DNA of 64,000 nucleotides from an uncultured Verrucomicrobiota bacterium (GTDB lineage: Bacteria; Verrucomicrobiota; Verrucomicrobiia; Limisphaerales; UBA9464): NCBI GenBank assembly GCA_903916195.1, contig CAIWVP010000162.1, positions 26,159 to 90,158 on the forward strand, read 5' to 3'. Positions 1 through 64,000 of this stretch are shown in pieces. The position numbers and the translations under genes were made by a program. The notes under the pieces were generated by a model. That model was given only the letters and a program-made list of their open reading frames with translations, had not been told where the DNA came from and ran no database searches. Each line of letters starts with the position of its first letter. Positions within the stretch are counted from its first letter, which is position 1.

Positions 1-296
1 CCCGGTACCATCGCAAGTCCATCCCGATGCCGGAACACGACGCCTACTCCGCGCTGGCGCCGGCCGACCGACGACGCGTCCGCGTCCTGGCCGCCTGCCT
101 GCGGATCGGCGACGCACTGGACCGCCGGCATCTCCAGCGCGTCCACGGCGTCGGGATCTCCTGGGACGAACGGTCGATGGAGTTCCATGTCGCCAGCGGC
201 GACGGCGCGGCCGCCGAGCTCGCCGCGGCGGAGAAGAAAGCGGATCTGCTGCGGCTGGAGTTCGGAGGAGAAGTGCGGTTCCTGGGGAGCCGGTGA
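1..296 (+). CDS. Ppx/GppA-family phosphatase, C-terminal fragment (5' end outside window)
   Basis: Frame 3 is open from the window edge (RYHRKSIPMPEHDAY...) to TGA 294-296. The LRIGDALDRRH... tail resembles the HD-like C-terminus of Ppx/GppA proteins. Confidence 0.5.
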   Translation, partial: RYHRKSIPMPEHDAYSALAPADRRRVRVLAACLRIGDALDRRHLQRVHGVGISWDERSMEFHVASGDGAAAELAAAEKKADLLRLEFGGEVRFLGSR

Positions 297-313
297 GTCA
301 AAAGCCTCACGCC

Positions 314-355
314 GACCCGAGACCCGAGACCCGAGACCTCAGACCTCAGACTTGA
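314..355. repeat. Tandem heptamer array (GACCCGA x3, GACCTCA x2, GACTTGA)
   Basis: Six head-to-tail 7-bp units read directly in the ppx-yajQ spacer. Confidence 0.9.
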
Positions 356-415
356 TCCCCAAGCCGCCCGAACGGCGCACTTTCCATCCGCACCCCGCAT
401 CTCCATGCTCGGTGG

Positions 416-901
416 ATGCCAAGTTTCGATATCGTCTCGAAAGTCAACTCGATGGAAGTGGAGAACGCCGTGAACCAGGCCCAGAAGGAGTTGCTCACGC
501 GGTTCGACTTCAAGGGCAGCGGCGCGGAGATCGTGCTCGAGAAGCACGAGATCAAGCTGAAGGCGATGGACAACTTCAAGATCCGCGCGCTGGAGGAGAT
601 CGTCGTCGCCAAGCTGGCCAAACGGGGTATCAGCATGAAGAGCATCGACCGCGGCGAGGCAGAGGTCTCGCCGCTCGGCCACGCGCGCCAGGTCATCAAG
701 ATCAAGCAAGGGATCGACGGGCCGACCGCGAAGCAGATCAGCCTGTTCCTCCGCGAGAGCAAGATCAAGGTCACCGCCGCCATCCAAGGCGACGAGCTGC
801 GCGTGAACGGCAAGAGCCGCGACGACCTCCAGGAGGCCATCGCCGCGGTGCGTGATCATGATTTCCCGGTGGCGGTGTCGTTCGTGAACTTCCGCGACTG
901 A
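416..901 (+). CDS. yajQ: YajQ-family nucleotide / cyclic-di-GMP-binding protein (UPF0234)
   Basis: 161 aa. MPSFDIVSKV...NAVNQAQKEL..RFDFKG... is colinear with the YajQ family over its full length. Confidence 0.9.
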   Translation: MPSFDIVSKVNSMEVENAVNQAQKELLTRFDFKGSGAEIVLEKHEIKLKAMDNFKIRALEEIVVAKLAKRGISMKSIDRGEAEVSPLGHARQVIKIKQGIDGPTAKQISLFLRESKIKVTAAIQGDELRVNGKSRDDLQEAIAAVRDHDFPVAVSFVNFRD

Positions 902-983
902 GACGACGGCGCCCTCGGAACGGCCCCCGGGACGCCCAGGCTTCTGCCTTGCCCATCCGGTCCCGGTCCGCACCCTCCCTCCC

Positions 984-2114
984 GTGTCACTCCGCGTCCT
1001 CGTAGCACCCGACAAGTTCAAGGGCACCCTCAGCGCGCAACAGGCCGCGGGTGCGATCGTGGACGGCTGGTGGGCCGCGCGGCCGCAGGATGAGATGGAG
1101 ATGCTGCCGATGAGCGACGGCGGCGACGGCTTCGGCGGCATCGTGGCCGATCTGATGGGTGCCTCCGAGCAGGTCACCGCGACGGTGGATGCCGCGGCCC
1201 GCCCGATCGGCGCGAAGTGGTGGTGGCACGAGGCTTCCCGCACGGCGATCATCGAGGCGGCCCAGGTGGTCGGCTTGGCGATGCTCCCGCCGGGCCGCTT
1301 CCATCCGTTCGAGCTCGACACCCGCGGCCTCGGCGCGGTCATCCGCACGGCCGTCGCGGCCGGCGCGCAGACGGTGGTCATCGGCATCGGCGGCAGCGCG
1401 ACGAACGACGGCGGCTTCGGCGTCGCCACCGCCCTCGGCTGGCGCTTCTACGACGACCACGACCAGCTCATCGACCAGTGGGTGGAGTTGCGCCGCCTCA
1501 CCCGATGGCTTCCGCCGCTCGAACCGATCCTGGGCGTGGACATCGTGGTGGCGGTCGACGTCCAGAACCCGCTCCTCGGCCTGGACGGTTGCACGCGGGT
1601 GTACGGCCCGCAGAAGGGCCTGCTCATGCAGCAGGCGCCGATCGCCGAGGCCGCCCTGGAGAAGCTGGCGCTGCGGGCGCGCGAAGCGGCCGGCCACGAC
1701 GTCTCGGAAGCCCCCGGCTGCGGAGCGGCGGGCGGCCTGGGGTTCGGGCTCAAGGTGTTCCTCGGCGCGCGGATGGAATCCGGCTTCGAGATCTTCGCGG
1801 CCCGCGCGAAGCTCGACGAGAAGATCGCGAAGGCCGACCTCGTGGTCACCGGCGAAGGCGCCATCGACCGGCAGAGCTTCATGGGCAAGGGCACGGGCTG
1901 TATGGCCCAGCGCTGCCGGCTGCTGGGCAAACGCTGCATCGGCCTGGCCGGGATGGTGGAAGGCGGCGCGCAGCTCCCCACGAGCGACCGGCTGTTCCAC
2001 TCCGCCCACGGCATCACGCCGACGATGACCCACCCGGCGGCCGCGAAAAAGGACGCCGCGAAGTGGCTCGAGCGGCTGGCCAACAAGGTCGGGACCGATT
2101 ACGACTGGTCATGA
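984..2114 (+). CDS. glxK: Glycerate kinase
   Basis: 376 aa with a GTG start. The VLVAPDKFKGTLSA N-terminal signature and the GEGAIDRQS motif are typical of the glycerate kinase family. Confidence 0.85.
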   Translation: MSLRVLVAPDKFKGTLSAQQAAGAIVDGWWAARPQDEMEMLPMSDGGDGFGGIVADLMGASEQVTATVDAAARPIGAKWWWHEASRTAIIEAAQVVGLAMLPPGRFHPFELDTRGLGAVIRTAVAAGAQTVVIGIGGSATNDGGFGVATALGWRFYDDHDQLIDQWVELRRLTRWLPPLEPILGVDIVVAVDVQNPLLGLDGCTRVYGPQKGLLMQQAPIAEAALEKLALRAREAAGHDVSEAPGCGAAGGLGFGLKVFLGARMESGFEIFAARAKLDEKIAKADLVVTGEGAIDRQSFMGKGTGCMAQRCRLLGKRCIGLAGMVEGGAQLPTSDRLFHSAHGITPTMTHPAAAKKDAAKWLERLANKVGTDYDWS

Positions 2115-2175
2115 TGGCCGTTCGACCGACACGGGACTTGCGCTTGGCTCGTATGTTCTCATCGGTTTCGCAACG

Positions 2176-2197
2176 GATCGCGGCCATGGCCGCGATC
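2176..2197. promoter_or_regulatory. Perfect 22-bp palindrome GATCGCGGCCATGGCCGCGATC (candidate operator)
   Basis: Exactly self-complementary. It lies about 96 bp upstream of the 2293 start codon. Confidence 0.3.
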
Positions 2198-2292
2198 GGC
2201 TACGCCGCCGGGCACACCGCCCCGCGATCCGTCACCGCATCGTCACCCAACTCAGGGATTCCTCGGACACCCTCGCCAGGTACGATGACCGT

Positions 2293-4752
2293 GTGAGCAA
2301 TCCTCTTCCCGCTTCCGCGCGCGTGGTGATCATCGGCGGCGGCATCGTCGGATGCAGCATCGCGTACCACCTCGCCAAGCTCGGCTGGCGCGATGTGGTC
2401 GTGCTCGAACAGAACCTGCTCGCCGGCGGCACCACGTGGCACGCCGCGGGGCTCGTCGGACGTCTCCGCACCTCGACCAGCCTCACCGCCATCAACAAGT
2501 ACAGCGCCGAGCTCTACCAAGGACTCGAGCGAGAGACCGGGCATCCGGTCGGATGGAAGCAGGTGGGCAGCCTCATCCTCGGGCGCTCGGAGGCGCGGAT
2601 GACCCAGCTCAAGCGCACGATGGCGATGGCCGAATGGTTCGGCATCGGATCCCGCCTGATCTCGCCGGAAGAGGCCAAGGCGAGATGGCCGCTGTTGCGG
2701 GTCGACGACATCCTCGGCGCCGCGTGGCTGCCGCACGACGGCAAGGTGCTGCCCAAGGAGGTCGCCATCGCCTTGGCCAAAGGCGCGCAGGCCGGCGGTG
2801 CGACCCTCGTCGAGGGCGTCCGCGTCACCGGCATCCGTCATCGGGACGGACGCGCCACCGGCGTCGAGACCGACCAAGGCACGATCACCGCGGAGACCGT
2901 GGTGCTCACCGGCGGCATGTGGGCGCGCGACCTCGGGCTCCGCTGCGGCGTCGACCTGCCCTTGTACCCGGTCGAACACCATTATGTGGTGAGCAACCCG
3001 GTCCCGGGCGCCTTCGACGAGCTGCCGGTCGGGCGCGATCCCGACCTGTGCCTGTATTTCCGCGGCGAAGGCGATTCGGTGATGCTCGGCGCGTTCCAGG
3101 CCGAATCGAAGCCGTGGAAGGTCGACCGCGTGCCGGACACGTTCTCGTTCCAGTTGCTGGAGCCGGACTGGGAGAAATTCGCGGAACCGCTGCGCCACGG
3201 CAAACACCGCATCCCTGCGCTCGAGACCAGCGGCTTCCAGAAATTCGTCAACGGCCCCGAGAGCTTCACGCCGGACAACAACTTCCTGATGGGCGAGACC
3301 GCGCAGATGAAGGGCCTCTTCGTCGCCTGCGGCTTCAACTCCGTCGGCATCGCCAGCGCGGGCGGTGCCGGCAAGTACCTCGCGGAATGGATCATCGACG
3401 GCCAACCGAGCCTCGACCTCTGGAGCGTCGACGTCCGGCGTTTCGGCCCGTGGGCCAACAACCGCGAGTTCCTGCGCCGGCGCGTCGTCGAGGTCCTCGG
3501 GCTGCATTACCAGATGGCCTGGCCGAACCGCGAGCCCGAGACCGGCCGCGATATCCGCCGATCGCCGCTGCACGATCGCCTGGCCGCGCGCGGCGCATGC
3601 TTCGGCCAGAAGGCCGGCTGGGAACGGCCGAACTGGTTCGCGCGCGACGGGGCTGGCTTCGCCGGCGAACCGAAGATGGACCACAGCTTCGGCCGGCAGA
3701 ACTGGTTCGAGAACCACGCCGCCGAGCATCGCGCCGCGCGCGAGACCGTCGCCCTCTTCGACCAGACGGCATTCGGCAAGCTCGCGGTGAAAGGCGCCGA
3801 TGCCCTCGCCCTGATGCAGCGGCTCTGCGCCAACGACGTCGATGTCGCCGTCGGCCGCGTGGTCTACACCGGCATGCTCGACGAGCGCGGCGGTTTCGAG
3901 AGCGATCTCACGGTCGTCCGCACCGCGAAGGACGCGTTCTATCTCGTCACCGGCAGCACGCAGGCGGTGCGCGACGCCGACTGGATACGCACGCACATCC
4001 CCGACGGCGCCCGCGTGGATGTCACGGATGTCACCGGCGCCCACGGCGTCATCGGGGTGATGGGGCCGTCCGCGCGGACGCTGCTGGCCCGCGTCACCGA
4101 GGCGGACCTCTCCAATGAGGCGTTCCCGTTCGGCACGGCACGGACGATCTCCGTCGGCCTCGCCACGGTGCGCGCGATCCGGCTGACCTACGTCGGCGAG
4201 CTCGGCTGGGAACTTCACGTGCCGGCCGAACAGATGGTCCACGTCCACGAGACGCTGCACGCCACCGGGACCGGTCTCGGCGTCACCGACGCGGGGCATT
4301 ACGCGGTCAATTCCCTGCGCTTGGAAAAGGGCTACCGGGCGTTCGGTGCCGAGCTCTCGCCCGACGAATCGCCGGTCGAGGCCGGGCTCGGCTTCGCGGT
4401 CGCATGGGACAAGCCCGGCGGCTTCATCGGCCGCGACGCGCTCCTTCGCCAGCGCGCCGCAGGGGTGAAGAAACGTCTCGCCGTGTTCACTCTGGATGAT
4501 CCGGAGCCTGTTCTCTGGGGTAGCGAACCGATCCTGCGCGACGGCGTGATGGTCGGCTACACGACCAGCGGCAGCTACGGCCACACCGTGGGCCGAGCCG
4601 TCGGCATGGGCTACGTGCGGGAGGCCGGCGGCGTGACGGACGCCTTCCTCAAGGCCGGCCGCTACGAGGTCCTCGTCAACGGCATCCGCCGACCGGCGAC
4701 CCTGCATCTCCGCTGCCCGGTCGATCCCGACCGCCGCAAGATCCTGGCCTGA
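2293..4752 (+). CDS. FAD-dependent dimethylglycine/sarcosine dehydrogenase-like oxidoreductase with C-terminal GcvT (aminomethyltransferase) domain
   Basis: 819 aa. It has a VVIIGGGIVGCSIAYHL dinucleotide-binding motif. The C-terminal half is folate-binding GcvT-like (YVGELGWELH, LRLEKGY). Confidence 0.85.
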   Translation: MSNPLPASARVVIIGGGIVGCSIAYHLAKLGWRDVVVLEQNLLAGGTTWHAAGLVGRLRTSTSLTAINKYSAELYQGLERETGHPVGWKQVGSLILGRSEARMTQLKRTMAMAEWFGIGSRLISPEEAKARWPLLRVDDILGAAWLPHDGKVLPKEVAIALAKGAQAGGATLVEGVRVTGIRHRDGRATGVETDQGTITAETVVLTGGMWARDLGLRCGVDLPLYPVEHHYVVSNPVPGAFDELPVGRDPDLCLYFRGEGDSVMLGAFQAESKPWKVDRVPDTFSFQLLEPDWEKFAEPLRHGKHRIPALETSGFQKFVNGPESFTPDNNFLMGETAQMKGLFVACGFNSVGIASAGGAGKYLAEWIIDGQPSLDLWSVDVRRFGPWANNREFLRRRVVEVLGLHYQMAWPNREPETGRDIRRSPLHDRLAARGACFGQKAGWERPNWFARDGAGFAGEPKMDHSFGRQNWFENHAAEHRAARETVALFDQTAFGKLAVKGADALALMQRLCANDVDVAVGRVVYTGMLDERGGFESDLTVVRTAKDAFYLVTGSTQAVRDADWIRTHIPDGARVDVTDVTGAHGVIGVMGPSARTLLARVTEADLSNEAFPFGTARTISVGLATVRAIRLTYVGELGWELHVPAEQMVHVHETLHATGTGLGVTDAGHYAVNSLRLEKGYRAFGAELSPDESPVEAGLGFAVAWDKPGGFIGRDALLRQRAAGVKKRLAVFTLDDPEPVLWGSEPILRDGVMVGYTTSGSYGHTVGRAVGMGYVREAGGVTDAFLKAGRYEVLVNGIRRPATLHLRCPVDPDRRKILA

Positions 4753-4756
4753 GCCG

Positions 4757-4905
4757 CCTGTCTGAAAAAGCAGGACAGTGCCTCCGGCCTGTCTTTTCCG
4801 GGGCTTCCAGCCCCACGCCCGACAGGCGATGCCACGAGTTGGAAGCTCGCAGGCAGACAGGCTGGAAGCCTGTCCCCCTAGGCCGGCCGGCGTTTTCAGA
4901 CAGGC
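4757..4905. repeat. About 150-bp imperfect inverted-repeat element with reiterated CCTGTC/GACAGG hexamers
   Basis: Terminal 13-bp inverted repeat GCCTGTCTGAAAA (4757-4769) / TTTTCAGACAGGC (4893-4905). Inner inverted repeat GGCTTCCAGCC (4802-4812) / GGCTGGAAGCC (4860-4870). The hexamer or its complement occurs 7 times. Confidence 0.6.
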
Positions 4906-5028
4906 ACCGAGCCGCGGGCGACAGCGCCGCGACCGGTAGCGTCCCACCGGGCATCGTCGCACGAAAAAATCGTGCCTCCGCCATGGTCGGGCTTGAGCCG
5001 GCGCCCGGCGGATGTCCATGCTCAGGGC

Positions 5029-7569
5029 ATGACACTCCGTTCGTCGCTCTCCATCGGGCTTTGCCTTGGCATCGCCGCGCTGCTCCCGGCCTTCGCCCAA
5101 GGCTCGCTCAAGGACGCGGCCACCGCCGTCGGCTCCCTGAAGGTCGCCAAAGGATTCAAGGTCGACCTGCTCTACACGGTGCCCAAGGACGGCAAAGGCT
5201 CCTGGGTCTCGATGTGCCTCGACCCGAAGGGCCGCCTCATCGTCTCCGACCAGTACGGCAAGCTCTACCGGCTCACGTTGCCGCCGCTCGGCAGCACGGC
5301 GGAGCCGGGGGTCGAGACCCTCGACATCCCGGTGGGCGGCGCGCAAGGCCTGCTCTACGCCTTCGACAGCCTGTACGTGATGTGCGCGAACGACAAACCG
5401 TACGCCCGCGGCCTCTACCGTGTCCGCGACACGGACGGCGACGACAAGTTCGACGACGTGAAGCTGATCCGCGGCCTCGACGGCGGCGGCGAGCACGGGC
5501 CGCACGCCATCCTGCTCTCGCCCGACGGCAGATCGCTCACCATCGTCTCCGGCAACCAGACCAAGCTCACCGCCATCGATTCCTCGCGGGTGCCCATGCT
5601 CTGGTCCGAGGACCATCTGCTCCCGCGGCTCTGGGACGGCAACGGCTTCATGAAGGGCGTGCTCGCGCCCGGCGGCTGGATCGCCAAGACCGATCCCGAG
5701 GGCAAGACCTGGGAGCTCATGGCCAACGGCTTCCGCAACGAGTACGACGCCGCCTACAACCGCGACGGCGAGCTCTTCGCCTTCGACGCGGACATGGAGT
5801 GGGACATGAACACCCCGTGGTACCGGCCCACGCGCGTCAACCACGTCGCCAGCGGCGCGGAGTTCGGATGGCGCAGCGGCGCCGGCAAGTGGCCCGCCTA
5901 CTATCCGGACAGCCTCGGCGCGGTCGTGGACGTCGGCCCCGGATCGCCCACCGGCGTCACCTTCGGCTACGGCGCGAAGTTCCCCGCGAAGTACCAGGAG
6001 GCCCTGTTCATCAACGACTGGAGCTACGGAAAACTATACGCCGTCCACCTCAAGCCGCAGGGCTCCGGCTACACCGGCGAACTGGAGGAGTTCATCGCAG
6101 GTTCGCCCTTGCCCTTGACCGACCTGGTCGTGAACCCCAAGGACGGCGCGCTCTACTTCGCCATCGGCGGACGCAAGACGCAGTCCGCGCTCTACCGCGT
6201 CACCTGGACCGGCGGCGGATCGACCGCGGCGTCTTCCGGGATGAAGGGCGGCGAGAAGGAACGCGCCCAACGTCACGCGCTCGAGGCCTTCCACGGCAAG
6301 GTCGACCCCAAGGCGGTCAAGGCCGCATGGCCGTTCCTGGGCAGCAAGGACCGCAACCTCCGCTTCGCCGCGCGCGTCGCCATCGAATGGCAGCCGGTCG
6401 GGACCTGGCGCGAGCTCGCGCTGGCCGAGAAGGACCCGGAGGCCAGCATCCAAGCGCTCATCGCCTTGTCCCGTGCCAGCAGCAAGGACGCCTTCCATCG
6501 CAAGGCCTCCGACCCGCAGCCGGACGCCACGTTGCAGGCCAAGATCGTCGCCTCGCTCGACCGCATCCGCTGGGACAAGATCTCCGATCCTCAGCGCCTG
6601 GAGCTGCTCCGCGCCTACTCGCTCGCCTTCACCCGGCTCGGCCGTCCCGATGAGGCGACCCGGACCCGCCTCATCGCCAAGTTCGACCCCGTCTATCCCG
6701 CGAAGACCCGCGAGCTGAACGCCGAGCTCGCGCCGATGCTCGTGTATCTCGAAGCGCCCAGCGCCGCCGCCAAGCTGACCGCCGCGCTCGCGACCGCACC
6801 GACCCAAGAGGAGCAGCTCGACATCGCCCGCTCGGTCCGCGGGCTCAAGAACGGATGGACCCTCGATCAGCGCAAGGCCTACTTCGGCTGGTTCCTCAAG
6901 GCGGCGAACTTCCGCGGCGGCGCCTCGCTCGCCGGCTTCCTCCGCGACATCAAGGCCGATGCCGTCGCCACGCTCAGCCCCTCCGAGAAGACCGCGCTGA
7001 CCGAGGTGCTCAGCGCCAAGCCGGTGGTGAAGAAGCCGCTGGAGAACCTGCTCGCCGGCCGCCCCACCGTGAAGGAATGGACGGTCAACGACCTCGCCCC
7101 GGCGCTCGCCTCGGGCCTGAAAGGGCGGAACTTCGAGCGCGGCCGCGAGCTGTTCGGCGCCGTCGGCTGCTACAACTGCCACCGCTTCGCCACCGAAGGC
7201 GGCGCCGTCGGGCCCGATCTCACCGGCATCGCCGGACGCTTCAACCCGCGCGACCTGCTCGAATCGGTCATCGAGCCCAGCAAGGAGGTCAGCGACCAGT
7301 ACGCGCCGACCGTCTTCACCCTCAAGAACGGCACCACCGTCATCGGCCGCGTGGCCAACCTGAACAACGACGACATCAGCGTGATGGAGGACATGTCCGC
7401 TCCCGGCGACTTCACCAACGTGAAGCGCGCCGAACTGGTGCGGTCCGAGCCCTCGAAGGTCTCGCCGATGCCCGAAGGCCTGCTCAACACGCTCAAGCAG
7501 GACGAGGTGCTCGACCTGATGGCGTTCCTGCTTTCGCGCGGCGAGCGCGACGGCAAGTTCTTCCGGTAA
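5029..7569 (+). CDS. PVC-type heme-binding protein (putative membrane-bound dehydrogenase domain + HEAT-like repeats + C-terminal CxxCH cytochrome c domain)
   Basis: ATG 5029 gives the signal peptide MTLRSSLSIGLCLGIAALLPAFA. FKVDLLYTVPK...SWVSMCLDPKGRL is the Pirellula/Verrucomicrobium N-terminal domain. CYNCHRF is the heme-binding site near the C-terminus. Confidence 0.8.
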   Translation: MTLRSSLSIGLCLGIAALLPAFAQGSLKDAATAVGSLKVAKGFKVDLLYTVPKDGKGSWVSMCLDPKGRLIVSDQYGKLYRLTLPPLGSTAEPGVETLDIPVGGAQGLLYAFDSLYVMCANDKPYARGLYRVRDTDGDDKFDDVKLIRGLDGGGEHGPHAILLSPDGRSLTIVSGNQTKLTAIDSSRVPMLWSEDHLLPRLWDGNGFMKGVLAPGGWIAKTDPEGKTWELMANGFRNEYDAAYNRDGELFAFDADMEWDMNTPWYRPTRVNHVASGAEFGWRSGAGKWPAYYPDSLGAVVDVGPGSPTGVTFGYGAKFPAKYQEALFINDWSYGKLYAVHLKPQGSGYTGELEEFIAGSPLPLTDLVVNPKDGALYFAIGGRKTQSALYRVTWTGGGSTAASSGMKGGEKERAQRHALEAFHGKVDPKAVKAAWPFLGSKDRNLRFAARVAIEWQPVGTWRELALAEKDPEASIQALIALSRASSKDAFHRKASDPQPDATLQAKIVASLDRIRWDKISDPQRLELLRAYSLAFTRLGRPDEATRTRLIAKFDPVYPAKTRELNAELAPMLVYLEAPSAAAKLTAALATAPTQEEQLDIARSVRGLKNGWTLDQRKAYFGWFLKAANFRGGASLAGFLRDIKADAVATLSPSEKTALTEVLSAKPVVKKPLENLLAGRPTVKEWTVNDLAPALASGLKGRNFERGRELFGAVGCYNCHRFATEGGAVGPDLTGIAGRFNPRDLLESVIEPSKEVSDQYAPTVFTLKNGTTVIGRVANLNNDDISVMEDMSAPGDFTNVKRAELVRSEPSKVSPMPEGLLNTLKQDEVLDLMAFLLSRGERDGKFFR

Positions 7570-7576
7570 GGCCCTA

Positions 7577-7599
7577 GCCGGGACGGGCTCCGTCCCGGC
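7577..7599 (+). terminator. GC-rich stem-loop just after the stop codon (10-bp perfect stem GCCGGGACGG/CCGTCCCGGC, 3-nt loop)
   Basis: Read directly. There is no U-tract, so intrinsic-terminator function is uncertain. Confidence 0.4.
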
Positions 7600-7625
7600 C
7601 ACGGACTTCCGGGACGACGAGCTGC

Positions 7626-7803
7626 GCTGCGGCCGACACGGCCGCAGCGGCGGCGAATTGCCGCACGAGCGAAGGATCCCGGCGGGCAGGTTGCCGCCGG
7701 GATCGACGAAGTGGGCCGTTCCCACCGGACGCGGCAGGGACTTCTCCGGCGGATCGCTGGCGGATATCCGGATCCGCCCGGTCGTCGTCACGGTCCGGTG
7801 ACG
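7626..7803. other. Four further perfect-stem hairpins in the same spacer
   Basis: Hairpins at 7626-7648 (9 bp), 7675-7704 (11 bp), 7748-7778 (8 bp, enclosing the palindrome CGGATATCCG) and 7784-7803 (7 bp). Confidence 0.6.
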
Positions 7804-7866
7804 ATGGCGGGCGCAGCTTGACTCGGACACATCGGCCCCGGAAGGTGCGGAATTGATTATCCCCGC

Positions 7867-9255
7867 ATGGAAACGCCTCCTCTCATGTCCGCTGAAACTA
7901 AACCCGCCGTGCCGGGTATTCCGGGCGTCAAAATGACCGCTCCCAAGAAGAAAAGCTCCGGCTGGATCGGGTGGTTCCTGCTCGTCCTCCTGCTCCTCGC
8001 AGGCGGCGGAGGCTACGCCGGATGGCAGAGATTCCGTCCCCAACCGCTCGCGGTGCAGACCGACCCGGTCGTGCGCCGCGGCCTCACCGAGATCGTGACG
8101 GCCACCGGCAAGGTGCAGCCGGTCCTCCAGGTCAAGATCAGCCCCGAGGTCTCCGGCGAGATCATCGAACTGCCGGTGAAGGAAGGACAGGCGGTGAAGA
8201 AAGGCGACCTGCTCGTGCGGATCAAGCCCGATTTCTACATCGCCAGCCGCAATTCCGCGCAGGCGAATTTCCGATCGGCTGAATCCGGACGATCCACCTC
8301 CGTCGCGCAGGCGGCGAAGGCGGAGTCGGAGTTCAAGCGGAACAAGGAGCTGTTCGAGCGCAAGCTGGTGAGCGAATCGGTCTACGACGACTACCGCACC
8401 GCCTTCGACGTCGCCAAGGCGCAGGCCGAGAGCTCCGGCCACCAGATCGAGATGGCCAAGCAGACCCTCAAGAAATCGGAGGAGGACCTGCTGAAGTGCA
8501 CCATCCACAGCCCGATCGACGGCACCGTCAGCAAGCTCATCTCCGAGAAGGGCGAGCGCGTCGTGGGCACCGGCATGATGGCGGGCACGGAGATCATGAC
8601 CGTGGCCGACCTCACCGAGATGGAGGCGCGCGTCGAGGTCGGCGAAGTGGACGTCGTGCTCGTGCAACTCGGCCATCGGGTCCGGCTGGAGGTCGATTCC
8701 TTCCGCGACCGCAAGTTCGCCGGCGTCGTCACCCAGATCGCCAACTCCGCGAAGACCACCGGCCTTAACTCGCAGAGCGAGGCGACCAAGTTCGAGGTGC
8801 GGATCCGCATCGCGGACAAGGCCCGTTTCCTCCCCGGGATGAGCGCCACCGCCGAGGTCGAGACCCGCTACCGCACCAACGTGCTCACCGTGCCGATCCA
8901 AGCGGTGACGACACGCCTGCCGAAGGGCGCCAAGAAGGACGACGCGAAGCCCTCGATGGCCAAGGGCGAGGACAAGGACCTGGAGCAGGAGCTCGCCGAC
9001 CTGAACAAGAAGAAGGACAAGTCCGGTCCGAAGCCGATCGACGTCGTCTTCGCGGTCGAGGCCGGCAAGGCCAGGATGCTGCCGGTCAAGCGGGGCATCA
9101 GCGACGAGTCCTACTACGAGATCCTGGAGGGCCTCACCGAGGGCCAGGAGATCGTGACCGGCAGCTACAAGGCGATCGCCCGCGAGCTCGAGGACGAGAA
9201 GCCGGCCCGCGTGGACAACACCAAGAAGAACGCGAGACCGGACGAGAAGAAGTGA
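7867..9255 (+). CDS. Efflux transporter periplasmic adaptor (HlyD/MacA family)
   Basis: 462 aa with an N-terminal TM helix (WIGWFLLVLLLLAGGGG), coiled-coil hairpin and barrel-sandwich motifs. It sits immediately upstream of the ABC ATPase and permeases. Confidence 0.85.
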   Translation: METPPLMSAETKPAVPGIPGVKMTAPKKKSSGWIGWFLLVLLLLAGGGGYAGWQRFRPQPLAVQTDPVVRRGLTEIVTATGKVQPVLQVKISPEVSGEIIELPVKEGQAVKKGDLLVRIKPDFYIASRNSAQANFRSAESGRSTSVAQAAKAESEFKRNKELFERKLVSESVYDDYRTAFDVAKAQAESSGHQIEMAKQTLKKSEEDLLKCTIHSPIDGTVSKLISEKGERVVGTGMMAGTEIMTVADLTEMEARVEVGEVDVVLVQLGHRVRLEVDSFRDRKFAGVVTQIANSAKTTGLNSQSEATKFEVRIRIADKARFLPGMSATAEVETRYRTNVLTVPIQAVTTRLPKGAKKDDAKPSMAKGEDKDLEQELADLNKKKDKSGPKPIDVVFAVEAGKARMLPVKRGISDESYYEILEGLTEGQEIVTGSYKAIARELEDEKPARVDNTKKNARPDEKK

Positions 9256-9367
9256 GATGATGCTCCGTGTTGCACACCCCGTCCCACGCATCACACCCCG
9301 AGAGACCCGGTCGATCCCGGGCACGGTGGCACATGATGCGTGATGCGCGGTCCGCGAGATTTCTGCC

Positions 9368-10105
9368 ATGCCCCTCATCCAGATCCATGACCTGACCCGG
9401 CGCTACGTGATGGGCACCGAGACCGTCCACGCGCTGCGCGGCGTCACGCTGACCATCGAGCGGGGCGAGTACATCGCCATCATGGGCCCGTCGGGTTCAG
9501 GCAAATCCACGCTCATGAACCTGCTCGGCTGCCTCGATTCGCCGACCAGCGGCTACTACGAACTGAACGGCGTGAACGTCGCCCACATGGACGACAACGA
9601 TCTCGCGGAGGTCCGCAACCGGGAGATCGGCTTCGTCTTCCAGAGCTTCAACCTGCTCGCGCGGTCGGATTCGCTGCACAACGTCGAGCTACCGCTGATC
9701 TACGCCGGCCTCCCGTCGGCCGAGCGCCGCGAGCAGGCCGTCCGGGCGCTCACCAACGTCGGCCTCGGCGACCGCATGCACCACAGGCCGAACGAGCTCT
9801 CCGGCGGCCAGCGGCAACGCGTCGCGGTCGCCCGCGCACTGGTGAACGACCCCAGCATCGTCCTGGCCGACGAACCGACGGGCAACCTCGACTCGCGGAC
9901 CGGCGAGGAGATCCTCGGGCTCTTCGAAGCGCTGTCGCGCAAGGGCAACACCATCATCGTCGTCACCCACGAGGAGGAGGTCGCCCAGCACGCCCGGCGG
10001 ATCATCCGCATCCGCGACGGCCTGATCGCGGCGGACGAGGTGAACCCGAACCCGCGCGCGGCCATGAAATTCGCGGCCGGCGGCACCAGCATGGTCGCGG
10101 CATGA
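9368..10105 (+). CDS. ABC transporter ATP-binding protein (MacB/LolD-like)
   Basis: Walker [10 protein letters not shown], signature LSGGQRQR and Walker B IVLADEPT. Confidence 0.9.
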
Positions 10106-11325
10106 CCCTCCTCTCCGAGTTCAAGGAGTCGGCGTTCATCGCCTGGACCGCGCTGCGGGCGAACAAGCTGCGCGCCGGGCTCACCACGCTGGGCATCGTC
10201 ATCGGCATCGTCTCCGTCACGCTGATGGGCACGGCGATCACCGGCCTGAACGACGCGTTCCGCAAGAGCGTCGGGAACATCGGCGCCGATACCTTGTACA
10301 TCCAGCGGTTCTCTTGGATGACCAGCGAGACCGATTGGCGGCTATCGCGCAACCGCAAGGAGCTCACCCTGCAGAACGTCCGCGACCTCGACCGGTTGGT
10401 CACGCTGTGCTCCGCGGTCAGCGTCGATTCCGGCGGCAACGGCACGGTCTCGTTCGGCCGCCGTCAGGCCCGCGGCGTCTACGTGGCCGGCAACGACGAG
10501 AACAGCCTCACCGTGCGCGGGCTCTCGCTCTCGCAAGGACGGTGGCTCACCGCCGGCGACGTCCAATCAGGCCGCCCGGTGTGCGTGCTGGGGAGCTATC
10601 TGGCGGAACGGTTCTTCCCCGGCCGCGAAGCCATCGGCGGCAAGGTGAAGCTGAACGACATGCGGCTCGAGGTCGTCGGCGTGCTGGACAAGCAAGGGAG
10701 CGCCTTCGGCAACGACCTCGACAACCAGATCGTCATCCCCATCACGCGGTTCAACCAAGATTTCAGCCGCTGGCCGGACCTCACCATCACCGCCAAGGTG
10801 CGGGACCTTTCCCAGGTCGACGACGCCCGCGAGGAGCTGCGAGGCATCATGCGGAAGCTCCGGCGCGTCCCGCCGGATTTCCCGGACGACTTCGCCATCA
10901 ACTCCCAGGAGGCGATCGTGGCCTTCTTCAACGCCGTCGGCGGCACCATCGCCGCCGTCGGGTTGTTCATCAGCGGGCTGTCGCTGTTCGTCGGAGGCAT
11001 CGGCATCATGAACATCATGTTCGTGAGCGTGGCCGAGCGGACCAAGGAGATCGGCATCCGCAAGGCCATCGGCGCGAAACGGCGGACCATCCTCGTCCAG
11101 TTCCTGGTCGAGGCCGCCACCATCACGCTCGGCGCGGGCATCCTCGGGATCCTCGTCGCGTGGCCGCTGACGCTGGTGGTCGACAAGTTCCTCGCGGCCT
11201 CGATGCCGTGGTGGCTGGTGGCGGTGGCGCTGCTGGTGTCGGTGCTGACCGGCGTCGTCAGCGGGTTCCTGCCGGCGTGGCGGGCCGCGAGGATGGATCC
11301 GGTGGACGCCTTGAGGGCCGATTGA
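10102..11325 (+). CDS. ABC transporter permease (MacB periplasmic domain + FtsX)
   Basis: 407 aa. ATGA overlap with the ATPase stop. Has the FtsX-type C-terminal TM bundle ([14 protein letters not shown]). Confidence 0.85.
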
Positions 11326-11419
11326 GGATGAACCACGCGGTCACCAGATCTCCGGAATCTCACGGCCGTCGGCCCGGGGCCGTCGCTCCCGCGCCTGGCA
11401 CGGGACCCACCCCTTCCCC

Positions 11420-12673
11420 ATGAAGCGCCTCAACCTCTTCTCCGAGCTGCGCGAGGCCTTCGCCATGGCCATCAACGCCATCGCCGCGCACAAGCTCCGC
11501 TCGTCGCTGACCCTGCTCGGCATCCTCATCGGCGTGTTCAGCATCATCGTGGTGATGACGGCCATCCGGGCGCTCCAGGGCAACATCGAGAGCAACATGC
11601 AGCAGCTGGGCAGCGACACCTTCCAGATGCAGCGGTTCCCGGCCATCCGCGTGGACGACGACTCGGAGTCGATGGACAAATATTTCCGCAGGAAACGGTT
11701 CTACTACCCCGACGCCGCGTCCATCCGGGAACGGGCGACGCTGGCGAAGAGCGTGGGCGTGAGCGCCGACGCCGATGTCGGCGCGGTCGCGTCGCGTTTC
11801 CGGAAGACCAACCCGAGCATCTCCTTCCGCGGCATGAGCCCCGAGGCGTTCGAGACCCAGAACTATTCCGTCGCCGAAGGACGTCCGTTCGTGGAGAGCG
11901 ACATGTCGGGGTCGCGCAACGTGGCGGTGCTGGGCGCGGACGTGGCCAAGAAGCTGTTCCCGTTCGGGTCGCCGCTGGGCGAGTGGGTCCAGTTCAAGGG
12001 CGTGAAGTACAACGTCGTCGGCGTGCTCGAGCCCAAGGGCAGCATGTTCGGCCGGAGCCAGGACGAGTTCATGGTCGTGCCCATCACCACCGTGCTGAAC
12101 CGTTACGGCCGCGAGACCTCGCTCCGGATCCAGGTCCAGGCGCACAGCCAATCGGTCTACCCGGACACGTTGGAACAGGTCCGAGGCATCCTCCGGGCGT
12201 TGCGGAAGGTGCCGCCCGGCGAGGAGGACGACTTCGAGATCGTCTCCAACGATTCGTTGATCAAGCAGTTCCGCACCATCACGCTGGCCGTCCGCGCCGG
12301 CGCCGGGGTCATCGCCAGCATCGCGCTCGTCGCCGCCGGCATCGGCATCATGAACATCATGCTGGTGAGCGTGACCGAACGGACCAAGGAGATCGGCATC
12401 CGCCGCGCCATCGGGGCCAAGAAGAGGAACATCATGACGCAGTTCATCCTCGAGGCGGTCGTGCTCAGCGAGATCGGCGGGATCATCGGCATCGTGCTCG
12501 GCATCGTGGCGGGCAACCTCGCCGCCGCCGCGCTCAACACGCCGCCGGTGTTCCCGTGGGATTGGGCCCTCATCGGTCTCGCCGTCTGCTCGGTCGTCGG
12601 CATCGCCTTCGGCACCTACCCGGCCTGGAAAGCCGCCAACCTCGATCCCATCGAGTCGCTGCGGTACGAGTGA
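11420..12673 (+). CDS. ABC transporter permease (second MacB_PCD/FtsX paralogue)
   Basis: 417 aa. [14 protein letters not shown] motif, same architecture as the preceding gene. Confidence 0.85.
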   Translation: MKRLNLFSELREAFAMAINAIAAHKLRSSLTLLGILIGVFSIIVVMTAIRALQGNIESNMQQLGSDTFQMQRFPAIRVDDDSESMDKYFRRKRFYYPDAASIRERATLAKSVGVSADADVGAVASRFRKTNPSISFRGMSPEAFETQNYSVAEGRPFVESDMSGSRNVAVLGADVAKKLFPFGSPLGEWVQFKGVKYNVVGVLEPKGSMFGRSQDEFMVVPITTVLNRYGRETSLRIQVQAHSQSVYPDTLEQVRGILRALRKVPPGEEDDFEIVSNDSLIKQFRTITLAVRAGAGVIASIALVAAGIGIMNIMLVSVTERTKEIGIRRAIGAKKRNIMTQFILEAVVLSEIGGIIGIVLGIVAGNLAAAALNTPPVFPWDWALIGLAVCSVVGIAFGTYPAWKAANLDPIESLRYE

Positions 12674-12851
12674 TGGACCGCGCGGAGTCGAGGGTGCCGA
12701 TCGACCAACGAATCTCCCCGCGGTGAGCGACCGCGTCCGGCCAGTTCACGTCCGTGGCTCCGCCCGTCGCAGGCGCCGCGCCCGGAAAGTTTCCCTGTCG
12801 CGGCCCTGCACTGTCGCTAGCTTCGCCCACGCGACCTGTCACCGCCCTGAG

Positions 12852-15800
12852 ATGAAGCTCAAGCTCCTGATCCCGTTCCTGCTGGTGTTGTGCTCCGGGC
12901 CTCTGCTCCGGGCGGACCGGCCGGTCGCGGTCTTCTTGGAGTTGGAAGGGCCGTCGGTCGCCGAGCTCGACCTCGCCGCCGCCGAGCACACCGGCGCCCG
13001 ACCGGCGGTGATGCCGACGCCTTCTTCCGACCGTCTCGCCGCGATCCGCCGACAACAGGCCGAGTTGGAGCCTTTGCTCGCCCCTCTGGAGGCGAAGATC
13101 ACCGGCCGCTTCGGCATCTTGGTGAATGCCGTCCGCGTCCGCGTGCTGGAATCGCGGATCCCGGCGTTATCGGCGTTGCCCGGCGTCGTCCGCGTCCAAC
13201 GCGTCCACCGGTACAAACCGGACCTGGAATCGAGCGTGCCCTGGATCGGCGCACCGGCGGCATGGGCCGGGACCGTGGGCGGCCTCACCGGCACCGGTAT
13301 CCGCATCGGGATCATCGATTCCGGTATCGATTACTATCACGCCGACTTCGGCGGACGCGGACGCGCCGCGGACCATGAGAACGACGATCCGAAGGTGATC
13401 GAACCCGGCTCGTTCCCGACGACGAAGGTCGTCGGGGGCACCGATTTTGTCGGCGACGACTACGACGCCGGCGACACCGCGAAGGACACGCCGGTCCCCG
13501 ATCCGGATCCGCTCGACACGAAGGAGCACGGCCATGGCACGCACGTCGCGGGCATCGCGGCGGGCCTGGGTGTGCTGGCCGACGGCAGCACCTACACCGG
13601 CGCGCACGACAGCAAGGTCGATTTCACCCGGTTCAAGATCGGGCCCGGGGTCGCGCCCGATGCGAAGCTGTATGCGCTGAAGGTCTTCGGCCGTTCCGGC
13701 TCCACCGATGCCGTGACCGACGCGCTCGACTGGGCGGCCGACCCCGACGACGACGGCCGGACCACCGACCATCTGGACGTGGTGAACCTCTCTCTGGGCG
13801 GCGATTTTGGATCCTACGACGCGGCCGATGTCGAGCTCAAGGCGGTCGACCGCTTGGCGCGGCTCGGCTGTGTCGTCGTCGTCTCCGCGGGGAACGCGGG
13901 CGACACCCACTACATCCTCGGCAGCCCCGGGCTCGCTCCTCGTGCCATCACGGTCGCCAACTCGATCGACAACGGCACGAGCACCCTGGACCTGCGGGTG
14001 CTCTCCCCGGCTTCGATCGCGACCCATTACCCCGCCGTCGAGGGCGCGGCCACCGTCACCGCACCGCTCGCCGAGGTCGGACCCAAGACGGCCCAGGTCG
14101 TGGCCACCTCGCCGGCCGACGCCTGCGGGACGCTCTCCAACACCGCCGCGCTCAAAGGCAAGATCGCCCTGATCGACCGCGGGGATTGCCTGTTCGCCGA
14201 CAAGATCGCCAAGGCCCAGGCCGCCGGATCGATCGGCATCATCATGGTCAACAACCAGGACGGGCCGCCGATCCCGATGGGCGGCAAGGCCACCGAACCG
14301 ATCACCATCCCGGGCGTGATGATCTCGAAGGCCGATGGAGCCTTGCTGCGCGCCCATCTGATCGATGGCGTCACGGCCACGCTTTCCAGCGCCATCGTCA
14401 CCGTCCATCCGGAACTGGCCGACCAGATCGAGGAGAGCAGTTCCCGTGGACCTACCTATCCGGACAACCGGTTGAAGCCCGACCTCGCCGCGCCCGGCAC
14501 GTCGATCCGTTCGGCGGAAGCGGGCGGAGGTTCATCCGGCGTGGTGAACAGCGGCACGTCGATGTCGGCACCGCACGTCTCCGGGGCCGCGGCGCTGCTG
14601 AAGCAGGCACATCCGAACTGGCCGGTCGACGACATCAAGGCCGCGTTGATGGGCACGACGGTCATCCTCCACGATGCGGGCGGACATCTGTATCCCAAGT
14701 CCCGCGCCGGCGCCGGCCGGCTCCAGGTGGACGCCGCGGCGGCGACCGCGGTGGTGGCAAAGGCGGACAACTCGCTGGGCGAGGTCTCCATCTCCTTCGG
14801 TCTCCACGAGCTGTCGGGACCGCTCTCGCTCAACCGTTCGGTGAGGGTGGTCAACCACGGCGGATCGCCGGTCACGTTGGACCTGACCGTGGCGACCTCC
14901 GTCGCGGAACCGGGCATCACGCTCACGCCGTCGGTCCCCACCCTCACCGTCCCGGCGAACGGCGCGACGAGCGTCGTGTTCCGGCTCGATGCCGATCCTT
15001 CCAGATTCGTCCGTACCCGCGATCTCACGGCGGTCGCCGACATCGGCGGCGTGCCGCGTCCCCAGTTGCCGGAATCGAGCGGCGACATCTGGCTGCGCGG
15101 GGGCGGCGCATCGCTGCACGTCCCCTGGCACATCGTCGCCCGGGCGGCGTCACAGAGGGCCGTGACCGCGACCCACGTCGGTCTTCCGGCCGGCCCGACC
15201 GGCACGCTCACCTTGCCCGGCCGCGGCCCCAGCGCCCATTCCGCGCCGCTGGTCGCGGCGTTCCAATTGGGCCTCGCCAAGGCACCGGTGGCCTTCACCC
15301 CGCTCGGTGCCTCGACCGATGTGCTCGCCATCGGCGCCGCCAGCGACATCGCCACCGCCGGCACGATGGCGTCCACCACGCTCTATTTCGGCATCGCAAC
15401 CGCCGGCCGTTGGTCGACGCCGAACCGCGCGGCGAACGACTTGGACGTGGAGATCGACCTCGACGGCGACAACATGGCGGATTTCACGCTCATCAACGGG
15501 AACACCGGCACGTTCGGCGTCGGCGACGTCGATTCCTACGGCGACTCGACCGATGCGCTGGAGACCGTCGTCCGCGACGAGGCCACCGGCGACCTCGTCG
15601 GGAGCCATCCGCTCGACCTCTTCGGCGCGGGGCCGCACGACGCGGCGCTCTTCGCGAACGGCGTGATGGTCCACTCCGCCGCGGCCACCGATATCGGGCT
15701 CTCGGCGACACGGACGCGCTTCCGTTATCGGGTGCTCACCCGCGGGGAGTTCTATGACACGACCGATTGGGTGGTCTTCGACGCCGCCAAGCCGGTGATC

Positions 15801-16364
15801 GACACGACCTCGGCCGGGATCGAGCGCACGCCGTACTTCGACGAGGCGTCGGGCGTGACCCTCGGATTCGACCGCGCCAACGCCGAGGCGGGCGGCTTCA
15901 CCGAAGTGGTCCCGCCCCGGGCGCTGTTGATCCACATCCACAACCTGAGCGGCGAGCACGCGGACGTCGTCCGCCTCGACCTCGCGACGCCCGACGTGGA
16001 CGCCGATGGCATGGACGACGGATGGGAGCTGGCGCACTTCGGCGACCTCTCCCACACCGGCGCGGAGGACTCCGACGGCGACGGGGCGACCGACCGGCAG
16101 GAATTCCTCGCCGGCTCCGACCCGTCCGATCCGGCCACGGCGTTCCGGTTGTCGGCGCAGCCGGCCACGTCGTCGGCCGGCACGACCCGGCTCCGCTGGC
16201 CCAGCACGGCCGGCCGCACCTACGCGGTCGAGCGCGCCGCGCGGTTGCCGGGGCCGTTCACGGTCGTGCGCACCGGCATCCGGGCCACACCGCCGCAGAA
16301 TGAATCCGACGACCTCGCCCCGACCGGCGACGCCACCGTCTTCTACCGCATCCGGATCGAGTGA
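12852..16364 (+). CDS. Secreted subtilisin-like S8 serine protease with PA-domain insert and long C-terminal extension
   Basis: ATG 12852 gives the signal peptide MKLKLLIPFLLVLCSGPLLRA. Catalytic motifs are IIDSGID, HGTHVAG and GTSMSAPHVSG. The PA-like insert is KGKIALIDRGDCLF. The tail has Asp-rich DxDxDG calcium-type repeats and ends ...VFYRIRIE. Confidence 0.85.
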   Translation: MKLKLLIPFLLVLCSGPLLRADRPVAVFLELEGPSVAELDLAAAEHTGARPAVMPTPSSDRLAAIRRQQAELEPLLAPLEAKITGRFGILVNAVRVRVLESRIPALSALPGVVRVQRVHRYKPDLESSVPWIGAPAAWAGTVGGLTGTGIRIGIIDSGIDYYHADFGGRGRAADHENDDPKVIEPGSFPTTKVVGGTDFVGDDYDAGDTAKDTPVPDPDPLDTKEHGHGTHVAGIAAGLGVLADGSTYTGAHDSKVDFTRFKIGPGVAPDAKLYALKVFGRSGSTDAVTDALDWAADPDDDGRTTDHLDVVNLSLGGDFGSYDAADVELKAVDRLARLGCVVVVSAGNAGDTHYILGSPGLAPRAITVANSIDNGTSTLDLRVLSPASIATHYPAVEGAATVTAPLAEVGPKTAQVVATSPADACGTLSNTAALKGKIALIDRGDCLFADKIAKAQAAGSIGIIMVNNQDGPPIPMGGKATEPITIPGVMISKADGALLRAHLIDGVTATLSSAIVTVHPELADQIEESSSRGPTYPDNRLKPDLAAPGTSIRSAEAGGGSSGVVNSGTSMSAPHVSGAAALLKQAHPNWPVDDIKAALMGTTVILHDAGGHLYPKSRAGAGRLQVDAAAATAVVAKADNSLGEVSISFGLHELSGPLSLNRSVRVVNHGGSPVTLDLTVATSVAEPGITLTPSVPTLTVPANGATSVVFRLDADPSRFVRTRDLTAVADIGGVPRPQLPESSGDIWLRGGGASLHVPWHIVARAASQRAVTATHVGLPAGPTGTLTLPGRGPSAHSAPLVAAFQLGLAKAPVAFTPLGASTDVLAIGAASDIATAGTMASTTLYFGIATAGRWSTPNRAANDLDVEIDLDGDNMADFTLINGNTGTFGVGDVDSYGDSTDALETVVRDEATGDLVGSHPLDLFGAGPHDAALFANGVMVHSAAATDIGLSATRTRFRYRVLTRGEFYDTTDWVVFDAAKPVIDTTSAGIERTPYFDEASGVTLGFDRANAEAGGFTEVVPPRALLIHIHNLSGEHADVVRLDLATPDVDADGMDDGWELAHFGDLSHTGAEDSDGDGATDRQEFLAGSDPSDPATAFRLSAQPATSSAGTTRLRWPSTAGRTYAVERAARLPGPFTVVRTGIRATPPQNESDDLAPTGDATVFYRIRIE

Positions 16365-16457
16365 AGCCGATAGGGCGGAGCCGTCTCGGATCGGGTCCCT
16401 TCCACGATCAGGCGACTGCATCAGGCCGCTGACACCGGAAAACCGTTGCGAAGACCG

Positions 16458-17054
16458 ATGAAGCGGTCTGGATTGGGCGTGATGCTTCTGTTCCGCGAGC
16501 GGATCCCGGCCGATTGGCTGCCCAAGGTGAAGGCAAACCTTCCGGCCGTGCTGGTGGACCATGCCCATCTGGAGCGCAAGGCCGCGACGACCGCGCTGAA
16601 CCTCGAGAAGTTCCGCCAGCTCTTCGGCCAGGTGCATGAGCTGAACGCCATCGCCATCGAGGAGTTGCAGCACTTCGAATTGGTGCTCCAGCTGCTCCGT
16701 CGCCGCGGCATCCCTTTCACCGAACCGCGTCCGAGCGCTTGGATCAAAGGCCTGATGAGGGCCGTGCGCGGCGGTATCCAAGGCCAGGTGATCGACCACC
16801 TTCTCTGCTGCGCGCTGATCGAGGCCCGGAGCTGCGAGAAGTTCCAGGTGCTCGGCGAAGCCTTGGAAGGTGACGACCCGGAGCTGGCGTCATTCTATCG
16901 CAGCTTGGTCGAATCGGAAGGCAACCACTACGCGACCTATCTGATCATGGCGCGCCATATCGACCTGGAGGAGACCGATCGCCGCCTGGATTGGTTCCTC
17001 GACCTCGACGCAGAGCTCATGCGCCAACCCAATCCGGAACCGATCCTGCACTGA
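16458..17054 (+). CDS. miaE: tRNA-(ms2io6A37)-hydroxylase MiaE (ferritin-like di-iron)
   Basis: VDHAHLERKAA, EELQHFELV, IEARSCEKF and SEGNHY match the short bacterial MiaE di-iron motifs. The ATG at 16458 is preferred over the TTG at 16446. Confidence 0.85.
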   Translation: MKRSGLGVMLLFRERIPADWLPKVKANLPAVLVDHAHLERKAATTALNLEKFRQLFGQVHELNAIAIEELQHFELVLQLLRRRGIPFTEPRPSAWIKGLMRAVRGGIQGQVIDHLLCCALIEARSCEKFQVLGEALEGDDPELASFYRSLVESEGNHYATYLIMARHIDLEETDRRLDWFLDLDAELMRQPNPEPILH

Positions 17055-17170
17055 GGCGCGGGCACGAAACCGGGACCATGCGACCGGAAACCGGCTCTGC
17101 GGTGGACGCCGATCGCCCTGCCTTCAACGGCTCGGTCGCGGATCGTGCGGAAGAACGATCTTCGCGCGGA

Positions 17171-17620
17171 TCACCAGAGGAACGAGCGCTGCTCGGCGAT
17201 CTCGGTGTCGCCGTCGAGCAAGGTCGCGCGCCAGGCCTGCACATTGCCGGCTTTGCGATAGGTCTCGGCATCGAGCGAGAGCCCCGTCCAGCCGCCGGAC
17301 TTCGCCGACACCGGGGTCTCAAGGACGATGGGTGCGACACCGGCGCGTTCCGAGGTGCGGAGCTGGAGGCGGAGGCGGAGCTTTGTCGCGGCGGCGCCGC
17401 GGACCTTCCAATGGATGTCGTAGCGGATGCCGCCGACGCGCTCCGGATGCTTGCGGAGCTCGGCCTGGTAGGCGTCGCGCTCGAACAAGCTCGGGGACAG
17501 CGAATGCCGCCCGGCCTTGTCCAGCAGATGCGGCAGGACTTTGACGACCTTGCCCTCGGCCGCGGCCATGAGCCGGACGGCGAAAAGAGCGGACAGGAGG
17601 ACCAGGGAAATCCGGGACAT
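17171..17620 (-). CDS. Secreted hypothetical protein (149 aa)
   Basis: Signal peptide MSRISLVLLSALFAVRLMAAA. Balanced composition. Separated by 3 bp from the upstream minus-strand gene. Confidence 0.55.
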   Translation of the reverse strand: MSRISLVLLSALFAVRLMAAAEGKVVKVLPHLLDKAGRHSLSPSLFERDAYQAELRKHPERVGGIRYDIHWKVRGAAATKLRLRLQLRTSERAGVAPIVLETPVSAKSGGWTGLSLDAETYRKAGNVQAWRATLLDGDTEIAEQRSFLW

Positions 17621-17623
17621 GGT

Positions 17624-18760
17624 TCAGAATCCACGCGAAGGCAGCGGCAGGATGCCGGGCTGCGGTTTCATGATGGGAGCGGTCGACCGGTTCGGCGAGA
17701 CCTGGCTCGGGGCCGGGTTGAACAGGCCGGAACTGAGCGACGGAAGGGGTGTGGCGGAAGGGGAGCCGAAGGTCTTCTGCGCCGACACCGGGCTCGCGAA
17801 CGAAGCGGCGGAGGCCGAGGACGGGGTGTTGTCGAGAATCGCTTGGAACTGCTGGGCACGGGTGGTGCGAGGCGCACCGAATTCGCCGTAGGGATTCGCT
17901 CCAGAACTGGCGCCGGGACTGGCGCCGGGGCTCGCGCGGCCGGGACCCGATGTCGCCGCTCCGGTGGGCGCGCCGATCATCTGGTCGACCCGGTCCGCGG
18001 ACGCCGAGCGGCGGAAGCCGTCCGGATCGGTGTTCGAGGGCACGTTGAGGAGGCCCGTCGGCGCCTCGCCGGATGCCGGAGACTGGAACGCGCTGGACGG
18101 ATCGCTGAAGATGGCCCGGCCGAAACCGCCAGCGGACGGCGTGGTTCCGGGGCCTCCGTCCTGGATGGACGCATCGCTTTTCCCATAACGGGATCCCGGA
18201 CGGTCGTCGACCCTCTCCAGGTCGCCGTCCGACGAGCCTTTGCGCCCTCCCAGCAGGCCCTGCTGTTTCCGGGTCGGATCCTGTCTGCGGCCGCGGTCGA
18301 GGTCTTCTTCCGCTTGGAGCTGCTTCTCGAACTCCGACTTCGGCCGGTCCGATCGCGGCTCGCCCTTGCCCTTGTCGTTCGCGTTCGCGGCTTCCTTGTC
18401 CTTCCGCTCGGAGGCCTTCTCTTGGGCGGTGGCCATCCAATTGCGCTTCTTGTCCTGCGCCTCCATCAGGCCCTTCCTCGTCTTGGCGTCGAGCTTCCGG
18501 GATTCCTGGCCGCTTCCCGATGGCGGGAGGTCGAAGCCCGGCAGATCCGCCTTGGGCCGCGGGCCGAAGAGCCGGTCGAGCTCCGATCCAGTCTCAGAGG
18601 GCTTGAGCGGCGCGAGCGAGGATTCGTTCTTCTCGGTCGGTGCGATGATGTTGGCGCGGACGGCTTTGTCGGCGCGAGCCGGCGCGAGCGCCAAGAGTCC
18701 GGCCACGGCCAGCACGGCCGGCGTGCGCGCGTCGCGGAGGGAGGCGATGGTCCAGTGCAT
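17624..18760 (-). CDS. Secreted low-complexity / disordered hypothetical protein (378 aa)
   Basis: Signal peptide ...AVLAVAGLLALAPARA. Lys/Glu-rich and Ser/Pro/Gly-rich tracts would be unusual for a shadow frame in GC-rich DNA. Confidence 0.5.
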   Translation of the reverse strand: MHWTIASLRDARTPAVLAVAGLLALAPARADKAVRANIIAPTEKNESSLAPLKPSETGSELDRLFGPRPKADLPGFDLPPSGSGQESRKLDAKTRKGLMEAQDKKRNWMATAQEKASERKDKEAANANDKGKGEPRSDRPKSEFEKQLQAEEDLDRGRRQDPTRKQQGLLGGRKGSSDGDLERVDDRPGSRYGKSDASIQDGGPGTTPSAGGFGRAIFSDPSSAFQSPASGEAPTGLLNVPSNTDPDGFRRSASADRVDQMIGAPTGAATSGPGRASPGASPGASSGANPYGEFGAPRTTRAQQFQAILDNTPSSASAASFASPVSAQKTFGSPSATPLPSLSSGLFNPAPSQVSPNRSTAPIMKPQPGILPLPSRGF

Positions 18761-18803
18761 GTGTCCTCGTTAGCGGAGCGGGAGGGCTTCGTCAAAGACG
18801 CGT

Positions 18804-19847
18804 TCAGCCCCAACGTGTCATGAGAGTCCGCGCCACCTCGATGAAGGCCCGGGCCGCCGGGCTGTCCGGGGCGGAGACGACGACCGGCACACCTGCGTCG
18901 CCGCCTTCGCGGATGGCCGTGAAGAGCGGCACCTCGCCGAGGAACGGCACGCCCTTGCGCGCCGCTTCCGCCTTGCCGCCGCCGTGGCCGAAGATCTCGA
19001 CCCGCGAGCCGTCCGGCGCGGTGAAGTAGCTCATGTTCTCGATGAGCCCGAGGATCGGGACGTCCACCTTCTCGAACATCGCGACGCCTTTGCGCACGAC
19101 GCCGAGCGACGCCTCCTGCGGCGTGGTGACGATGACGCCGCCGTCGAGCGGCACGGTCTGGCAGAGCGAGAGCTGGGCATCGCCGGTGCCGGGCGGCATG
19201 TCGACGAGCAAGAAATCGAGCGTGCCCCAGTCGACCTGGTGGATGAACTGCTGGATGGTCTTCTGGATCATCGGCCCACGCCAGATCACCGGCTGGTCGT
19301 CACCGATGAGGAATCCCATGCTCATGAGCTTCACTCCGTGGGCGACGGGAGGGATGAGCTTCTCGTCAGCGGTCAGGCCGGGGCGTTCGTTGAGGCCCAT
19401 CATCAGGGGGATGCTCGGGCCGTAGATGTCGCAATCGAGCAGACCGACGGTGGCGCCGAGATGCTGGAGCGCGCAGGCGAGGTTGACGGCGCAGGTGGAT
19501 TTGCCCACGCCGCCCTTGCCGGAGGCGACGGCGACCACGCGAGCGAGCCCTGGGATCTTGTTCTTGAGAGCGGTCCCCGGTGCCGCCGCAGCGGCCTGCT
19601 GCGCGGACGGCACCCGCACCTGCACATGGGCGTCGGTGAGGCCTTCGATGCGGTCGCGCAAAGCCAACCGCGCCGCTTCGGCGATCTGGTCACCAAGCTC
19701 GGGGTTCGGCGTCGTGAGCTCGATGAGCACGCCGACGGCGGCACCGTCGATCTGGATCTCTTTGACGAGGCCGAACGACACGATGTCGCGGCTGTAACCG
19801 GGGTATTTGACCGTCTTCAGGACGGCGAGGACTGCTTCTTGGGTCAT
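18804..19847 (-). CDS. apbC: Fe-S cluster carrier ATPase Mrp/ApbC (NBP35 family)
   Basis: N-terminal DUF59-like MTQEAVLAVLKTVKYPGYSRDIVSFGLV. Deviant Walker A SGKGGVGKST. ATG 19847 is chosen over the longer track ORF. Confidence 0.85.
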   Translation of the reverse strand: MTQEAVLAVLKTVKYPGYSRDIVSFGLVKEIQIDGAAVGVLIELTTPNPELGDQIAEAARLALRDRIEGLTDAHVQVRVPSAQQAAAAAPGTALKNKIPGLARVVAVASGKGGVGKSTCAVNLACALQHLGATVGLLDCDIYGPSIPLMMGLNERPGLTADEKLIPPVAHGVKLMSMGFLIGDDQPVIWRGPMIQKTIQQFIHQVDWGTLDFLLVDMPPGTGDAQLSLCQTVPLDGGVIVTTPQEASLGVVRKGVAMFEKVDVPILGLIENMSYFTAPDGSRVEIFGHGGGKAEAARKGVPFLGEVPLFTAIREGGDAGVPVVVSAPDSPAARAFIEVARTLMTRWG

Positions 19848-20030
19848 GGACTGGAGGAACGGCGTTCGGCCGGGCATGAGCTTACCGGGCAAGCATGTGC
19901 ACCGCAACCAACCCGTTCCAATTGTGTCGGAACCCCGTGAGAGCGTCCTCCTGGGGTCGGGGCTGCCGACAGCGGACCCTTGATCCGGCGTAGTCCCATC
20001 GGCTCTGTGGTAAATTGATCCGGAAGACAG

Positions 20031-20063
20031 AAAAAAAGGAACCGAGCCGCCAAAGCTCCGGTT
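20031..20063 (-). terminator. Intrinsic terminator (8-bp stem with one bulge, 7-nt loop, CC + T7 on the minus strand)
   Basis: Minus strand reads AACCGGAGC-TTTGGCG-GCTCGGTT-CC-TTTTTTT. A T7 run is conspicuous in this GC-rich DNA. The plus-strand reading also ends in TTTTATTGCTTTCC, so it may be bidirectional. Confidence 0.6.
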
Positions 20064-20180
20064 TTATTGCTTTCCGGTTTTCCAGAGCCGCTCTCCGTCC
20101 GGTGTCTTCCACAGAGCAAGCGCGACCGGGTCCCGGTTGCCGTGTCCGCCCCTCCGGATCGCAGCCAAGAACAGGAGCAT
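20064..20180 (-). CDS. Candidate 38-aa small ORF (MLLFLAAIRRGGHGNRDPVALALWKTPDGERLWKTGKQ)
   Basis: ATG 20180 to TAA 20064-20066. The stop abuts the terminator stem. Third-position GC bias is only moderate, so coding status is uncertain and it could be an sRNA instead. Confidence 0.3.
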   Translation of the reverse strand: MLLFLAAIRRGGHGNRDPVALALWKTPDGERLWKTGKQ

Positions 20181-20223
20181 CGCGGCCTCGTCCTGACGGC
20201 TCTCCACGACGGAATCGTGACGC

Positions 20224-20251
20224 GCCGGGAAATCCGTGCCGGGAAATCCGT
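20224..20251. promoter_or_regulatory. Perfect 14-bp tandem direct repeat GCCGGGAAATCCGT x2, abutting a TTGACG -35-like hexamer
   Basis: Read directly. It lies 69-96 bp upstream of the gltA ATG and 44-71 bp upstream of the minus-strand small ORF. Confidence 0.35.
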
Positions 20252-20319
20252 TGACGCTACCTCGGGGCGGCCAACAAACTCCGACCCGTTTTGCGCGCGA
20301 ATCGAACGAATTCTTCCCG

Positions 20320-21474
20320 ATGACCACCCCGACTCCGGCCCCCGCCGCCACCCCGTCCGCTGTGACCAAAGGCCTCGAAGGCGTCATCGCCGCCCACACA
20401 CGGTTGAGCGACGTCCGCGGCGACATCGGTCAGCTGATTTATTGCGGGTACGACATCGACGAGCTGGCCGGCAAGGTCAGCTATGAGGAGGTGGTGCATC
20501 TCCTCCACCACAACCATCTCCCGAACGCGACCGAGCTCGCCCAGTTCAAGGGCGTTCTGGCCGGATACCGCGAGATTCCCCAGGGCGTCATCGACCTCAT
20601 CACCAAGCTGCCCAAGGATTGTCCGCCGATGCATGCGCTGCGGACCGGCGTGAGCGCGCTCGGCTGCTACGACACCGTGGCGGACGACGACACGATGGAC
20701 GCGCAGCGGCGCAAAGCGCAGCGCCTGATCGCGCAGATCCCCGTGGTGATGGCCTACTTCCATCGTTCCCGCCAAGGGCTTCCGCTGGTGCATCCGGATG
20801 CGACGCTCGGCGAAGCGGCGAACTTCCTGTGGATGGTCGATGGCGAGAAGCCTTCCGCCGAGAAGGAGAGCACGATGGATATGTGCTACGTGCTGCACGC
20901 CGACCACGGCATGAACGCCTCGACGTTCAGCGCGCGCGTCACCATCGCGACGCTCAGCGACATGTATTCCGCCATCACGACCGCCATCGGCACGCTCAAG
21001 GGGCCGTTGCACGGCGGCGCGAACGAGGGCGTGATCAAGATGCTCCAGGAGATCGGCTCCTTGGAACAGGTCGATGCCTTCATCGAGGAATCGCTCGCCC
21101 AGAAGCGCAAGATCATGGGCATCGGCCACCGGGTCTACAAGGTGCTCGACCCGCGCGCGCCGCATCTCAAGCGCATGGCGCAGGTCCTCTCCGCCAAGCT
21201 CGGCGACCCGAAGTGGATCCAGATGTCCGAGCGCATCGCCAGCTTGATGCTCGAGAAGAAGGGCCTCCACGCGAACGTCGATTTCTACAGCGCCACCGTC
21301 TATTTCAGCCTCGGCATCCCCACCGACCTGTTCACGCCGATCTTCGCCATCGCCCGCACCAGCGGCTGGACGGCGCATGTGCTCGAGCAGCTCGCCGACA
21401 ACCGCCTCATCCGCCCGCAGTCGGTCTACACCGGCCCCGTCGGCCTCAAGGTCTTGCCCATCGCCCAGCGCTGA
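20320..21474 (+). CDS. gltA: Citrate synthase (about 384 aa, short type)
   Basis: GLEGVIA...S.V.G..G.L.Y.GY.I.EL N-terminus; HADHG, GPLHGGAN and GHRVYK catalytic motifs. ATG 20320. Confidence 0.9.
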   Translation: MTTPTPAPAATPSAVTKGLEGVIAAHTRLSDVRGDIGQLIYCGYDIDELAGKVSYEEVVHLLHHNHLPNATELAQFKGVLAGYREIPQGVIDLITKLPKDCPPMHALRTGVSALGCYDTVADDDTMDAQRRKAQRLIAQIPVVMAYFHRSRQGLPLVHPDATLGEAANFLWMVDGEKPSAEKESTMDMCYVLHADHGMNASTFSARVTIATLSDMYSAITTAIGTLKGPLHGGANEGVIKMLQEIGSLEQVDAFIEESLAQKRKIMGIGHRVYKVLDPRAPHLKRMAQVLSAKLGDPKWIQMSERIASLMLEKKGLHANVDFYSATVYFSLGIPTDLFTPIFAIARTSGWTAHVLEQLADNRLIRPQSVYTGPVGLKVLPIAQR

Positions 21475-21558
21475 ACCACGCCGAAGAAGTCGGCGGCGAG
21501 GCCGCGGGCCCGCTTGCTGCTTTCTCCGAAACCGACCTCCGGCGCCAATTTTTCTGAA

Positions 21559-22740
21559 ATGAACATCCACGAATTCCAGGCCAAGGCCCTTTTTGAGCGT
21601 TATGGCGTGCCCGTGCCCAAGGGCGCCGCCGCCACCACCCCCGAAGAGTTCATCACCGCGCTCACCCGCTTGCCGGACGGACCGACGATGGTGAAATCCC
21701 AGATCCACGCGGGCGGCCGCGGCAAGGGCACCTTCACCGACGGGTTCAAAGGCGGCGTGAAGTTCTCCCCGACCAAGGCCGAGGCGAAGGACCTCGCGCT
21801 CAAGATGCTCGGCAACACCTTGGTCACGGCGCAGACCGGCCCGGCCGGCCGCAAGGTGCAGACCATCTATTTCACGGCCGCGAGCGACATCAAAAAGGAG
21901 TACTACCTCGCCATCCTGCTCGACCGCGCCACGTCGAGGCCGGTCATCGTCGCCTCGACCGAGGGCGGCGTGGAGATCGAGACCGTCGCGCACGACGCAC
22001 CGGAGAAGATCCACAAGGTCCACGTCGATCCCGCCTACGGATTGGCCGACTTCCAGGTGCGCGAGCTCGTCTTCAAGCTCGGGTTCAACCCGGTCGAGGC
22101 GAAGAACGCCGCCAAGCTCATCCGCAACCTCTGGACGATGTACTGGGAGACGGACGCCGCGATGATCGAGGTCAACCCGCTCATCACCACGCCGACCGAC
22201 GAGGTGCTCGCGCTCGATGCCAAGGTGTCGTTCGACGACAACGCGCTCTACCGCCATCCCACGATCACCGCCCTGCGCGACCTCAACGAAGAGGACCCGA
22301 AGGAGATCGAGGCCTCGAAACATTCGCTGAGCTATATCGCTCTCGACGGGAACATCGCCTGCCTCGTCAACGGCGCCGGTCTCGCGATGAGCACGATGGA
22401 CATCATCAAGCACTACGGCGGCAACCCGGCCAACTTCCTCGACGTCGGGGGTGGCGCTTCCAAGGACCAGGTCGTCGCGGCCTTCAAGATCATCCTCGGC
22501 GACCCGAACGTGAAGGGCATCTTCGTGAACATCTTCGGCGGTATCATGGACTGCAACGTGATCGCCTCCGGCATCGTCGAAGCGGTGAAGGAGGTCGGCC
22601 TGAAGCTGCCCCTCGTCGTCCGCTTGGAAGGCAACAACGTCGCCGCCGGCAAAGCCACGCTCGCCGCCTCCGGCCTCGCGCTCGTCTCCGGCGACACCAT
22701 GGCCGACGCCGCGCAGAAGATCGTCAAGCTGGTGGTCTGA
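21559..22740 (+). CDS. sucC: Succinyl-CoA synthetase beta subunit
   Basis: MNIHEFQAKALFERYGVPVP... ATP-grasp N-terminus and full-length colinearity. ATG 21559. Confidence 0.9.
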   Translation: MNIHEFQAKALFERYGVPVPKGAAATTPEEFITALTRLPDGPTMVKSQIHAGGRGKGTFTDGFKGGVKFSPTKAEAKDLALKMLGNTLVTAQTGPAGRKVQTIYFTAASDIKKEYYLAILLDRATSRPVIVASTEGGVEIETVAHDAPEKIHKVHVDPAYGLADFQVRELVFKLGFNPVEAKNAAKLIRNLWTMYWETDAAMIEVNPLITTPTDEVLALDAKVSFDDNALYRHPTITALRDLNEEDPKEIEASKHSLSYIALDGNIACLVNGAGLAMSTMDIIKHYGGNPANFLDVGGGASKDQVVAAFKIILGDPNVKGIFVNIFGGIMDCNVIASGIVEAVKEVGLKLPLVVRLEGNNVAAGKATLAASGLALVSGDTMADAAQKIVKLVV

Positions 22741-22753
22741 AACGGTCCTCGCC

Positions 22754-22894
22754 ATGAGCATCCAAGCCAAAGCGATCGCCTTCTCCTGCTACGCCGTCAC
22801 CGAAATGGCCCGTTCGCGCGCCTTCCAAGAAGGCGTGCTCGATCCCGACAAGAACGTCGTGTGCATCCACAAGCGGCACGCCGGGCACAACTGA
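22754..22894 (+). CDS. Unannotated 46-aa ORF between sucC and sucD (MSIQAKAIAFSCYAVTEMARSRAFQEGVLDPDKNVVCIHKRHAGHN)
   Basis: Below the track's size cutoff. It starts 13 nt after the sucC stop and ends 23 nt before the sucD ATG. Third codon positions are strongly G/C, like neighbouring genes. Confidence 0.45.
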   Translation: MSIQAKAIAFSCYAVTEMARSRAFQEGVLDPDKNVVCIHKRHAGHN

Positions 22895-22917
22895 TCACCG
22901 GTCCCTGATTTTTTCCC

Positions 22918-23841
22918 ATGTCCATCCTCGTCACTCCCCAGACCAAGATCCTCGTCCAAGGCATCACCGGCGATTTCGGCGGACGCCACGCGAAGCTCTC
23001 GCTCGACTACGGCACGCGGGTCGTCGCCGGCGTCACGCCCGGCAAAGGCGGCCAGTTCTTCGAGCACGCCGGCCACAAGGTGCCGATCTTCAACTCGGTG
23101 GCCGACGCCGCCCGGGAGACCGGCGCGACGGTGTCCGCCATCTTCGTGCCGCCGCCGTTCGCGGGCGACGCGATCCTCGAAGGCGTCGCCGCCGGCCTCG
23201 AGCTCGCGGTCGCCATCACCGAGGGCATCCCGGTGAAGGACATGATCCGCGTGAAGCGAGCCATGCAGGGCAGCCGTACCCGATTGGTCGGACCGAACTG
23301 CCCCGGTGTCGTCACGCCCGGCACGGGTGAAGGCTCGAAGGGCGGCTGCCGCATCGGCATCGCGCCCGGCTACATCCACAAGAAAGGCCGTGTCGGGGTC
23401 GTCTCCCGCTCGGGCACATTGACCTACGAGGCGGTGTTCCAGCTGACGTCGAAGGACATCGGGCAGAGCACGTGCGTCGGCATCGGCGGCGATCCGGTGA
23501 ACGGCACGTCGCACCTCGACGTCATCAAGCTCTTCAACGACGATCCCGAGACCGTCGGCATCATCATGATCGGCGAGATCGGCGGCAGTGCCGAGGTCGA
23601 AGCGGCCCGTTGGATCAAGGAACATTGCAAGAAGCCGGTCGCCGGCTTCATCGCCGGTTCCACCGCGCCCGCAGGACGCCGCATGGGCCACGCCGGTGCG
23701 GTCATCGGTGGCGCCGAGGACACCGCGGCGGCGAAGATCGCGGTCTTCCAGGAATGCGGCATCGAGGTCGCCGTGACGCCGAGCGACATGGCCGACGCCC
23801 TCATCCGGGCCGCGGCCCAGGCCGGGGTGAAGCTCTCTTGA
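22918..23841 (+). CDS. sucD: Succinyl-CoA synthetase alpha subunit
   Basis: ILVQGITG..G CoA-binding motif and the phosphohistidine loop MGHAGA. Confidence 0.9.
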
Positions 23842-23860
23842 TCCCGACAGCTCCACGAGA

Positions 23861-23889
23861 AGGCCGGGCGATCCGCCCGGCCTTTTTTT
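23861..23889 (+). terminator. Rho-independent terminator after sucD
   Basis: AGGCCGGGCG-ATC-CGCCCGGCCT perfect 10-bp stem followed by T7. Confidence 0.85.
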
Positions 23890-23966
23890 CGTCCGGACCA
23901 GATTTGTTTGAAGGCCGCCGGCCGTCCGGATGTCAGGTGGGGCGATTTCCCGTTCCTCGCTGAACC

Positions 23967-24809
23967 ATGGCGCACATCGACCAGCTTCTGAACCTCATCG
24001 GGGTGGTTTTGTGGCTATCATGGCGCGGTGTCGGCGACACGTCGCCGGCGACGCTCGGGGCAGGCACGCTGGTCTCGACCCTCAAGCCCGCCCGCCGCGA
24101 ACCGACGCACAGCTGGATGTATCTGGCCGCGCTGGTCGGGCTCTTGACGGTCCGTCCGATGCTGTATGCGCCGTTGGCCCGGACGCTGGATTGGACGCCG
24201 ATGCTCCCGCTCGGCCCGGTGAACCTCGCCTTCCGCGCCGACGAACCGCTGCGGCTCCTGACCTTCTCCTTGCTCAGCTTCGGCTGGACGTTGCTGGTCT
24301 TCCAAGCGGCGGTATCGGCGCTCAGCCAGCTCGCGCGCGGTCCGGGCGAACCGACCGGCGTCGTCCGATGGTTGCGCGAGCTCGCGGGAAGGCCCGGCGC
24401 ATGGCCGGTCGTGGTGAGCCTGCTCGCCCCGGTCCTCCTGGTCGCGGCCGCATGGGCGGCGCTCGCGTTCCCGCTGGCCAAGCTCGGCGTGCTGCCCGTG
24501 CCGCCGACCGGCGCGAACCTGGCGGGCCAGGCGTTCGCCGTCGGATCCGGCGTCTGGCTGCCGGCCCGCTGGGTCCTCGCCGGATTGCTCCTGCTGCGGA
24601 TGGTCCATGACCACGTCTATCTCGGCGACCATCCGATGTGGGCCTACGTCCGGATCGCCGGAGGACGGCTGGCGCGTCCGCTGGCGTGGCTCCCTCTCCG
24701 TCTGATGAAATTCGACCTCACGCCGCTGGTCGCCGCCATCGCCGTCCTCGTGCTGGCCGAGGCCGCCGAGGTCGGTCTCACGCGGGCCTACCTGATGCTT
24801 TCCCGATGA
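23967..24809 (+). CDS. Multi-pass membrane protein with YggT-like C-terminal region
   Basis: 280 aa, hydrophobic. The C-terminal ...MKFDLTPLVAAIAVLVL resembles the YGGT motif. ATGA-coupled to a DUF167/YggU gene, which is the classic pairing. Confidence 0.5.
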   Translation: MAHIDQLLNLIGVVLWLSWRGVGDTSPATLGAGTLVSTLKPARREPTHSWMYLAALVGLLTVRPMLYAPLARTLDWTPMLPLGPVNLAFRADEPLRLLTFSLLSFGWTLLVFQAAVSALSQLARGPGEPTGVVRWLRELAGRPGAWPVVVSLLAPVLLVAAAWAALAFPLAKLGVLPVPPTGANLAGQAFAVGSGVWLPARWVLAGLLLLRMVHDHVYLGDHPMWAYVRIAGGRLARPLAWLPLRLMKFDLTPLVAAIAVLVLAEAAEVGLTRAYLMLSR

Positions 24810-25102
24810 CGGTCCCGCCCTATCTCAGCGAAAGGGACGGCGCGCTTTGGTTGAATGTGAAGGCCCGGCCGCGGGCGAAGAGCCAAGAGCTCGGCGGCAT
24901 CGTCGGGAACGAGCTGAAGGTGAAGGTCACCGCGCCGCCGGTGGATTCCGCCGCGAACGAGGCGTTGGCCGGGTTCCTTGCCGGGAAACTGGGCTGTCCG
25001 CGCCGCGGCGTCACGTTGGTCCGCGGGCAGACCTCGTCGCACAAGGTCTTCCGCATCGACGGCGTGCTCCTGCCGGATGCGATCGCGCGGTTGGCGTCTT
25101 GA
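24806..25102 (+). CDS. DUF167 (YggU) family protein
   Basis: 98 aa. LNVKARPRAK...LKVKVTAPPVDSAANEAL..FLA...V.LVRGQTSSHKV is the DUF167 signature. Confidence 0.8.
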   Translation: MTVPPYLSERDGALWLNVKARPRAKSQELGGIVGNELKVKVTAPPVDSAANEALAGFLAGKLGCPRRGVTLVRGQTSSHKVFRIDGVLLPDAIARLAS

Positions 25103-25208
25103 GCATGCCGCGACGGGGCTCCGCCACCGGCTCGCGGCCGTCCCGGTGAGCGCCGGATTTCCAGCGCATCCGAGAGACTCGGCCGCGGGATCCATCTAGC
25201 CTCGCGAC

Positions 25209-26369
25209 GTGTTGCCGGACATCCGTTCCCAGACCCGCGAGTCTCTCGCGGACAAATTCGCCGCGTGGGGCCAGCCCGCGTACCGCCTCGAGCAGCTGCT
25301 CGGCTGGCTCTATCCTCGGCGTGCCGCGTCGTGGGACGAGATGAAGAACCTGCCCAAGGCGCTACGAGACCGGCTCGCGGAAGCCTATCCGATCACGCTG
25401 CCGCAGCTCGTCGTCAAACAAGGCGCTCGCGACGCCACCCAGAAGTTCCTTTGGAGGCTCGCCGACGGCGCGCTCATCGAGAGCGTGCTGATCCCGGCGA
25501 ACCCCGCGCTCTATGGCGAGGCGAGCGACCGGCACACCCTCTGCATCTCCACCCAGGTCGGCTGCGCCTACGGATGCCGCTTCTGCGCCAGCGGACTCGA
25601 CGGTTGGAAGCGCAACCTACTGCCGCACGAGATCAGCGGCCAGGTGCTCGCTGTCGAACGCTGGAACGACCTGGCCGCCGGACATGGGACCGAGGACGCG
25701 GGATCCGCTTCCGGCGGCCCTGCCGTTCCCCGCTCCCCGCTCCCCGCTCCCCGCTCTGCCGAGCGGTTGGTCAACAACATCGTGGTCATGGGCATGGGCG
25801 AGCCGATGGCGAACTACGACAACCTGATGTCCGCCCTACGCACGCTCAACGCCTCGTGGGGCGGCGGTATCGGCGCCCGCAAGATCACCATCTCCACCAG
25901 CGGCGTCGTGCCGCGCATCCGCGACCTCGGCGACGATCCGTTGCAGTTCCGGCTCGCGATCTCGCTCCACGGCGCGACCGACGAGGTCCGCGAGAAGATC
26001 ATGCCCATCAACCGCAAATACCCGCTCAAGGAGCTCACGGCGGCCTGTGAGCATTACGTCGAGCGCAAGGGCAAGATGATCACCCTCGAGTACATCCTCA
26101 TCGCCGGCGTCAACGACGCGAAGGACCAGACCGGCCCGCTCGCGGCGTTGGCGCGACGGCTCCACGCCAAGGTGAACCTCATCCCTTACAACACGGTCGA
26201 GGGATTGCCCTGGGCACGGCCGACGGAAGACGTCTGCGAAGCCTTCGCCGCGTCGGTCCAAAAAGAAGGCGTCACCGCCACGCTCCGGCGCGAGAAAGGC
26301 CACGATATCGATGCCGCCTGCGGCCAGCTGCGGCTGAAGACGGAACGAAGCGAGGGGCAGGCCATCTAG
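25209..26369 (+). CDS. rlmN: Dual-specificity 23S rRNA/tRNA A-C2 methyltransferase RlmN (radical SAM)
   Basis: GTG start. CAYGCRFCASG radical-SAM cluster motif, MGMGEP, and the C-terminal ...DIDAACGQL. Confidence 0.9.
   Translation: MLPDIRSQTRESLADKFAAWGQPAYRLEQLLGWLYPRRAASWDEMKNLPKALRDRLAEAYPITLPQLVVKQGARDATQKFLWRLADGALIESVLIPANPALYGEASDRHTLCISTQVGCAYGCRFCASGLDGWKRNLLPHEISGQVLAVERWNDLAAGHGTEDAGSASGGPAVPRSPLPAPRSAERLVNNIVVMGMGEPMANYDNLMSALRTLNASWGGGIGARKITISTSGVVPRIRDLGDDPLQFRLAISLHGATDEVREKIMPINRKYPLKELTAACEHYVERKGKMITLEYILIAGVNDAKDQTGPLAALARRLHAKVNLIPYNTVEGLPWARPTEDVCEAFAASVQKEGVTATLRREKGHDIDAACGQLRLKTERSEGQAI
25728..25755 (+). repeat. Tandem heptamer CCCCGCT x4 inside the rlmN coding sequence
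   Basis: Four perfect head-to-tail units read directly. They encode part of ...PAVPRSPLPAPRSAERL.... Confidence 0.9.
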
Positions 26370-26435
26370 GCGCGACGTCCGGCCCCGGGGCGGCGCACGC
26401 CACCGTGCGGCCCCGCCGCGCCCTGGGTGGGCCCG

Positions 26436-26465
26436 TTGACACTTCTCCGTCGGCTCCCCTACCTT
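26436..26465 (+). promoter_or_regulatory. Candidate sigma70-type promoter TTGACA-N18-TACCTT
   Basis: Perfect -35 hexamer. The -10 keeps T1, A2 and T6. It lies about 55 nt upstream of ATG 26519, which is preceded by AAAGGGA. Confidence 0.35.
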
Positions 26466-26518
26466 GCCACCGCAGATCAACCAACGCGGCCCGGGGGCCG
26501 CCCAGAAAGGGAAACGCT

Positions 26519-26713
26519 ATGGCCGATGGCTATTGTGTGAAGTGCAAAGCGAAGCAGCCGATCTCCGATGCGGTCGAGGAGACGATGAAGAACGGGCGCA
26601 AAGCTGTGAAAGGCAAATGCCCCGTCTGCGGCGCGGTCATGTTCAAGATCCTCGGCGGCAAGACCCCGGCGCCCCCGGCGGCCCCGGGTCCGGAAGCTCC
26701 GGCGTCCGCTTGA
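26519..26713 (+). CDS. Small zinc-ribbon protein (DUF5679-like)
   Basis: 64 aa. MADGYCVKCKAKQPI...KGKCPVCGAVMFKIL has two CxxC pairs. Confidence 0.75.
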   Translation: MADGYCVKCKAKQPISDAVEETMKNGRKAVKGKCPVCGAVMFKILGGKTPAPPAAPGPEAPASA

Positions 26714-26896
26714 GGTTCCCCGGCCCCGCCCGCTCCGGGCGCGCCATCCGCACGGGGCTCCGCCCTGGAAGCCATGACCCATCCCGACGGATGTTTTTCG
26801 TTTACGCTCCGGCGACCCAGCGGGTAGTCAATCCCGAGGCGGACGCGTCTCCCAGCCCGCGCCGGCACCGCTTTCCCTGCTCCTGCACCGATCCCC

Positions 26897-29047
26897 ATGA
26901 CCACGACACCGCTGACCTCCGCTGAACTCGCCCGATTGACCGCCGGACTGAACCGGCTCGCCAGGAACATCTGGTGGAGCTGGGACCAAGAGGCGCAGGA
27001 GATCTTCCACGAGCTCTCGCCCCGCGGCTGGCAGAATCTTTACCACAACGCGGTCGCCATCCTGCACGAGGTCTCCGATTACGAGCTCTGCGTGCGCCTC
27101 CAAGAACCGGGGCTCGCCGACCGAGTGCGCAAGGTGCTCGCGAACTTCGACGCGTATCTGGACGAGAAGGAGACCTGGGCCGCCCAGAACGCTCCCGCGC
27201 TCGCCACCCACCCGGTCGCGTACTTCTCCGCCGAGTTCGCCTTCCACGAGACGCTCCCCATCGCTGCCGGCGGCCTCGGGGCGCTCGCCGGCGACCACGC
27301 CAAATCCGCCAGCGACCTCGGCCTCGGCTTCGTCGGCATCAGCCTTTTCTATCGCGAGGGCTACTTCCAACAGTCGTTCAACCACGACAACTGGCAGCAG
27401 GAATCGTACACCCTGCTCCATCCGCGGAACCTTCCCCTCGAGCCCGTGCTCGATGCCAAGGGCGAGCCTCTGGTCGGCAGCGTCCGGATCGTCGGCGCCA
27501 CCATCCGCTTCCACGCCTGGCGCGTGAACGTCGGACGCGTGCCGGTCTACCTGCTGGACACGAACCGCCCGGAGAACGAGCCGCACTACCGCGACCTCAC
27601 GAACCGCGTCTACGGCGGCGATTCGACGACGCGCATCATGCAGGAGATCCTGCTGGGCGTCGGCGGCGTGCGGCTGCTCCGCGCGCTCGGCGTCGCTCCT
27701 TCGACCTTCCACATGAACGAAGGCCACGCCGCCTTCCTCACCCTCGAGCTCATCCGCGAGAAGATGGCCGCCGGGAAGTCCTTCGAGGAGGCCGGCGCGC
27801 TGACCAAGGCTGGATGCCTCTTCACGACGCACACCCCGGTCGAGGCCGGGCACGACCGCTTCAGCGCCGATCTCATGGGCCACGCCGGGCAGAAGTTCGC
27901 CCAGCATCTCCAGCTCACGCCCGAGCAGCTCATGGAGCTCGGCAACGAGCATCCGGGCAAGACGGGCTCGCCCTTCTGCATGACCGCGCTCGCGCTCCGC
28001 TACTCCCGCGCCGCCAACGGCGTCAGCGAGCTGCACGGCCAGGTCAGCCGCGAGATGTGGATGGGCTACTTCGGCAAGAAGACGCCCGACGAGGTCCCCA
28101 TCGGCCACGTCACCAACGGCGTCCACCTGGTCGGCTGGATGAAGGGCCCGGCCCGCCGCCTGTGGCGCAGCAAGTTCGCCGGTCTCGGCCGGCCGGCCTC
28201 GGCCTTCGTCTACGAGGCGAACTCGCCCGAGTTCTGGCAGAACGTGAAGGATCCGGCGTTCATCTCCGACGAAGAGATCTGGGCGCTGCGCTACAAGCTC
28301 CGCCGCGAGCTGATCGAGTTCGCCCGCCGCCGCCTTCTCCTCCAAGGCAAGACCTTCAGCCAGGGCGATTTCATCACCTTCGACAGTTTCCTCGACCCCG
28401 ACGCGCTCACCATCGGGTTCGCCCGCCGGTTCGCGACCTACAAGCGCGCGCCGCTGATCTTCGACCAGTTCGAGAACGTGGTGAAGCTGGTCAAGGACAG
28501 CGCCCGCCCGGTGCAGTTCATCTTCGCCGGCAAGGCCCATCCACGCGACGACCACGGGAAGGCGTTCATCCAGAAAGTGATCCACCTGAGCCGGTTCTCG
28601 GAACTCAAGGGACATCTCGTCTTCATCGAGAACTACGACATCCACGTGGCGCGCCAGATGGTCTCCGGCTGCGATATCTGGCTGAACAACCCGCGGCGCC
28701 CGCTCGAAGCTTCGGGCACCAGCGGCATGAAGACCACGCCGCACGGCTGCATGAACCTCTCGATCATGGACGGGTGGTGGCGCGAGGGCTTCGACGGCCA
28801 GAACGGCTTCTCGATCGGGCCCGATTCCCATCCGGCCGATGTCGACGAGCAGGACCGCGTGGACAGCGAGAACCTCTACAAGGCGCTCACCGAGGAGGTC
28901 ATCCCGGGCTTCTTCAACCGCGACGCCAACGGCGTCCCCCGCCAATGGATCGCCAAGATACGGCATTCGATGGCCACGCTCGCCGCGCAATACAGCACCT
29001 GGCGCATGGTCCAAGAATACACACAGAAGTACTACCTCACCCGGTGA
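26897..29047 (+). CDS. glgP: Alpha-glucan phosphorylase (GT35, short 'alpha-glucan family' type)
   Basis: 716 aa. N-terminal NIWWSWD... and ...AGGLG.LAGDH.KSASDLG motifs, plus the PLP-Lys region EASGTSGMK. Confidence 0.9.
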   Translation: MTTTPLTSAELARLTAGLNRLARNIWWSWDQEAQEIFHELSPRGWQNLYHNAVAILHEVSDYELCVRLQEPGLADRVRKVLANFDAYLDEKETWAAQNAPALATHPVAYFSAEFAFHETLPIAAGGLGALAGDHAKSASDLGLGFVGISLFYREGYFQQSFNHDNWQQESYTLLHPRNLPLEPVLDAKGEPLVGSVRIVGATIRFHAWRVNVGRVPVYLLDTNRPENEPHYRDLTNRVYGGDSTTRIMQEILLGVGGVRLLRALGVAPSTFHMNEGHAAFLTLELIREKMAAGKSFEEAGALTKAGCLFTTHTPVEAGHDRFSADLMGHAGQKFAQHLQLTPEQLMELGNEHPGKTGSPFCMTALALRYSRAANGVSELHGQVSREMWMGYFGKKTPDEVPIGHVTNGVHLVGWMKGPARRLWRSKFAGLGRPASAFVYEANSPEFWQNVKDPAFISDEEIWALRYKLRRELIEFARRRLLLQGKTFSQGDFITFDSFLDPDALTIGFARRFATYKRAPLIFDQFENVVKLVKDSARPVQFIFAGKAHPRDDHGKAFIQKVIHLSRFSELKGHLVFIENYDIHVARQMVSGCDIWLNNPRRPLEASGTSGMKTTPHGCMNLSIMDGWWREGFDGQNGFSIGPDSHPADVDEQDRVDSENLYKALTEEVIPGFFNRDANGVPRQWIAKIRHSMATLAAQYSTWRMVQEYTQKYYLTR

Positions 29048-29082
29048 CCCTTCCCTCGCCCGGCGCCCGGCGCTGACCGCAG

Positions 29083-29110
29083 GCGCCCTTCACCGGGCGC
29101 TTTTTCTTTG
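29083..29110 (+). terminator. Terminator-like hairpin after glgP (GCGCCC-TTCACC-GGGCGC + TTTTTCTTTG)
   Basis: 6-bp GC stem followed by a T-rich tail, 36 nt after the stop. Confidence 0.55.
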
Positions 29111-29150
29111 CTGGCAGGGCCGGCCCATGCGGCCGGATCCACAGGACTCG

Positions 29151-31244
29151 CTACCTCGAGACATGGAAGACGGCAAGATAGCCTTCCGCCACATCCGGGT
29201 CGTTCAGGCACACGGCACCCTCACGGATCTTCGCGACGGGTTCGCCTTCGAAGCGCAGCGGCGCGGAGGCACCCAACGACCGGGCGTAGTCGCCGAAGCC
29301 GCCGAAGCCGCGTTTCCGCACCTTGGCCAGGCTCTCGATGCAGAACCGTCCGCCGCTCCCCGGCGCGACATGGCGCATCAGCTCAAGGGTCAACCGTCCC
29401 ATCGTGTGCCGCGGATTGATCTCGACGACCGGCTTGAGCCGCAGACGACCGTCCGCGGAGCGCGCCACGAAGGCGTCGATCCCCAGCGGACCCTGGAATC
29501 CCACCTGCCGTAGTTCCGCCTCCAGCATCGGCAACAAGCCCGGGAAAAACCGCGGCAACCGCGCGGCCGCGTCCCGGTCACCGCGGAAAAAATCGGTCAC
29601 AGCGGACGGCAGACGCCGCGCGTGGTCCGGGGCCGCATCGTTGGCCTGGAACTGTCCGCGCAGGTCGTTCACCAGACCGGTATGGCCGACGATCCTCAAC
29701 GCGTCGTCGCCCATCTCGAGCTGGACCGAGAAATCCACCACGCGCTCCAGCCACGGCTCGATCACCAGTTGGCGGCCTTTCTCCAGGGTGTCCCTCATCC
29801 AGTGGACCTGCGCGTCGAGCAACGAAGGTTCCCAGAGCCGGACCGCGTTGCTGCCCGCCGATCCGAGCGCCTCTTTCACGACCACCCGGTGATGTCCCCG
29901 CGCGCGGATCACCGCGACGGCCGCGAGCGCCTGCGGCAACGAATCCACGGCCACGCCGATGTCGTCTTCCGCGATCAGCCACGGTGCGGACGACGACGCC
30001 AAGACCCGCCGCAGGAACGCCGCGCTCCAAGACTTGGAGTAGAGCTCGGCGATGCCGGCATCGAAACGTTCCGCCGCGGTCCGCTTCTCGCCGGTCACCT
30101 GGCCGAAGAGCGGCCCGAGCAGCTCGACGCTGTCGGGAGCCCACGCCCACGGGCGCAATCCACCGAGCTTGCGGTCTTTGAGCAAGGCGATGCCGGCAGC
30201 GGTACCCGCCGCGGTCCCGCCGATCTCGACGAATTCTGGCAAAGGAAAACCGGCCTGCTTCAATCCGGCGAGGAACGCGACCGACGGACGCCGCGGGACG
30301 AGCACCACATCGTCCTGCCGGCCGAGGAACTGCGGCAGGTTCGCCAGGTCCCGGGCCAACATCGCCTGCGCCGCGACCGGCATGAACGTCTTCCCGTGGG
30401 CGATCGACGCCTCCGCGAAAGGGTTGAACACGGAGACTTGGGGCGTGCGGCCTTTCGACGCCGAATAGACGTCCAACCGGGCGATGAACGTCGGGTCGAA
30501 CCCGGCGGCCCGGCGGCTCGCGACGTCGAACACGGAACCCTTCGCCCGCTGCGGCGACAGCGGGAACTTCAGCGCCCGGCAGAAGGCGTCCCAATCGTCC
30601 TCGCCCGGGTCCTTCCAGCGCCGGAACCATTTGAGACCGTGCGCGACATGGGCGATCTCATCGCGATGGATCTGCTCCAGCAACGCCGCCGTGGCGGTGT
30701 CGCCGACGGTGGCGAACCCGCGCGCGAAGTGCCCGGCGAAATCGAGGTTCGCCTGCTCGAAGGTCAGGCTGAGTCCGGCGACGAAATCCATCGGACAGGC
30801 CATCGGCGCGAGGCTCCGCCAGAAGTATCCGCTCACCGGCAGCTCGCCGAACGCGATGCCGCACTCCGCCATCCGCGCCAGATAGAGCCGGGTGTGCTCC
30901 TGCTCGTCGCGCAACGTCCGCAGCACGCCTTGGCGGAAGGCCGGCGGCGCGTCGGGAAAGCGCAGCAGCACCAAGGCCATCAGCTCCGTGGCGAGCAGCT
31001 CGTGGTTGGCGAAGAAATGCAGGAGCCGTCCGCGCTCCTCGGGGACCTCCAACCGGCGGGTCCCGGGGAACTCCGCCTTGCCCGCGCCCTGCGGCTTGAA
31101 ACGCAGCTCCGCCGGACGCCCCGGCAGGTCGGGCGAAGCGATCGCCGGACCGGGCCGTTCGTCGGTGACGACCGCCGGGCTCCGGAGCTTCTCCTCCAAG
31201 CTCGTGGCGAAGAGCACCTGTTCGGCGAATCCACGCAGTTCCAT
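29151..31244 (-). CDS. Fusion protein: N-terminal DUF455 ferritin-like di-iron domain + C-terminal ATP-grasp-like ligase domain
   Basis: ATG 31244 (MELRGFAEQVLFATSLEEKL) sits just downstream of an AT-rich patch. The DUF455 region is HFFANHELLATELMAL...DEQEHTRLY...HRDEIAHV. The ATP-grasp region is RVVVKEALGSAGSN, LVIEPWL and GIDAFV...VVEINPRHTMG. Confidence 0.7.
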   Translation of the reverse strand: MELRGFAEQVLFATSLEEKLRSPAVVTDERPGPAIASPDLPGRPAELRFKPQGAGKAEFPGTRRLEVPEERGRLLHFFANHELLATELMALVLLRFPDAPPAFRQGVLRTLRDEQEHTRLYLARMAECGIAFGELPVSGYFWRSLAPMACPMDFVAGLSLTFEQANLDFAGHFARGFATVGDTATAALLEQIHRDEIAHVAHGLKWFRRWKDPGEDDWDAFCRALKFPLSPQRAKGSVFDVASRRAAGFDPTFIARLDVYSASKGRTPQVSVFNPFAEASIAHGKTFMPVAAQAMLARDLANLPQFLGRQDDVVLVPRRPSVAFLAGLKQAGFPLPEFVEIGGTAAGTAAGIALLKDRKLGGLRPWAWAPDSVELLGPLFGQVTGEKRTAAERFDAGIAELYSKSWSAAFLRRVLASSSAPWLIAEDDIGVAVDSLPQALAAVAVIRARGHHRVVVKEALGSAGSNAVRLWEPSLLDAQVHWMRDTLEKGRQLVIEPWLERVVDFSVQLEMGDDALRIVGHTGLVNDLRGQFQANDAAPDHARRLPSAVTDFFRGDRDAAARLPRFFPGLLPMLEAELRQVGFQGPLGIDAFVARSADGRLRLKPVVEINPRHTMGRLTLELMRHVAPGSGGRFCIESLAKVRKRGFGGFGDYARSLGASAPLRFEGEPVAKIREGAVCLNDPDVAEGYLAVFHVSR

Positions 31245-31749
31245 CGGCGCCGCCCGACGTAGCAGGTGGGACGTCCGATAAAAAGTTTTTTGAAAAGATC
31301 CGGCGCCGCCGGAGCGGACCGATACCGATGAGAACCGGCCCGGCTTCCGCCCTCCGGCGCTCGACGGCGCCGTGCTCCGCCCTCCTCTCCGCGCCCGCCC
31401 TCGCGCCCATCGTTGGCCGACACGGCGACCGGCGTGTTCGCCGATCGCGACGCGACGCTGCTCTCGCTCGATGCCGCCCATCTCGACGATGCGATGATCG
31501 GCGCCCGCTTCGCCGGGACGCGCGTCACCCACGTCAGCCGCCCGTCGCCCCTCCCCTTTGATCACCGTCATCCGCGCACGTTCTTTCCGGTTCATCGTCA
31601 ACGTCTCCATGTCTTCGCAGGGTGCTTCCGCTACCCCGCCCGAAAAGGGACATTCTGATCGAGTCCCCACCGGGACATCCTCATGGAGTTCCGACACTGC
31701 AGAGCCGCTGCTTGCCTCCCGAGCGCCGACGACCGCAACCTGAGCGCCC

Positions 31750-32547
31750 GTGAACCGTATCGTCCAACGCTTTGCCGACCTCCGTGCCCGTGGCAGCAAG
31801 GGCCTCGTCATCTACATCGGGGCCGGCGACCCCGATCTCGAGGCCACCCGCCAGCTGGCGATCGCGTTCGACCGGGCCGGTGTGGACGTCCTTGAGCTGG
31901 GCGTGCCGTTCAGCGACCCGCTCGCCGACGGCATCGTGAACCAGCTCGCGGCCCAGCGCGGCCTCGAGAGCGGCACGACACCGCCGAAGGTCCTCGCCAC
32001 GGTCGGCGCCATCCGGCGCGAGTCGCAGATCCCGCTGGTCCTCTACATCTACCACAACCTGCTGCACCGCGTCGGCGTCGCGGAGTTCATCCGGCAAGCC
32101 GCCGCCGCGGGCGTGGACGGGCTGCTGGTCCTTGATCTTCCGCCCGAGGAATCCGACGACTACGAAGCGCTCATGGCCGAGGCCGGTCTGTGCCCGATCT
32201 ATCTCATCGCGCCGACGACCCCCGACGAGCGGATCTCTCTGATCGCCCCTCGCGCGCGAGGATTCATCTACTACGTCAGCCGCGAAGGCGTGACCGGGAT
32301 GCAGTCGAAGGTCAGCTCCAGCATCGGCGAGAAGACCGCCAAGATCCGCGCGCACAGCCCGCTGCCCATCGCCGTCGGTTTCGGGATCTCCGATGCCGCC
32401 CAGGCCCGCGAGGTCGCGCAGCACGCGGAGGCCATCGTCGTCGGCAGCGCCGTGGTCACGCGCATCGCCGCGCTCGGCCATTCACCGGATCTCGTGCCGC
32501 AGGTCAGCGCCTTCGTCCGCGGCCTCGTCGAGGCGGTGCGCGGGTAG
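31750..32547 (+). CDS. trpA: Tryptophan synthase alpha subunit
   Basis: 265 aa, GTG start. ELGVPFSDPLADG and GFGIS motifs. No trpB is adjacent. Confidence 0.9.
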   Translation: MNRIVQRFADLRARGSKGLVIYIGAGDPDLEATRQLAIAFDRAGVDVLELGVPFSDPLADGIVNQLAAQRGLESGTTPPKVLATVGAIRRESQIPLVLYIYHNLLHRVGVAEFIRQAAAAGVDGLLVLDLPPEESDDYEALMAEAGLCPIYLIAPTTPDERISLIAPRARGFIYYVSREGVTGMQSKVSSSIGEKTAKIRAHSPLPIAVGFGISDAAQAREVAQHAEAIVVGSAVVTRIAALGHSPDLVPQVSAFVRGLVEAVRG

Positions 32548-32767
32548 CCGCCGTGGCGGCGCGTCTTCCACAGAGGTCGCCGGCGCCGGCCTGACATCGC
32601 GGTCCGGGATACGGCAAAGCAGGTCCCTGCGCCAAGTCGGCCGAGCGGCCCCCCTTCGGAACCGGTGCCTCGACAAACGTCAACTTGACGCATCGAGAGA
32701 CGGGTCGCCAACCTGCTCGGGTCACTGGGTCGTTGCCGGGAACCCGATCCGATGCTGCGGGTCCGCC

Positions 32768-33871
32768 GTGCGACGTCCGGCCCGGGGACGACCAAGTTCC
32801 CGAACGATCTCTCGATCATGCGCACCCCACCGCCTCCTCCTGCTGTCGATGCTTCTCCTGCTGTCGGCCGCCATCGGCACGACCGCGAGAGCAGAGGTGG
32901 TGTTCGACAACACGACCTTCACCAGCGAGAAGCTCTTGGTCTATCACGGCCCGGCACGCTACGGCGACGAGATCGCCCTCGCCGGAACGGCTCGCGAAGT
33001 GACCTCCTTCACCTTCCAGTATTTCGGTGATTTCGCCGAAGGCGCGGAAGTCGAAGCGGTCGTCCGTTTCTTCGGCCTCGACGGGCCTCAATACTACTTC
33101 GATGAAAGCAAGGAGACCCCGATGCCGGGGACGATTCTTTGGGAAAGCGATCCCCTGACCATCGACAACGGAGCCCGCTTGGTGACGCTGCCGGTCCCTC
33201 ACGTCGTCGTACCGGACGTCTTCACCTGGGCCGTCGAGTTCCACGGCCCGCTCCGGAAAGGCGGAGGCCTCGTCACCACAGGACCTCCGACCATCGGCGC
33301 ACCGCTCGAGGACGACGACGGAAACATCCTGACCGACCGTGTCGGGAGCTACGACGATTTCTGGGTGCAGTATGACATCAAGGACCCCCGCTCTTGGGCG
33401 CTGCGGAGCCTCTTCTTGCGGTCCGCCGATTTCTACGCGCGGGTCGTCGCCGAACCGGGCCCTCTGACCGCCATTCCGCCATCGGTCGCGGACGGCGCGG
33501 TGAAGCTGGCTTGGAAAGGAGGCACGCCGCCGTTCCGCCTCCAGACCCGCGGGATCGCCGACATCGAATGGACCGACATCGGTGTCACCGTCCGGTCGTC
33601 CTACGCGGCGACGAACGGCGCGGACCATGGTTTCTTCCGTGTCATCGAGGTGCCTCGCGCCGCGGGCCCCTTCACCAATGCGCCGCCCGCGACCAAGGGC
33701 ACCCACCTGGTGCTCAACTGGGGCGGCGGCTACGGGCCGTTCCGCATCCAGACGAAGTCCTCGCTCGGCGCGCCGTGGGTCGACCTGACGACCACGACGA
33801 ACCTGGCTTTCGAGCTTCCGGCGCCGACGGCGGATCGTTTCTTCCGCGTGCTGGATGCGTTGCTGCCCTGA
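32768..33871 (+). CDS. Secreted hypothetical protein with two C-terminal W...F[FY]RV beta-modules
   Basis: Frame of track ORF 32393..33871. The signal-like LLLLSMLLLLSAAIGTTARA is reachable from GTG 32768 or ATG 32849, so the start is uncertain. Confidence 0.6.
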   Translation: MRRPARGRPSSRTISRSCAPHRLLLLSMLLLLSAAIGTTARAEVVFDNTTFTSEKLLVYHGPARYGDEIALAGTAREVTSFTFQYFGDFAEGAEVEAVVRFFGLDGPQYYFDESKETPMPGTILWESDPLTIDNGARLVTLPVPHVVVPDVFTWAVEFHGPLRKGGGLVTTGPPTIGAPLEDDDGNILTDRVGSYDDFWVQYDIKDPRSWALRSLFLRSADFYARVVAEPGPLTAIPPSVADGAVKLAWKGGTPPFRLQTRGIADIEWTDIGVTVRSSYAATNGADHGFFRVIEVPRAAGPFTNAPPATKGTHLVLNWGGGYGPFRIQTKSSLGAPWVDLTTTTNLAFELPAPTADRFFRVLDALLP

Positions 33872-33925
33872 ACGGTCCGGATGCGGTCGCCATCCGGTGC
33901 CTAATCCTCGATCCACCGCATCTTG

Positions 33926-35449
33926 ATGCAAGTTGCCCCCGCCGCATCTCCAGCTCCGGCCCGTCCGCCGTTGCGCCTCTTGGTCATCGAGGACTCGGCG
34001 CCCGACGCCTTCGCCTTGGCGACCCTGCTCCGCGCGGGCGGATGGCAAGTGGTCCATCGACGTGTCGCCAGCGCGGCCGACCTCGGCGCCGCTCTGTGCG
34101 ACGAACCCTGGGACCTCATCCTGAGCGACCACACGATGCCGGGCTTCAGCGCGCCGGAGGCGTTGCGGATCGTCCAGCAGACCGGCCTCGACGTCCCGTT
34201 CATCATCATCTCCGGCGGCATCGAGGAAGGCGTCGCCATCGAGACGATGAAGGCCGGCGCCCACGACTTCATCATGAAGGGCGCGCTCGGCCGGCTCGTC
34301 CCCGCCGTGCAGCGCGAACTGCGCGAATCGGCCGTCCGCCGCGCCCGCCGCGAGAGCGAGCTCCGCTACCGGTCCGTCTGGGAGAACTCGACCGACGCCG
34401 TCCTGCTCATCGACCTCGGCGGCGTCATCCGCTTCGCCAACCCCGCGGTGAAGCCGGTCTTCGGCTGGGATCCCGACGTCCTCGCCGGGCAGACGATGGA
34501 CGCGTTGCAACCGGCCGGCCTGCCGCCGGGCACCTGGTGGGCCATGGCCCGCGCGGTCGAAGGTCCGAAGGCGGATGAGACGGCCGGGCGCCGGCATGAC
34601 GGCCTCGCGGTCGAGGTGGACGTGGCGTTCACCGAGATGCGCATGGGCGAGCAGCTGTGGGTCGTCGCCTTCTTCCGCGACGTGACCGAGCGCCGCCGCG
34701 CCGAAGCCGAGCTGCGCCGGAGCCGTCAGGAGTTCGCCGCCGCGCGGGAGATCCAGCAGCGCCTCTTCCCCAAGGCCGCGCCGGAGCTGCCGGGCTTCGA
34801 GCTCGCCGGCGTCTCCCGGCCGGCCGATGCCGCCGGCGGCGACTACTTCGATTGGCTGCCGATGCCCGACGGCGCGCTTGGGATCGCCATCGCGGACGTG
34901 AGCGGCCATGGGATCGGGCCTTCGCTGCTCATGGCCGAGGCGCGCGCCTATCTGCGTCCGCTCGCGCGCCGGCACAGCGATCCCGCCGAGGTCCTGACGC
35001 GCGCGCAAGAGCTGCTCGCCGACGATCTCGGCGCCGAACGCTACATCACGGTGCTGCTCGCGCGGCTCGATCCGGTCCGGCGCACGTTGGTCCACGCGAG
35101 CGCCGGGCATCCGTCCGGCCACGTCCTGGCCGCCGACGGCTCGGTCAAAGCCGTGCTCCGTCGCACCGGCCGCCCGCTAGGACGCCAAGGCGGGACGCCT
35201 TTCGTCCCGGGCGGCGAGATCGCGCTGGCGTCCGGCGACACCTTGCTGCTGGTCACCGACGGCATCGATGAAGCCATGCGGTCCGACGGCGAATGCTTCG
35301 GCCTCGACCGGGCGCTCGATGTCCTCCGCGCGCACCGCCACCTCACCGCCGGCGAGATCCTCGAGCAGATCTGCAGCGCCGCCCGCGAGTTCACCCATCC
35401 TGAGCCGCAGGCCGACGACCTCACCGTGGTCGTGCTCAAAGTGCTCTGA
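33926..35449 (+). CDS. Response-regulator receiver + PAS + PP2C/SpoIIE-type serine phosphatase
   Basis: LLVIEDS...DLILSD..MPG receiver domain, ELRYRSVWENSTDAVLLID PAS domain, and AGGDYFDW...IADVSGHG...DDLTVVVLK SpoIIE motifs. Confidence 0.85.
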   Translation: MQVAPAASPAPARPPLRLLVIEDSAPDAFALATLLRAGGWQVVHRRVASAADLGAALCDEPWDLILSDHTMPGFSAPEALRIVQQTGLDVPFIIISGGIEEGVAIETMKAGAHDFIMKGALGRLVPAVQRELRESAVRRARRESELRYRSVWENSTDAVLLIDLGGVIRFANPAVKPVFGWDPDVLAGQTMDALQPAGLPPGTWWAMARAVEGPKADETAGRRHDGLAVEVDVAFTEMRMGEQLWVVAFFRDVTERRRAEAELRRSRQEFAAAREIQQRLFPKAAPELPGFELAGVSRPADAAGGDYFDWLPMPDGALGIAIADVSGHGIGPSLLMAEARAYLRPLARRHSDPAEVLTRAQELLADDLGAERYITVLLARLDPVRRTLVHASAGHPSGHVLAADGSVKAVLRRTGRPLGRQGGTPFVPGGEIALASGDTLLLVTDGIDEAMRSDGECFGLDRALDVLRAHRHLTAGEILEQICSAAREFTHPEPQADDLTVVVLKVL

Positions 35450-35474
35450 TCCACGGCGGCCGACCGCGACCGCT

Positions 35475-36833
35475 TCACGGCCGCAACACCTCGGGCAAGG
35501 TCTCCGAGAGGATGCCGCGGATGTCGCTGCGTTCTCCGGCCGTCAGGTAGGCGTAGCGAGGTTCTTTCGCCGGGTCGTCGAGGACGGCCCGCAACCGGGC
35601 GTCGATCCGGGAGGCGAGATGCCGGGGCAGATCCCGGAACGTGCGCGAATAGATGAGCGGGCTGCAACGCACCCGGAAGAGCCGCTGCTGCAAGTCCAGG
35701 TCCTTGAGCGACCGCCCGTCCTTCGTGCGGGGAGCCGATCGCTGATAGGCCTCCGCGAACCCGGGGCTTCCGGCGATGCCGCCTTCGGGCAACGCGGCCT
35801 CGTCCTTGAGGAGGAGATGGTCGAGGACGTCCTGCGCGCAGGAATCGAACACACGGCGCGCGCTGTCGTAGGTGGGGCCGTCGGTGACGGTCTCCTTCAG
35901 GTCGCGCTGTAGGTTCTGCTGATAACGGAGCATCCGCCGGCACTGGAACGCCGCCCGGGTGAGCGCGTTCTGCATCGCGCATTGGTGCTCGAACACCATG
36001 AGCGCGACGATGTCGCTGGTCTGGGCAGGATACCGGGAGCCGCCCGCGACCGCGGGCAGGTCCTTGCGGTTGCCGCCGTGGTCCAGGTCCACCGCGAGCC
36101 GTCCTTCCGCTTCGCGGCTGAACAGGTTCCCCCGGTGACGGGTCATGCCGTGCATGCCGGTCACGTACCAACCACCCCAGCGCTCGGCGACCGGTGTCGA
36201 ATCGTCCACGATCGTGGATCCTTGGCTGAAGATGGGCTGGCCGGTCCGGTCGGTGGGGATGGACCGCACGAAGACCGCCGGGATCTCGCGCACAAACGTC
36301 CCGCCGTGGCAGCGCAAGCAATCCTGGTCGCGTGTGAAGCGCGGATGGGTCTCGGGTTTCGCGCGCGGATCAAAGCTGTAGAAGACCGGCCCGAGCTGCG
36401 GATCGATGCTGGTCACCTCCATCAGCCCTCCCGGCACCCACCCGACATAGCAGTCGTCCGAGAAGTAGAGCGCCCGAGGGTTGCCCGGATGGATGATGCC
36501 CGCCTGGAAGCTCGTCTTGGAGAACACCAGCATCTGGCTCGACTCGGGGACGCCGAGCGTCCGCAGCAGTTCCCGCAGGATCGCGCGGTCGTCGCCGACC
36601 AACTGCACCTCGCCCGACGCCAGCCGTCGTTCCAACCGGGTGATGGCATCGTTCGGCGCGGTCGCCGAATACGAGACCGGCGGCTGCTCGAACGCCTCCT
36701 CGCTTTCGGCCCGCACCACCGGCACCAACATCGCCGACGCGACCGCCATGGAGGCAAGGATTCGATGGAGCGCTTTCACAGGTTCAAAGGAGGTGGACGT
36801 CCCGTTGGACGCGCGGATCTTGACGGGATTCAC
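35475..36833 (-). CDS. Secreted hypothetical protein with a single CxxCH (CLRCH) heme-binding motif
   Basis: 452 aa. Signal-like ...ILASMAVASAMLVPVVRA and balanced composition. I do not recognise a named family. Confidence 0.55.
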   Translation of the reverse strand: MNPVKIRASNGTSTSFEPVKALHRILASMAVASAMLVPVVRAESEEAFEQPPVSYSATAPNDAITRLERRLASGEVQLVGDDRAILRELLRTLGVPESSQMLVFSKTSFQAGIIHPGNPRALYFSDDCYVGWVPGGLMEVTSIDPQLGPVFYSFDPRAKPETHPRFTRDQDCLRCHGGTFVREIPAVFVRSIPTDRTGQPIFSQGSTIVDDSTPVAERWGGWYVTGMHGMTRHRGNLFSREAEGRLAVDLDHGGNRKDLPAVAGGSRYPAQTSDIVALMVFEHQCAMQNALTRAAFQCRRMLRYQQNLQRDLKETVTDGPTYDSARRVFDSCAQDVLDHLLLKDEAALPEGGIAGSPGFAEAYQRSAPRTKDGRSLKDLDLQQRLFRVRCSPLIYSRTFRDLPRHLASRIDARLRAVLDDPAKEPRYAYLTAGERSDIRGILSETLPEVLRP

Positions 36834-36869
36834 CGCGATCGCCTTGACCTGGGTCAGGTCTTCGCGGCC

Positions 36870-37229
36870 TCAACGCCGGTTCTTCAGGTCTTCCTCGTCC
36901 AGATGGAAGGTGTGCAGCACGCGGTGCACCACCGGGGTCAGCAGCGTGAGGATGAGCGAGAGGAAGATCAACCCGCTGAACAACGCGTAGGCGGAGGCGA
37001 ACAGCTTCGCCTGGGTCGTGGCCAACGTGCCGACCGGTCCCATGCCGGTGAGGATCATCGAGGCGTTGAGCAGGGAGTCCACCCAACCGAACCCGGCGAA
37101 GTGATGGTAGCCCGCCGTCCCGATGGCCAGCGCCGTCCCGGCGGTCGCCATGGCGATGGCGACCGTCGCGGCCATCCTGCGCAGGAAGCGGCCCCGGCTC
37201 GCCAACCTCTGGTGTCTTTTCTCGAGCAT
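36870..37229 (-). CDS. Small 2-TM membrane protein, K+-channel-pore-like (Ion_trans_2-like) with a degenerate filter
   Basis: 119 aa with two hydrophobic helices flanking WVDSLLNASMILTGMGP. Compare the channel consensus ...S..T.TTVGYGD. Confidence 0.4.
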   Translation of the reverse strand: MLEKRHQRLASRGRFLRRMAATVAIAMATAGTALAIGTAGYHHFAGFGWVDSLLNASMILTGMGPVGTLATTQAKLFASAYALFSGLIFLSLILTLLTPVVHRVLHTFHLDEEDLKNRR

Positions 37230-37332
37230 AGGAACGCCCGCAAGATCGGTCGCGCCGACGCCGTCGGCGAGCAGATTCCGGCCCGTCCGCCCCGCGTCGT
37301 GGCGATGGCGCCGCCCAGGCCCTGGAGGATCC

Positions 37333-38070
37333 TCAGGGAGCGACCGGGCCTGGGTCCGGTCGGTCGTCGGAAACCGTGTGCATGGCGCGCGCCTTGTCCC
37401 ATTCTTCCGTGAGCACCGGGCGGATCAACGCGGTGAAGGCGACGTAGGCGGCCGGATGGAAGTGGAGCTTGTCGTCGCGATAGAGGTCGGTCCGCGGACA
37501 GCCGTCGGCATCGACCAGCGCGCGGTTGATGTCGATGAACCGGTGGAGCGGCGTCTCGCCGCAGTAGGCGCGGGCGAGCCCGTTGTAGTGGTCGACGTGT
37601 TCCCATTGCTCGACGCGGTCCAACGAACGTGTGCTGGAGACGAAAAGCAGCCTCGTCGTCGGCAATGTCCGCCGGACCCGCTCCGAGAACGCCTTGAAAC
37701 CCAGGAACACGGCATCCGGTCCCCTGCCCTCCTTGATGTCGTTGCTGCCGCAATAATAGACGATGATCCTAGGAGCATGCGGCAGGACCACCGGATCGAA
37801 GCGCGCGAGTTGGTCGTCGGTTCGCGACCCGCCGAACGCCCGGTTGACCACGGGCAACGGGGCCATCATCCCGGTCACGTGGGTCCACTCACGGAAGATG
37901 CTGCTGCCGACGAAGAGGATCCCGCCCGGGACCGGCGGCTTCGCGTGGTCGGCCTGGATGAAGGCCTGGATCTCTGTCTCGAAACGCGGCCCGGAATCGG
38001 CCGCCGGTGCGCGGAGCAGGGCCGCCGAGAACACGATGACCAACAGGACGAGGCGGCGGAGTTGTTTCAT
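37333..38070 (-). CDS. Secreted SGNH/GDSL-family hydrolase (esterase)
   Basis: Signal peptide. Blocks FVGSSI, FGGSRT, CGSNDI and D..H (DKLHFH). Confidence 0.75.
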   Translation of the reverse strand: MKQLRRLVLLVIVFSAALLRAPAADSGPRFETEIQAFIQADHAKPPVPGGILFVGSSIFREWTHVTGMMAPLPVVNRAFGGSRTDDQLARFDPVVLPHAPRIIVYYCGSNDIKEGRGPDAVFLGFKAFSERVRRTLPTTRLLFVSSTRSLDRVEQWEHVDHYNGLARAYCGETPLHRFIDINRALVDADGCPRTDLYRDDKLHFHPAAYVAFTALIRPVLTEEWDKARAMHTVSDDRPDPGPVAP

Positions 38071-38248
38071 GGAAACGATCGCAGACCAGGATACCGGGCA
38101 AGGGCAAGGTCATGAGTCCATCCCACGATGGCGAGCGGCAACCTGGCCGCCATCGGAAGGATCCCGCGCCGACCGGTGCGTCGTCCTCGGCGAAACCCCG
38201 GCCGCGACGCGATCAACCTTCTCTCAGACGTCCGCGGCACGGGCCGCA

Positions 38249-39493
38249 TCACCTGGCCTTCAGGTGCCGTCCGGCGAACTCGATGAACTTCTGCCAGTCG
38301 TACAGCTCGACGGAATGCCCGCCGGCGCGGTTGTGATAGCCGACATCCCCGCCGGCCAAGACCTCGCCGACGGCCGGCGACGCCTCGGAATCCAAGCCCT
38401 TCTTGCCGAGCAGTCGGTACACCTCGGAAGCATGGTAGGCACCGAGATATTCGCCGCGCGGGTCGGCCCAGAGATCCTCGGAGCCGCTCGCGATGTAGAT
38501 CGGACGCGGCGCGATGCAGGCCAGGAGCATGTGCTGGTCGACGGGCAGGTCGTCCTCGTTGCGGCTGAACTTCCACGCGTTGCGGCAGAGCCAGTAGGGG
38601 AAGCGCGTCACCATCTTCTCCATGTTCTCGCCGAAATCCCGCTTCCACAACGCGGCGCCGGCGCAGCCCGATTGGGCGGCGACGGCCATCGCGAAGCGCC
38701 GGTCCTGGGCGACCGCCCATAGCGTCGCTTTGCCCATCTTGGAATGACCGACCGCGGCGATGCGCTTGGCGTCGATGGACGGCTCGGTCCCCAGGTAATC
38801 GAGGACGCGCGAGGCGGACCACGACACGGCGGCGATCACGCCCCATTCGTTGGCCTTCGGGAAGCTCTGGCCTTCCCGGTAGAACAGCGGATGGATGCCC
38901 GACTGGAACTCGACCTCGTTGTGCCGGACGAGCGCGCCCTGCGACAGGACGACGAGGCCGAACCCGTTCCGCAAGAACTCGGCGAGCGGGAGGCCGTTGC
39001 GGAGGTATCCCGCGCGGGACGGGTCCGCGTCGTGGCCATCGTCCTTGGTGTTGACGAAGCTGAGCTGCAAGAAGGCCGGCACCGGGCCCTTCGCGCCGTT
39101 CGGCGTGAAGACGAGGACCGTCATCTCCGCCGAGCCCTTGGCGTTCTCGAAGCGGATGCGCACGTCCTTCCGCGTCGCCAGGCCATCCATGAACTTCCCA
39201 TCGGTCCGGAGCCGCTCGTAGGAGGTGCGGACGGGCGTCTCCGGCACGGGGACGACGCCGTACACGAGGTTACCGAACAACGCCATGACCTGCGGGCGCC
39301 GCACGTTCGTCCATTCCTCCGGCGTGGTGATGCGATCACCTTCGGACGACACCAGCACCGGCGGAAGCTGGTAGGCCGGCACCTTCGACTCGTCGCGGAC
39401 GACATCGAAGTCGTGGTTCTTGGGTTCCTCGGCGCGGACAGCGGCGAAGCCGAGCAGGGCCAGGAAGCCGGCGGACAACAGGGATCTCTTCAT
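38249..39493 (-). CDS. Carbohydrate esterase family 15-like (glucuronoyl esterase)
   Basis: Signal peptide. GHSKMGKATLWA...QSGCAGAALWK matches the CE15 G-x-S-[RK]-x-G-K ... SG..G...W[KR] pattern. ACIAPRP and a GGH near the C-terminus are also present. Confidence 0.65.
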   Translation of the reverse strand: MKRSLLSAGFLALLGFAAVRAEEPKNHDFDVVRDESKVPAYQLPPVLVSSEGDRITTPEEWTNVRRPQVMALFGNLVYGVVPVPETPVRTSYERLRTDGKFMDGLATRKDVRIRFENAKGSAEMTVLVFTPNGAKGPVPAFLQLSFVNTKDDGHDADPSRAGYLRNGLPLAEFLRNGFGLVVLSQGALVRHNEVEFQSGIHPLFYREGQSFPKANEWGVIAAVSWSASRVLDYLGTEPSIDAKRIAAVGHSKMGKATLWAVAQDRRFAMAVAAQSGCAGAALWKRDFGENMEKMVTRFPYWLCRNAWKFSRNEDDLPVDQHMLLACIAPRPIYIASGSEDLWADPRGEYLGAYHASEVYRLLGKKGLDSEASPAVGEVLAGGDVGYHNRAGGHSVELYDWQKFIEFAGRHLKAR

Positions 39494-39526
39494 CGGATAG
39501 GTGTTGCGGATCGGCCGGGGGCCGCC

Positions 39527-41707
39527 TCAGCGGGCCGCGGTCTTCCAGGCGGGCTTCAGTTCGTGGACCTCCAGCGATGTGATCTTGGCAGCGCCGCCCT
39601 TGGCTTCGAGCGACAAGGCAAGGTCGCCGGGCTTCGGCTGATACGGCATCGGGATGTAGGCGAGGCCGTCGCTGGCGAAGACCTCCAGACCGGTCCGGTC
39701 GCAATAGACGACAAGGCGTTGCCTGCCGTTCCGCAACGGCGCGGGCGCAGTGTGGCCGGCGACGGAGATCTCCTGTTTCCTGGCATCGTAGATGATCTTG
39801 GCGCCGCGCACGGTGAAGACGACCTCGGAGGCGTCACCCGGAGCGAACTCGGCGCGCAGTTCCACCAGTTCCGCCTTCACCTTGGCCAACGGATCCCGGC
39901 CGCCGGGCTCCAGCATCGATCGGCCGAAGCGGTGCGACCGGGAGCGCAACGAAACAAGTTCCTTCACCGGCGTGTAGGTCAACCGCGGTCCATCGGGCGT
40001 CGCAGTGAGCTTGAGTTCCAGCGGGACGGTCATCGACTGGTTGAAGGACATCCCTTTCGTCTCGGTCTGGAACCAGCCGATCTGGACGCGGCGGCCGTCC
40101 TTGGCCGGGAGGTCGCTGAAGGTCTGCGGGGCGTAGAAGCCGCGACCGCGCTGGCCGGTGAGCTTCGTCTGCTCAGGCGTGAAACGCGTGCCGTCGAAGG
40201 TGCCGGTCGCGTACTGGGTGTCCGCGGCGGCCAGCACCCACTTCTTCTTTGAGGCATCGCCGTCCACCGGTAGCTCGAAGAAATCTGGGCACTCGAAGAG
40301 GTAGCTGCTGCCGGCGACGCCCTCGGTGATGCTGGCGAGCGTCCAGTCGCGCAGGTTCGGCGACCGGAAGAAGTGGATGGTATGCTTGTTCCCGGGCAGG
40401 CCGACGTAGAGGACCATCACCCACGACTTCGACGGCTCGTGCCACATCACCTTCGGGTCGCGGTTGCCGCCGGTGACCTGTCGCACGACGGGATTGCCTG
40501 GGTACTTGGTGAAGGTGCGCCCGTCGGTGCTCGACGCGATGCACTGGACGGCCGGGTCGCCGGCGGCGGTGTAGATCAACACGATCGGCGGCTTGCCGTC
40601 CTTGCCGAGGCCGCTGGTGTTCTTCCAGTCCACGACCGCGCTGCCGCTGAACATCGGGCCCATCGCATCCGGCACGAGTTTGTCGCCCAACTCTTCCCAA
40701 TGGACCATGTCGCGGCTGACGGCGTGGCCCCAGTGCATGTTGCCCCACGGCCAGCCGTAGGGGTTGTGCTGGAAGAAGAGATGGTACTCGCCCGCGAAGT
40801 AGACCATGCCGTTCGGGTCGTTGTTCCAGCCGCGCTTGGGCGAGAAATGAAACTGGCCGCGCAACGGCTCGCGGTACAGGTCCGCCGGTCCGCGGACCGT
40901 GTCGACCGGCCGGATGGCACCGATGGCAGCGGAATCTTCCGGCAACTTGTCGACCTGGAGGGTGATGTCCTTGCCGAGCCAGGCGCCGACGTCCATCGGC
41001 GCCCACCAATCGGGCTCGCCGTCGGCCAGCGCGGTGTCGATGCGGAGGACGCTCTTGCCGTCGACGAGCACGTTGACCACGCGGTTCGGGCCGCCGTTCT
41101 TGACCGGGATCTCGAGGAAGCGCCGTGTCACGTGGAACCGCCGCTTCGCGTCGGCGACCCACCCGACCGGCTTGTGGTCGGTCTGGACGATATGATCGAC
41201 GTTGATGTGGCCCCAGCCGCCGGTGGCGCGGTCGGTGATGAGGATGACGGCGGTCTTGCCAGCGAACTCGGAGACATCCCACGAAGCAGGCGCGAGCGCC
41301 TCGGTGCCGCCGTCGCGGTCGTTCGGACCGGTGGCGTTCCGGACCGCCTTGCCGTCGACCAGCAAGTCCATGCAGGTCTTCCCGGCGTCCTTGCCGCCGC
41401 CGATGAGGAAACCGATGAACCGGCGCCCGATCTTGAACTCCGGCGACGTGAGCGTGCCGGTGGACTTGTCGCCGCCGACGAAGGAATCCACGAGGCCCTT
41501 GCCTTTGAATCCGTCCACGCGCATCTGACCGGGCAACGTCCCTCGCGCGGGCCCGGACCCGAAGGCGTCACCGGTGGAGGTCCAACCGCCGTAGTCCGCC
41601 CCCTCGAAATCGGCGATGACGATGTCATCCGCGGCGCGCGCCGGGGCGGAAGCGGCGAAGATCGCGGCACAGGCCACGATCGATGCGAGGACGGGACGGA
41701 TGCACAT
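39527..41707 (-). CDS. Secreted glycoside hydrolase family 32 (levanase / beta-fructosidase type) with an N-terminal accessory domain
   Basis: ATG 41707 gives the signal MCIRPVLASIVACAAIFAASAPARA. WNNDPNG (nucleophile), RDPKV and FECPD motifs. Confidence 0.85.
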   Translation of the reverse strand: MCIRPVLASIVACAAIFAASAPARAADDIVIADFEGADYGGWTSTGDAFGSGPARGTLPGQMRVDGFKGKGLVDSFVGGDKSTGTLTSPEFKIGRRFIGFLIGGGKDAGKTCMDLLVDGKAVRNATGPNDRDGGTEALAPASWDVSEFAGKTAVILITDRATGGWGHINVDHIVQTDHKPVGWVADAKRRFHVTRRFLEIPVKNGGPNRVVNVLVDGKSVLRIDTALADGEPDWWAPMDVGAWLGKDITLQVDKLPEDSAAIGAIRPVDTVRGPADLYREPLRGQFHFSPKRGWNNDPNGMVYFAGEYHLFFQHNPYGWPWGNMHWGHAVSRDMVHWEELGDKLVPDAMGPMFSGSAVVDWKNTSGLGKDGKPPIVLIYTAAGDPAVQCIASSTDGRTFTKYPGNPVVRQVTGGNRDPKVMWHEPSKSWVMVLYVGLPGNKHTIHFFRSPNLRDWTLASITEGVAGSSYLFECPDFFELPVDGDASKKKWVLAAADTQYATGTFDGTRFTPEQTKLTGQRGRGFYAPQTFSDLPAKDGRRVQIGWFQTETKGMSFNQSMTVPLELKLTATPDGPRLTYTPVKELVSLRSRSHRFGRSMLEPGGRDPLAKVKAELVELRAEFAPGDASEVVFTVRGAKIIYDARKQEISVAGHTAPAPLRNGRQRLVVYCDRTGLEVFASDGLAYIPMPYQPKPGDLALSLEAKGGAAKITSLEVHELKPAWKTAAR

Positions 41708-41841
41708 AGGTATGGAGGAAACGGTTCCAGTTGTCCGCCGCCCCTGTCGAGGACGGCGTGAAGGAGTTCGCCCCGGAGGTCCAAGCCATCCGACCTGTGT
41801 TCCTGCTTGTGTCGGCGGCCCTGACCGATACCCAATCCGCC

Positions 41842-42909
41842 ATGCCAAGTCCTCTTCCGCCGGCCGCTTCCGCGCGCCGGCTCGTCGCCGCCGTCCTCCT
41901 CGCTCTCGCATCCGCTGCCGGTTGCGCCACGGGAAGCCATCCCGAGAAGCCCGGCACCGCGGGCGACGGCAGCTTCACCATCGGACCCGCTTACGCCGTC
42001 GATTCCGATCTCGCCGACAAGGGCAATCCCAAGGGCCGGTCGTTCGAGTTCACGATGCGCCTGGCCGACAGCAAGATCTTCCGGGGCGACGACACCACGC
42101 TGTTGCCCGCGAAGAAGGCCGTGCGCACCGAGCGCAAGATCTTCGTGTACGTGCCCGCCGCCTATCGCGACGGCACCGCGGCGCCGGTCCTCGTGACGCA
42201 TGACGGCCCGGGCCAGCTCAACCTCGTCCGCAACGCGCTGGACAACCTCACGATCTCCAAGGACCCCGACCGCCGGTTGCCGGCCTTCATCACCGTCGCC
42301 GTGGAGAACGGCGGCAACGACGGCAAGGACAGCGAGCGCGGGCTCGAGTACGACACGATGTCCGACCGCTTCGCGCGGTTCATCAACGACGAGGTGTTCC
42401 CCGCGGTGCTCGCCGACGCGAAGGTCCGCGCGGCCTACCCGCACATCGCCATCACCGCGAACCCGTGGGGCCGCGCGACGATGGGCTGTAGCTCCGGCGG
42501 CGCGGCGGCGCTCACGATGGCGTGGTTCCGCCCCGACCTGTTCCGCCGCGTGGCCGCTTACTCCGGCACCTTCGTCGACCAGCAGGACGACGATGCGCCG
42601 GAGGAGGCCAAGTTCCCGTACGGCGCGTGGGAGTACCACTCCAGCATGAAGCTCATCACCAACGGACCGAAGAAGCCGTTGCGGATCTTCACCCACGTCT
42701 CCGAGAACGACATCCGTGCCAAGGATCCCGAATCGACCCAGCACAACTGGGTGATGGCCGGCAAACGCACCGAGGCGGCGCTCCAGGAGAAAGGCTACAA
42801 CCACCGTTTCGTCTACAGCTTGGCCACCGGACACTGCGACAAAAAGGTGTTCGAGCAGACCTTGGCCGACACGCTAGTCTGGCTCTGGCGCGGCTACCGC
42901 GGGGAGTGA
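41842..42909 (+). CDS. Lipoprotein, 'putative esterase' (esterase D / enterochelin-esterase-like alpha/beta hydrolase)
   Basis: Lipobox LALASAAGC. GCSSGGAAALTMAWFRPDLFRRVAAYSGTF nucleophile-elbow region. Confidence 0.7.
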   Translation: MPSPLPPAASARRLVAAVLLALASAAGCATGSHPEKPGTAGDGSFTIGPAYAVDSDLADKGNPKGRSFEFTMRLADSKIFRGDDTTLLPAKKAVRTERKIFVYVPAAYRDGTAAPVLVTHDGPGQLNLVRNALDNLTISKDPDRRLPAFITVAVENGGNDGKDSERGLEYDTMSDRFARFINDEVFPAVLADAKVRAAYPHIAITANPWGRATMGCSSGGAAALTMAWFRPDLFRRVAAYSGTFVDQQDDDAPEEAKFPYGAWEYHSSMKLITNGPKKPLRIFTHVSENDIRAKDPESTQHNWVMAGKRTEAALQEKGYNHRFVYSLATGHCDKKVFEQTLADTLVWLWRGYRGE

Positions 42910-42957
42910 TCGCGGCGACCGCCCCCGCCGGCCGGGACCGGCACGAGGCCTCTCCGC

Positions 42958-44355
42958 TCAGAACTCGATGACCTGACCGCGCACCGGGACGGTCACCTCG
43001 GCGCCGGGACGCAACGTGGTCCGCAGCGTCTCGGCGAAGGCGAGCGATTGCTCTTCTTCGCCGTGGACGACGCTGATCTTGCGGATGTCCCCGGTGAGCC
43101 GTCCGACGTACCAGGCCAGCTCCTTGCGGTCGGCGTGGCCGGAGAAGGCGTCGATCGCCGCGACCTGGGCCCGGACGACCTGCGGTTCACCAAAGATGTT
43201 CACGGGGTTCGATCCGCCGCGGAGCTGTGCGCCGAGCGTGTGGTCGGCGCAGAAGCCGACGAAGAGGATGAGGTTCTTCGGGTCGCCGACGTTGTTCCTG
43301 AGATGGTGGCGGATGCGCCCCGCCTCGGCCATGCCGGATGCGCTGATGACCACGCACGGCCCCACGATGTCGTTGAGCTTCTTCGACTGCTCCACATCGC
43401 GGATGTAGGTGAGGTTCGACATGCCGAACGGGTTGCCCTGCTCCTGCAGGAACCGGTTCGTCTCGTCATCGAAGCACTCCGGATGAAGGCGGAACACCTC
43501 GGTGGCGTTCACGCTCAGCGGGCTGTCCACGAAGATGGGGAGGCGCGGGAGGCGGCCGGCGAGCGTGAGCTGGTGCAGCTCGTAGACCAGCGTCTGCGTG
43601 CGGCCCACCGAGAAGGCCGGGATGATCACGCGGCCGCCGCGGTCGATCGCGGCGTTGATCATACGGTCGAGCTCATCGAGCGAGTTCGCGGCGCTGCCGT
43701 GGTCACGGGCCCCGTAGGTGCTCTCGATCTGGAGGAAATCCACGTCGGCCACCGGCTCGGGGTCGCGCAAGATGGGCTGGTCCGGCCGGCCCACGTCGCC
43801 GCTGAAAAGGTAGCGGAACTTCCGGCCTCCTTCGTGCACATCGAGGATCACCTGCGCCGCGCCGAGGATGTGGCCCGCATCCACGAAGGTGACCGTCACG
43901 CCGTCCGTCACCGGCAGCGGACGCCCGTAACCGACCGCGACGAAGAGCCTGGTGGTCTTCTCCGCGTCGGCCGGTGAATAGAGCGGGAGGACGGGCGGCT
44001 CGCCGCGGCGCGCACGTTGGCGCGAGACGAACTCGCTGTCGCTCTGCTGGATCTTCGCCGAGTCGGCCAACATGATCGCCGCCAGGTCGCGCGTGGCGTG
44101 GGTGCAGTAGATGTTCCCGTCGAAGCCCTGCTTCACGAGGTTCGGCAGGTTCCCGCAGTGGTCGATGTGCGCATGGCTCAGCACGACGGCATCCAGCTCG
44201 CGCGGGTCGAAAGGGAAGGTCCGGTTCCGCTCGGTCGATTCATCGCGGCGTCCTTGGTAGAGGCCGCATTCGAGCAGGAACTTCCGGCCGTTGACCTCCA
44301 CGAGATACATCGATCCGGTGGTGGTGCGCGCCGCGCCGAGGAAGTGGACTTTCAT
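42958..44355 (-). CDS. MBL-fold beta-CASP metallo-hydrolase (RNA-metabolising type)
   Basis: HAHIDHCG motif, beta-CASP region and a C-terminal RNA-specificity-like domain. 465 aa. Confidence 0.8.
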   Translation of the reverse strand: MKVHFLGAARTTTGSMYLVEVNGRKFLLECGLYQGRRDESTERNRTFPFDPRELDAVVLSHAHIDHCGNLPNLVKQGFDGNIYCTHATRDLAAIMLADSAKIQQSDSEFVSRQRARRGEPPVLPLYSPADAEKTTRLFVAVGYGRPLPVTDGVTVTFVDAGHILGAAQVILDVHEGGRKFRYLFSGDVGRPDQPILRDPEPVADVDFLQIESTYGARDHGSAANSLDELDRMINAAIDRGGRVIIPAFSVGRTQTLVYELHQLTLAGRLPRLPIFVDSPLSVNATEVFRLHPECFDDETNRFLQEQGNPFGMSNLTYIRDVEQSKKLNDIVGPCVVISASGMAEAGRIRHHLRNNVGDPKNLILFVGFCADHTLGAQLRGGSNPVNIFGEPQVVRAQVAAIDAFSGHADRKELAWYVGRLTGDIRKISVVHGEEEQSLAFAETLRTTLRPGAEVTVPVRGQVIEF

Positions 44356-44470
44356 CCTCGGAAGGTGCTCACCCGCCCCCCCGGGGGCAAGCGGTGAACC
44401 GCCTCGACAGGTACCGCGACGCGCCAGCGGGGCGCGGGTCCTCGCGACACGTCGGACGCGGATCCCGTCG

Positions 44471-45049
44471 TCACATCATGAAAGCGGAGACGCCGATCAC
44501 GACCCCGACGACGGCGAGACCGATGCCCGTGTAGAAGAACCCCCGCTTCTTGGTGAGCAATGTGATCGAGCAGAAGACGACGCCGACCTGGAGGAAGATC
44601 TCCGCCTTGTTGTACCGGTCGCCGGCCTTCGCGGAATGGTGGGCGCCGGACTGCTCCTTGACCGACTCTTTGCGGAACTCCTCGGCCTCCTTGAGGATCT
44701 TCTCGTTCTCGTCCTTGTACTCGGCGTTCTTGGCGGTGAGCCGTTTCTCGGCCTCCTTCATCGCCGCTGTCTGCGCCGGCGTGGCGCTGCCCAGCGCCTC
44801 GATCCTCATCTGCTCGATGAAGAGGTCGTTCATGCCCTGCCGGTTCCTCTTGGATTGGTACCAGGCGAACCCGTTCGATGCCTTGACCTCCAGGCTGGCG
44901 GCCTTCACCTCGGCGACGATCTTCTCGTTGTCCTCGTCCTTCCCGAGGCTCGACACGACCGCGAGCAGGATGGCGACGATGGCGATGGTCAGGCCGATCC
45001 GCTTCTCGGCGTCGTCCTTGAGGTTTTCCGGGATCTCGATCTCAGACAT
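44471..45049 (-). CDS. DUF4337-family membrane protein
   Basis: ATG 45049 (MSEIEIPENL...). TM helix IGLTIAIVAILLAVVSSL, a FAWYQSK motif and a C-terminal TM pair. Confidence 0.6.
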   Translation of the reverse strand: MSEIEIPENLKDDAEKRIGLTIAIVAILLAVVSSLGKDEDNEKIVAEVKAASLEVKASNGFAWYQSKRNRQGMNDLFIEQMRIEALGSATPAQTAAMKEAEKRLTAKNAEYKDENEKILKEAEEFRKESVKEQSGAHHSAKAGDRYNKAEIFLQVGVVFCSITLLTKKRGFFYTGIGLAVVGVVIGVSAFMM

Positions 45050-45309
45050 GGTACGCGTGGGATAGAGACCGGCACCGTCGCTGACAAGCCGCCAAGTCGA
45101 CCTCCCGGTCGCCGTCATCATCCCGCCGATGGAACGCATGCCGTCCCCGGGAAACCTCGAGGCAAAGGCGGCCGGACCGGTCGCGAGCCGGCACCGGGAT
45201 ATCGACGGGGCCCGTCGGACGAAACGTAGGAAGAGGCATCCCGAAGACCCGCTCCCCGGCCGGCGAACCGACGGCGGACCCGGGTCTCCGAGGCGCGCCG
45301 AGGTCCGGG

Positions 45310-46512
45310 CTACTTCGAACCGAGCGCGCTTGCCATGGTGAAGATCGGCAGCAGGAGGCCCAGCGCCAAGAAGCCGATGGCCGCGGCCACGAGGCACAAG
45401 ATCGCCGGCTCGATGAGCCGCACCGCTTGGTCGACCTGGCGGTTCGTCCGGCGCTCCACGGTGTCGGCGATCTGGACGAGGACCTTGTCGAGGTTGTTGG
45501 ATTCCTCGGCGACGGCGATCATCGCGAGGATCTGCTCCGGGATGAAATCGCTCTTGCTGAGCGGTTCGGACAACCGCTTGCCGTCGCGCACCGCTTCCGC
45601 GGATTCGGCCACGAGGTCCGCGAGGATGCTGGAGCCCGTGGCGTCCTTGCTGATCTTCAGCGCATGGAGCAGCGGCACTCCGTTGGCCAGCATGGTGCCG
45701 AGGATGCGGCAGAAGCGGGTGATCGCGAGCAACCGGAGCGCGGAGCCGACGACCGGGATCTTGAGCTGCCAGCGCTCCAGCTTCCGGCGGACGACGTCGT
45801 TCCGCAGGTTGAACCAGAGGAATCCGACGACGGCGCCGATCGCGGGGATGAGCAGGTACCAGTAGCTGCGCACGACGCGGCTGGCCATGAACATCACCTC
45901 GGACGGGAGCGGCTTCTTCACGTTCGCCAGCAGCGGCTCGAACTTCGGCACGAAGAACATCAGCGCCGCCAGCATCACCACCGTGCCGAGCCCGGCCAGC
46001 AGCGCCGGATAGATCAGCGCGCCCATGACCTTGCTCCGCAGTTCCTCGAACCGCTCGATGAACCCCGCCAGGCTGCGTAGCACCTCCTCCATGAACGCCG
46101 CCCGTTCACCGGCTTGGATCATCGCCGTGTGCAACGGCGGGAAGACCTCCGGGAACTGGCGCAGGGTCTCGGTCAGCGACTTGCCGTCCGCGACCGCCGC
46201 GCGGATCTCCTTGAGCAGCTCGCGGAGCCCGGGCGCCGGGGTGGAGCGGATCAACGAATCGAGCGTCCGCAGCAACGGCACGCCGGATCCCAAAAGGTCG
46301 GCCATCTGCCCGTAGAGCGTGCCGAGATCGGCGGAGCGCACCCGGCGTTTCTTCGGGGCGCCCTTCGCCGTGCCGCCCTTCCCTCGGACGGACACCGGGA
46401 ACAACCGCTTCTCCTCGATCAACCGCATCGCGCCGGCCTCGCTCTCGGCCTCGACCGCGCCCGACACCTTCCCACCGGCCTCGGTCATCGCTATGTAGGT
46501 GAAATGGGGCAT
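45310..46512 (-). CDS. gspF: Type II secretion system inner-membrane platform protein GspF
   Basis: ATG 46512 (MPHFTYIAMTEAGGKVSG...). Two T2SSF repeats, 400 aa. The track ORF extends upstream through the repeat array and into gspE. Confidence 0.85.
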   Translation of the reverse strand: MPHFTYIAMTEAGGKVSGAVEAESEAGAMRLIEEKRLFPVSVRGKGGTAKGAPKKRRVRSADLGTLYGQMADLLGSGVPLLRTLDSLIRSTPAPGLRELLKEIRAAVADGKSLTETLRQFPEVFPPLHTAMIQAGERAAFMEEVLRSLAGFIERFEELRSKVMGALIYPALLAGLGTVVMLAALMFFVPKFEPLLANVKKPLPSEVMFMASRVVRSYWYLLIPAIGAVVGFLWFNLRNDVVRRKLERWQLKIPVVGSALRLLAITRFCRILGTMLANGVPLLHALKISKDATGSSILADLVAESAEAVRDGKRLSEPLSKSDFIPEQILAMIAVAEESNNLDKVLVQIADTVERRTNRQVDQAVRLIEPAILCLVAAAIGFLALGLLLPIFTMASALGSK

Positions 46513-46580
46513 GGATTCGGGGCAATGGGCGGTGGAAAACTTCTTCGATGGGCGATCGCGTCGGTCCGTGTTTTGATTAC

Positions 46581-46620
46581 TGGCCAACTGGCCAACTGGC
46601 CAACTGGCTAACTGGATAAC
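46581..46620. repeat. Tandem octamer array TGGCCAAC x3 + TGGCTAAC + TGGATAAC in the gspE-gspF spacer
   Basis: Read directly. On the transcribed (minus) strand it reads TTATCCAG TTAGCCAG TTGGCCAG x3. Each perfect unit contains the palindrome TGGCCA. Confidence 0.9.
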
Positions 46621-46631
46621 CCGCCCGCCCG

Positions 46632-48302
46632 CTAGAGCGCCGTGCATTGGACGACTTCGTCGGGGGTGGTGAGACCTTGGCGGACCTTGATCCAGCCGTC
46701 CTCGCGCAACAGGCGCAGACCCGATGGCCGGGCGGCCGCCACGATCTTCGGCGACGGCGCGCGGTCGATGATCAGCTCCGCGATCACGTCGGTCATCACC
46801 ATCAGCTCGTAGAGCCCGGAGCGACCGCGGAAGCCCGTGTTGCGGCAGTGCGGACATCCCTTGCCCCGCGCCAGCTTGGCGCCGGGCTCCAAGATGAGGT
46901 CGCGCGGCAGCGTCGCAGGGTCGGGCTCGTACTCTTCCTTGCACTTCGAGCAGATCCGGCGGACGAGCCGCTGCGCCATCGCGCCGATCATCGTGCTGCT
47001 CACAAGGAACGGTTCGACGCCCATCTCGATCAAGCGCATCGCAGCCGATGCCGAGTCGTTCGTGTGCAGCGTCGAGAGCACGAGATGGCCCGTCATCGCC
47101 GCCTGCGTCGCGGCGCGGGCGGTCTCGAGGTCGCGGATCTCGCCGATCATCACCACGTCCGGGTCGTGGCGGAGGATGGCGCGGAGGCCTTTCTCAAAGG
47201 TCATGCCCACCTGGTGGTTCACCGGGATCTGGTTCACGCCGTGGAGATGATATTCCACGGGGTCCTCGACCGTGAGCACCTTGATGGTGGAGCCGACGAT
47301 CGCGTTGAGCGCGGCGTAGAGCGTGGTCGTCTTGCCCGAACCGGTCGGACCGGTGACGAGGAAGATGCCGTGCGGCCTGTCGATCAGGCCCTTGAACATG
47401 GCGTACGTCGTGTCGTCCATGCCCAGCTGCTGGAGCGTGAACAGCACGTTCGCCTTGTCCAGGAGACGCATGACGACGCCTTCGCCGAAAAGCATCGGGA
47501 TGACGCTCACGCGGACGTCCACCTGCCGGCCGCCCACCTGGAACTTGATGCGACCGTCCTGCGGGATGCGGCGCTCGGCGATGTTGAGGTTCGCGAGGAT
47601 CTTGATGCGGCTGATGATCGCGGCCTGGAACCGATGCATCTGGGGCGGCACGGAGGCTTCCTGCAGGACGCCGTCGATCCGGTAGCGGATGGAGATCTGG
47701 TGCTCGTACGGTTCGATGTGGATGTCCGAGGCCCGCTCGCTGACCGCCTCGATGATGATCTCGTTGACCAGCTTGATGACGCTCGCCTCCTGGGCCATCT
47801 CGAGCAGGTCTTCGCCGCCCTCGACCGACACGCCGCCGCCGGCGAGGTCGTCGGCCCCGACCATCTCGTCCAAGGTGTCGCCGCCGAGGCCGAAGTGGGT
47901 CTTGATCAGCTTCTCGATGTCGTCCCTCGGCGCGAGCACCGGCTGGATGTCGAGCCCGGTGCTGAGCCGCAGGTCGTCGAAGACGTAGAGGTCGAAGGCG
48001 TCGCTGGTGGCGACCTTGAGGATGCCGTTCTCGCGCGAGACAGGGAAGAGGCGCTTCCGGTAGACCACCTTCGATGGCAGCGCCCGCAGGACCTCCGGCG
48101 AGATGACCATGTCCGCGAGCTCGACGAGCGGCAGGTGGAGCTGGTCGGCCATCAGCACCAGCACCTGGCGCTCGGTGAGGAAGCCGAGCTGGATGACCGC
48201 GCGGTCCAGCCGCAGCCCCTCCGAACGCTGCAAGGCGACGGCGTCGCCGAGCTGCTCTTCGGTCAACAGACGGTTGACCAACAAAAGCTGGGTGAGGTTC
48301 AT
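46632..48302 (-). CDS. gspE: Type II secretion ATPase GspE
   Basis: N-terminal T2SSE_N/MshEN-like domain, Walker A GPTGSGKTT, and the tetracysteine CSKC...CPHC motif. ATG 48302 (MNLTQLLL) is preferred; the alternative start is 48353. Confidence 0.9.
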   Translation of the reverse strand: MNLTQLLLVNRLLTEEQLGDAVALQRSEGLRLDRAVIQLGFLTERQVLVLMADQLHLPLVELADMVISPEVLRALPSKVVYRKRLFPVSRENGILKVATSDAFDLYVFDDLRLSTGLDIQPVLAPRDDIEKLIKTHFGLGGDTLDEMVGADDLAGGGVSVEGGEDLLEMAQEASVIKLVNEIIIEAVSERASDIHIEPYEHQISIRYRIDGVLQEASVPPQMHRFQAAIISRIKILANLNIAERRIPQDGRIKFQVGGRQVDVRVSVIPMLFGEGVVMRLLDKANVLFTLQQLGMDDTTYAMFKGLIDRPHGIFLVTGPTGSGKTTTLYAALNAIVGSTIKVLTVEDPVEYHLHGVNQIPVNHQVGMTFEKGLRAILRHDPDVVMIGEIRDLETARAATQAAMTGHLVLSTLHTNDSASAAMRLIEMGVEPFLVSSTMIGAMAQRLVRRICSKCKEEYEPDPATLPRDLILEPGAKLARGKGCPHCRNTGFRGRSGLYELMVMTDVIAELIIDRAPSPKIVAAARPSGLRLLREDGWIKVRQGLTTPDEVVQCTAL

Positions 48303-48623
48303 GGCTTTCGATGGATTGCGGTCGGGGGCGACGTTAGGGCAAGGCTCCGTCACGATGGAAGAGCGACGAGAGCCGGCCCGGACGCATTCGACGAAGCCCG
48401 GACGACTTCAGCGCCGGTGCCGCGGGCTTTCGGAGAGAGGGACGGAAGAATCGCCCACACCTGCCCGGCGAGGACGGCGCGGACCGCCGCGACCTGCGGT
48501 CCGTCCCCCCCCTGCCCTGCCGGAGCGGACACACACACCGGAAAAATCTCCAAGGGAAAGAGTTGAATCTTGCTGGCCCCGATGGCGTCCGCCTAGCGTC
48601 GAAGCCTAGAATTTGCACCACCT

Positions 48624-49136
48624 ATGACAGTCCCGAAATTCGCCGCCCTGAACCGCCGCCGCCGACAGATGTCCGGCTTCACCTTGATCGAGATCCTTCT
48701 CGTCATCGTCATCATCCTGCTGCTCGCCGGCGCGCTCGTGGTGTTCGTCCTCCCGCAGCAGAAAGGCGCGGAGAAGAACACGACGCGGCTGATGCTCCAA
48801 CAGGTCGGCAGCGCTCTCGACACCTACCGGCTCAACCTCGGCCACTATCCGAACGAGCAGGAAGGCGGCATCGACGCCTTGCTCAAGAAGCCGAGCTTCG
48901 AGAACGAGCGTCTCGGCGAGAAATGGCAAGGGCCCTACCTGAAACCCGGCACGACGCTCGACGATCCTTGGAACAACAAGATCCGCTACGAGCTCAACGA
49001 CCGCGCGACCGAAGGCGAGAAGGCCGGTGCGCTGCCCTACAAGCTGTTCTCGGTCGGGCCGGACGGACAGCCCGACACCGACGACGACATCAAGCTCGCC
49101 TCGGAGAGCTCCGACCCCAACGGCGCCCCGAAGTGA
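48624..49136 (+). CDS. gspG: Major pseudopilin GspG
   Basis: Prepilin leader ...RRRRQMSG/FTLIEILLVIVII with Glu+5. DDPWNNKIRYE and FSVGPDGQPDTDDDI GspG motifs. Confidence 0.9.
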   Translation: MTVPKFAALNRRRRQMSGFTLIEILLVIVIILLLAGALVVFVLPQQKGAEKNTTRLMLQQVGSALDTYRLNLGHYPNEQEGGIDALLKKPSFENERLGEKWQGPYLKPGTTLDDPWNNKIRYELNDRATEGEKAGALPYKLFSVGPDGQPDTDDDIKLASESSDPNGAPK

Positions 49137-49166
49137 GCGCAGCCGTGACCGCCAACGCTCCATCGC

Positions 49167-49871
49167 ATGCGCATCCAACCCGGTCATCGGCGGCGGCTTG
49201 CCGGGCCGGGTTTCACCTTGGTCGAGCTCTTGCTCACGGTCTCGCTCCTCTTGCTGATGGTCGGAGCCGGGATCCTCAACTTCGGTCCGGCGCAGGGCGG
49301 CGCGCGGCTTGACGAAGGCGCGACCCAAGTGGAGTCGCTCTTCCGCTACGCCCGGGCCCAGGCCGCCAGCAGCGGGCGGACGGTGAAGATCATCTTCCCC
49401 GACGGAGAACCGGTCCCGGCCGGAACCAATTCGACGTCGACCGCCCCGGGCATCCAGGTCGCGTGGGAGACGGACCCGCTCGGCGCGCCGGGACAATTCG
49501 AGGCGCTGGCGGAAGCCAAACCCTACACCACGCATATCGACGAATTGGTCCGCGTACGGCCGTTCCGGGCACCGTTCTCCGCGATGTCGGCCTCCGCGGG
49601 TCCGTCAGCTTCGTCGTTGTCGCCGTCGCCGGCACCAACAGGATCGACCGCGGGGGGCGACGCGACTTCCACGCCGCAGGCGCTCACGATCCTGTTCTAT
49701 CCGGATGGCTCCAGCGATTCCGCCGAGGTCGTCCTGGGTTCCTTGGATGACGGCGATGCCAAGCAACTGGCCATCAAACTTTCCGGCCTCACCGGGGTGT
49801 TGAGACGGCGCGCGATCGAGCTCGTCGCCGGAGAAGCCGCCCCGGCGGCGCCTTGGGACCCTCCGAGATGA
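49167..49871 (+). CDS. gspH: Minor pseudopilin, GspH-like
   Basis: Leader ...LAGPG/FTLVELLL, in the position after gspG. Confidence 0.65.
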   Translation: MRIQPGHRRRLAGPGFTLVELLLTVSLLLLMVGAGILNFGPAQGGARLDEGATQVESLFRYARAQAASSGRTVKIIFPDGEPVPAGTNSTSTAPGIQVAWETDPLGAPGQFEALAEAKPYTTHIDELVRVRPFRAPFSAMSASAGPSASSLSPSPAPTGSTAGGDATSTPQALTILFYPDGSSDSAEVVLGSLDDGDAKQLAIKLSGLTGVLRRRAIELVAGEAAPAAPWDPPR

Positions 49872-50326
49872 TGCCGGGATGCCCAGCGCGCCGGTCGGAC
49901 CGACGCCATCGCGACTTCGCGCGGCGCGGAGCGGCGCTGCTCGAGGTCCTGATCGCGCTGGCTCTGTTCGTCGCGGCGGCGGCCGTCGTCACCGGTGCGT
50001 TGAACTCCTCGTTGGAGAGCCTCGAGCGCCAGAAGCTCGGAACCCACGCCGTCAACTTGGCGAGCAGCGTCATGGCCGAGATCCAGCTCGGGATCCGCGC
50101 GCCCGGCGGAGAAGGTCGGCGACCGTTCGATGCACCGTTCCAGGATTGGACCTGGGAGGCTTCGCTGCTGCCCGTCGAGAACGCCACCGGCACCACCGCT
50201 GGATCCATGCGCGTCGAAGTGGTGGTGCGGCACAAGACCGCTCCGGTGGTCCAACGATTGGCCCAGGTCATCCGCATCGGACGCAGCGCTGCGGCCGACG
50301 CGCTCACCGCCGTCCGGGAACCCTGA
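49868..50326 (+). CDS. gspI: Minor pseudopilin, GspI-like
   Basis: ATGA overlap with the previous stop. ...RRGAALLEVLIALALF N-terminal helix. 152 aa. Confidence 0.6.
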   Translation: MMPGCPARRSDRRHRDFARRGAALLEVLIALALFVAAAAVVTGALNSSLESLERQKLGTHAVNLASSVMAEIQLGIRAPGGEGRRPFDAPFQDWTWEASLLPVENATGTTAGSMRVEVVVRHKTAPVVQRLAQVIRIGRSAAADALTAVREP

Positions 50327-50329
50327 CCG

Positions 50330-51133
50330 ATGCGCCCCGGATCCTCCCACATCGCCCGCGGCGGCGGACATATCCGGCGGGATGCGCGCGGCAGCGCGTT
50401 CACGCTGGTCGAAGTGATCCTCGCCATCGCCATCGCGACCGGCCTGTTGGTCATCGCGTTGACCTTCTACCGGCAGGCGACCGACCTGCGCGGACAGATC
50501 CTCGAGGAATCGGAACGGATCTCCGTGGTGCGGCTCGTGGCGGACCGGCTCACGGCGGACCTTCGCCAAGCACAACCGGTGGCGGGCGATGCGGAGAGTT
50601 TCGTGGGCGGATCCGGCTCGGTCCGTTTCACGAGGGCCTCGCTGGCGGTGCCTTCGGGACACGGGCCCGACGGCTCGGTCTCCGTCGGCCCCGATGTCGT
50701 CCGGGTCTCGTACGACACGGTGACCGGCCCCGACGGCACGAACACCGTGGTCCTCGGGATCGACCGGACAGAATCGCCGTTGTCGGCGCGCCCTCGGGCC
50801 GGGATATCGGCGTCGGCGTCGGGGTCGGCCGCGCCGCTGGACGCTTCGATCCTGGCACCCGCTGCCACGAACCGTCCCGCCGAACTGCTCACCGACCAGG
50901 TCCGTTTCATCCGCTTCCGTTTCTGGGACGGCGGCGCGTGGCAAGAAAGTTGGACGAATCAAGTGCCGCCTCCCGGCGTCGAGGTCGTGCTCGGGACCGA
51001 GCCGCTGCCCGACGACGCGACACCGGAGACCTATCCGTACGAACAATTCCGCCGCGTCGTCGTCGTGCCGGCCGGATCCGCGCGGCGAAGCGACGACACG
51101 AACAGCCTCTCCGCCTTGGTGCCGACATTGTGA
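50330..51133 (+). CDS. gspJ: Minor pseudopilin, GspJ-like
   Basis: ...GSAFTLVEVILAIAI N-terminal helix. Size and position match gspJ. Confidence 0.6.
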   Translation: MRPGSSHIARGGGHIRRDARGSAFTLVEVILAIAIATGLLVIALTFYRQATDLRGQILEESERISVVRLVADRLTADLRQAQPVAGDAESFVGGSGSVRFTRASLAVPSGHGPDGSVSVGPDVVRVSYDTVTGPDGTNTVVLGIDRTESPLSARPRAGISASASGSAAPLDASILAPAATNRPAELLTDQVRFIRFRFWDGGAWQESWTNQVPPPGVEVVLGTEPLPDDATPETYPYEQFRRVVVVPAGSARRSDDTNSLSALVPTL

Positions 51134-52614
51134 AACCGCACGTGGACATCCTCCGCCGACAGCGTCGCCCCGGCCCGCGCCGAGGCTTCGTGCTGCTCGC
51201 TGTGCTCGTGTTCGTCATGCTGTTGTCGATGGTGACGGTGAGCCTGTTGTTCCGTTCGCGCGCCGAGGAGACCGCGGCCAGCGCGAGCGCGGGCGCGGAG
51301 CAGGCGTGGGCCGCGGCGTTGAGCGGCGTCGAGGAGGCGCTGCGCGCCGCTTCGGCCGCCGTTCCCGGGAACGAGACGTGGGCCGATGATCCTGCGGCCT
51401 TCCGCGGACGGCTCGTCACGGAGGACGGCGCGGACCGCTGGTATTTCACGATCTTCTCGCCCGGCGACAGTTCCTCCCCGGTGGAGATCCGCCACGGCCT
51501 GACCGACGAGGCGCGCCGGATCGACCTGAACCACATCGGCGCCGCCGACCTGGCCAAGATCCCCCGGATGACGCCGGCGATGGCGCAGGCTTTGCGCCAA
51601 GCCGTGGGGACCGGTCCCGACGACGCCGACCCGGTCGATCCGGTCGATCCGCTCGCCACGACCCCCGACGACGCCGTCGGGCGCGCGGATCTGGGCGACG
51701 CCGACGTCGTCCCGGCGACGGTCCCGACCCTCGGCGTGCTCCCGGTCCGGACCGCGGGACCGCTGACGAGCCTGGACGACCTGCTCGGTGTGCCGGGTTT
51801 CAGCTGGTCGTTGCTCCACGGAGAGGACGCGAACCTCAACGGCCGCCTCGACCCGAACGAGAACGACGGCGACGAGCAGTTCCCGCCCGACAACAAGGAC
51901 AACCGGCTCGACCACGGGATGGGACAGTATCTCACGGTCGGGTCGTACGAACGGAGCCGCACCCGGGCCGGCCGGCCCAAGATCGATCTGAACGACCCGT
52001 CCGCGCCGTTGCCCGAGGCCGGGTTGCCGGCCTCGTTCACCAATTATGTCGCGGCGCTGCGTGCCGCGAAGGTGAAGCTCCGGCATCCCTCCGAGGTCCT
52101 GGAAGCCTCGGTGCGGTCCAAGGACGAACAGGGCAAGGAAACGGAGATCGCCTCGGGCATCACGAAGGAAGAGCTGCCGCTGGTGCTCGACCTGTTCACG
52201 ACCGATGCCAAGGACCGACGCGAAGGACTGGTGAACATCGGCACCGCCGACGCGCTGGTGCTCGCGACGTTGCCGGGCATCGATCCCGCGCTCGCTGAGA
52301 CCATCGTCTCGACGCGCGGCGGGCTCGGGGCCGACCGGCGCGCGACCATCGCGTGGTTGTTCCAGGAGGGCATCGTCGACGCCGCCCGTTTCAAGGTGAT
52401 CGCCCCGCAGATCACGACCGGCAGCCACCAGTTCAGCTTCCACGTCATCGGCTACGGAGTGCCGTCCGGCCGCTACCGGGTGCTCGACGCGACCATCGAT
52501 GTCGCCGGCGAGGTGCCGCGCGTGACCCGGCTCCGCGACATCACCCGGCTCGGCCTGCCGTTCAAGCTGGTCGGAGATATCCTCGAAGAAGCCCGTTCCG
52601 GGGCTTCACTTTAG
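51130..52614 (+). CDS. gspK: Minor pseudopilin GspK-like (no Glu+5)
   Basis: GTGA overlap with the gspJ stop. RRGFVLLAVLVFVMLLSMV helix lacks Glu5, as in GspK. GLTDEARRIDLNHI and SAM-like helix-hairpin segments are present. Confidence 0.65.
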   Translation: MKPHVDILRRQRRPGPRRGFVLLAVLVFVMLLSMVTVSLLFRSRAEETAASASAGAEQAWAAALSGVEEALRAASAAVPGNETWADDPAAFRGRLVTEDGADRWYFTIFSPGDSSSPVEIRHGLTDEARRIDLNHIGAADLAKIPRMTPAMAQALRQAVGTGPDDADPVDPVDPLATTPDDAVGRADLGDADVVPATVPTLGVLPVRTAGPLTSLDDLLGVPGFSWSLLHGEDANLNGRLDPNENDGDEQFPPDNKDNRLDHGMGQYLTVGSYERSRTRAGRPKIDLNDPSAPLPEAGLPASFTNYVAALRAAKVKLRHPSEVLEASVRSKDEQGKETEIASGITKEELPLVLDLFTTDAKDRREGLVNIGTADALVLATLPGIDPALAETIVSTRGGLGADRRATIAWLFQEGIVDAARFKVIAPQITTGSHQFSFHVIGYGVPSGRYRVLDATIDVAGEVPRVTRLRDITRLGLPFKLVGDILEEARSGASL

Positions 52615-52646
52615 CCTCAGGATCGGCTGACACTTCCCAACCCTCG

Positions 52647-54326
52647 ATGTCGAACCCCCTTCGCCAACTTGCTCCGGTCCTCCGGCTCCTCCGGCTCCGC
52701 CGCGAGCGCCGGCCTCGCCCGCCTTCCTCGGTCACCGCGCTCGACCTGGACGGCTCGACCTTGCGCGTCGTCCAAGCCGGACCACGCGGCAGCGTGCCGA
52801 AGGTCTTCGCCGAGACGCTGGAGCTAGCGCCAGACGCCGACCGCAACGATCCGGTCGTCATGGGCGCGGCCGTCGCCAAGGCGCTGGTGAAGCTGCGGCT
52901 CAAACCCGCCGGCGTCGTGATGGGCGTGCCGCGGGCCAAGGTCGTCCTGCGGACCCTCACCGTGCCCGTCATCGAGAAACTCCCGGAGCTCGCCTCCGTC
53001 GTGCATCTCCAGGTCGGCAAAGACCTGCCGTTCCGCATGGACGAGGCGGTCGTCGACTTCAAGGTGCGCGGCCAGGTGTTGGTCCCCGCGGAACGCACCG
53101 AAGCCGCCGCCGGCCCGGAGGTCGTCGGCGAAGCCGCCGGGATCGCCCCCCGGTTGGAAGTGCTGGTCGCCGCGGTGAAGCGCGAGGTCGTCGAGTTCTA
53201 CCAACGCCTGGCCGAAGCCGCCGGCCTCCAGCTCGCAGGCCTGGGGCTGCTGCCCTATGCGAACGCCCGGTGCGTCGAGGAATGCCATGTCGCCGACGGC
53301 GATGCGGCGTTCGCGCTCGTCTCGCTCCGTCCGGACGAGGCCGGCATCGATATCATCGCGCAGCGCTCGCTGCTCTTCAGCCGCGGCGCGGTGATCCGGA
53401 CCGCTGGCGAGACGCCGCCGTCCGGCGAGCCCGCGGCACCATCGGCCGAGGCGTTCGTGCGGTCGGTCGTGATCGAGGTCGTGCGCTCGCTGCACGGCTA
53501 CAGCGGCCAGGAAGCCAGCCCCGCGGTGGCCAAGGTCGTGGTCACCGGCGCGACCGGGCACGAGGCGGATGTCGCGGCGGCGCTGGGCACGCGGTTGAGC
53601 TCGCCTTGCGAGCTGCTGGACCCGACGACGGCGCTGGCGTTGCCGCCCGGGTCCCGCGAGCACGCCGCCGGTTCCATCGGCGCGCTCGGACTGGCGTTCG
53701 GCCTCGCCGACGTGCGCGGACTGCCGTTCGACTTCCTCAAACCGAAACGTCCCGCGGTCCAGCGGGACCTCCGGAAGATCCGCATCCTCTCCGGGCTCGC
53801 GGCGTCGGCCGTCGTCCTCGCCGCCGTCTTCGGGCTGCGCGGCTATCTCGTCGGGAAACGCGAGGCGATCCTCGCCGCGGCCAGGGCCGAGCTGGCCGAC
53901 GCCGAGAAGAAGCGCCCGGTCTACCGGAAGATGATCCAGCAGGCCGGCGTCGTGGACGACTGGATCAAGGCGGACCGCGATTGGCTGGTCCACTACGCCT
54001 ATCTCACTTCGGTCCTCCCGCCGAGCGAGGAGGTCTATCTGACCTCGCTCGCGATCAGCGGCCAGGGATCCGTGCGCCTCGCCGTCCAGGCGCGGAGCGG
54101 CGAGACCTTGGCGCGCCTCGACAAGCGGCTGCGCGAGGCCGGCTACGACGTGAAACCGGTCGCCATCACGCCGGGACCGGACCGCTTCGGCTACGAGTTC
54201 CGTTCTACCGTCGAGCTGACCGTTCCCGACAAGCTCAAGATCGACCTGCACAAGGTGAGGCCCGCCGTCCGCCCGATCGACGATGTGTCGCTCGAGGCCT
54301 CGGCCTACAAGCGAGGTGGCGCATGA
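52647..54326 (+). CDS. PilM-like (actin-fold) + TM + PilN-like fusion; functional GspL equivalent
   Basis: ATG 52647. ALDLDGSTLRVVQA is an actin-like phosphate-1 motif. There is a mid-protein TM helix (ILSGLAASAVVLAAVFGL), then a coiled coil and a ferredoxin-like tail. Confidence 0.65.
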   Translation: MSNPLRQLAPVLRLLRLRRERRPRPPSSVTALDLDGSTLRVVQAGPRGSVPKVFAETLELAPDADRNDPVVMGAAVAKALVKLRLKPAGVVMGVPRAKVVLRTLTVPVIEKLPELASVVHLQVGKDLPFRMDEAVVDFKVRGQVLVPAERTEAAAGPEVVGEAAGIAPRLEVLVAAVKREVVEFYQRLAEAAGLQLAGLGLLPYANARCVEECHVADGDAAFALVSLRPDEAGIDIIAQRSLLFSRGAVIRTAGETPPSGEPAAPSAEAFVRSVVIEVVRSLHGYSGQEASPAVAKVVVTGATGHEADVAAALGTRLSSPCELLDPTTALALPPGSREHAAGSIGALGLAFGLADVRGLPFDFLKPKRPAVQRDLRKIRILSGLAASAVVLAAVFGLRGYLVGKREAILAAARAELADAEKKRPVYRKMIQQAGVVDDWIKADRDWLVHYAYLTSVLPPSEEVYLTSLAISGQGSVRLAVQARSGETLARLDKRLREAGYDVKPVAITPGPDRFGYEFRSTVELTVPDKLKIDLHKVRPAVRPIDDVSLEASAYKRGGA

Positions 54327-55351
54327 ACGCGCGCGAGAAGATCATGGCCGCCGCCGTCGGGGGCGTCGCCGCCCTCGTGCTCGTCGTCGCGGGAGTGCGG
54401 TCCGTGCTGTTGGCGCCGTTGCGCGAGATCGACAAGACCACCGCGGTCGTGCGCGAGAAGATCGCGAAGATCCAGGCCGACCGCCGCGCGTATTTCGTCG
54501 CCGAGGACAAGCTCAAGACCGTCGCGATGCGGACCTTCGCGGACAGCGTCGATCCCGCGAGCGCCAAGTCCGGCGAGATCCTCACGCAGCAGATCCTCGC
54601 GACCGGGCTGGAGGAATCAGATTTCACCCGCTTGCCGATCCAGCCGCGGAAGCTCCGCGGCGCCTACGAGCTGGGCTGGAACGTCCAGGGCGACGGACCG
54701 CTCACCAACGTGGTGAACCTGTTGTTCCTCCTGAACGAATCCCCGTGGCTGCACCGCACGGAGAACCTCACCGTCGCGAACGGCGACGCGCCGGGCAGCG
54801 TGCGGGTCCGCTTCCGCTACCTCACCCTCGTGCTGGATCCGGCACCCGATGTCGTGCGGACCAACCTCGCACCGGCCCGCACGCTCGAGTCGCCCGAACG
54901 GCACCTGCTCAACAGCATCGTCTCGCGCGACATCCTACGGCCCTACATCAAGCGTCCGCCCGCGCCCGTCCTCCCCGGACAGCCGCCGCGGCCGGCGTCC
55001 AAGCCAGGGGTGCCCCCCGGCCCGGAGACCTTCCGCGTCGTCTCGTTGTCAGAGTGGCGCGGCCAACCGGAGGTCCACGTGCGCGACCTCTCGGCGGGGA
55101 AGACCGTCCGCTACCGGCCCGGTGACGAGCTCGCCGGCGGCACCATCGCGATGGTCGATTACCGGTCGCTGCCCATGCCCGGCAACTCGCTGCTCATGTC
55201 CTCCAGCCGGTTGATCCTCAAGGTCGGCGCCGACTACTACGCGGTCGAGCGCGGCCGCACCCTCGCCGAGAAACGCCGGCTGGACGCTTCCGAAATTCCT
55301 CCCGGACTGGCCCCAGCGGCCGCGAAACCCCTCTCTTCTTCCAAGCCATGA
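54323..55351 (+). CDS. Bitopic protein: GspM/PilO-like N-terminal half + PilP/GspC-HR-like C-terminal beta domain
   Basis: ATGA overlaps at both ends. TM helix MAAAVGGVAALVLVVAGV, a Pro-rich linker, then FRVVSLSEWRGQPEVHVRDLSAGKTVRYRPGDELAGGTIAMVDY. Confidence 0.5.
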   Translation: MNAREKIMAAAVGGVAALVLVVAGVRSVLLAPLREIDKTTAVVREKIAKIQADRRAYFVAEDKLKTVAMRTFADSVDPASAKSGEILTQQILATGLEESDFTRLPIQPRKLRGAYELGWNVQGDGPLTNVVNLLFLLNESPWLHRTENLTVANGDAPGSVRVRFRYLTLVLDPAPDVVRTNLAPARTLESPERHLLNSIVSRDILRPYIKRPPAPVLPGQPPRPASKPGVPPGPETFRVVSLSEWRGQPEVHVRDLSAGKTVRYRPGDELAGGTIAMVDYRSLPMPGNSLLMSSSRLILKVGADYYAVERGRTLAEKRRLDASEIPPGLAPAAAKPLSSSKP

Positions 55352-58300
55352 AACCTATCCGATCGGTCCTCTTCGGTGCTTGCCTGCTGGCCGGCCTCAC
55401 GCTCGGGGCGCAGGACGCCGCCCGGCCGCCCGCGACCAACCCGCCCGCGCCTCCCCCGCCGTCGGCCGTGAAGCCCGAGTCGTCGAAGCCCGACGTCATC
55501 GTCAGCGCCAAGACCGCGCCGGCCCGCGACATCCGCTTCCAGTTCGACGGCATCCCGTACTCCGATGTCGTGGAACGGTTCGCGCAGATGGCCGGACGTC
55601 CGCTGCTCTCCGACACCAACGTCGTCGGCTCGCTCACCTACGACGACCCGAACGCCTACACCTACAACGAGGCGCTCGACACGTTGAACCTCATGCTCGC
55701 CATGAAGGGCGTGATGCTCCTCGAGGACGGCAACAACCTGCGGCTCGTCCCGTTCAAGCAGCTCCCTTCGATGCCCATCCGCATCATGCGCGGCACCGAG
55801 AACGCCGGCGACGTGCGACCGGGCGAGGTCGTCACCGTCGTGCTCGACGTCGCCAACCTGGAGGCCAAGGAGGTCGCCGATTCCGTCCTGCCGATGCTCT
55901 CGGGCGCCGGTTCCGTCGCACCGCTCTCGCGCGGTCGCGGCCTCGTCGTCACCGACCGCCTCTCGAACATCCAGCGCGTCCGCACGCTGCTCGCCACCAT
56001 CGGCACCGGCCAGTCCGCCGACCGCCAGATGAAGACCTACACCTTGCAGCACGCCTCGGGCGCCATCGTCTCGGACCTGCTGAACCGCACCTTCGGCATC
56101 GCCACCGCGCCGAAGCGGACCTCCTTCAACCCGAACACCAAAGCCATGGAGGTCCTGCCGCCGGATCCCGCCGACTACGTGACCTCGGTGTACGACGAGG
56201 CCTCGCGGACGTTGCTGCTCTTCGGCCCCCAGGAACGCTTGGCGCTGGCCGAGGAGCTGGTGAACAAGTTCGAGCAGAAAGACGGCTCGGCCGGCGATGT
56301 CCGCATCTATTACCCGCAATCGATGAAGGCCGACGAGCTGGCGAACCTGATCCGCCAAGCCATCCCGGGCGTCGCCGCCGCCAACGAATCCGCTTCCGCC
56401 GCCGCCACCAAGGCCCGCGTCATCCCCGACCTCGCCCTCAACCGCGTCATCGTCGCCGCCCCGCTCCCCGGCCAGCTCGACCAGATCGAGCAGCTGGTGA
56501 CCCGCGTGGACAAAGGCGTCCAGGGCGCCGTCGGCCAGAACGGCGAGAACCCGCTGGTGCCGACCCGCTCGCAGACGATCCAGCTCACGAAGATCTTCCG
56601 GCCGCGCGCGACCGGCGCGACCAACGTGGCCAGCATCGTCCGCCAGGCGTTGACCCGGCGGAACAGCTCCGGCCAGGTCGCCACCACCGCCAGCGTGAGC
56701 TTCGACGCCGGCAGCCAGAGCGTCGTGGTGACCGGTTCGCCGGCGGATCTCCAGACCGCGACCGACATCGTCTCGCAGATCGAGACCGGCACGTCTCAGC
56801 CGACGCCGTTGCAGACCCGCTTCATCGACGTCGGGTCGCCGGAGGAGGCCCAGCGCATCCAGCCGCTGGTCGACCAGCTCTACCGCAACCAGACGGCCGA
56901 CGGCTCGGCCGGCACGGTCGCGCACGCCAAGATCCTCGCCGACACCGGGTCCGGCCGCCTCATCGTCACCGCGAGCCAGGACCACCTCGCCCGCATCGAG
57001 GCCCTCGTGAAGCAGCTCCGCGCCGACCGGCCGCAGGGTCTGTCGCGCCACCTCCGGGTGGTGGTCCTGAAGAACACGCGCACCGAGACCGCGTTGCCCG
57101 GCATCCAGAGCCTCGTCACCGAACGGATGGCCGACCGGAGGTTCTCCTCCCTGCCCAAGCCTTCGCTCGTCGCCGACGCACCGAACAACCGCATCCTCGT
57201 CACCGCGACCGACGAGCAGCTCAAGGAGATCGAGGATGCCGTCGCCGTGGTCGACATCGCCCCGGCGCAGGCCGAGCGCGAGCTCAGCGTCATCCCGCTC
57301 CAGGTGAAGACCGCGCCGGAGATCATCCCGCTGGTCACGCAGCTCGTCGGGCAGCTCTCCGCGCCCGGCCAGCTCGCGCCGACCCTGATGGCCGACCCGA
57401 CCGGCAAGCAGATCATCGTGCTCGCCGTCGCCAAGGACCTGGAACGGGTGAGGACCCTGGTGAAACAGTTCGACGTCACGGCCGCGACCGCCGCGCCGCG
57501 ACAGTTCCGCGGCGTCGAGGTCTTCGGCCGCACCGCCGCCGAGTTCACGCCGCTGGTCCAGCAGCTCTACCAGGAACAGATCCGCGGGCAGCCCGAGCCC
57601 GCCGGCGGCCCGGCGACCTTGATCGCCGAGACCAAGAACAACCGCATCATGGTCAGCGGCGGCGAGAAGGAGATCGCCCGCGTCGAGGCCATCATCCGCC
57701 AACTCGACCCCGTCACGGCCAAGGGGTCGAAGGAAGAGACCCGCGTCATCCGCCTCAAGACCGCTTCCGCCGCCGAGATCGCCGGCCTGGTCGAGAAGAG
57801 CCTCAACGCACAGACCCAGCAGGTCCGCGTGCTGCTCGACGCCCGCAGCAACAGCCTCGTGATCACCGGCGAACACGCCGCCGTCGAGGCCGCCTGGCAG
57901 ATGGTCCAGCAGCTCGACACCCGCGGGGAATCCGGCCCGCGCGAGCTGCGCGTCATCGAGCTCAAGTCCGCCGATGCCGCGACCGTGGCGCCGATGGTCG
58001 GCAACCTGTTCGCCGAGCTGGTCAAGGACCAGCGAGGCGCCGATTACATCTCCGCGACCAAGGTCGTGGCCGACACCTTGGCCAACCGCCTCATCGTCAC
58101 CGGCAGCCACGCCGAGATCGAGCAGGTCGTCGCCCTCGTCGACCGACTCGACAACGCCCCTCAACAGGCGCCCGGCGCCCGCGTCTTCAAGCTCAACCTG
58201 GCCGAGGCGACCATGATGGCGCCCATCGTCTCCAACGCGATGGTGCGCTTCGACGCGCGCGGCCAGGCGGTCAAGCGCGTCACCGTCGCGGCCGACGAGA

Positions 58301-64000: not shown

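Follow-up and report, generated by a model that had tools for sequence, protein, structure and literature searches.

Secretins are the structural paradigm for the passage of folded proteins, pili and phage across the Gram-negative outer membrane. In known systems the N0 and N1 domains dock onto the inner-membrane platform, and models in which the pseudopilus works like a piston presuppose that the vestibule measures about 10-15 nm. To our knowledge, all solved secretins possess between two and six periplasmic rings. The GspD/PulD/XcpQ secretins of type II secretion systems (T2SS; PDB 5WQ7, 6HCG, 5WLN) consist of a signal peptide, an N0 domain, three further beta-alpha-beta-beta-alpha N-domains (N1-N3), a secretin core that forms the C-terminal double barrel, and a short tail, together about 650 aa. 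They are encoded with gspE, F, G, H, I, J and K. A survey of outer-membrane pore families gives a secretin length of 555 +/- 151 aa (PMC4827864).

Lengthening of a secretin by added N-rings has a precedent in PilQ of Thermus thermophilus, a type IV pilus and DNA-uptake secretin of 757 aa. Its complex is 350 A long and contains six stacked rings (N0-N5), which are described as letting it span most of the wide periplasm (PMC5745081). A first-pass annotation of the DNA considered here had credited characterised secretins with two to four such domains; the six rings of the Thermus PilQ make this a slight understatement. In Deinococcus radiodurans, where a GspD-type T2SS secretin (PDB 8CO1) works in an unusual, thick envelope, the available part of the report describes adaptation by extra proteins (belt and cap) rather than by multiplied N-domains (PMC10828601). 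Cyanobacteria and myxobacteria were also reported to need T2SS-type secretins when they secrete slime, a proposed non-classical cargo, through nozzles, and these secretins are of ordinary size (the numbering of a Myxococcus GspD construct runs to aa 863; PMC12475490).

The secretin described here shares the overall plan of GspD, but its N0 is followed by 43 N-type domains rather than three, its linkers are nearly absent and its length is about 3959 aa. Its gene, gspD, lies on the plus strand at the end of the window, by which we mean the whole 64,000-nt stretch analysed from a contig of an uncultured Verrucomicrobiota bacterium in the Limisphaerales/Pedosphaera-like group. The window holds the first 2884 of about 3959 codons (55348..64000), and about 3.2 kb more follow past its end. 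The ATG (55348-55350) overlaps the TGA (55349-55351) of the upstream gene, and all 2884 codons are open in translation, through 63999. A near-identical public protein (P0001, 3959 aa; 8 differences in 2884 aa from the window translation) shows the whole gene: N0, N1, 42 contiguous modules, a PF00263 core and a short tail. The secretin core and the modules past 34 were read from P0001, since the window stops at codon 2884. The first-pass annotation had already proposed this start and this open frame and, as the core had not appeared by 64000, a still longer protein; the core is indeed found downstream, at aa 3719-3884 of P0001 (E 4.5e-49).

The original ORF list lacked this frame because the ORF tool drops ORFs that run off the window end. 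It contained an antisense ORF of 2726 aa (55237..63417, minus strand), which was rejected as a gene. Its GC content at the three codon positions (0.95/0.45/0.69) has a GC1 of 0.95 and a GC3 of 0.69, the mirror image of the true plus frame (0.69/0.44/0.95), its dN/dS against the 95%-identical L002 is 1.48 versus 0.118 for the plus frame, and no family match was found for it in Pfam. The presence of this shadow ORF and the protein-level repetitiveness of the region are what could suggest an artefact, be it an inflated or collapsed assembly repeat, a pseudogene or a real gene on the opposite strand. We give this practically no credence. Besides the coding signals just described, the DNA repeats inside the gene never exceed about 79% identity, collinearity with the window holds in independent assemblies (L081 at 99.7%, L001 at 96.6%, L002 at 94.8%), a family member of 4220 aa is intact in a closed 7.9-Mb chromosome, and hundreds of full-length homologues exist. 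The repeat inflation or collapse that the first-pass annotation had wished to see checked is not present, and its concern that automatic gene callers would get the locus wrong proved unfounded: hundreds of public contigs have the gene called on the correct strand, in some cases under the name GspD/PulD secretin. The window end cuts a real, conserved gene for a T2SS outer-membrane secretin of about 3,960 residues.

The protein begins with a putative Sec-type signal peptide, MKPIRSVLFGACLLAGLTLGAQ (55348..55413, plus strand), recognised by eye in the translation as it had been before, and continues with a Pro/Ala-rich linker to about aa 59. The subsequent N0 domain (aa ~60-140; 55525..55767) is matched weakly by the Pfam N0 model at aa 72-130 (15.4 bits, under the 27-bit cutoff). 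A profile of this region searched against the PDB aligned with GspD 5wq7 from residue 9 (E 1.9e-11) and with XcpQ N0-N1 (E 6e-10). Foldseek with the AlphaFold model of the N-terminal part (pLDDT 74) returned PulD at 1e-13 and XcpQ N012 at 6e-13, and the modelled N0 superposes on the isolated ETEC N0 domain 4jtm with a TM-score of 0.83 and an rmsd of 2.7 A. The earlier reading of this domain as a GspD-type N0 is borne out by these matches. N1 follows at 55813..56007, placed by alignment to the N1 of XcpQ and GspD and by the secondary structure of the model.

The remainder of the periplasmic part is a tandem array of Secretin_N modules. Pfam Secretin_N recognises 32 stretches in the window (E 4e-262) and 39 in the full-length protein, while an HMM trained on the modules themselves segments the latter into 42 contiguous modules with linkers of 0-3 residues. 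Modules 1-33 (aa 226-2877) occupy 56023..63978 on the plus strand, and module 34 starts at 63985 with only its beginning inside the window. With N1 this makes 34 complete modules and one partial, close to the roughly 35 counted in the first-pass annotation, and the Pfam stretches answer the hmmscan check it had proposed. The whole protein would thus contain about 43 ring-building domains (N1 and 42 modules), or 44 with N0. The secondary structure of the predicted models agrees with beta-alpha-beta-beta-alpha N-domains.

Paralogous modules have a median identity of 26%, and the modules of the window are collinear with those of homologues. For modules 1-12 and 22-42, orthologous modules are 60-80% identical and the second-best match reaches about 40%. 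As far as alignments can tell, this shows that each module position outside the central zone is individually conserved across species. The central expansion zone (59077..60924, plus strand) consists of two copies of a four-module cassette, modules 14-17 (59077-59997) and 18-21 (60004-60924), with a period of 927 nt and identities of 45-74% (aa) and 71-77% (nt) between the copies. A period-4 super-repeat over the whole array was also considered and rejected, since the modules on either side of 13-22 carry no such signal (permutation p 0.94 and 0.80). The cassette is present in one to four copies in homologues with 37-51 modules, and on this comparison length variation in the family is the copy number of the central cassette. 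Module size differs along the array: the N-terminal two-thirds are compact (68-79 aa), and the C-terminal third carries insertions (modules of up to 108 aa).

The class assignment follows from the core and from fold comparison. When the C-terminal profile was searched against the PDB, the best matches were PulD 6hcg (4.6e-60) and GspD 5wq7 (2e-59). PilQ was matched at ~1e-35, some 25 orders of magnitude behind GspD, and pIV and the T3SS secretin InvG at ~1e-21. All 45 significant Foldseek matches of the C-terminal model are secretins, and the D. radiodurans structure 8CO1 stands second in the Foldseek ranking. The GspD model TIGR02517 scores 712 bits, above its equivalog cutoff of 351.35 bits, a value that is inflated because 15 stretches of the repeated N-domains match the model; the best of them pairs model positions 2-271 with aa 65-353. 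PilQ (TIGR02515; 189.5 bits against 284.35) and SctC (TIGR02516; 201.9 bits against 238.45) both remain below their cutoffs. The hallmarks of the secretin superfamily are present, namely the PF00263 pore domain (in P0001), the preceding Secretin_N domains and, by inspection, the signal peptide. The canonical N0-N1-N2-N3 layout of GspD is not matched, N0 being followed by the 43 N-type domains. The AlphaFold monomer models have moderate confidence (pLDDT 63 and 74; pTM 0.36 and 0.43) and carry no inter-ring geometry. Global superposition on secretin protomers gives low TM-scores (0.25-0.48) because multi-domain monomer models miss the in-ring conformation; the fold assignment therefore rests on the Foldseek E-values and the single-domain match to 4jtm. 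By these sequence and fold comparisons, and as first proposed, the giant protein is a GspD of the T2SS that departs from ordinary members in the number of its N-domains.

The genomic context points the same way. Judged by gene order and profile matches, gspD is shown to be the last large gene of a complete T2SS operon, which contains a major pseudopilin, four minor pseudopilins, and L-like and M-like genes, with gspE and gspF divergent from it; several of these assignments are below curated cutoffs. On the minus strand lie gspF, the inner-membrane platform protein (45310..46629; TIGR02120 E 1.4e-92, 311 bits, below the 424-bit equivalog cutoff), and gspE, the secretion ATPase (46632..48353; Pfam T2SSE E 1e-134, MshEN E 4e-19). 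The plus-strand operon starts with the major pseudopilin gspG (48624..49136; Pfam T2SSG E 1e-20, N_methyl E 8e-6), followed by the gspH-like (49167..49871; Pfam GspH E 4.8e-7), gspI-like (49853..50326; NCBIfam XpsI E 1e-6 and gspI E 4e-6, both below cutoff), gspJ-like (50330..51133; Pfam T2SSJ E 8.8e-5, below cutoff) and gspK-like (51190..52614; NCBIfam T2SS_GspK E 2.2e-11, below cutoff; Pfam HHH_3 and T2SSK) minor pseudopilins. The gspI-like gene may start at 49868, as in the L081 gene call, and the start given for the gspK-like gene is that of the same call. Next comes a PilM/GspL-like cytoplasmic-domain assembly protein of 559 aa (52647..54326, plus strand; Pfam PilM_2 E 6e-13; TIGR01175 pilM E 1.3e-19, below cutoff), for which the start based on GC3 coincides with the L081 call.

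Relatives of the giant secretin occur in at least 594 species-level genomes, labelled almost without exception as Verrucomicrobiota, Limisphaerales or Pedosphaera, in accordance with the PVC-type host suspected in the first-pass annotation. That the module number might vary among genomes had likewise been suggested, and complete members do range from 19 to 58 modules, with the same operon kept at both extremes. By its sequences the family is large, stable and strongly conserved. The giant secretin is a variant of a known secretin type that is uncharacterised in the literature searched: a full-text search found no paper that describes this architecture, and in a preprint on giant genes (10.1101/2023.11.21.568195) gspD appears only next to other giant genes, in Omnitrophota.

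As to function, we consider it somewhat probable that the giant GspD is a rigid ring-stack conduit to a distant inner membrane, an adaptation to an enlarged periplasm. By homology with solved secretins, 12-15 copies would assemble with one ring per domain position. From 44 stacked rings of 3-4 nm each we infer a hollow, rigid rod with a mass of about 5-6 MDa and a length of about 0.13-0.18 µm; ring formation by all 43 domains, the tube length and the rigidity are extrapolations. The rod would be suspended from the pore in the outer membrane, with N0 docked on the inner-membrane platform. Within the tube, a pseudopilus built of GspG with a GspH-K cap would polymerise and drive folded exoproteins, which enter at the inner-membrane end, out through the gated pore. 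The extreme length would suit the enlarged and irregular periplasm ('paryphoplasm') reported for this lineage, where the two membranes are widely separated, and the module number would set the reach. Images of strain Ellin514, of Verrucomicrobia subdivision 3, showed a paryphoplasm free of ribosomes, in a report whose available part gives no figure for periplasm depth (PMC2647929); a later argument from genomes put this compartment inside the outer membrane (PMC3422733).

Two other readings accept the gene and dispute the tube or its cargo. The more serious one, which we regard as unlikely, holds that most N-domains of this true giant secretin form no closed ring stack reaching the inner membrane. 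Only those nearest the pore would form rings and secretion would use a conventional short vestibule. The rest would serve as a spacer, strut or tether in the form of a bundle that is bent, splayed or flexible, for instance a 'ruler' that sets or senses the membrane distance or a scaffold running through the layers of the wall. Oligomeric rings are indeed assigned here by homology, and the insertions of the C-terminal third resemble the gate-bearing N3 of GspD, a contrast with the compact remainder that hints at two functionally different regions. Moreover, the same window encodes an HlyD/MacA-type adaptor of ordinary size (462 aa) with MacB-like permeases. Such a tripartite-pump adaptor argues against a uniformly deep periplasm; it suggests normal membrane spacing at least locally, so that a rigid tube of 0.15 µm cannot fit everywhere. 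However, the far end of the array still carries N0 and N1, both highly conserved, which makes sense only if that end meets the platform. The near-zero linkers and the strict positional orthology would also be unexpected in a floppy tether and favour a fixed, position-specific packing.

The other reading, which appears rather improbable, keeps the tube but not the classical protein-secreting T2SS: the giant would be a long sheath or nozzle for a type IV-like fibre or for exopolysaccharide slime. The slime nozzles of cyanobacteria and myxobacteria, which require T2SS-type secretins (PMC12475490), lend it some plausibility, as do the fit of the platform protein to PilM rather than GspL models and the fact that most component matches fall under curated equivalog cutoffs. 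Against it stand a pseudopilin set typical of a T2SS (one major and four minor, GspK among them), the closeness of the secretin profile to GspD rather than PilQ, and the NCBIfam scores, of which that for GspD alone exceeds its cutoff; no polysaccharide-synthesis genes flank the operon.

A widespread, conserved family with 19-58 ring domains challenges the vestibule scale assumed for the piston and raises the questions of where substrates enter, over what distance a pseudopilus grows and how gating is transmitted. More tentatively, and with a little less than an even chance in our view, the family would comprise the longest secretin conduits known, hollow rods of 20-60 rings, ~60-190 nm and 3-9 MDa whose module number matches PVC periplasm depth through gain and loss of the four-module cassette. 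In that case type II secretion and pseudopilus extension would operate over about five times the distances of any characterised system, and the secretin would also act as a molecular ruler, or a marker, for the envelope architecture of Verrucomicrobiota, which is disputed. Rods are then predicted to lengthen in proportion to module number, and the copy number of the cassette to track periplasm depth, and the family would be a genetically encoded length standard for the long-debated PVC cell plan. Should the array form no tube, the position-specific conservation in a ~40-fold tandem domain array would still be unusual.

Unlike in the GspD/PulD/XcpQ systems, where the HR domain of GspC binds N0, no GspC or recognisable HR domain was found in the operon, a point that weighs against the docked conduit. 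A small lipoprotein gene lies 3' of gspD, just beyond the window; its product, a candidate pilotin, belongs to a family without a Pfam match, unrelated to that of the GspD/PulD/XcpQ system. Directly upstream of gspD (54323..55351, plus strand) a conserved protein of 342 aa is encoded, with one N-terminal membrane helix, a coiled coil, an alpha/beta domain, a Pro-rich linker and a small beta-rich C-terminal domain. Searches of Pfam (to E 10), NCBIfam and the PDB (by phmmer and a 25-sequence profile) gave nothing significant for this protein, and its C-terminal domain was unmatched by Pfam and PDB profiles. Its 617 homologues, all of about 333 aa and annotated as hypothetical, adjoin giant secretins. 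One distant full-length homologue, in L083 (hhalign E 5e-57), has weak T2SSM_b/T2SSM matches (E 0.003-0.005), and the N-terminal half is probably GspM-like. The C-terminal domain may resemble a GspC HR or PilP domain. The protein is a candidate link from the inner-membrane platform to N0 of the secretin.

The giant secretin is the closing gene of a complete T2SS locus. Its minus-strand genes are gspF and gspE; on the plus strand, gspG, gspH and the gspI-like, gspJ-like and gspK-like genes are arranged in this order. They are followed by a 559-aa PilM/GspL-like gene, the gene of a 342-aa protein that has a single membrane helix (54323-55351) and finally the secretin. The secretin ATG at 55348 (plus strand) shares an ATGA with the stop of the upstream gene and, as the first-pass annotation had stated, the frame continues for 2884 codons without a stop up to the window end. 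The sole entry for this locus in the ORF list is a 2726-aa antisense ORF (55237-63417, minus strand), because the list excludes ORFs that cross the window edge. The G+C content of the window is 65-71%. In the secretin frame, the GC fractions at codon positions 1, 2 and 3 are 0.69/0.44/0.95, as is classical for coding DNA; in the antisense frame they form the mirror image (0.95/0.45/0.69). Against L002, a 95%-identical relative, dN/dS is 0.118 for the plus frame and 1.48 for the antisense frame, and the antisense translation matched no Pfam family. On these three grounds, the plus-strand secretin gene is genuine and the antisense ORF is a high-GC shadow. At L002:1031-13024 (minus strand) this shadow is open for 3997 codons and exceeds the 3953 codons of the real gene, stop codons opposite the secretin being scarce there because of a GC3 of ~0.94.

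That the giant secretin is an artefact, such as an inflated or collapsed repeat of the assembly, is hardly conceivable. The paralogous modules have a median identity of only 26%, no DNA repeats above ~79% identity are found within the gene, the window is collinear with three independent assemblies, and an intact 4220-aa version is present in a closed 7.9-Mb Limisphaerales chromosome.

The protein starts with a signal peptide and a Pro/Ala-rich linker, followed by N0 (aa ~60-140), N1 (aa ~156-220) and the modules. Pfam assigns 32 stretches of the window translation to Secretin_N (E 4e-262) and gives N0 a weak match. The score for the NCBIfam GspD equivalog is 712 bits (cutoff 351); those for PilQ and SctC stay under the cutoffs of their respective models. 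P0001, a public protein of 3959 aa that differs from the window translation at 8 of 2884 positions without indels, extends past the window end. It contains 39 Secretin_N stretches and, as anticipated, a single secretin domain (PF00263, aa 3719-3884). With a self-trained HMM, 42 contiguous modules are recognised in the full-length protein (aa 226-3654), each 68-108 aa long and separated by 0-3 residues; the window covers modules 1-33 and the very start of module 34. The GspD-type N0 that had been read from the sequence is recovered by profile and by AlphaFold model. A 15-sequence N-terminal profile aligns with E. coli GspD from residue 9 (E 1.9e-11) and with XcpQ N0-N1 (E 6e-10), and the model (pLDDT 74) matches PulD and the N0-N1-N2 regions of XcpQ and GspD, with 2.7 Å and a TM of 0.83 to the isolated ETEC N0 domain. 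A C-terminal profile (the last 673 residues of P0001 and 18 homologues) best matches T2SS secretins (PulD, 4.6e-60; GspD, 2e-59), and more weakly PilQ (~1e-35), then phage pIV and T3SS InvG (~1e-21). The C-terminal model (pLDDT 63) displays four beta-alpha-beta-beta-alpha modules and then a beta-rich core, and all 45 significant Foldseek matches are secretins.

Modules 1-23 are compact (68-90 aa; the array occupies 56023-63978 in the window). Many of the later ones, starting with module 24, are extended by insertions (83-108 aa; 26, 29, 31, 40 and 41 are the longest), which recall the N3 loop insertion of GspD and by analogy may mark internal constrictions or gates.

The features tested for the secretin superfamily are found in this protein, as are most of those of GspD: a score above the model cutoff, an N0 domain and the operon setting. 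Canonical GspD has a four-domain periplasmic architecture, from which the giant secretin departs, and no recognisable GspC accompanies it. The protein is thus better classed as a GspD variant than as an ordinary member. What the first-pass annotation observed is confirmed and its reading as a giant GspD-type secretin is supported; only the predicted mis-annotation of the locus is not borne out, since public gene calls use the correct strand and the entries are partly named 'secretin N-terminal domain-containing protein' or 'GspD/PulD'; these names, like 'hypothetical protein' for others, are automatic.

When one genome per GTDB species was scanned with a pattern, at least 594 relatives of the C-terminal region were confirmed. 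The best 80 of these are nearly all labelled Verrucomicrobiota, Limisphaerales (part of the PVC group) or Pedosphaera. Some bins (L020, L034, L040, L047 and others) are titled Akkermansia muciniphila, Klebsiella pneumoniae, Bifidobacterium sp., Cyanophyceae or Methylomirabilota; in view of their Verrucomicrobiota-type secretin, mislabelling or contamination is probable. When 1.84 billion cluster representatives were searched exhaustively with a profile, 9352 clusters were recovered at E<1e-30. Module number does vary: among the best 150 clusters, the 115 complete members (N0 and C-domain) have 19-58 modules and up to 5532 aa, the smallest and largest sharing the same operon. In the 115 closest full-length homologues it is 37-51 (modes 42, 46 and 43). 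Module-by-module comparison shows that modules 1-12 and 22-42 are strictly collinear, with orthologous modules 60-80% identical and the runner-up at ~40%. Length differences map entirely to a central zone, where a four-module (927-nt) cassette occurs in 1, 2, 3 or 4 copies (2 in the window gene); no period-4 signal was found beyond it. Such collinear orthology gives every ring position its own conserved identity and speaks for a defined architecture without redundancy.

Which parts are present and how well they are conserved can be read off directly, and the family elaborates a known kind of protein; the structural consequence of the expansion we infer from solved secretins. By this analogy, 12-15 protomers would assemble with one ring per domain position. 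GspD cryo-EM structures give a ring height of ~3-4 nm. The 44 domains would then build a hollow rod of ~0.13-0.18 µm and ~5-6 MDa. The ring height also draws on Thermus PilQ, whose six rings measure 350 Å and are the biggest characterised periplasmic secretin stack found in a full-text literature search (PMC5745081); the search returned no description of the giant-secretin architecture. The conserved N0/N1 at the far end imply that the rod would still dock onto an inner-membrane platform, and cargo expulsion would need a pseudopilus growing through the entire tube. A stacked-ring conduit of this kind is the reading we favour, by a little over even chances.

The Thermus PilQ paper explicitly ties extra rings to a wide periplasm (PMC5745081). 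Imaging of subdivision-3 strain Ellin514 showed a ribosome-free 'paryphoplasm' (PMC2647929), later argued to lie within an outer membrane (PMC3422733). A uniformly deep periplasm is nevertheless counted against by an ordinary-size HlyD/MacA-type adaptor (462 aa), encoded with two MacB-like permeases at 7867-12673 (a further ORF, 9368-10105, lies between these genes). A long tube would thus have to serve sites of locally retracted inner membrane, or else not be straight. Alternatively, the array would be a non-tubular spacer or tether with a short functional vestibule, which appears rather unlikely; a T2SS-like machine with non-protein or fibre cargo is more doubtful again. Specialists in secretion systems would hardly expect so extreme and widespread an expansion with position-specific conservation, and testable predictions on the PVC envelope follow from it.

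The 342-aa protein has no match in Pfam, NCBIfam or PDB, also when searched as a profile, and adjoins giant secretins in 617 database entries (60-78% identity, always 'hypothetical'). Weak GspM matches were obtained with the full-length homologue that neighbours the largest family member (hhalign E 5e-57), so that the N-terminal half appears weakly GspM-like via this distant homologue. The C-terminal domain is beta-rich and follows a Pro-rich linker. No GspC/HR domain was recognised across the whole operon, and the unassigned beta-rich domain may be the missing GspC-like partner of N0.

At or just past the secretin stop, a conserved gene for a small lipoprotein (~170 aa) starts. The near-identical strain has this gene (L081:17538-18056, ~3.2 kb past the window end), and it also lies beside the 19-module (L082:8286-8825) and 58-module (L083:24596-25099) members. 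These lipoproteins matched no Pfam family and are 23-31% identical to each other, with common motifs and a lipobox G-C following the signal peptide; they are candidate pilotins, possibly of a new family. The window also encodes a subtilase of 1213 aa (12723-16364), in which a PA domain and a bacterial TSP3 repeat are recognised, and a 794-aa GH32 glycoside hydrolase (39527-41911, minus strand). Both are plausibly exported enzymes and possible T2SS cargo.

The window's first genes (DUF520-like, glycerate kinase, DAO/GCV_T fusion and cytochrome c protein) were compared over 364-7726 with L002:14286-22554 and L081:18057-22744. They are 92-94% DNA-identical to the L002 genes immediately downstream of secretin and lipoprotein. 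In the 99.7%-identical L081, the same place after the lipoprotein is taken by an unrelated HTH regulator, an NPCBM/Fn3 protein and FUR. The match at the window start would reflect either a rearrangement between strains or a ~68-kb segment that is duplicated or circularly permuted.
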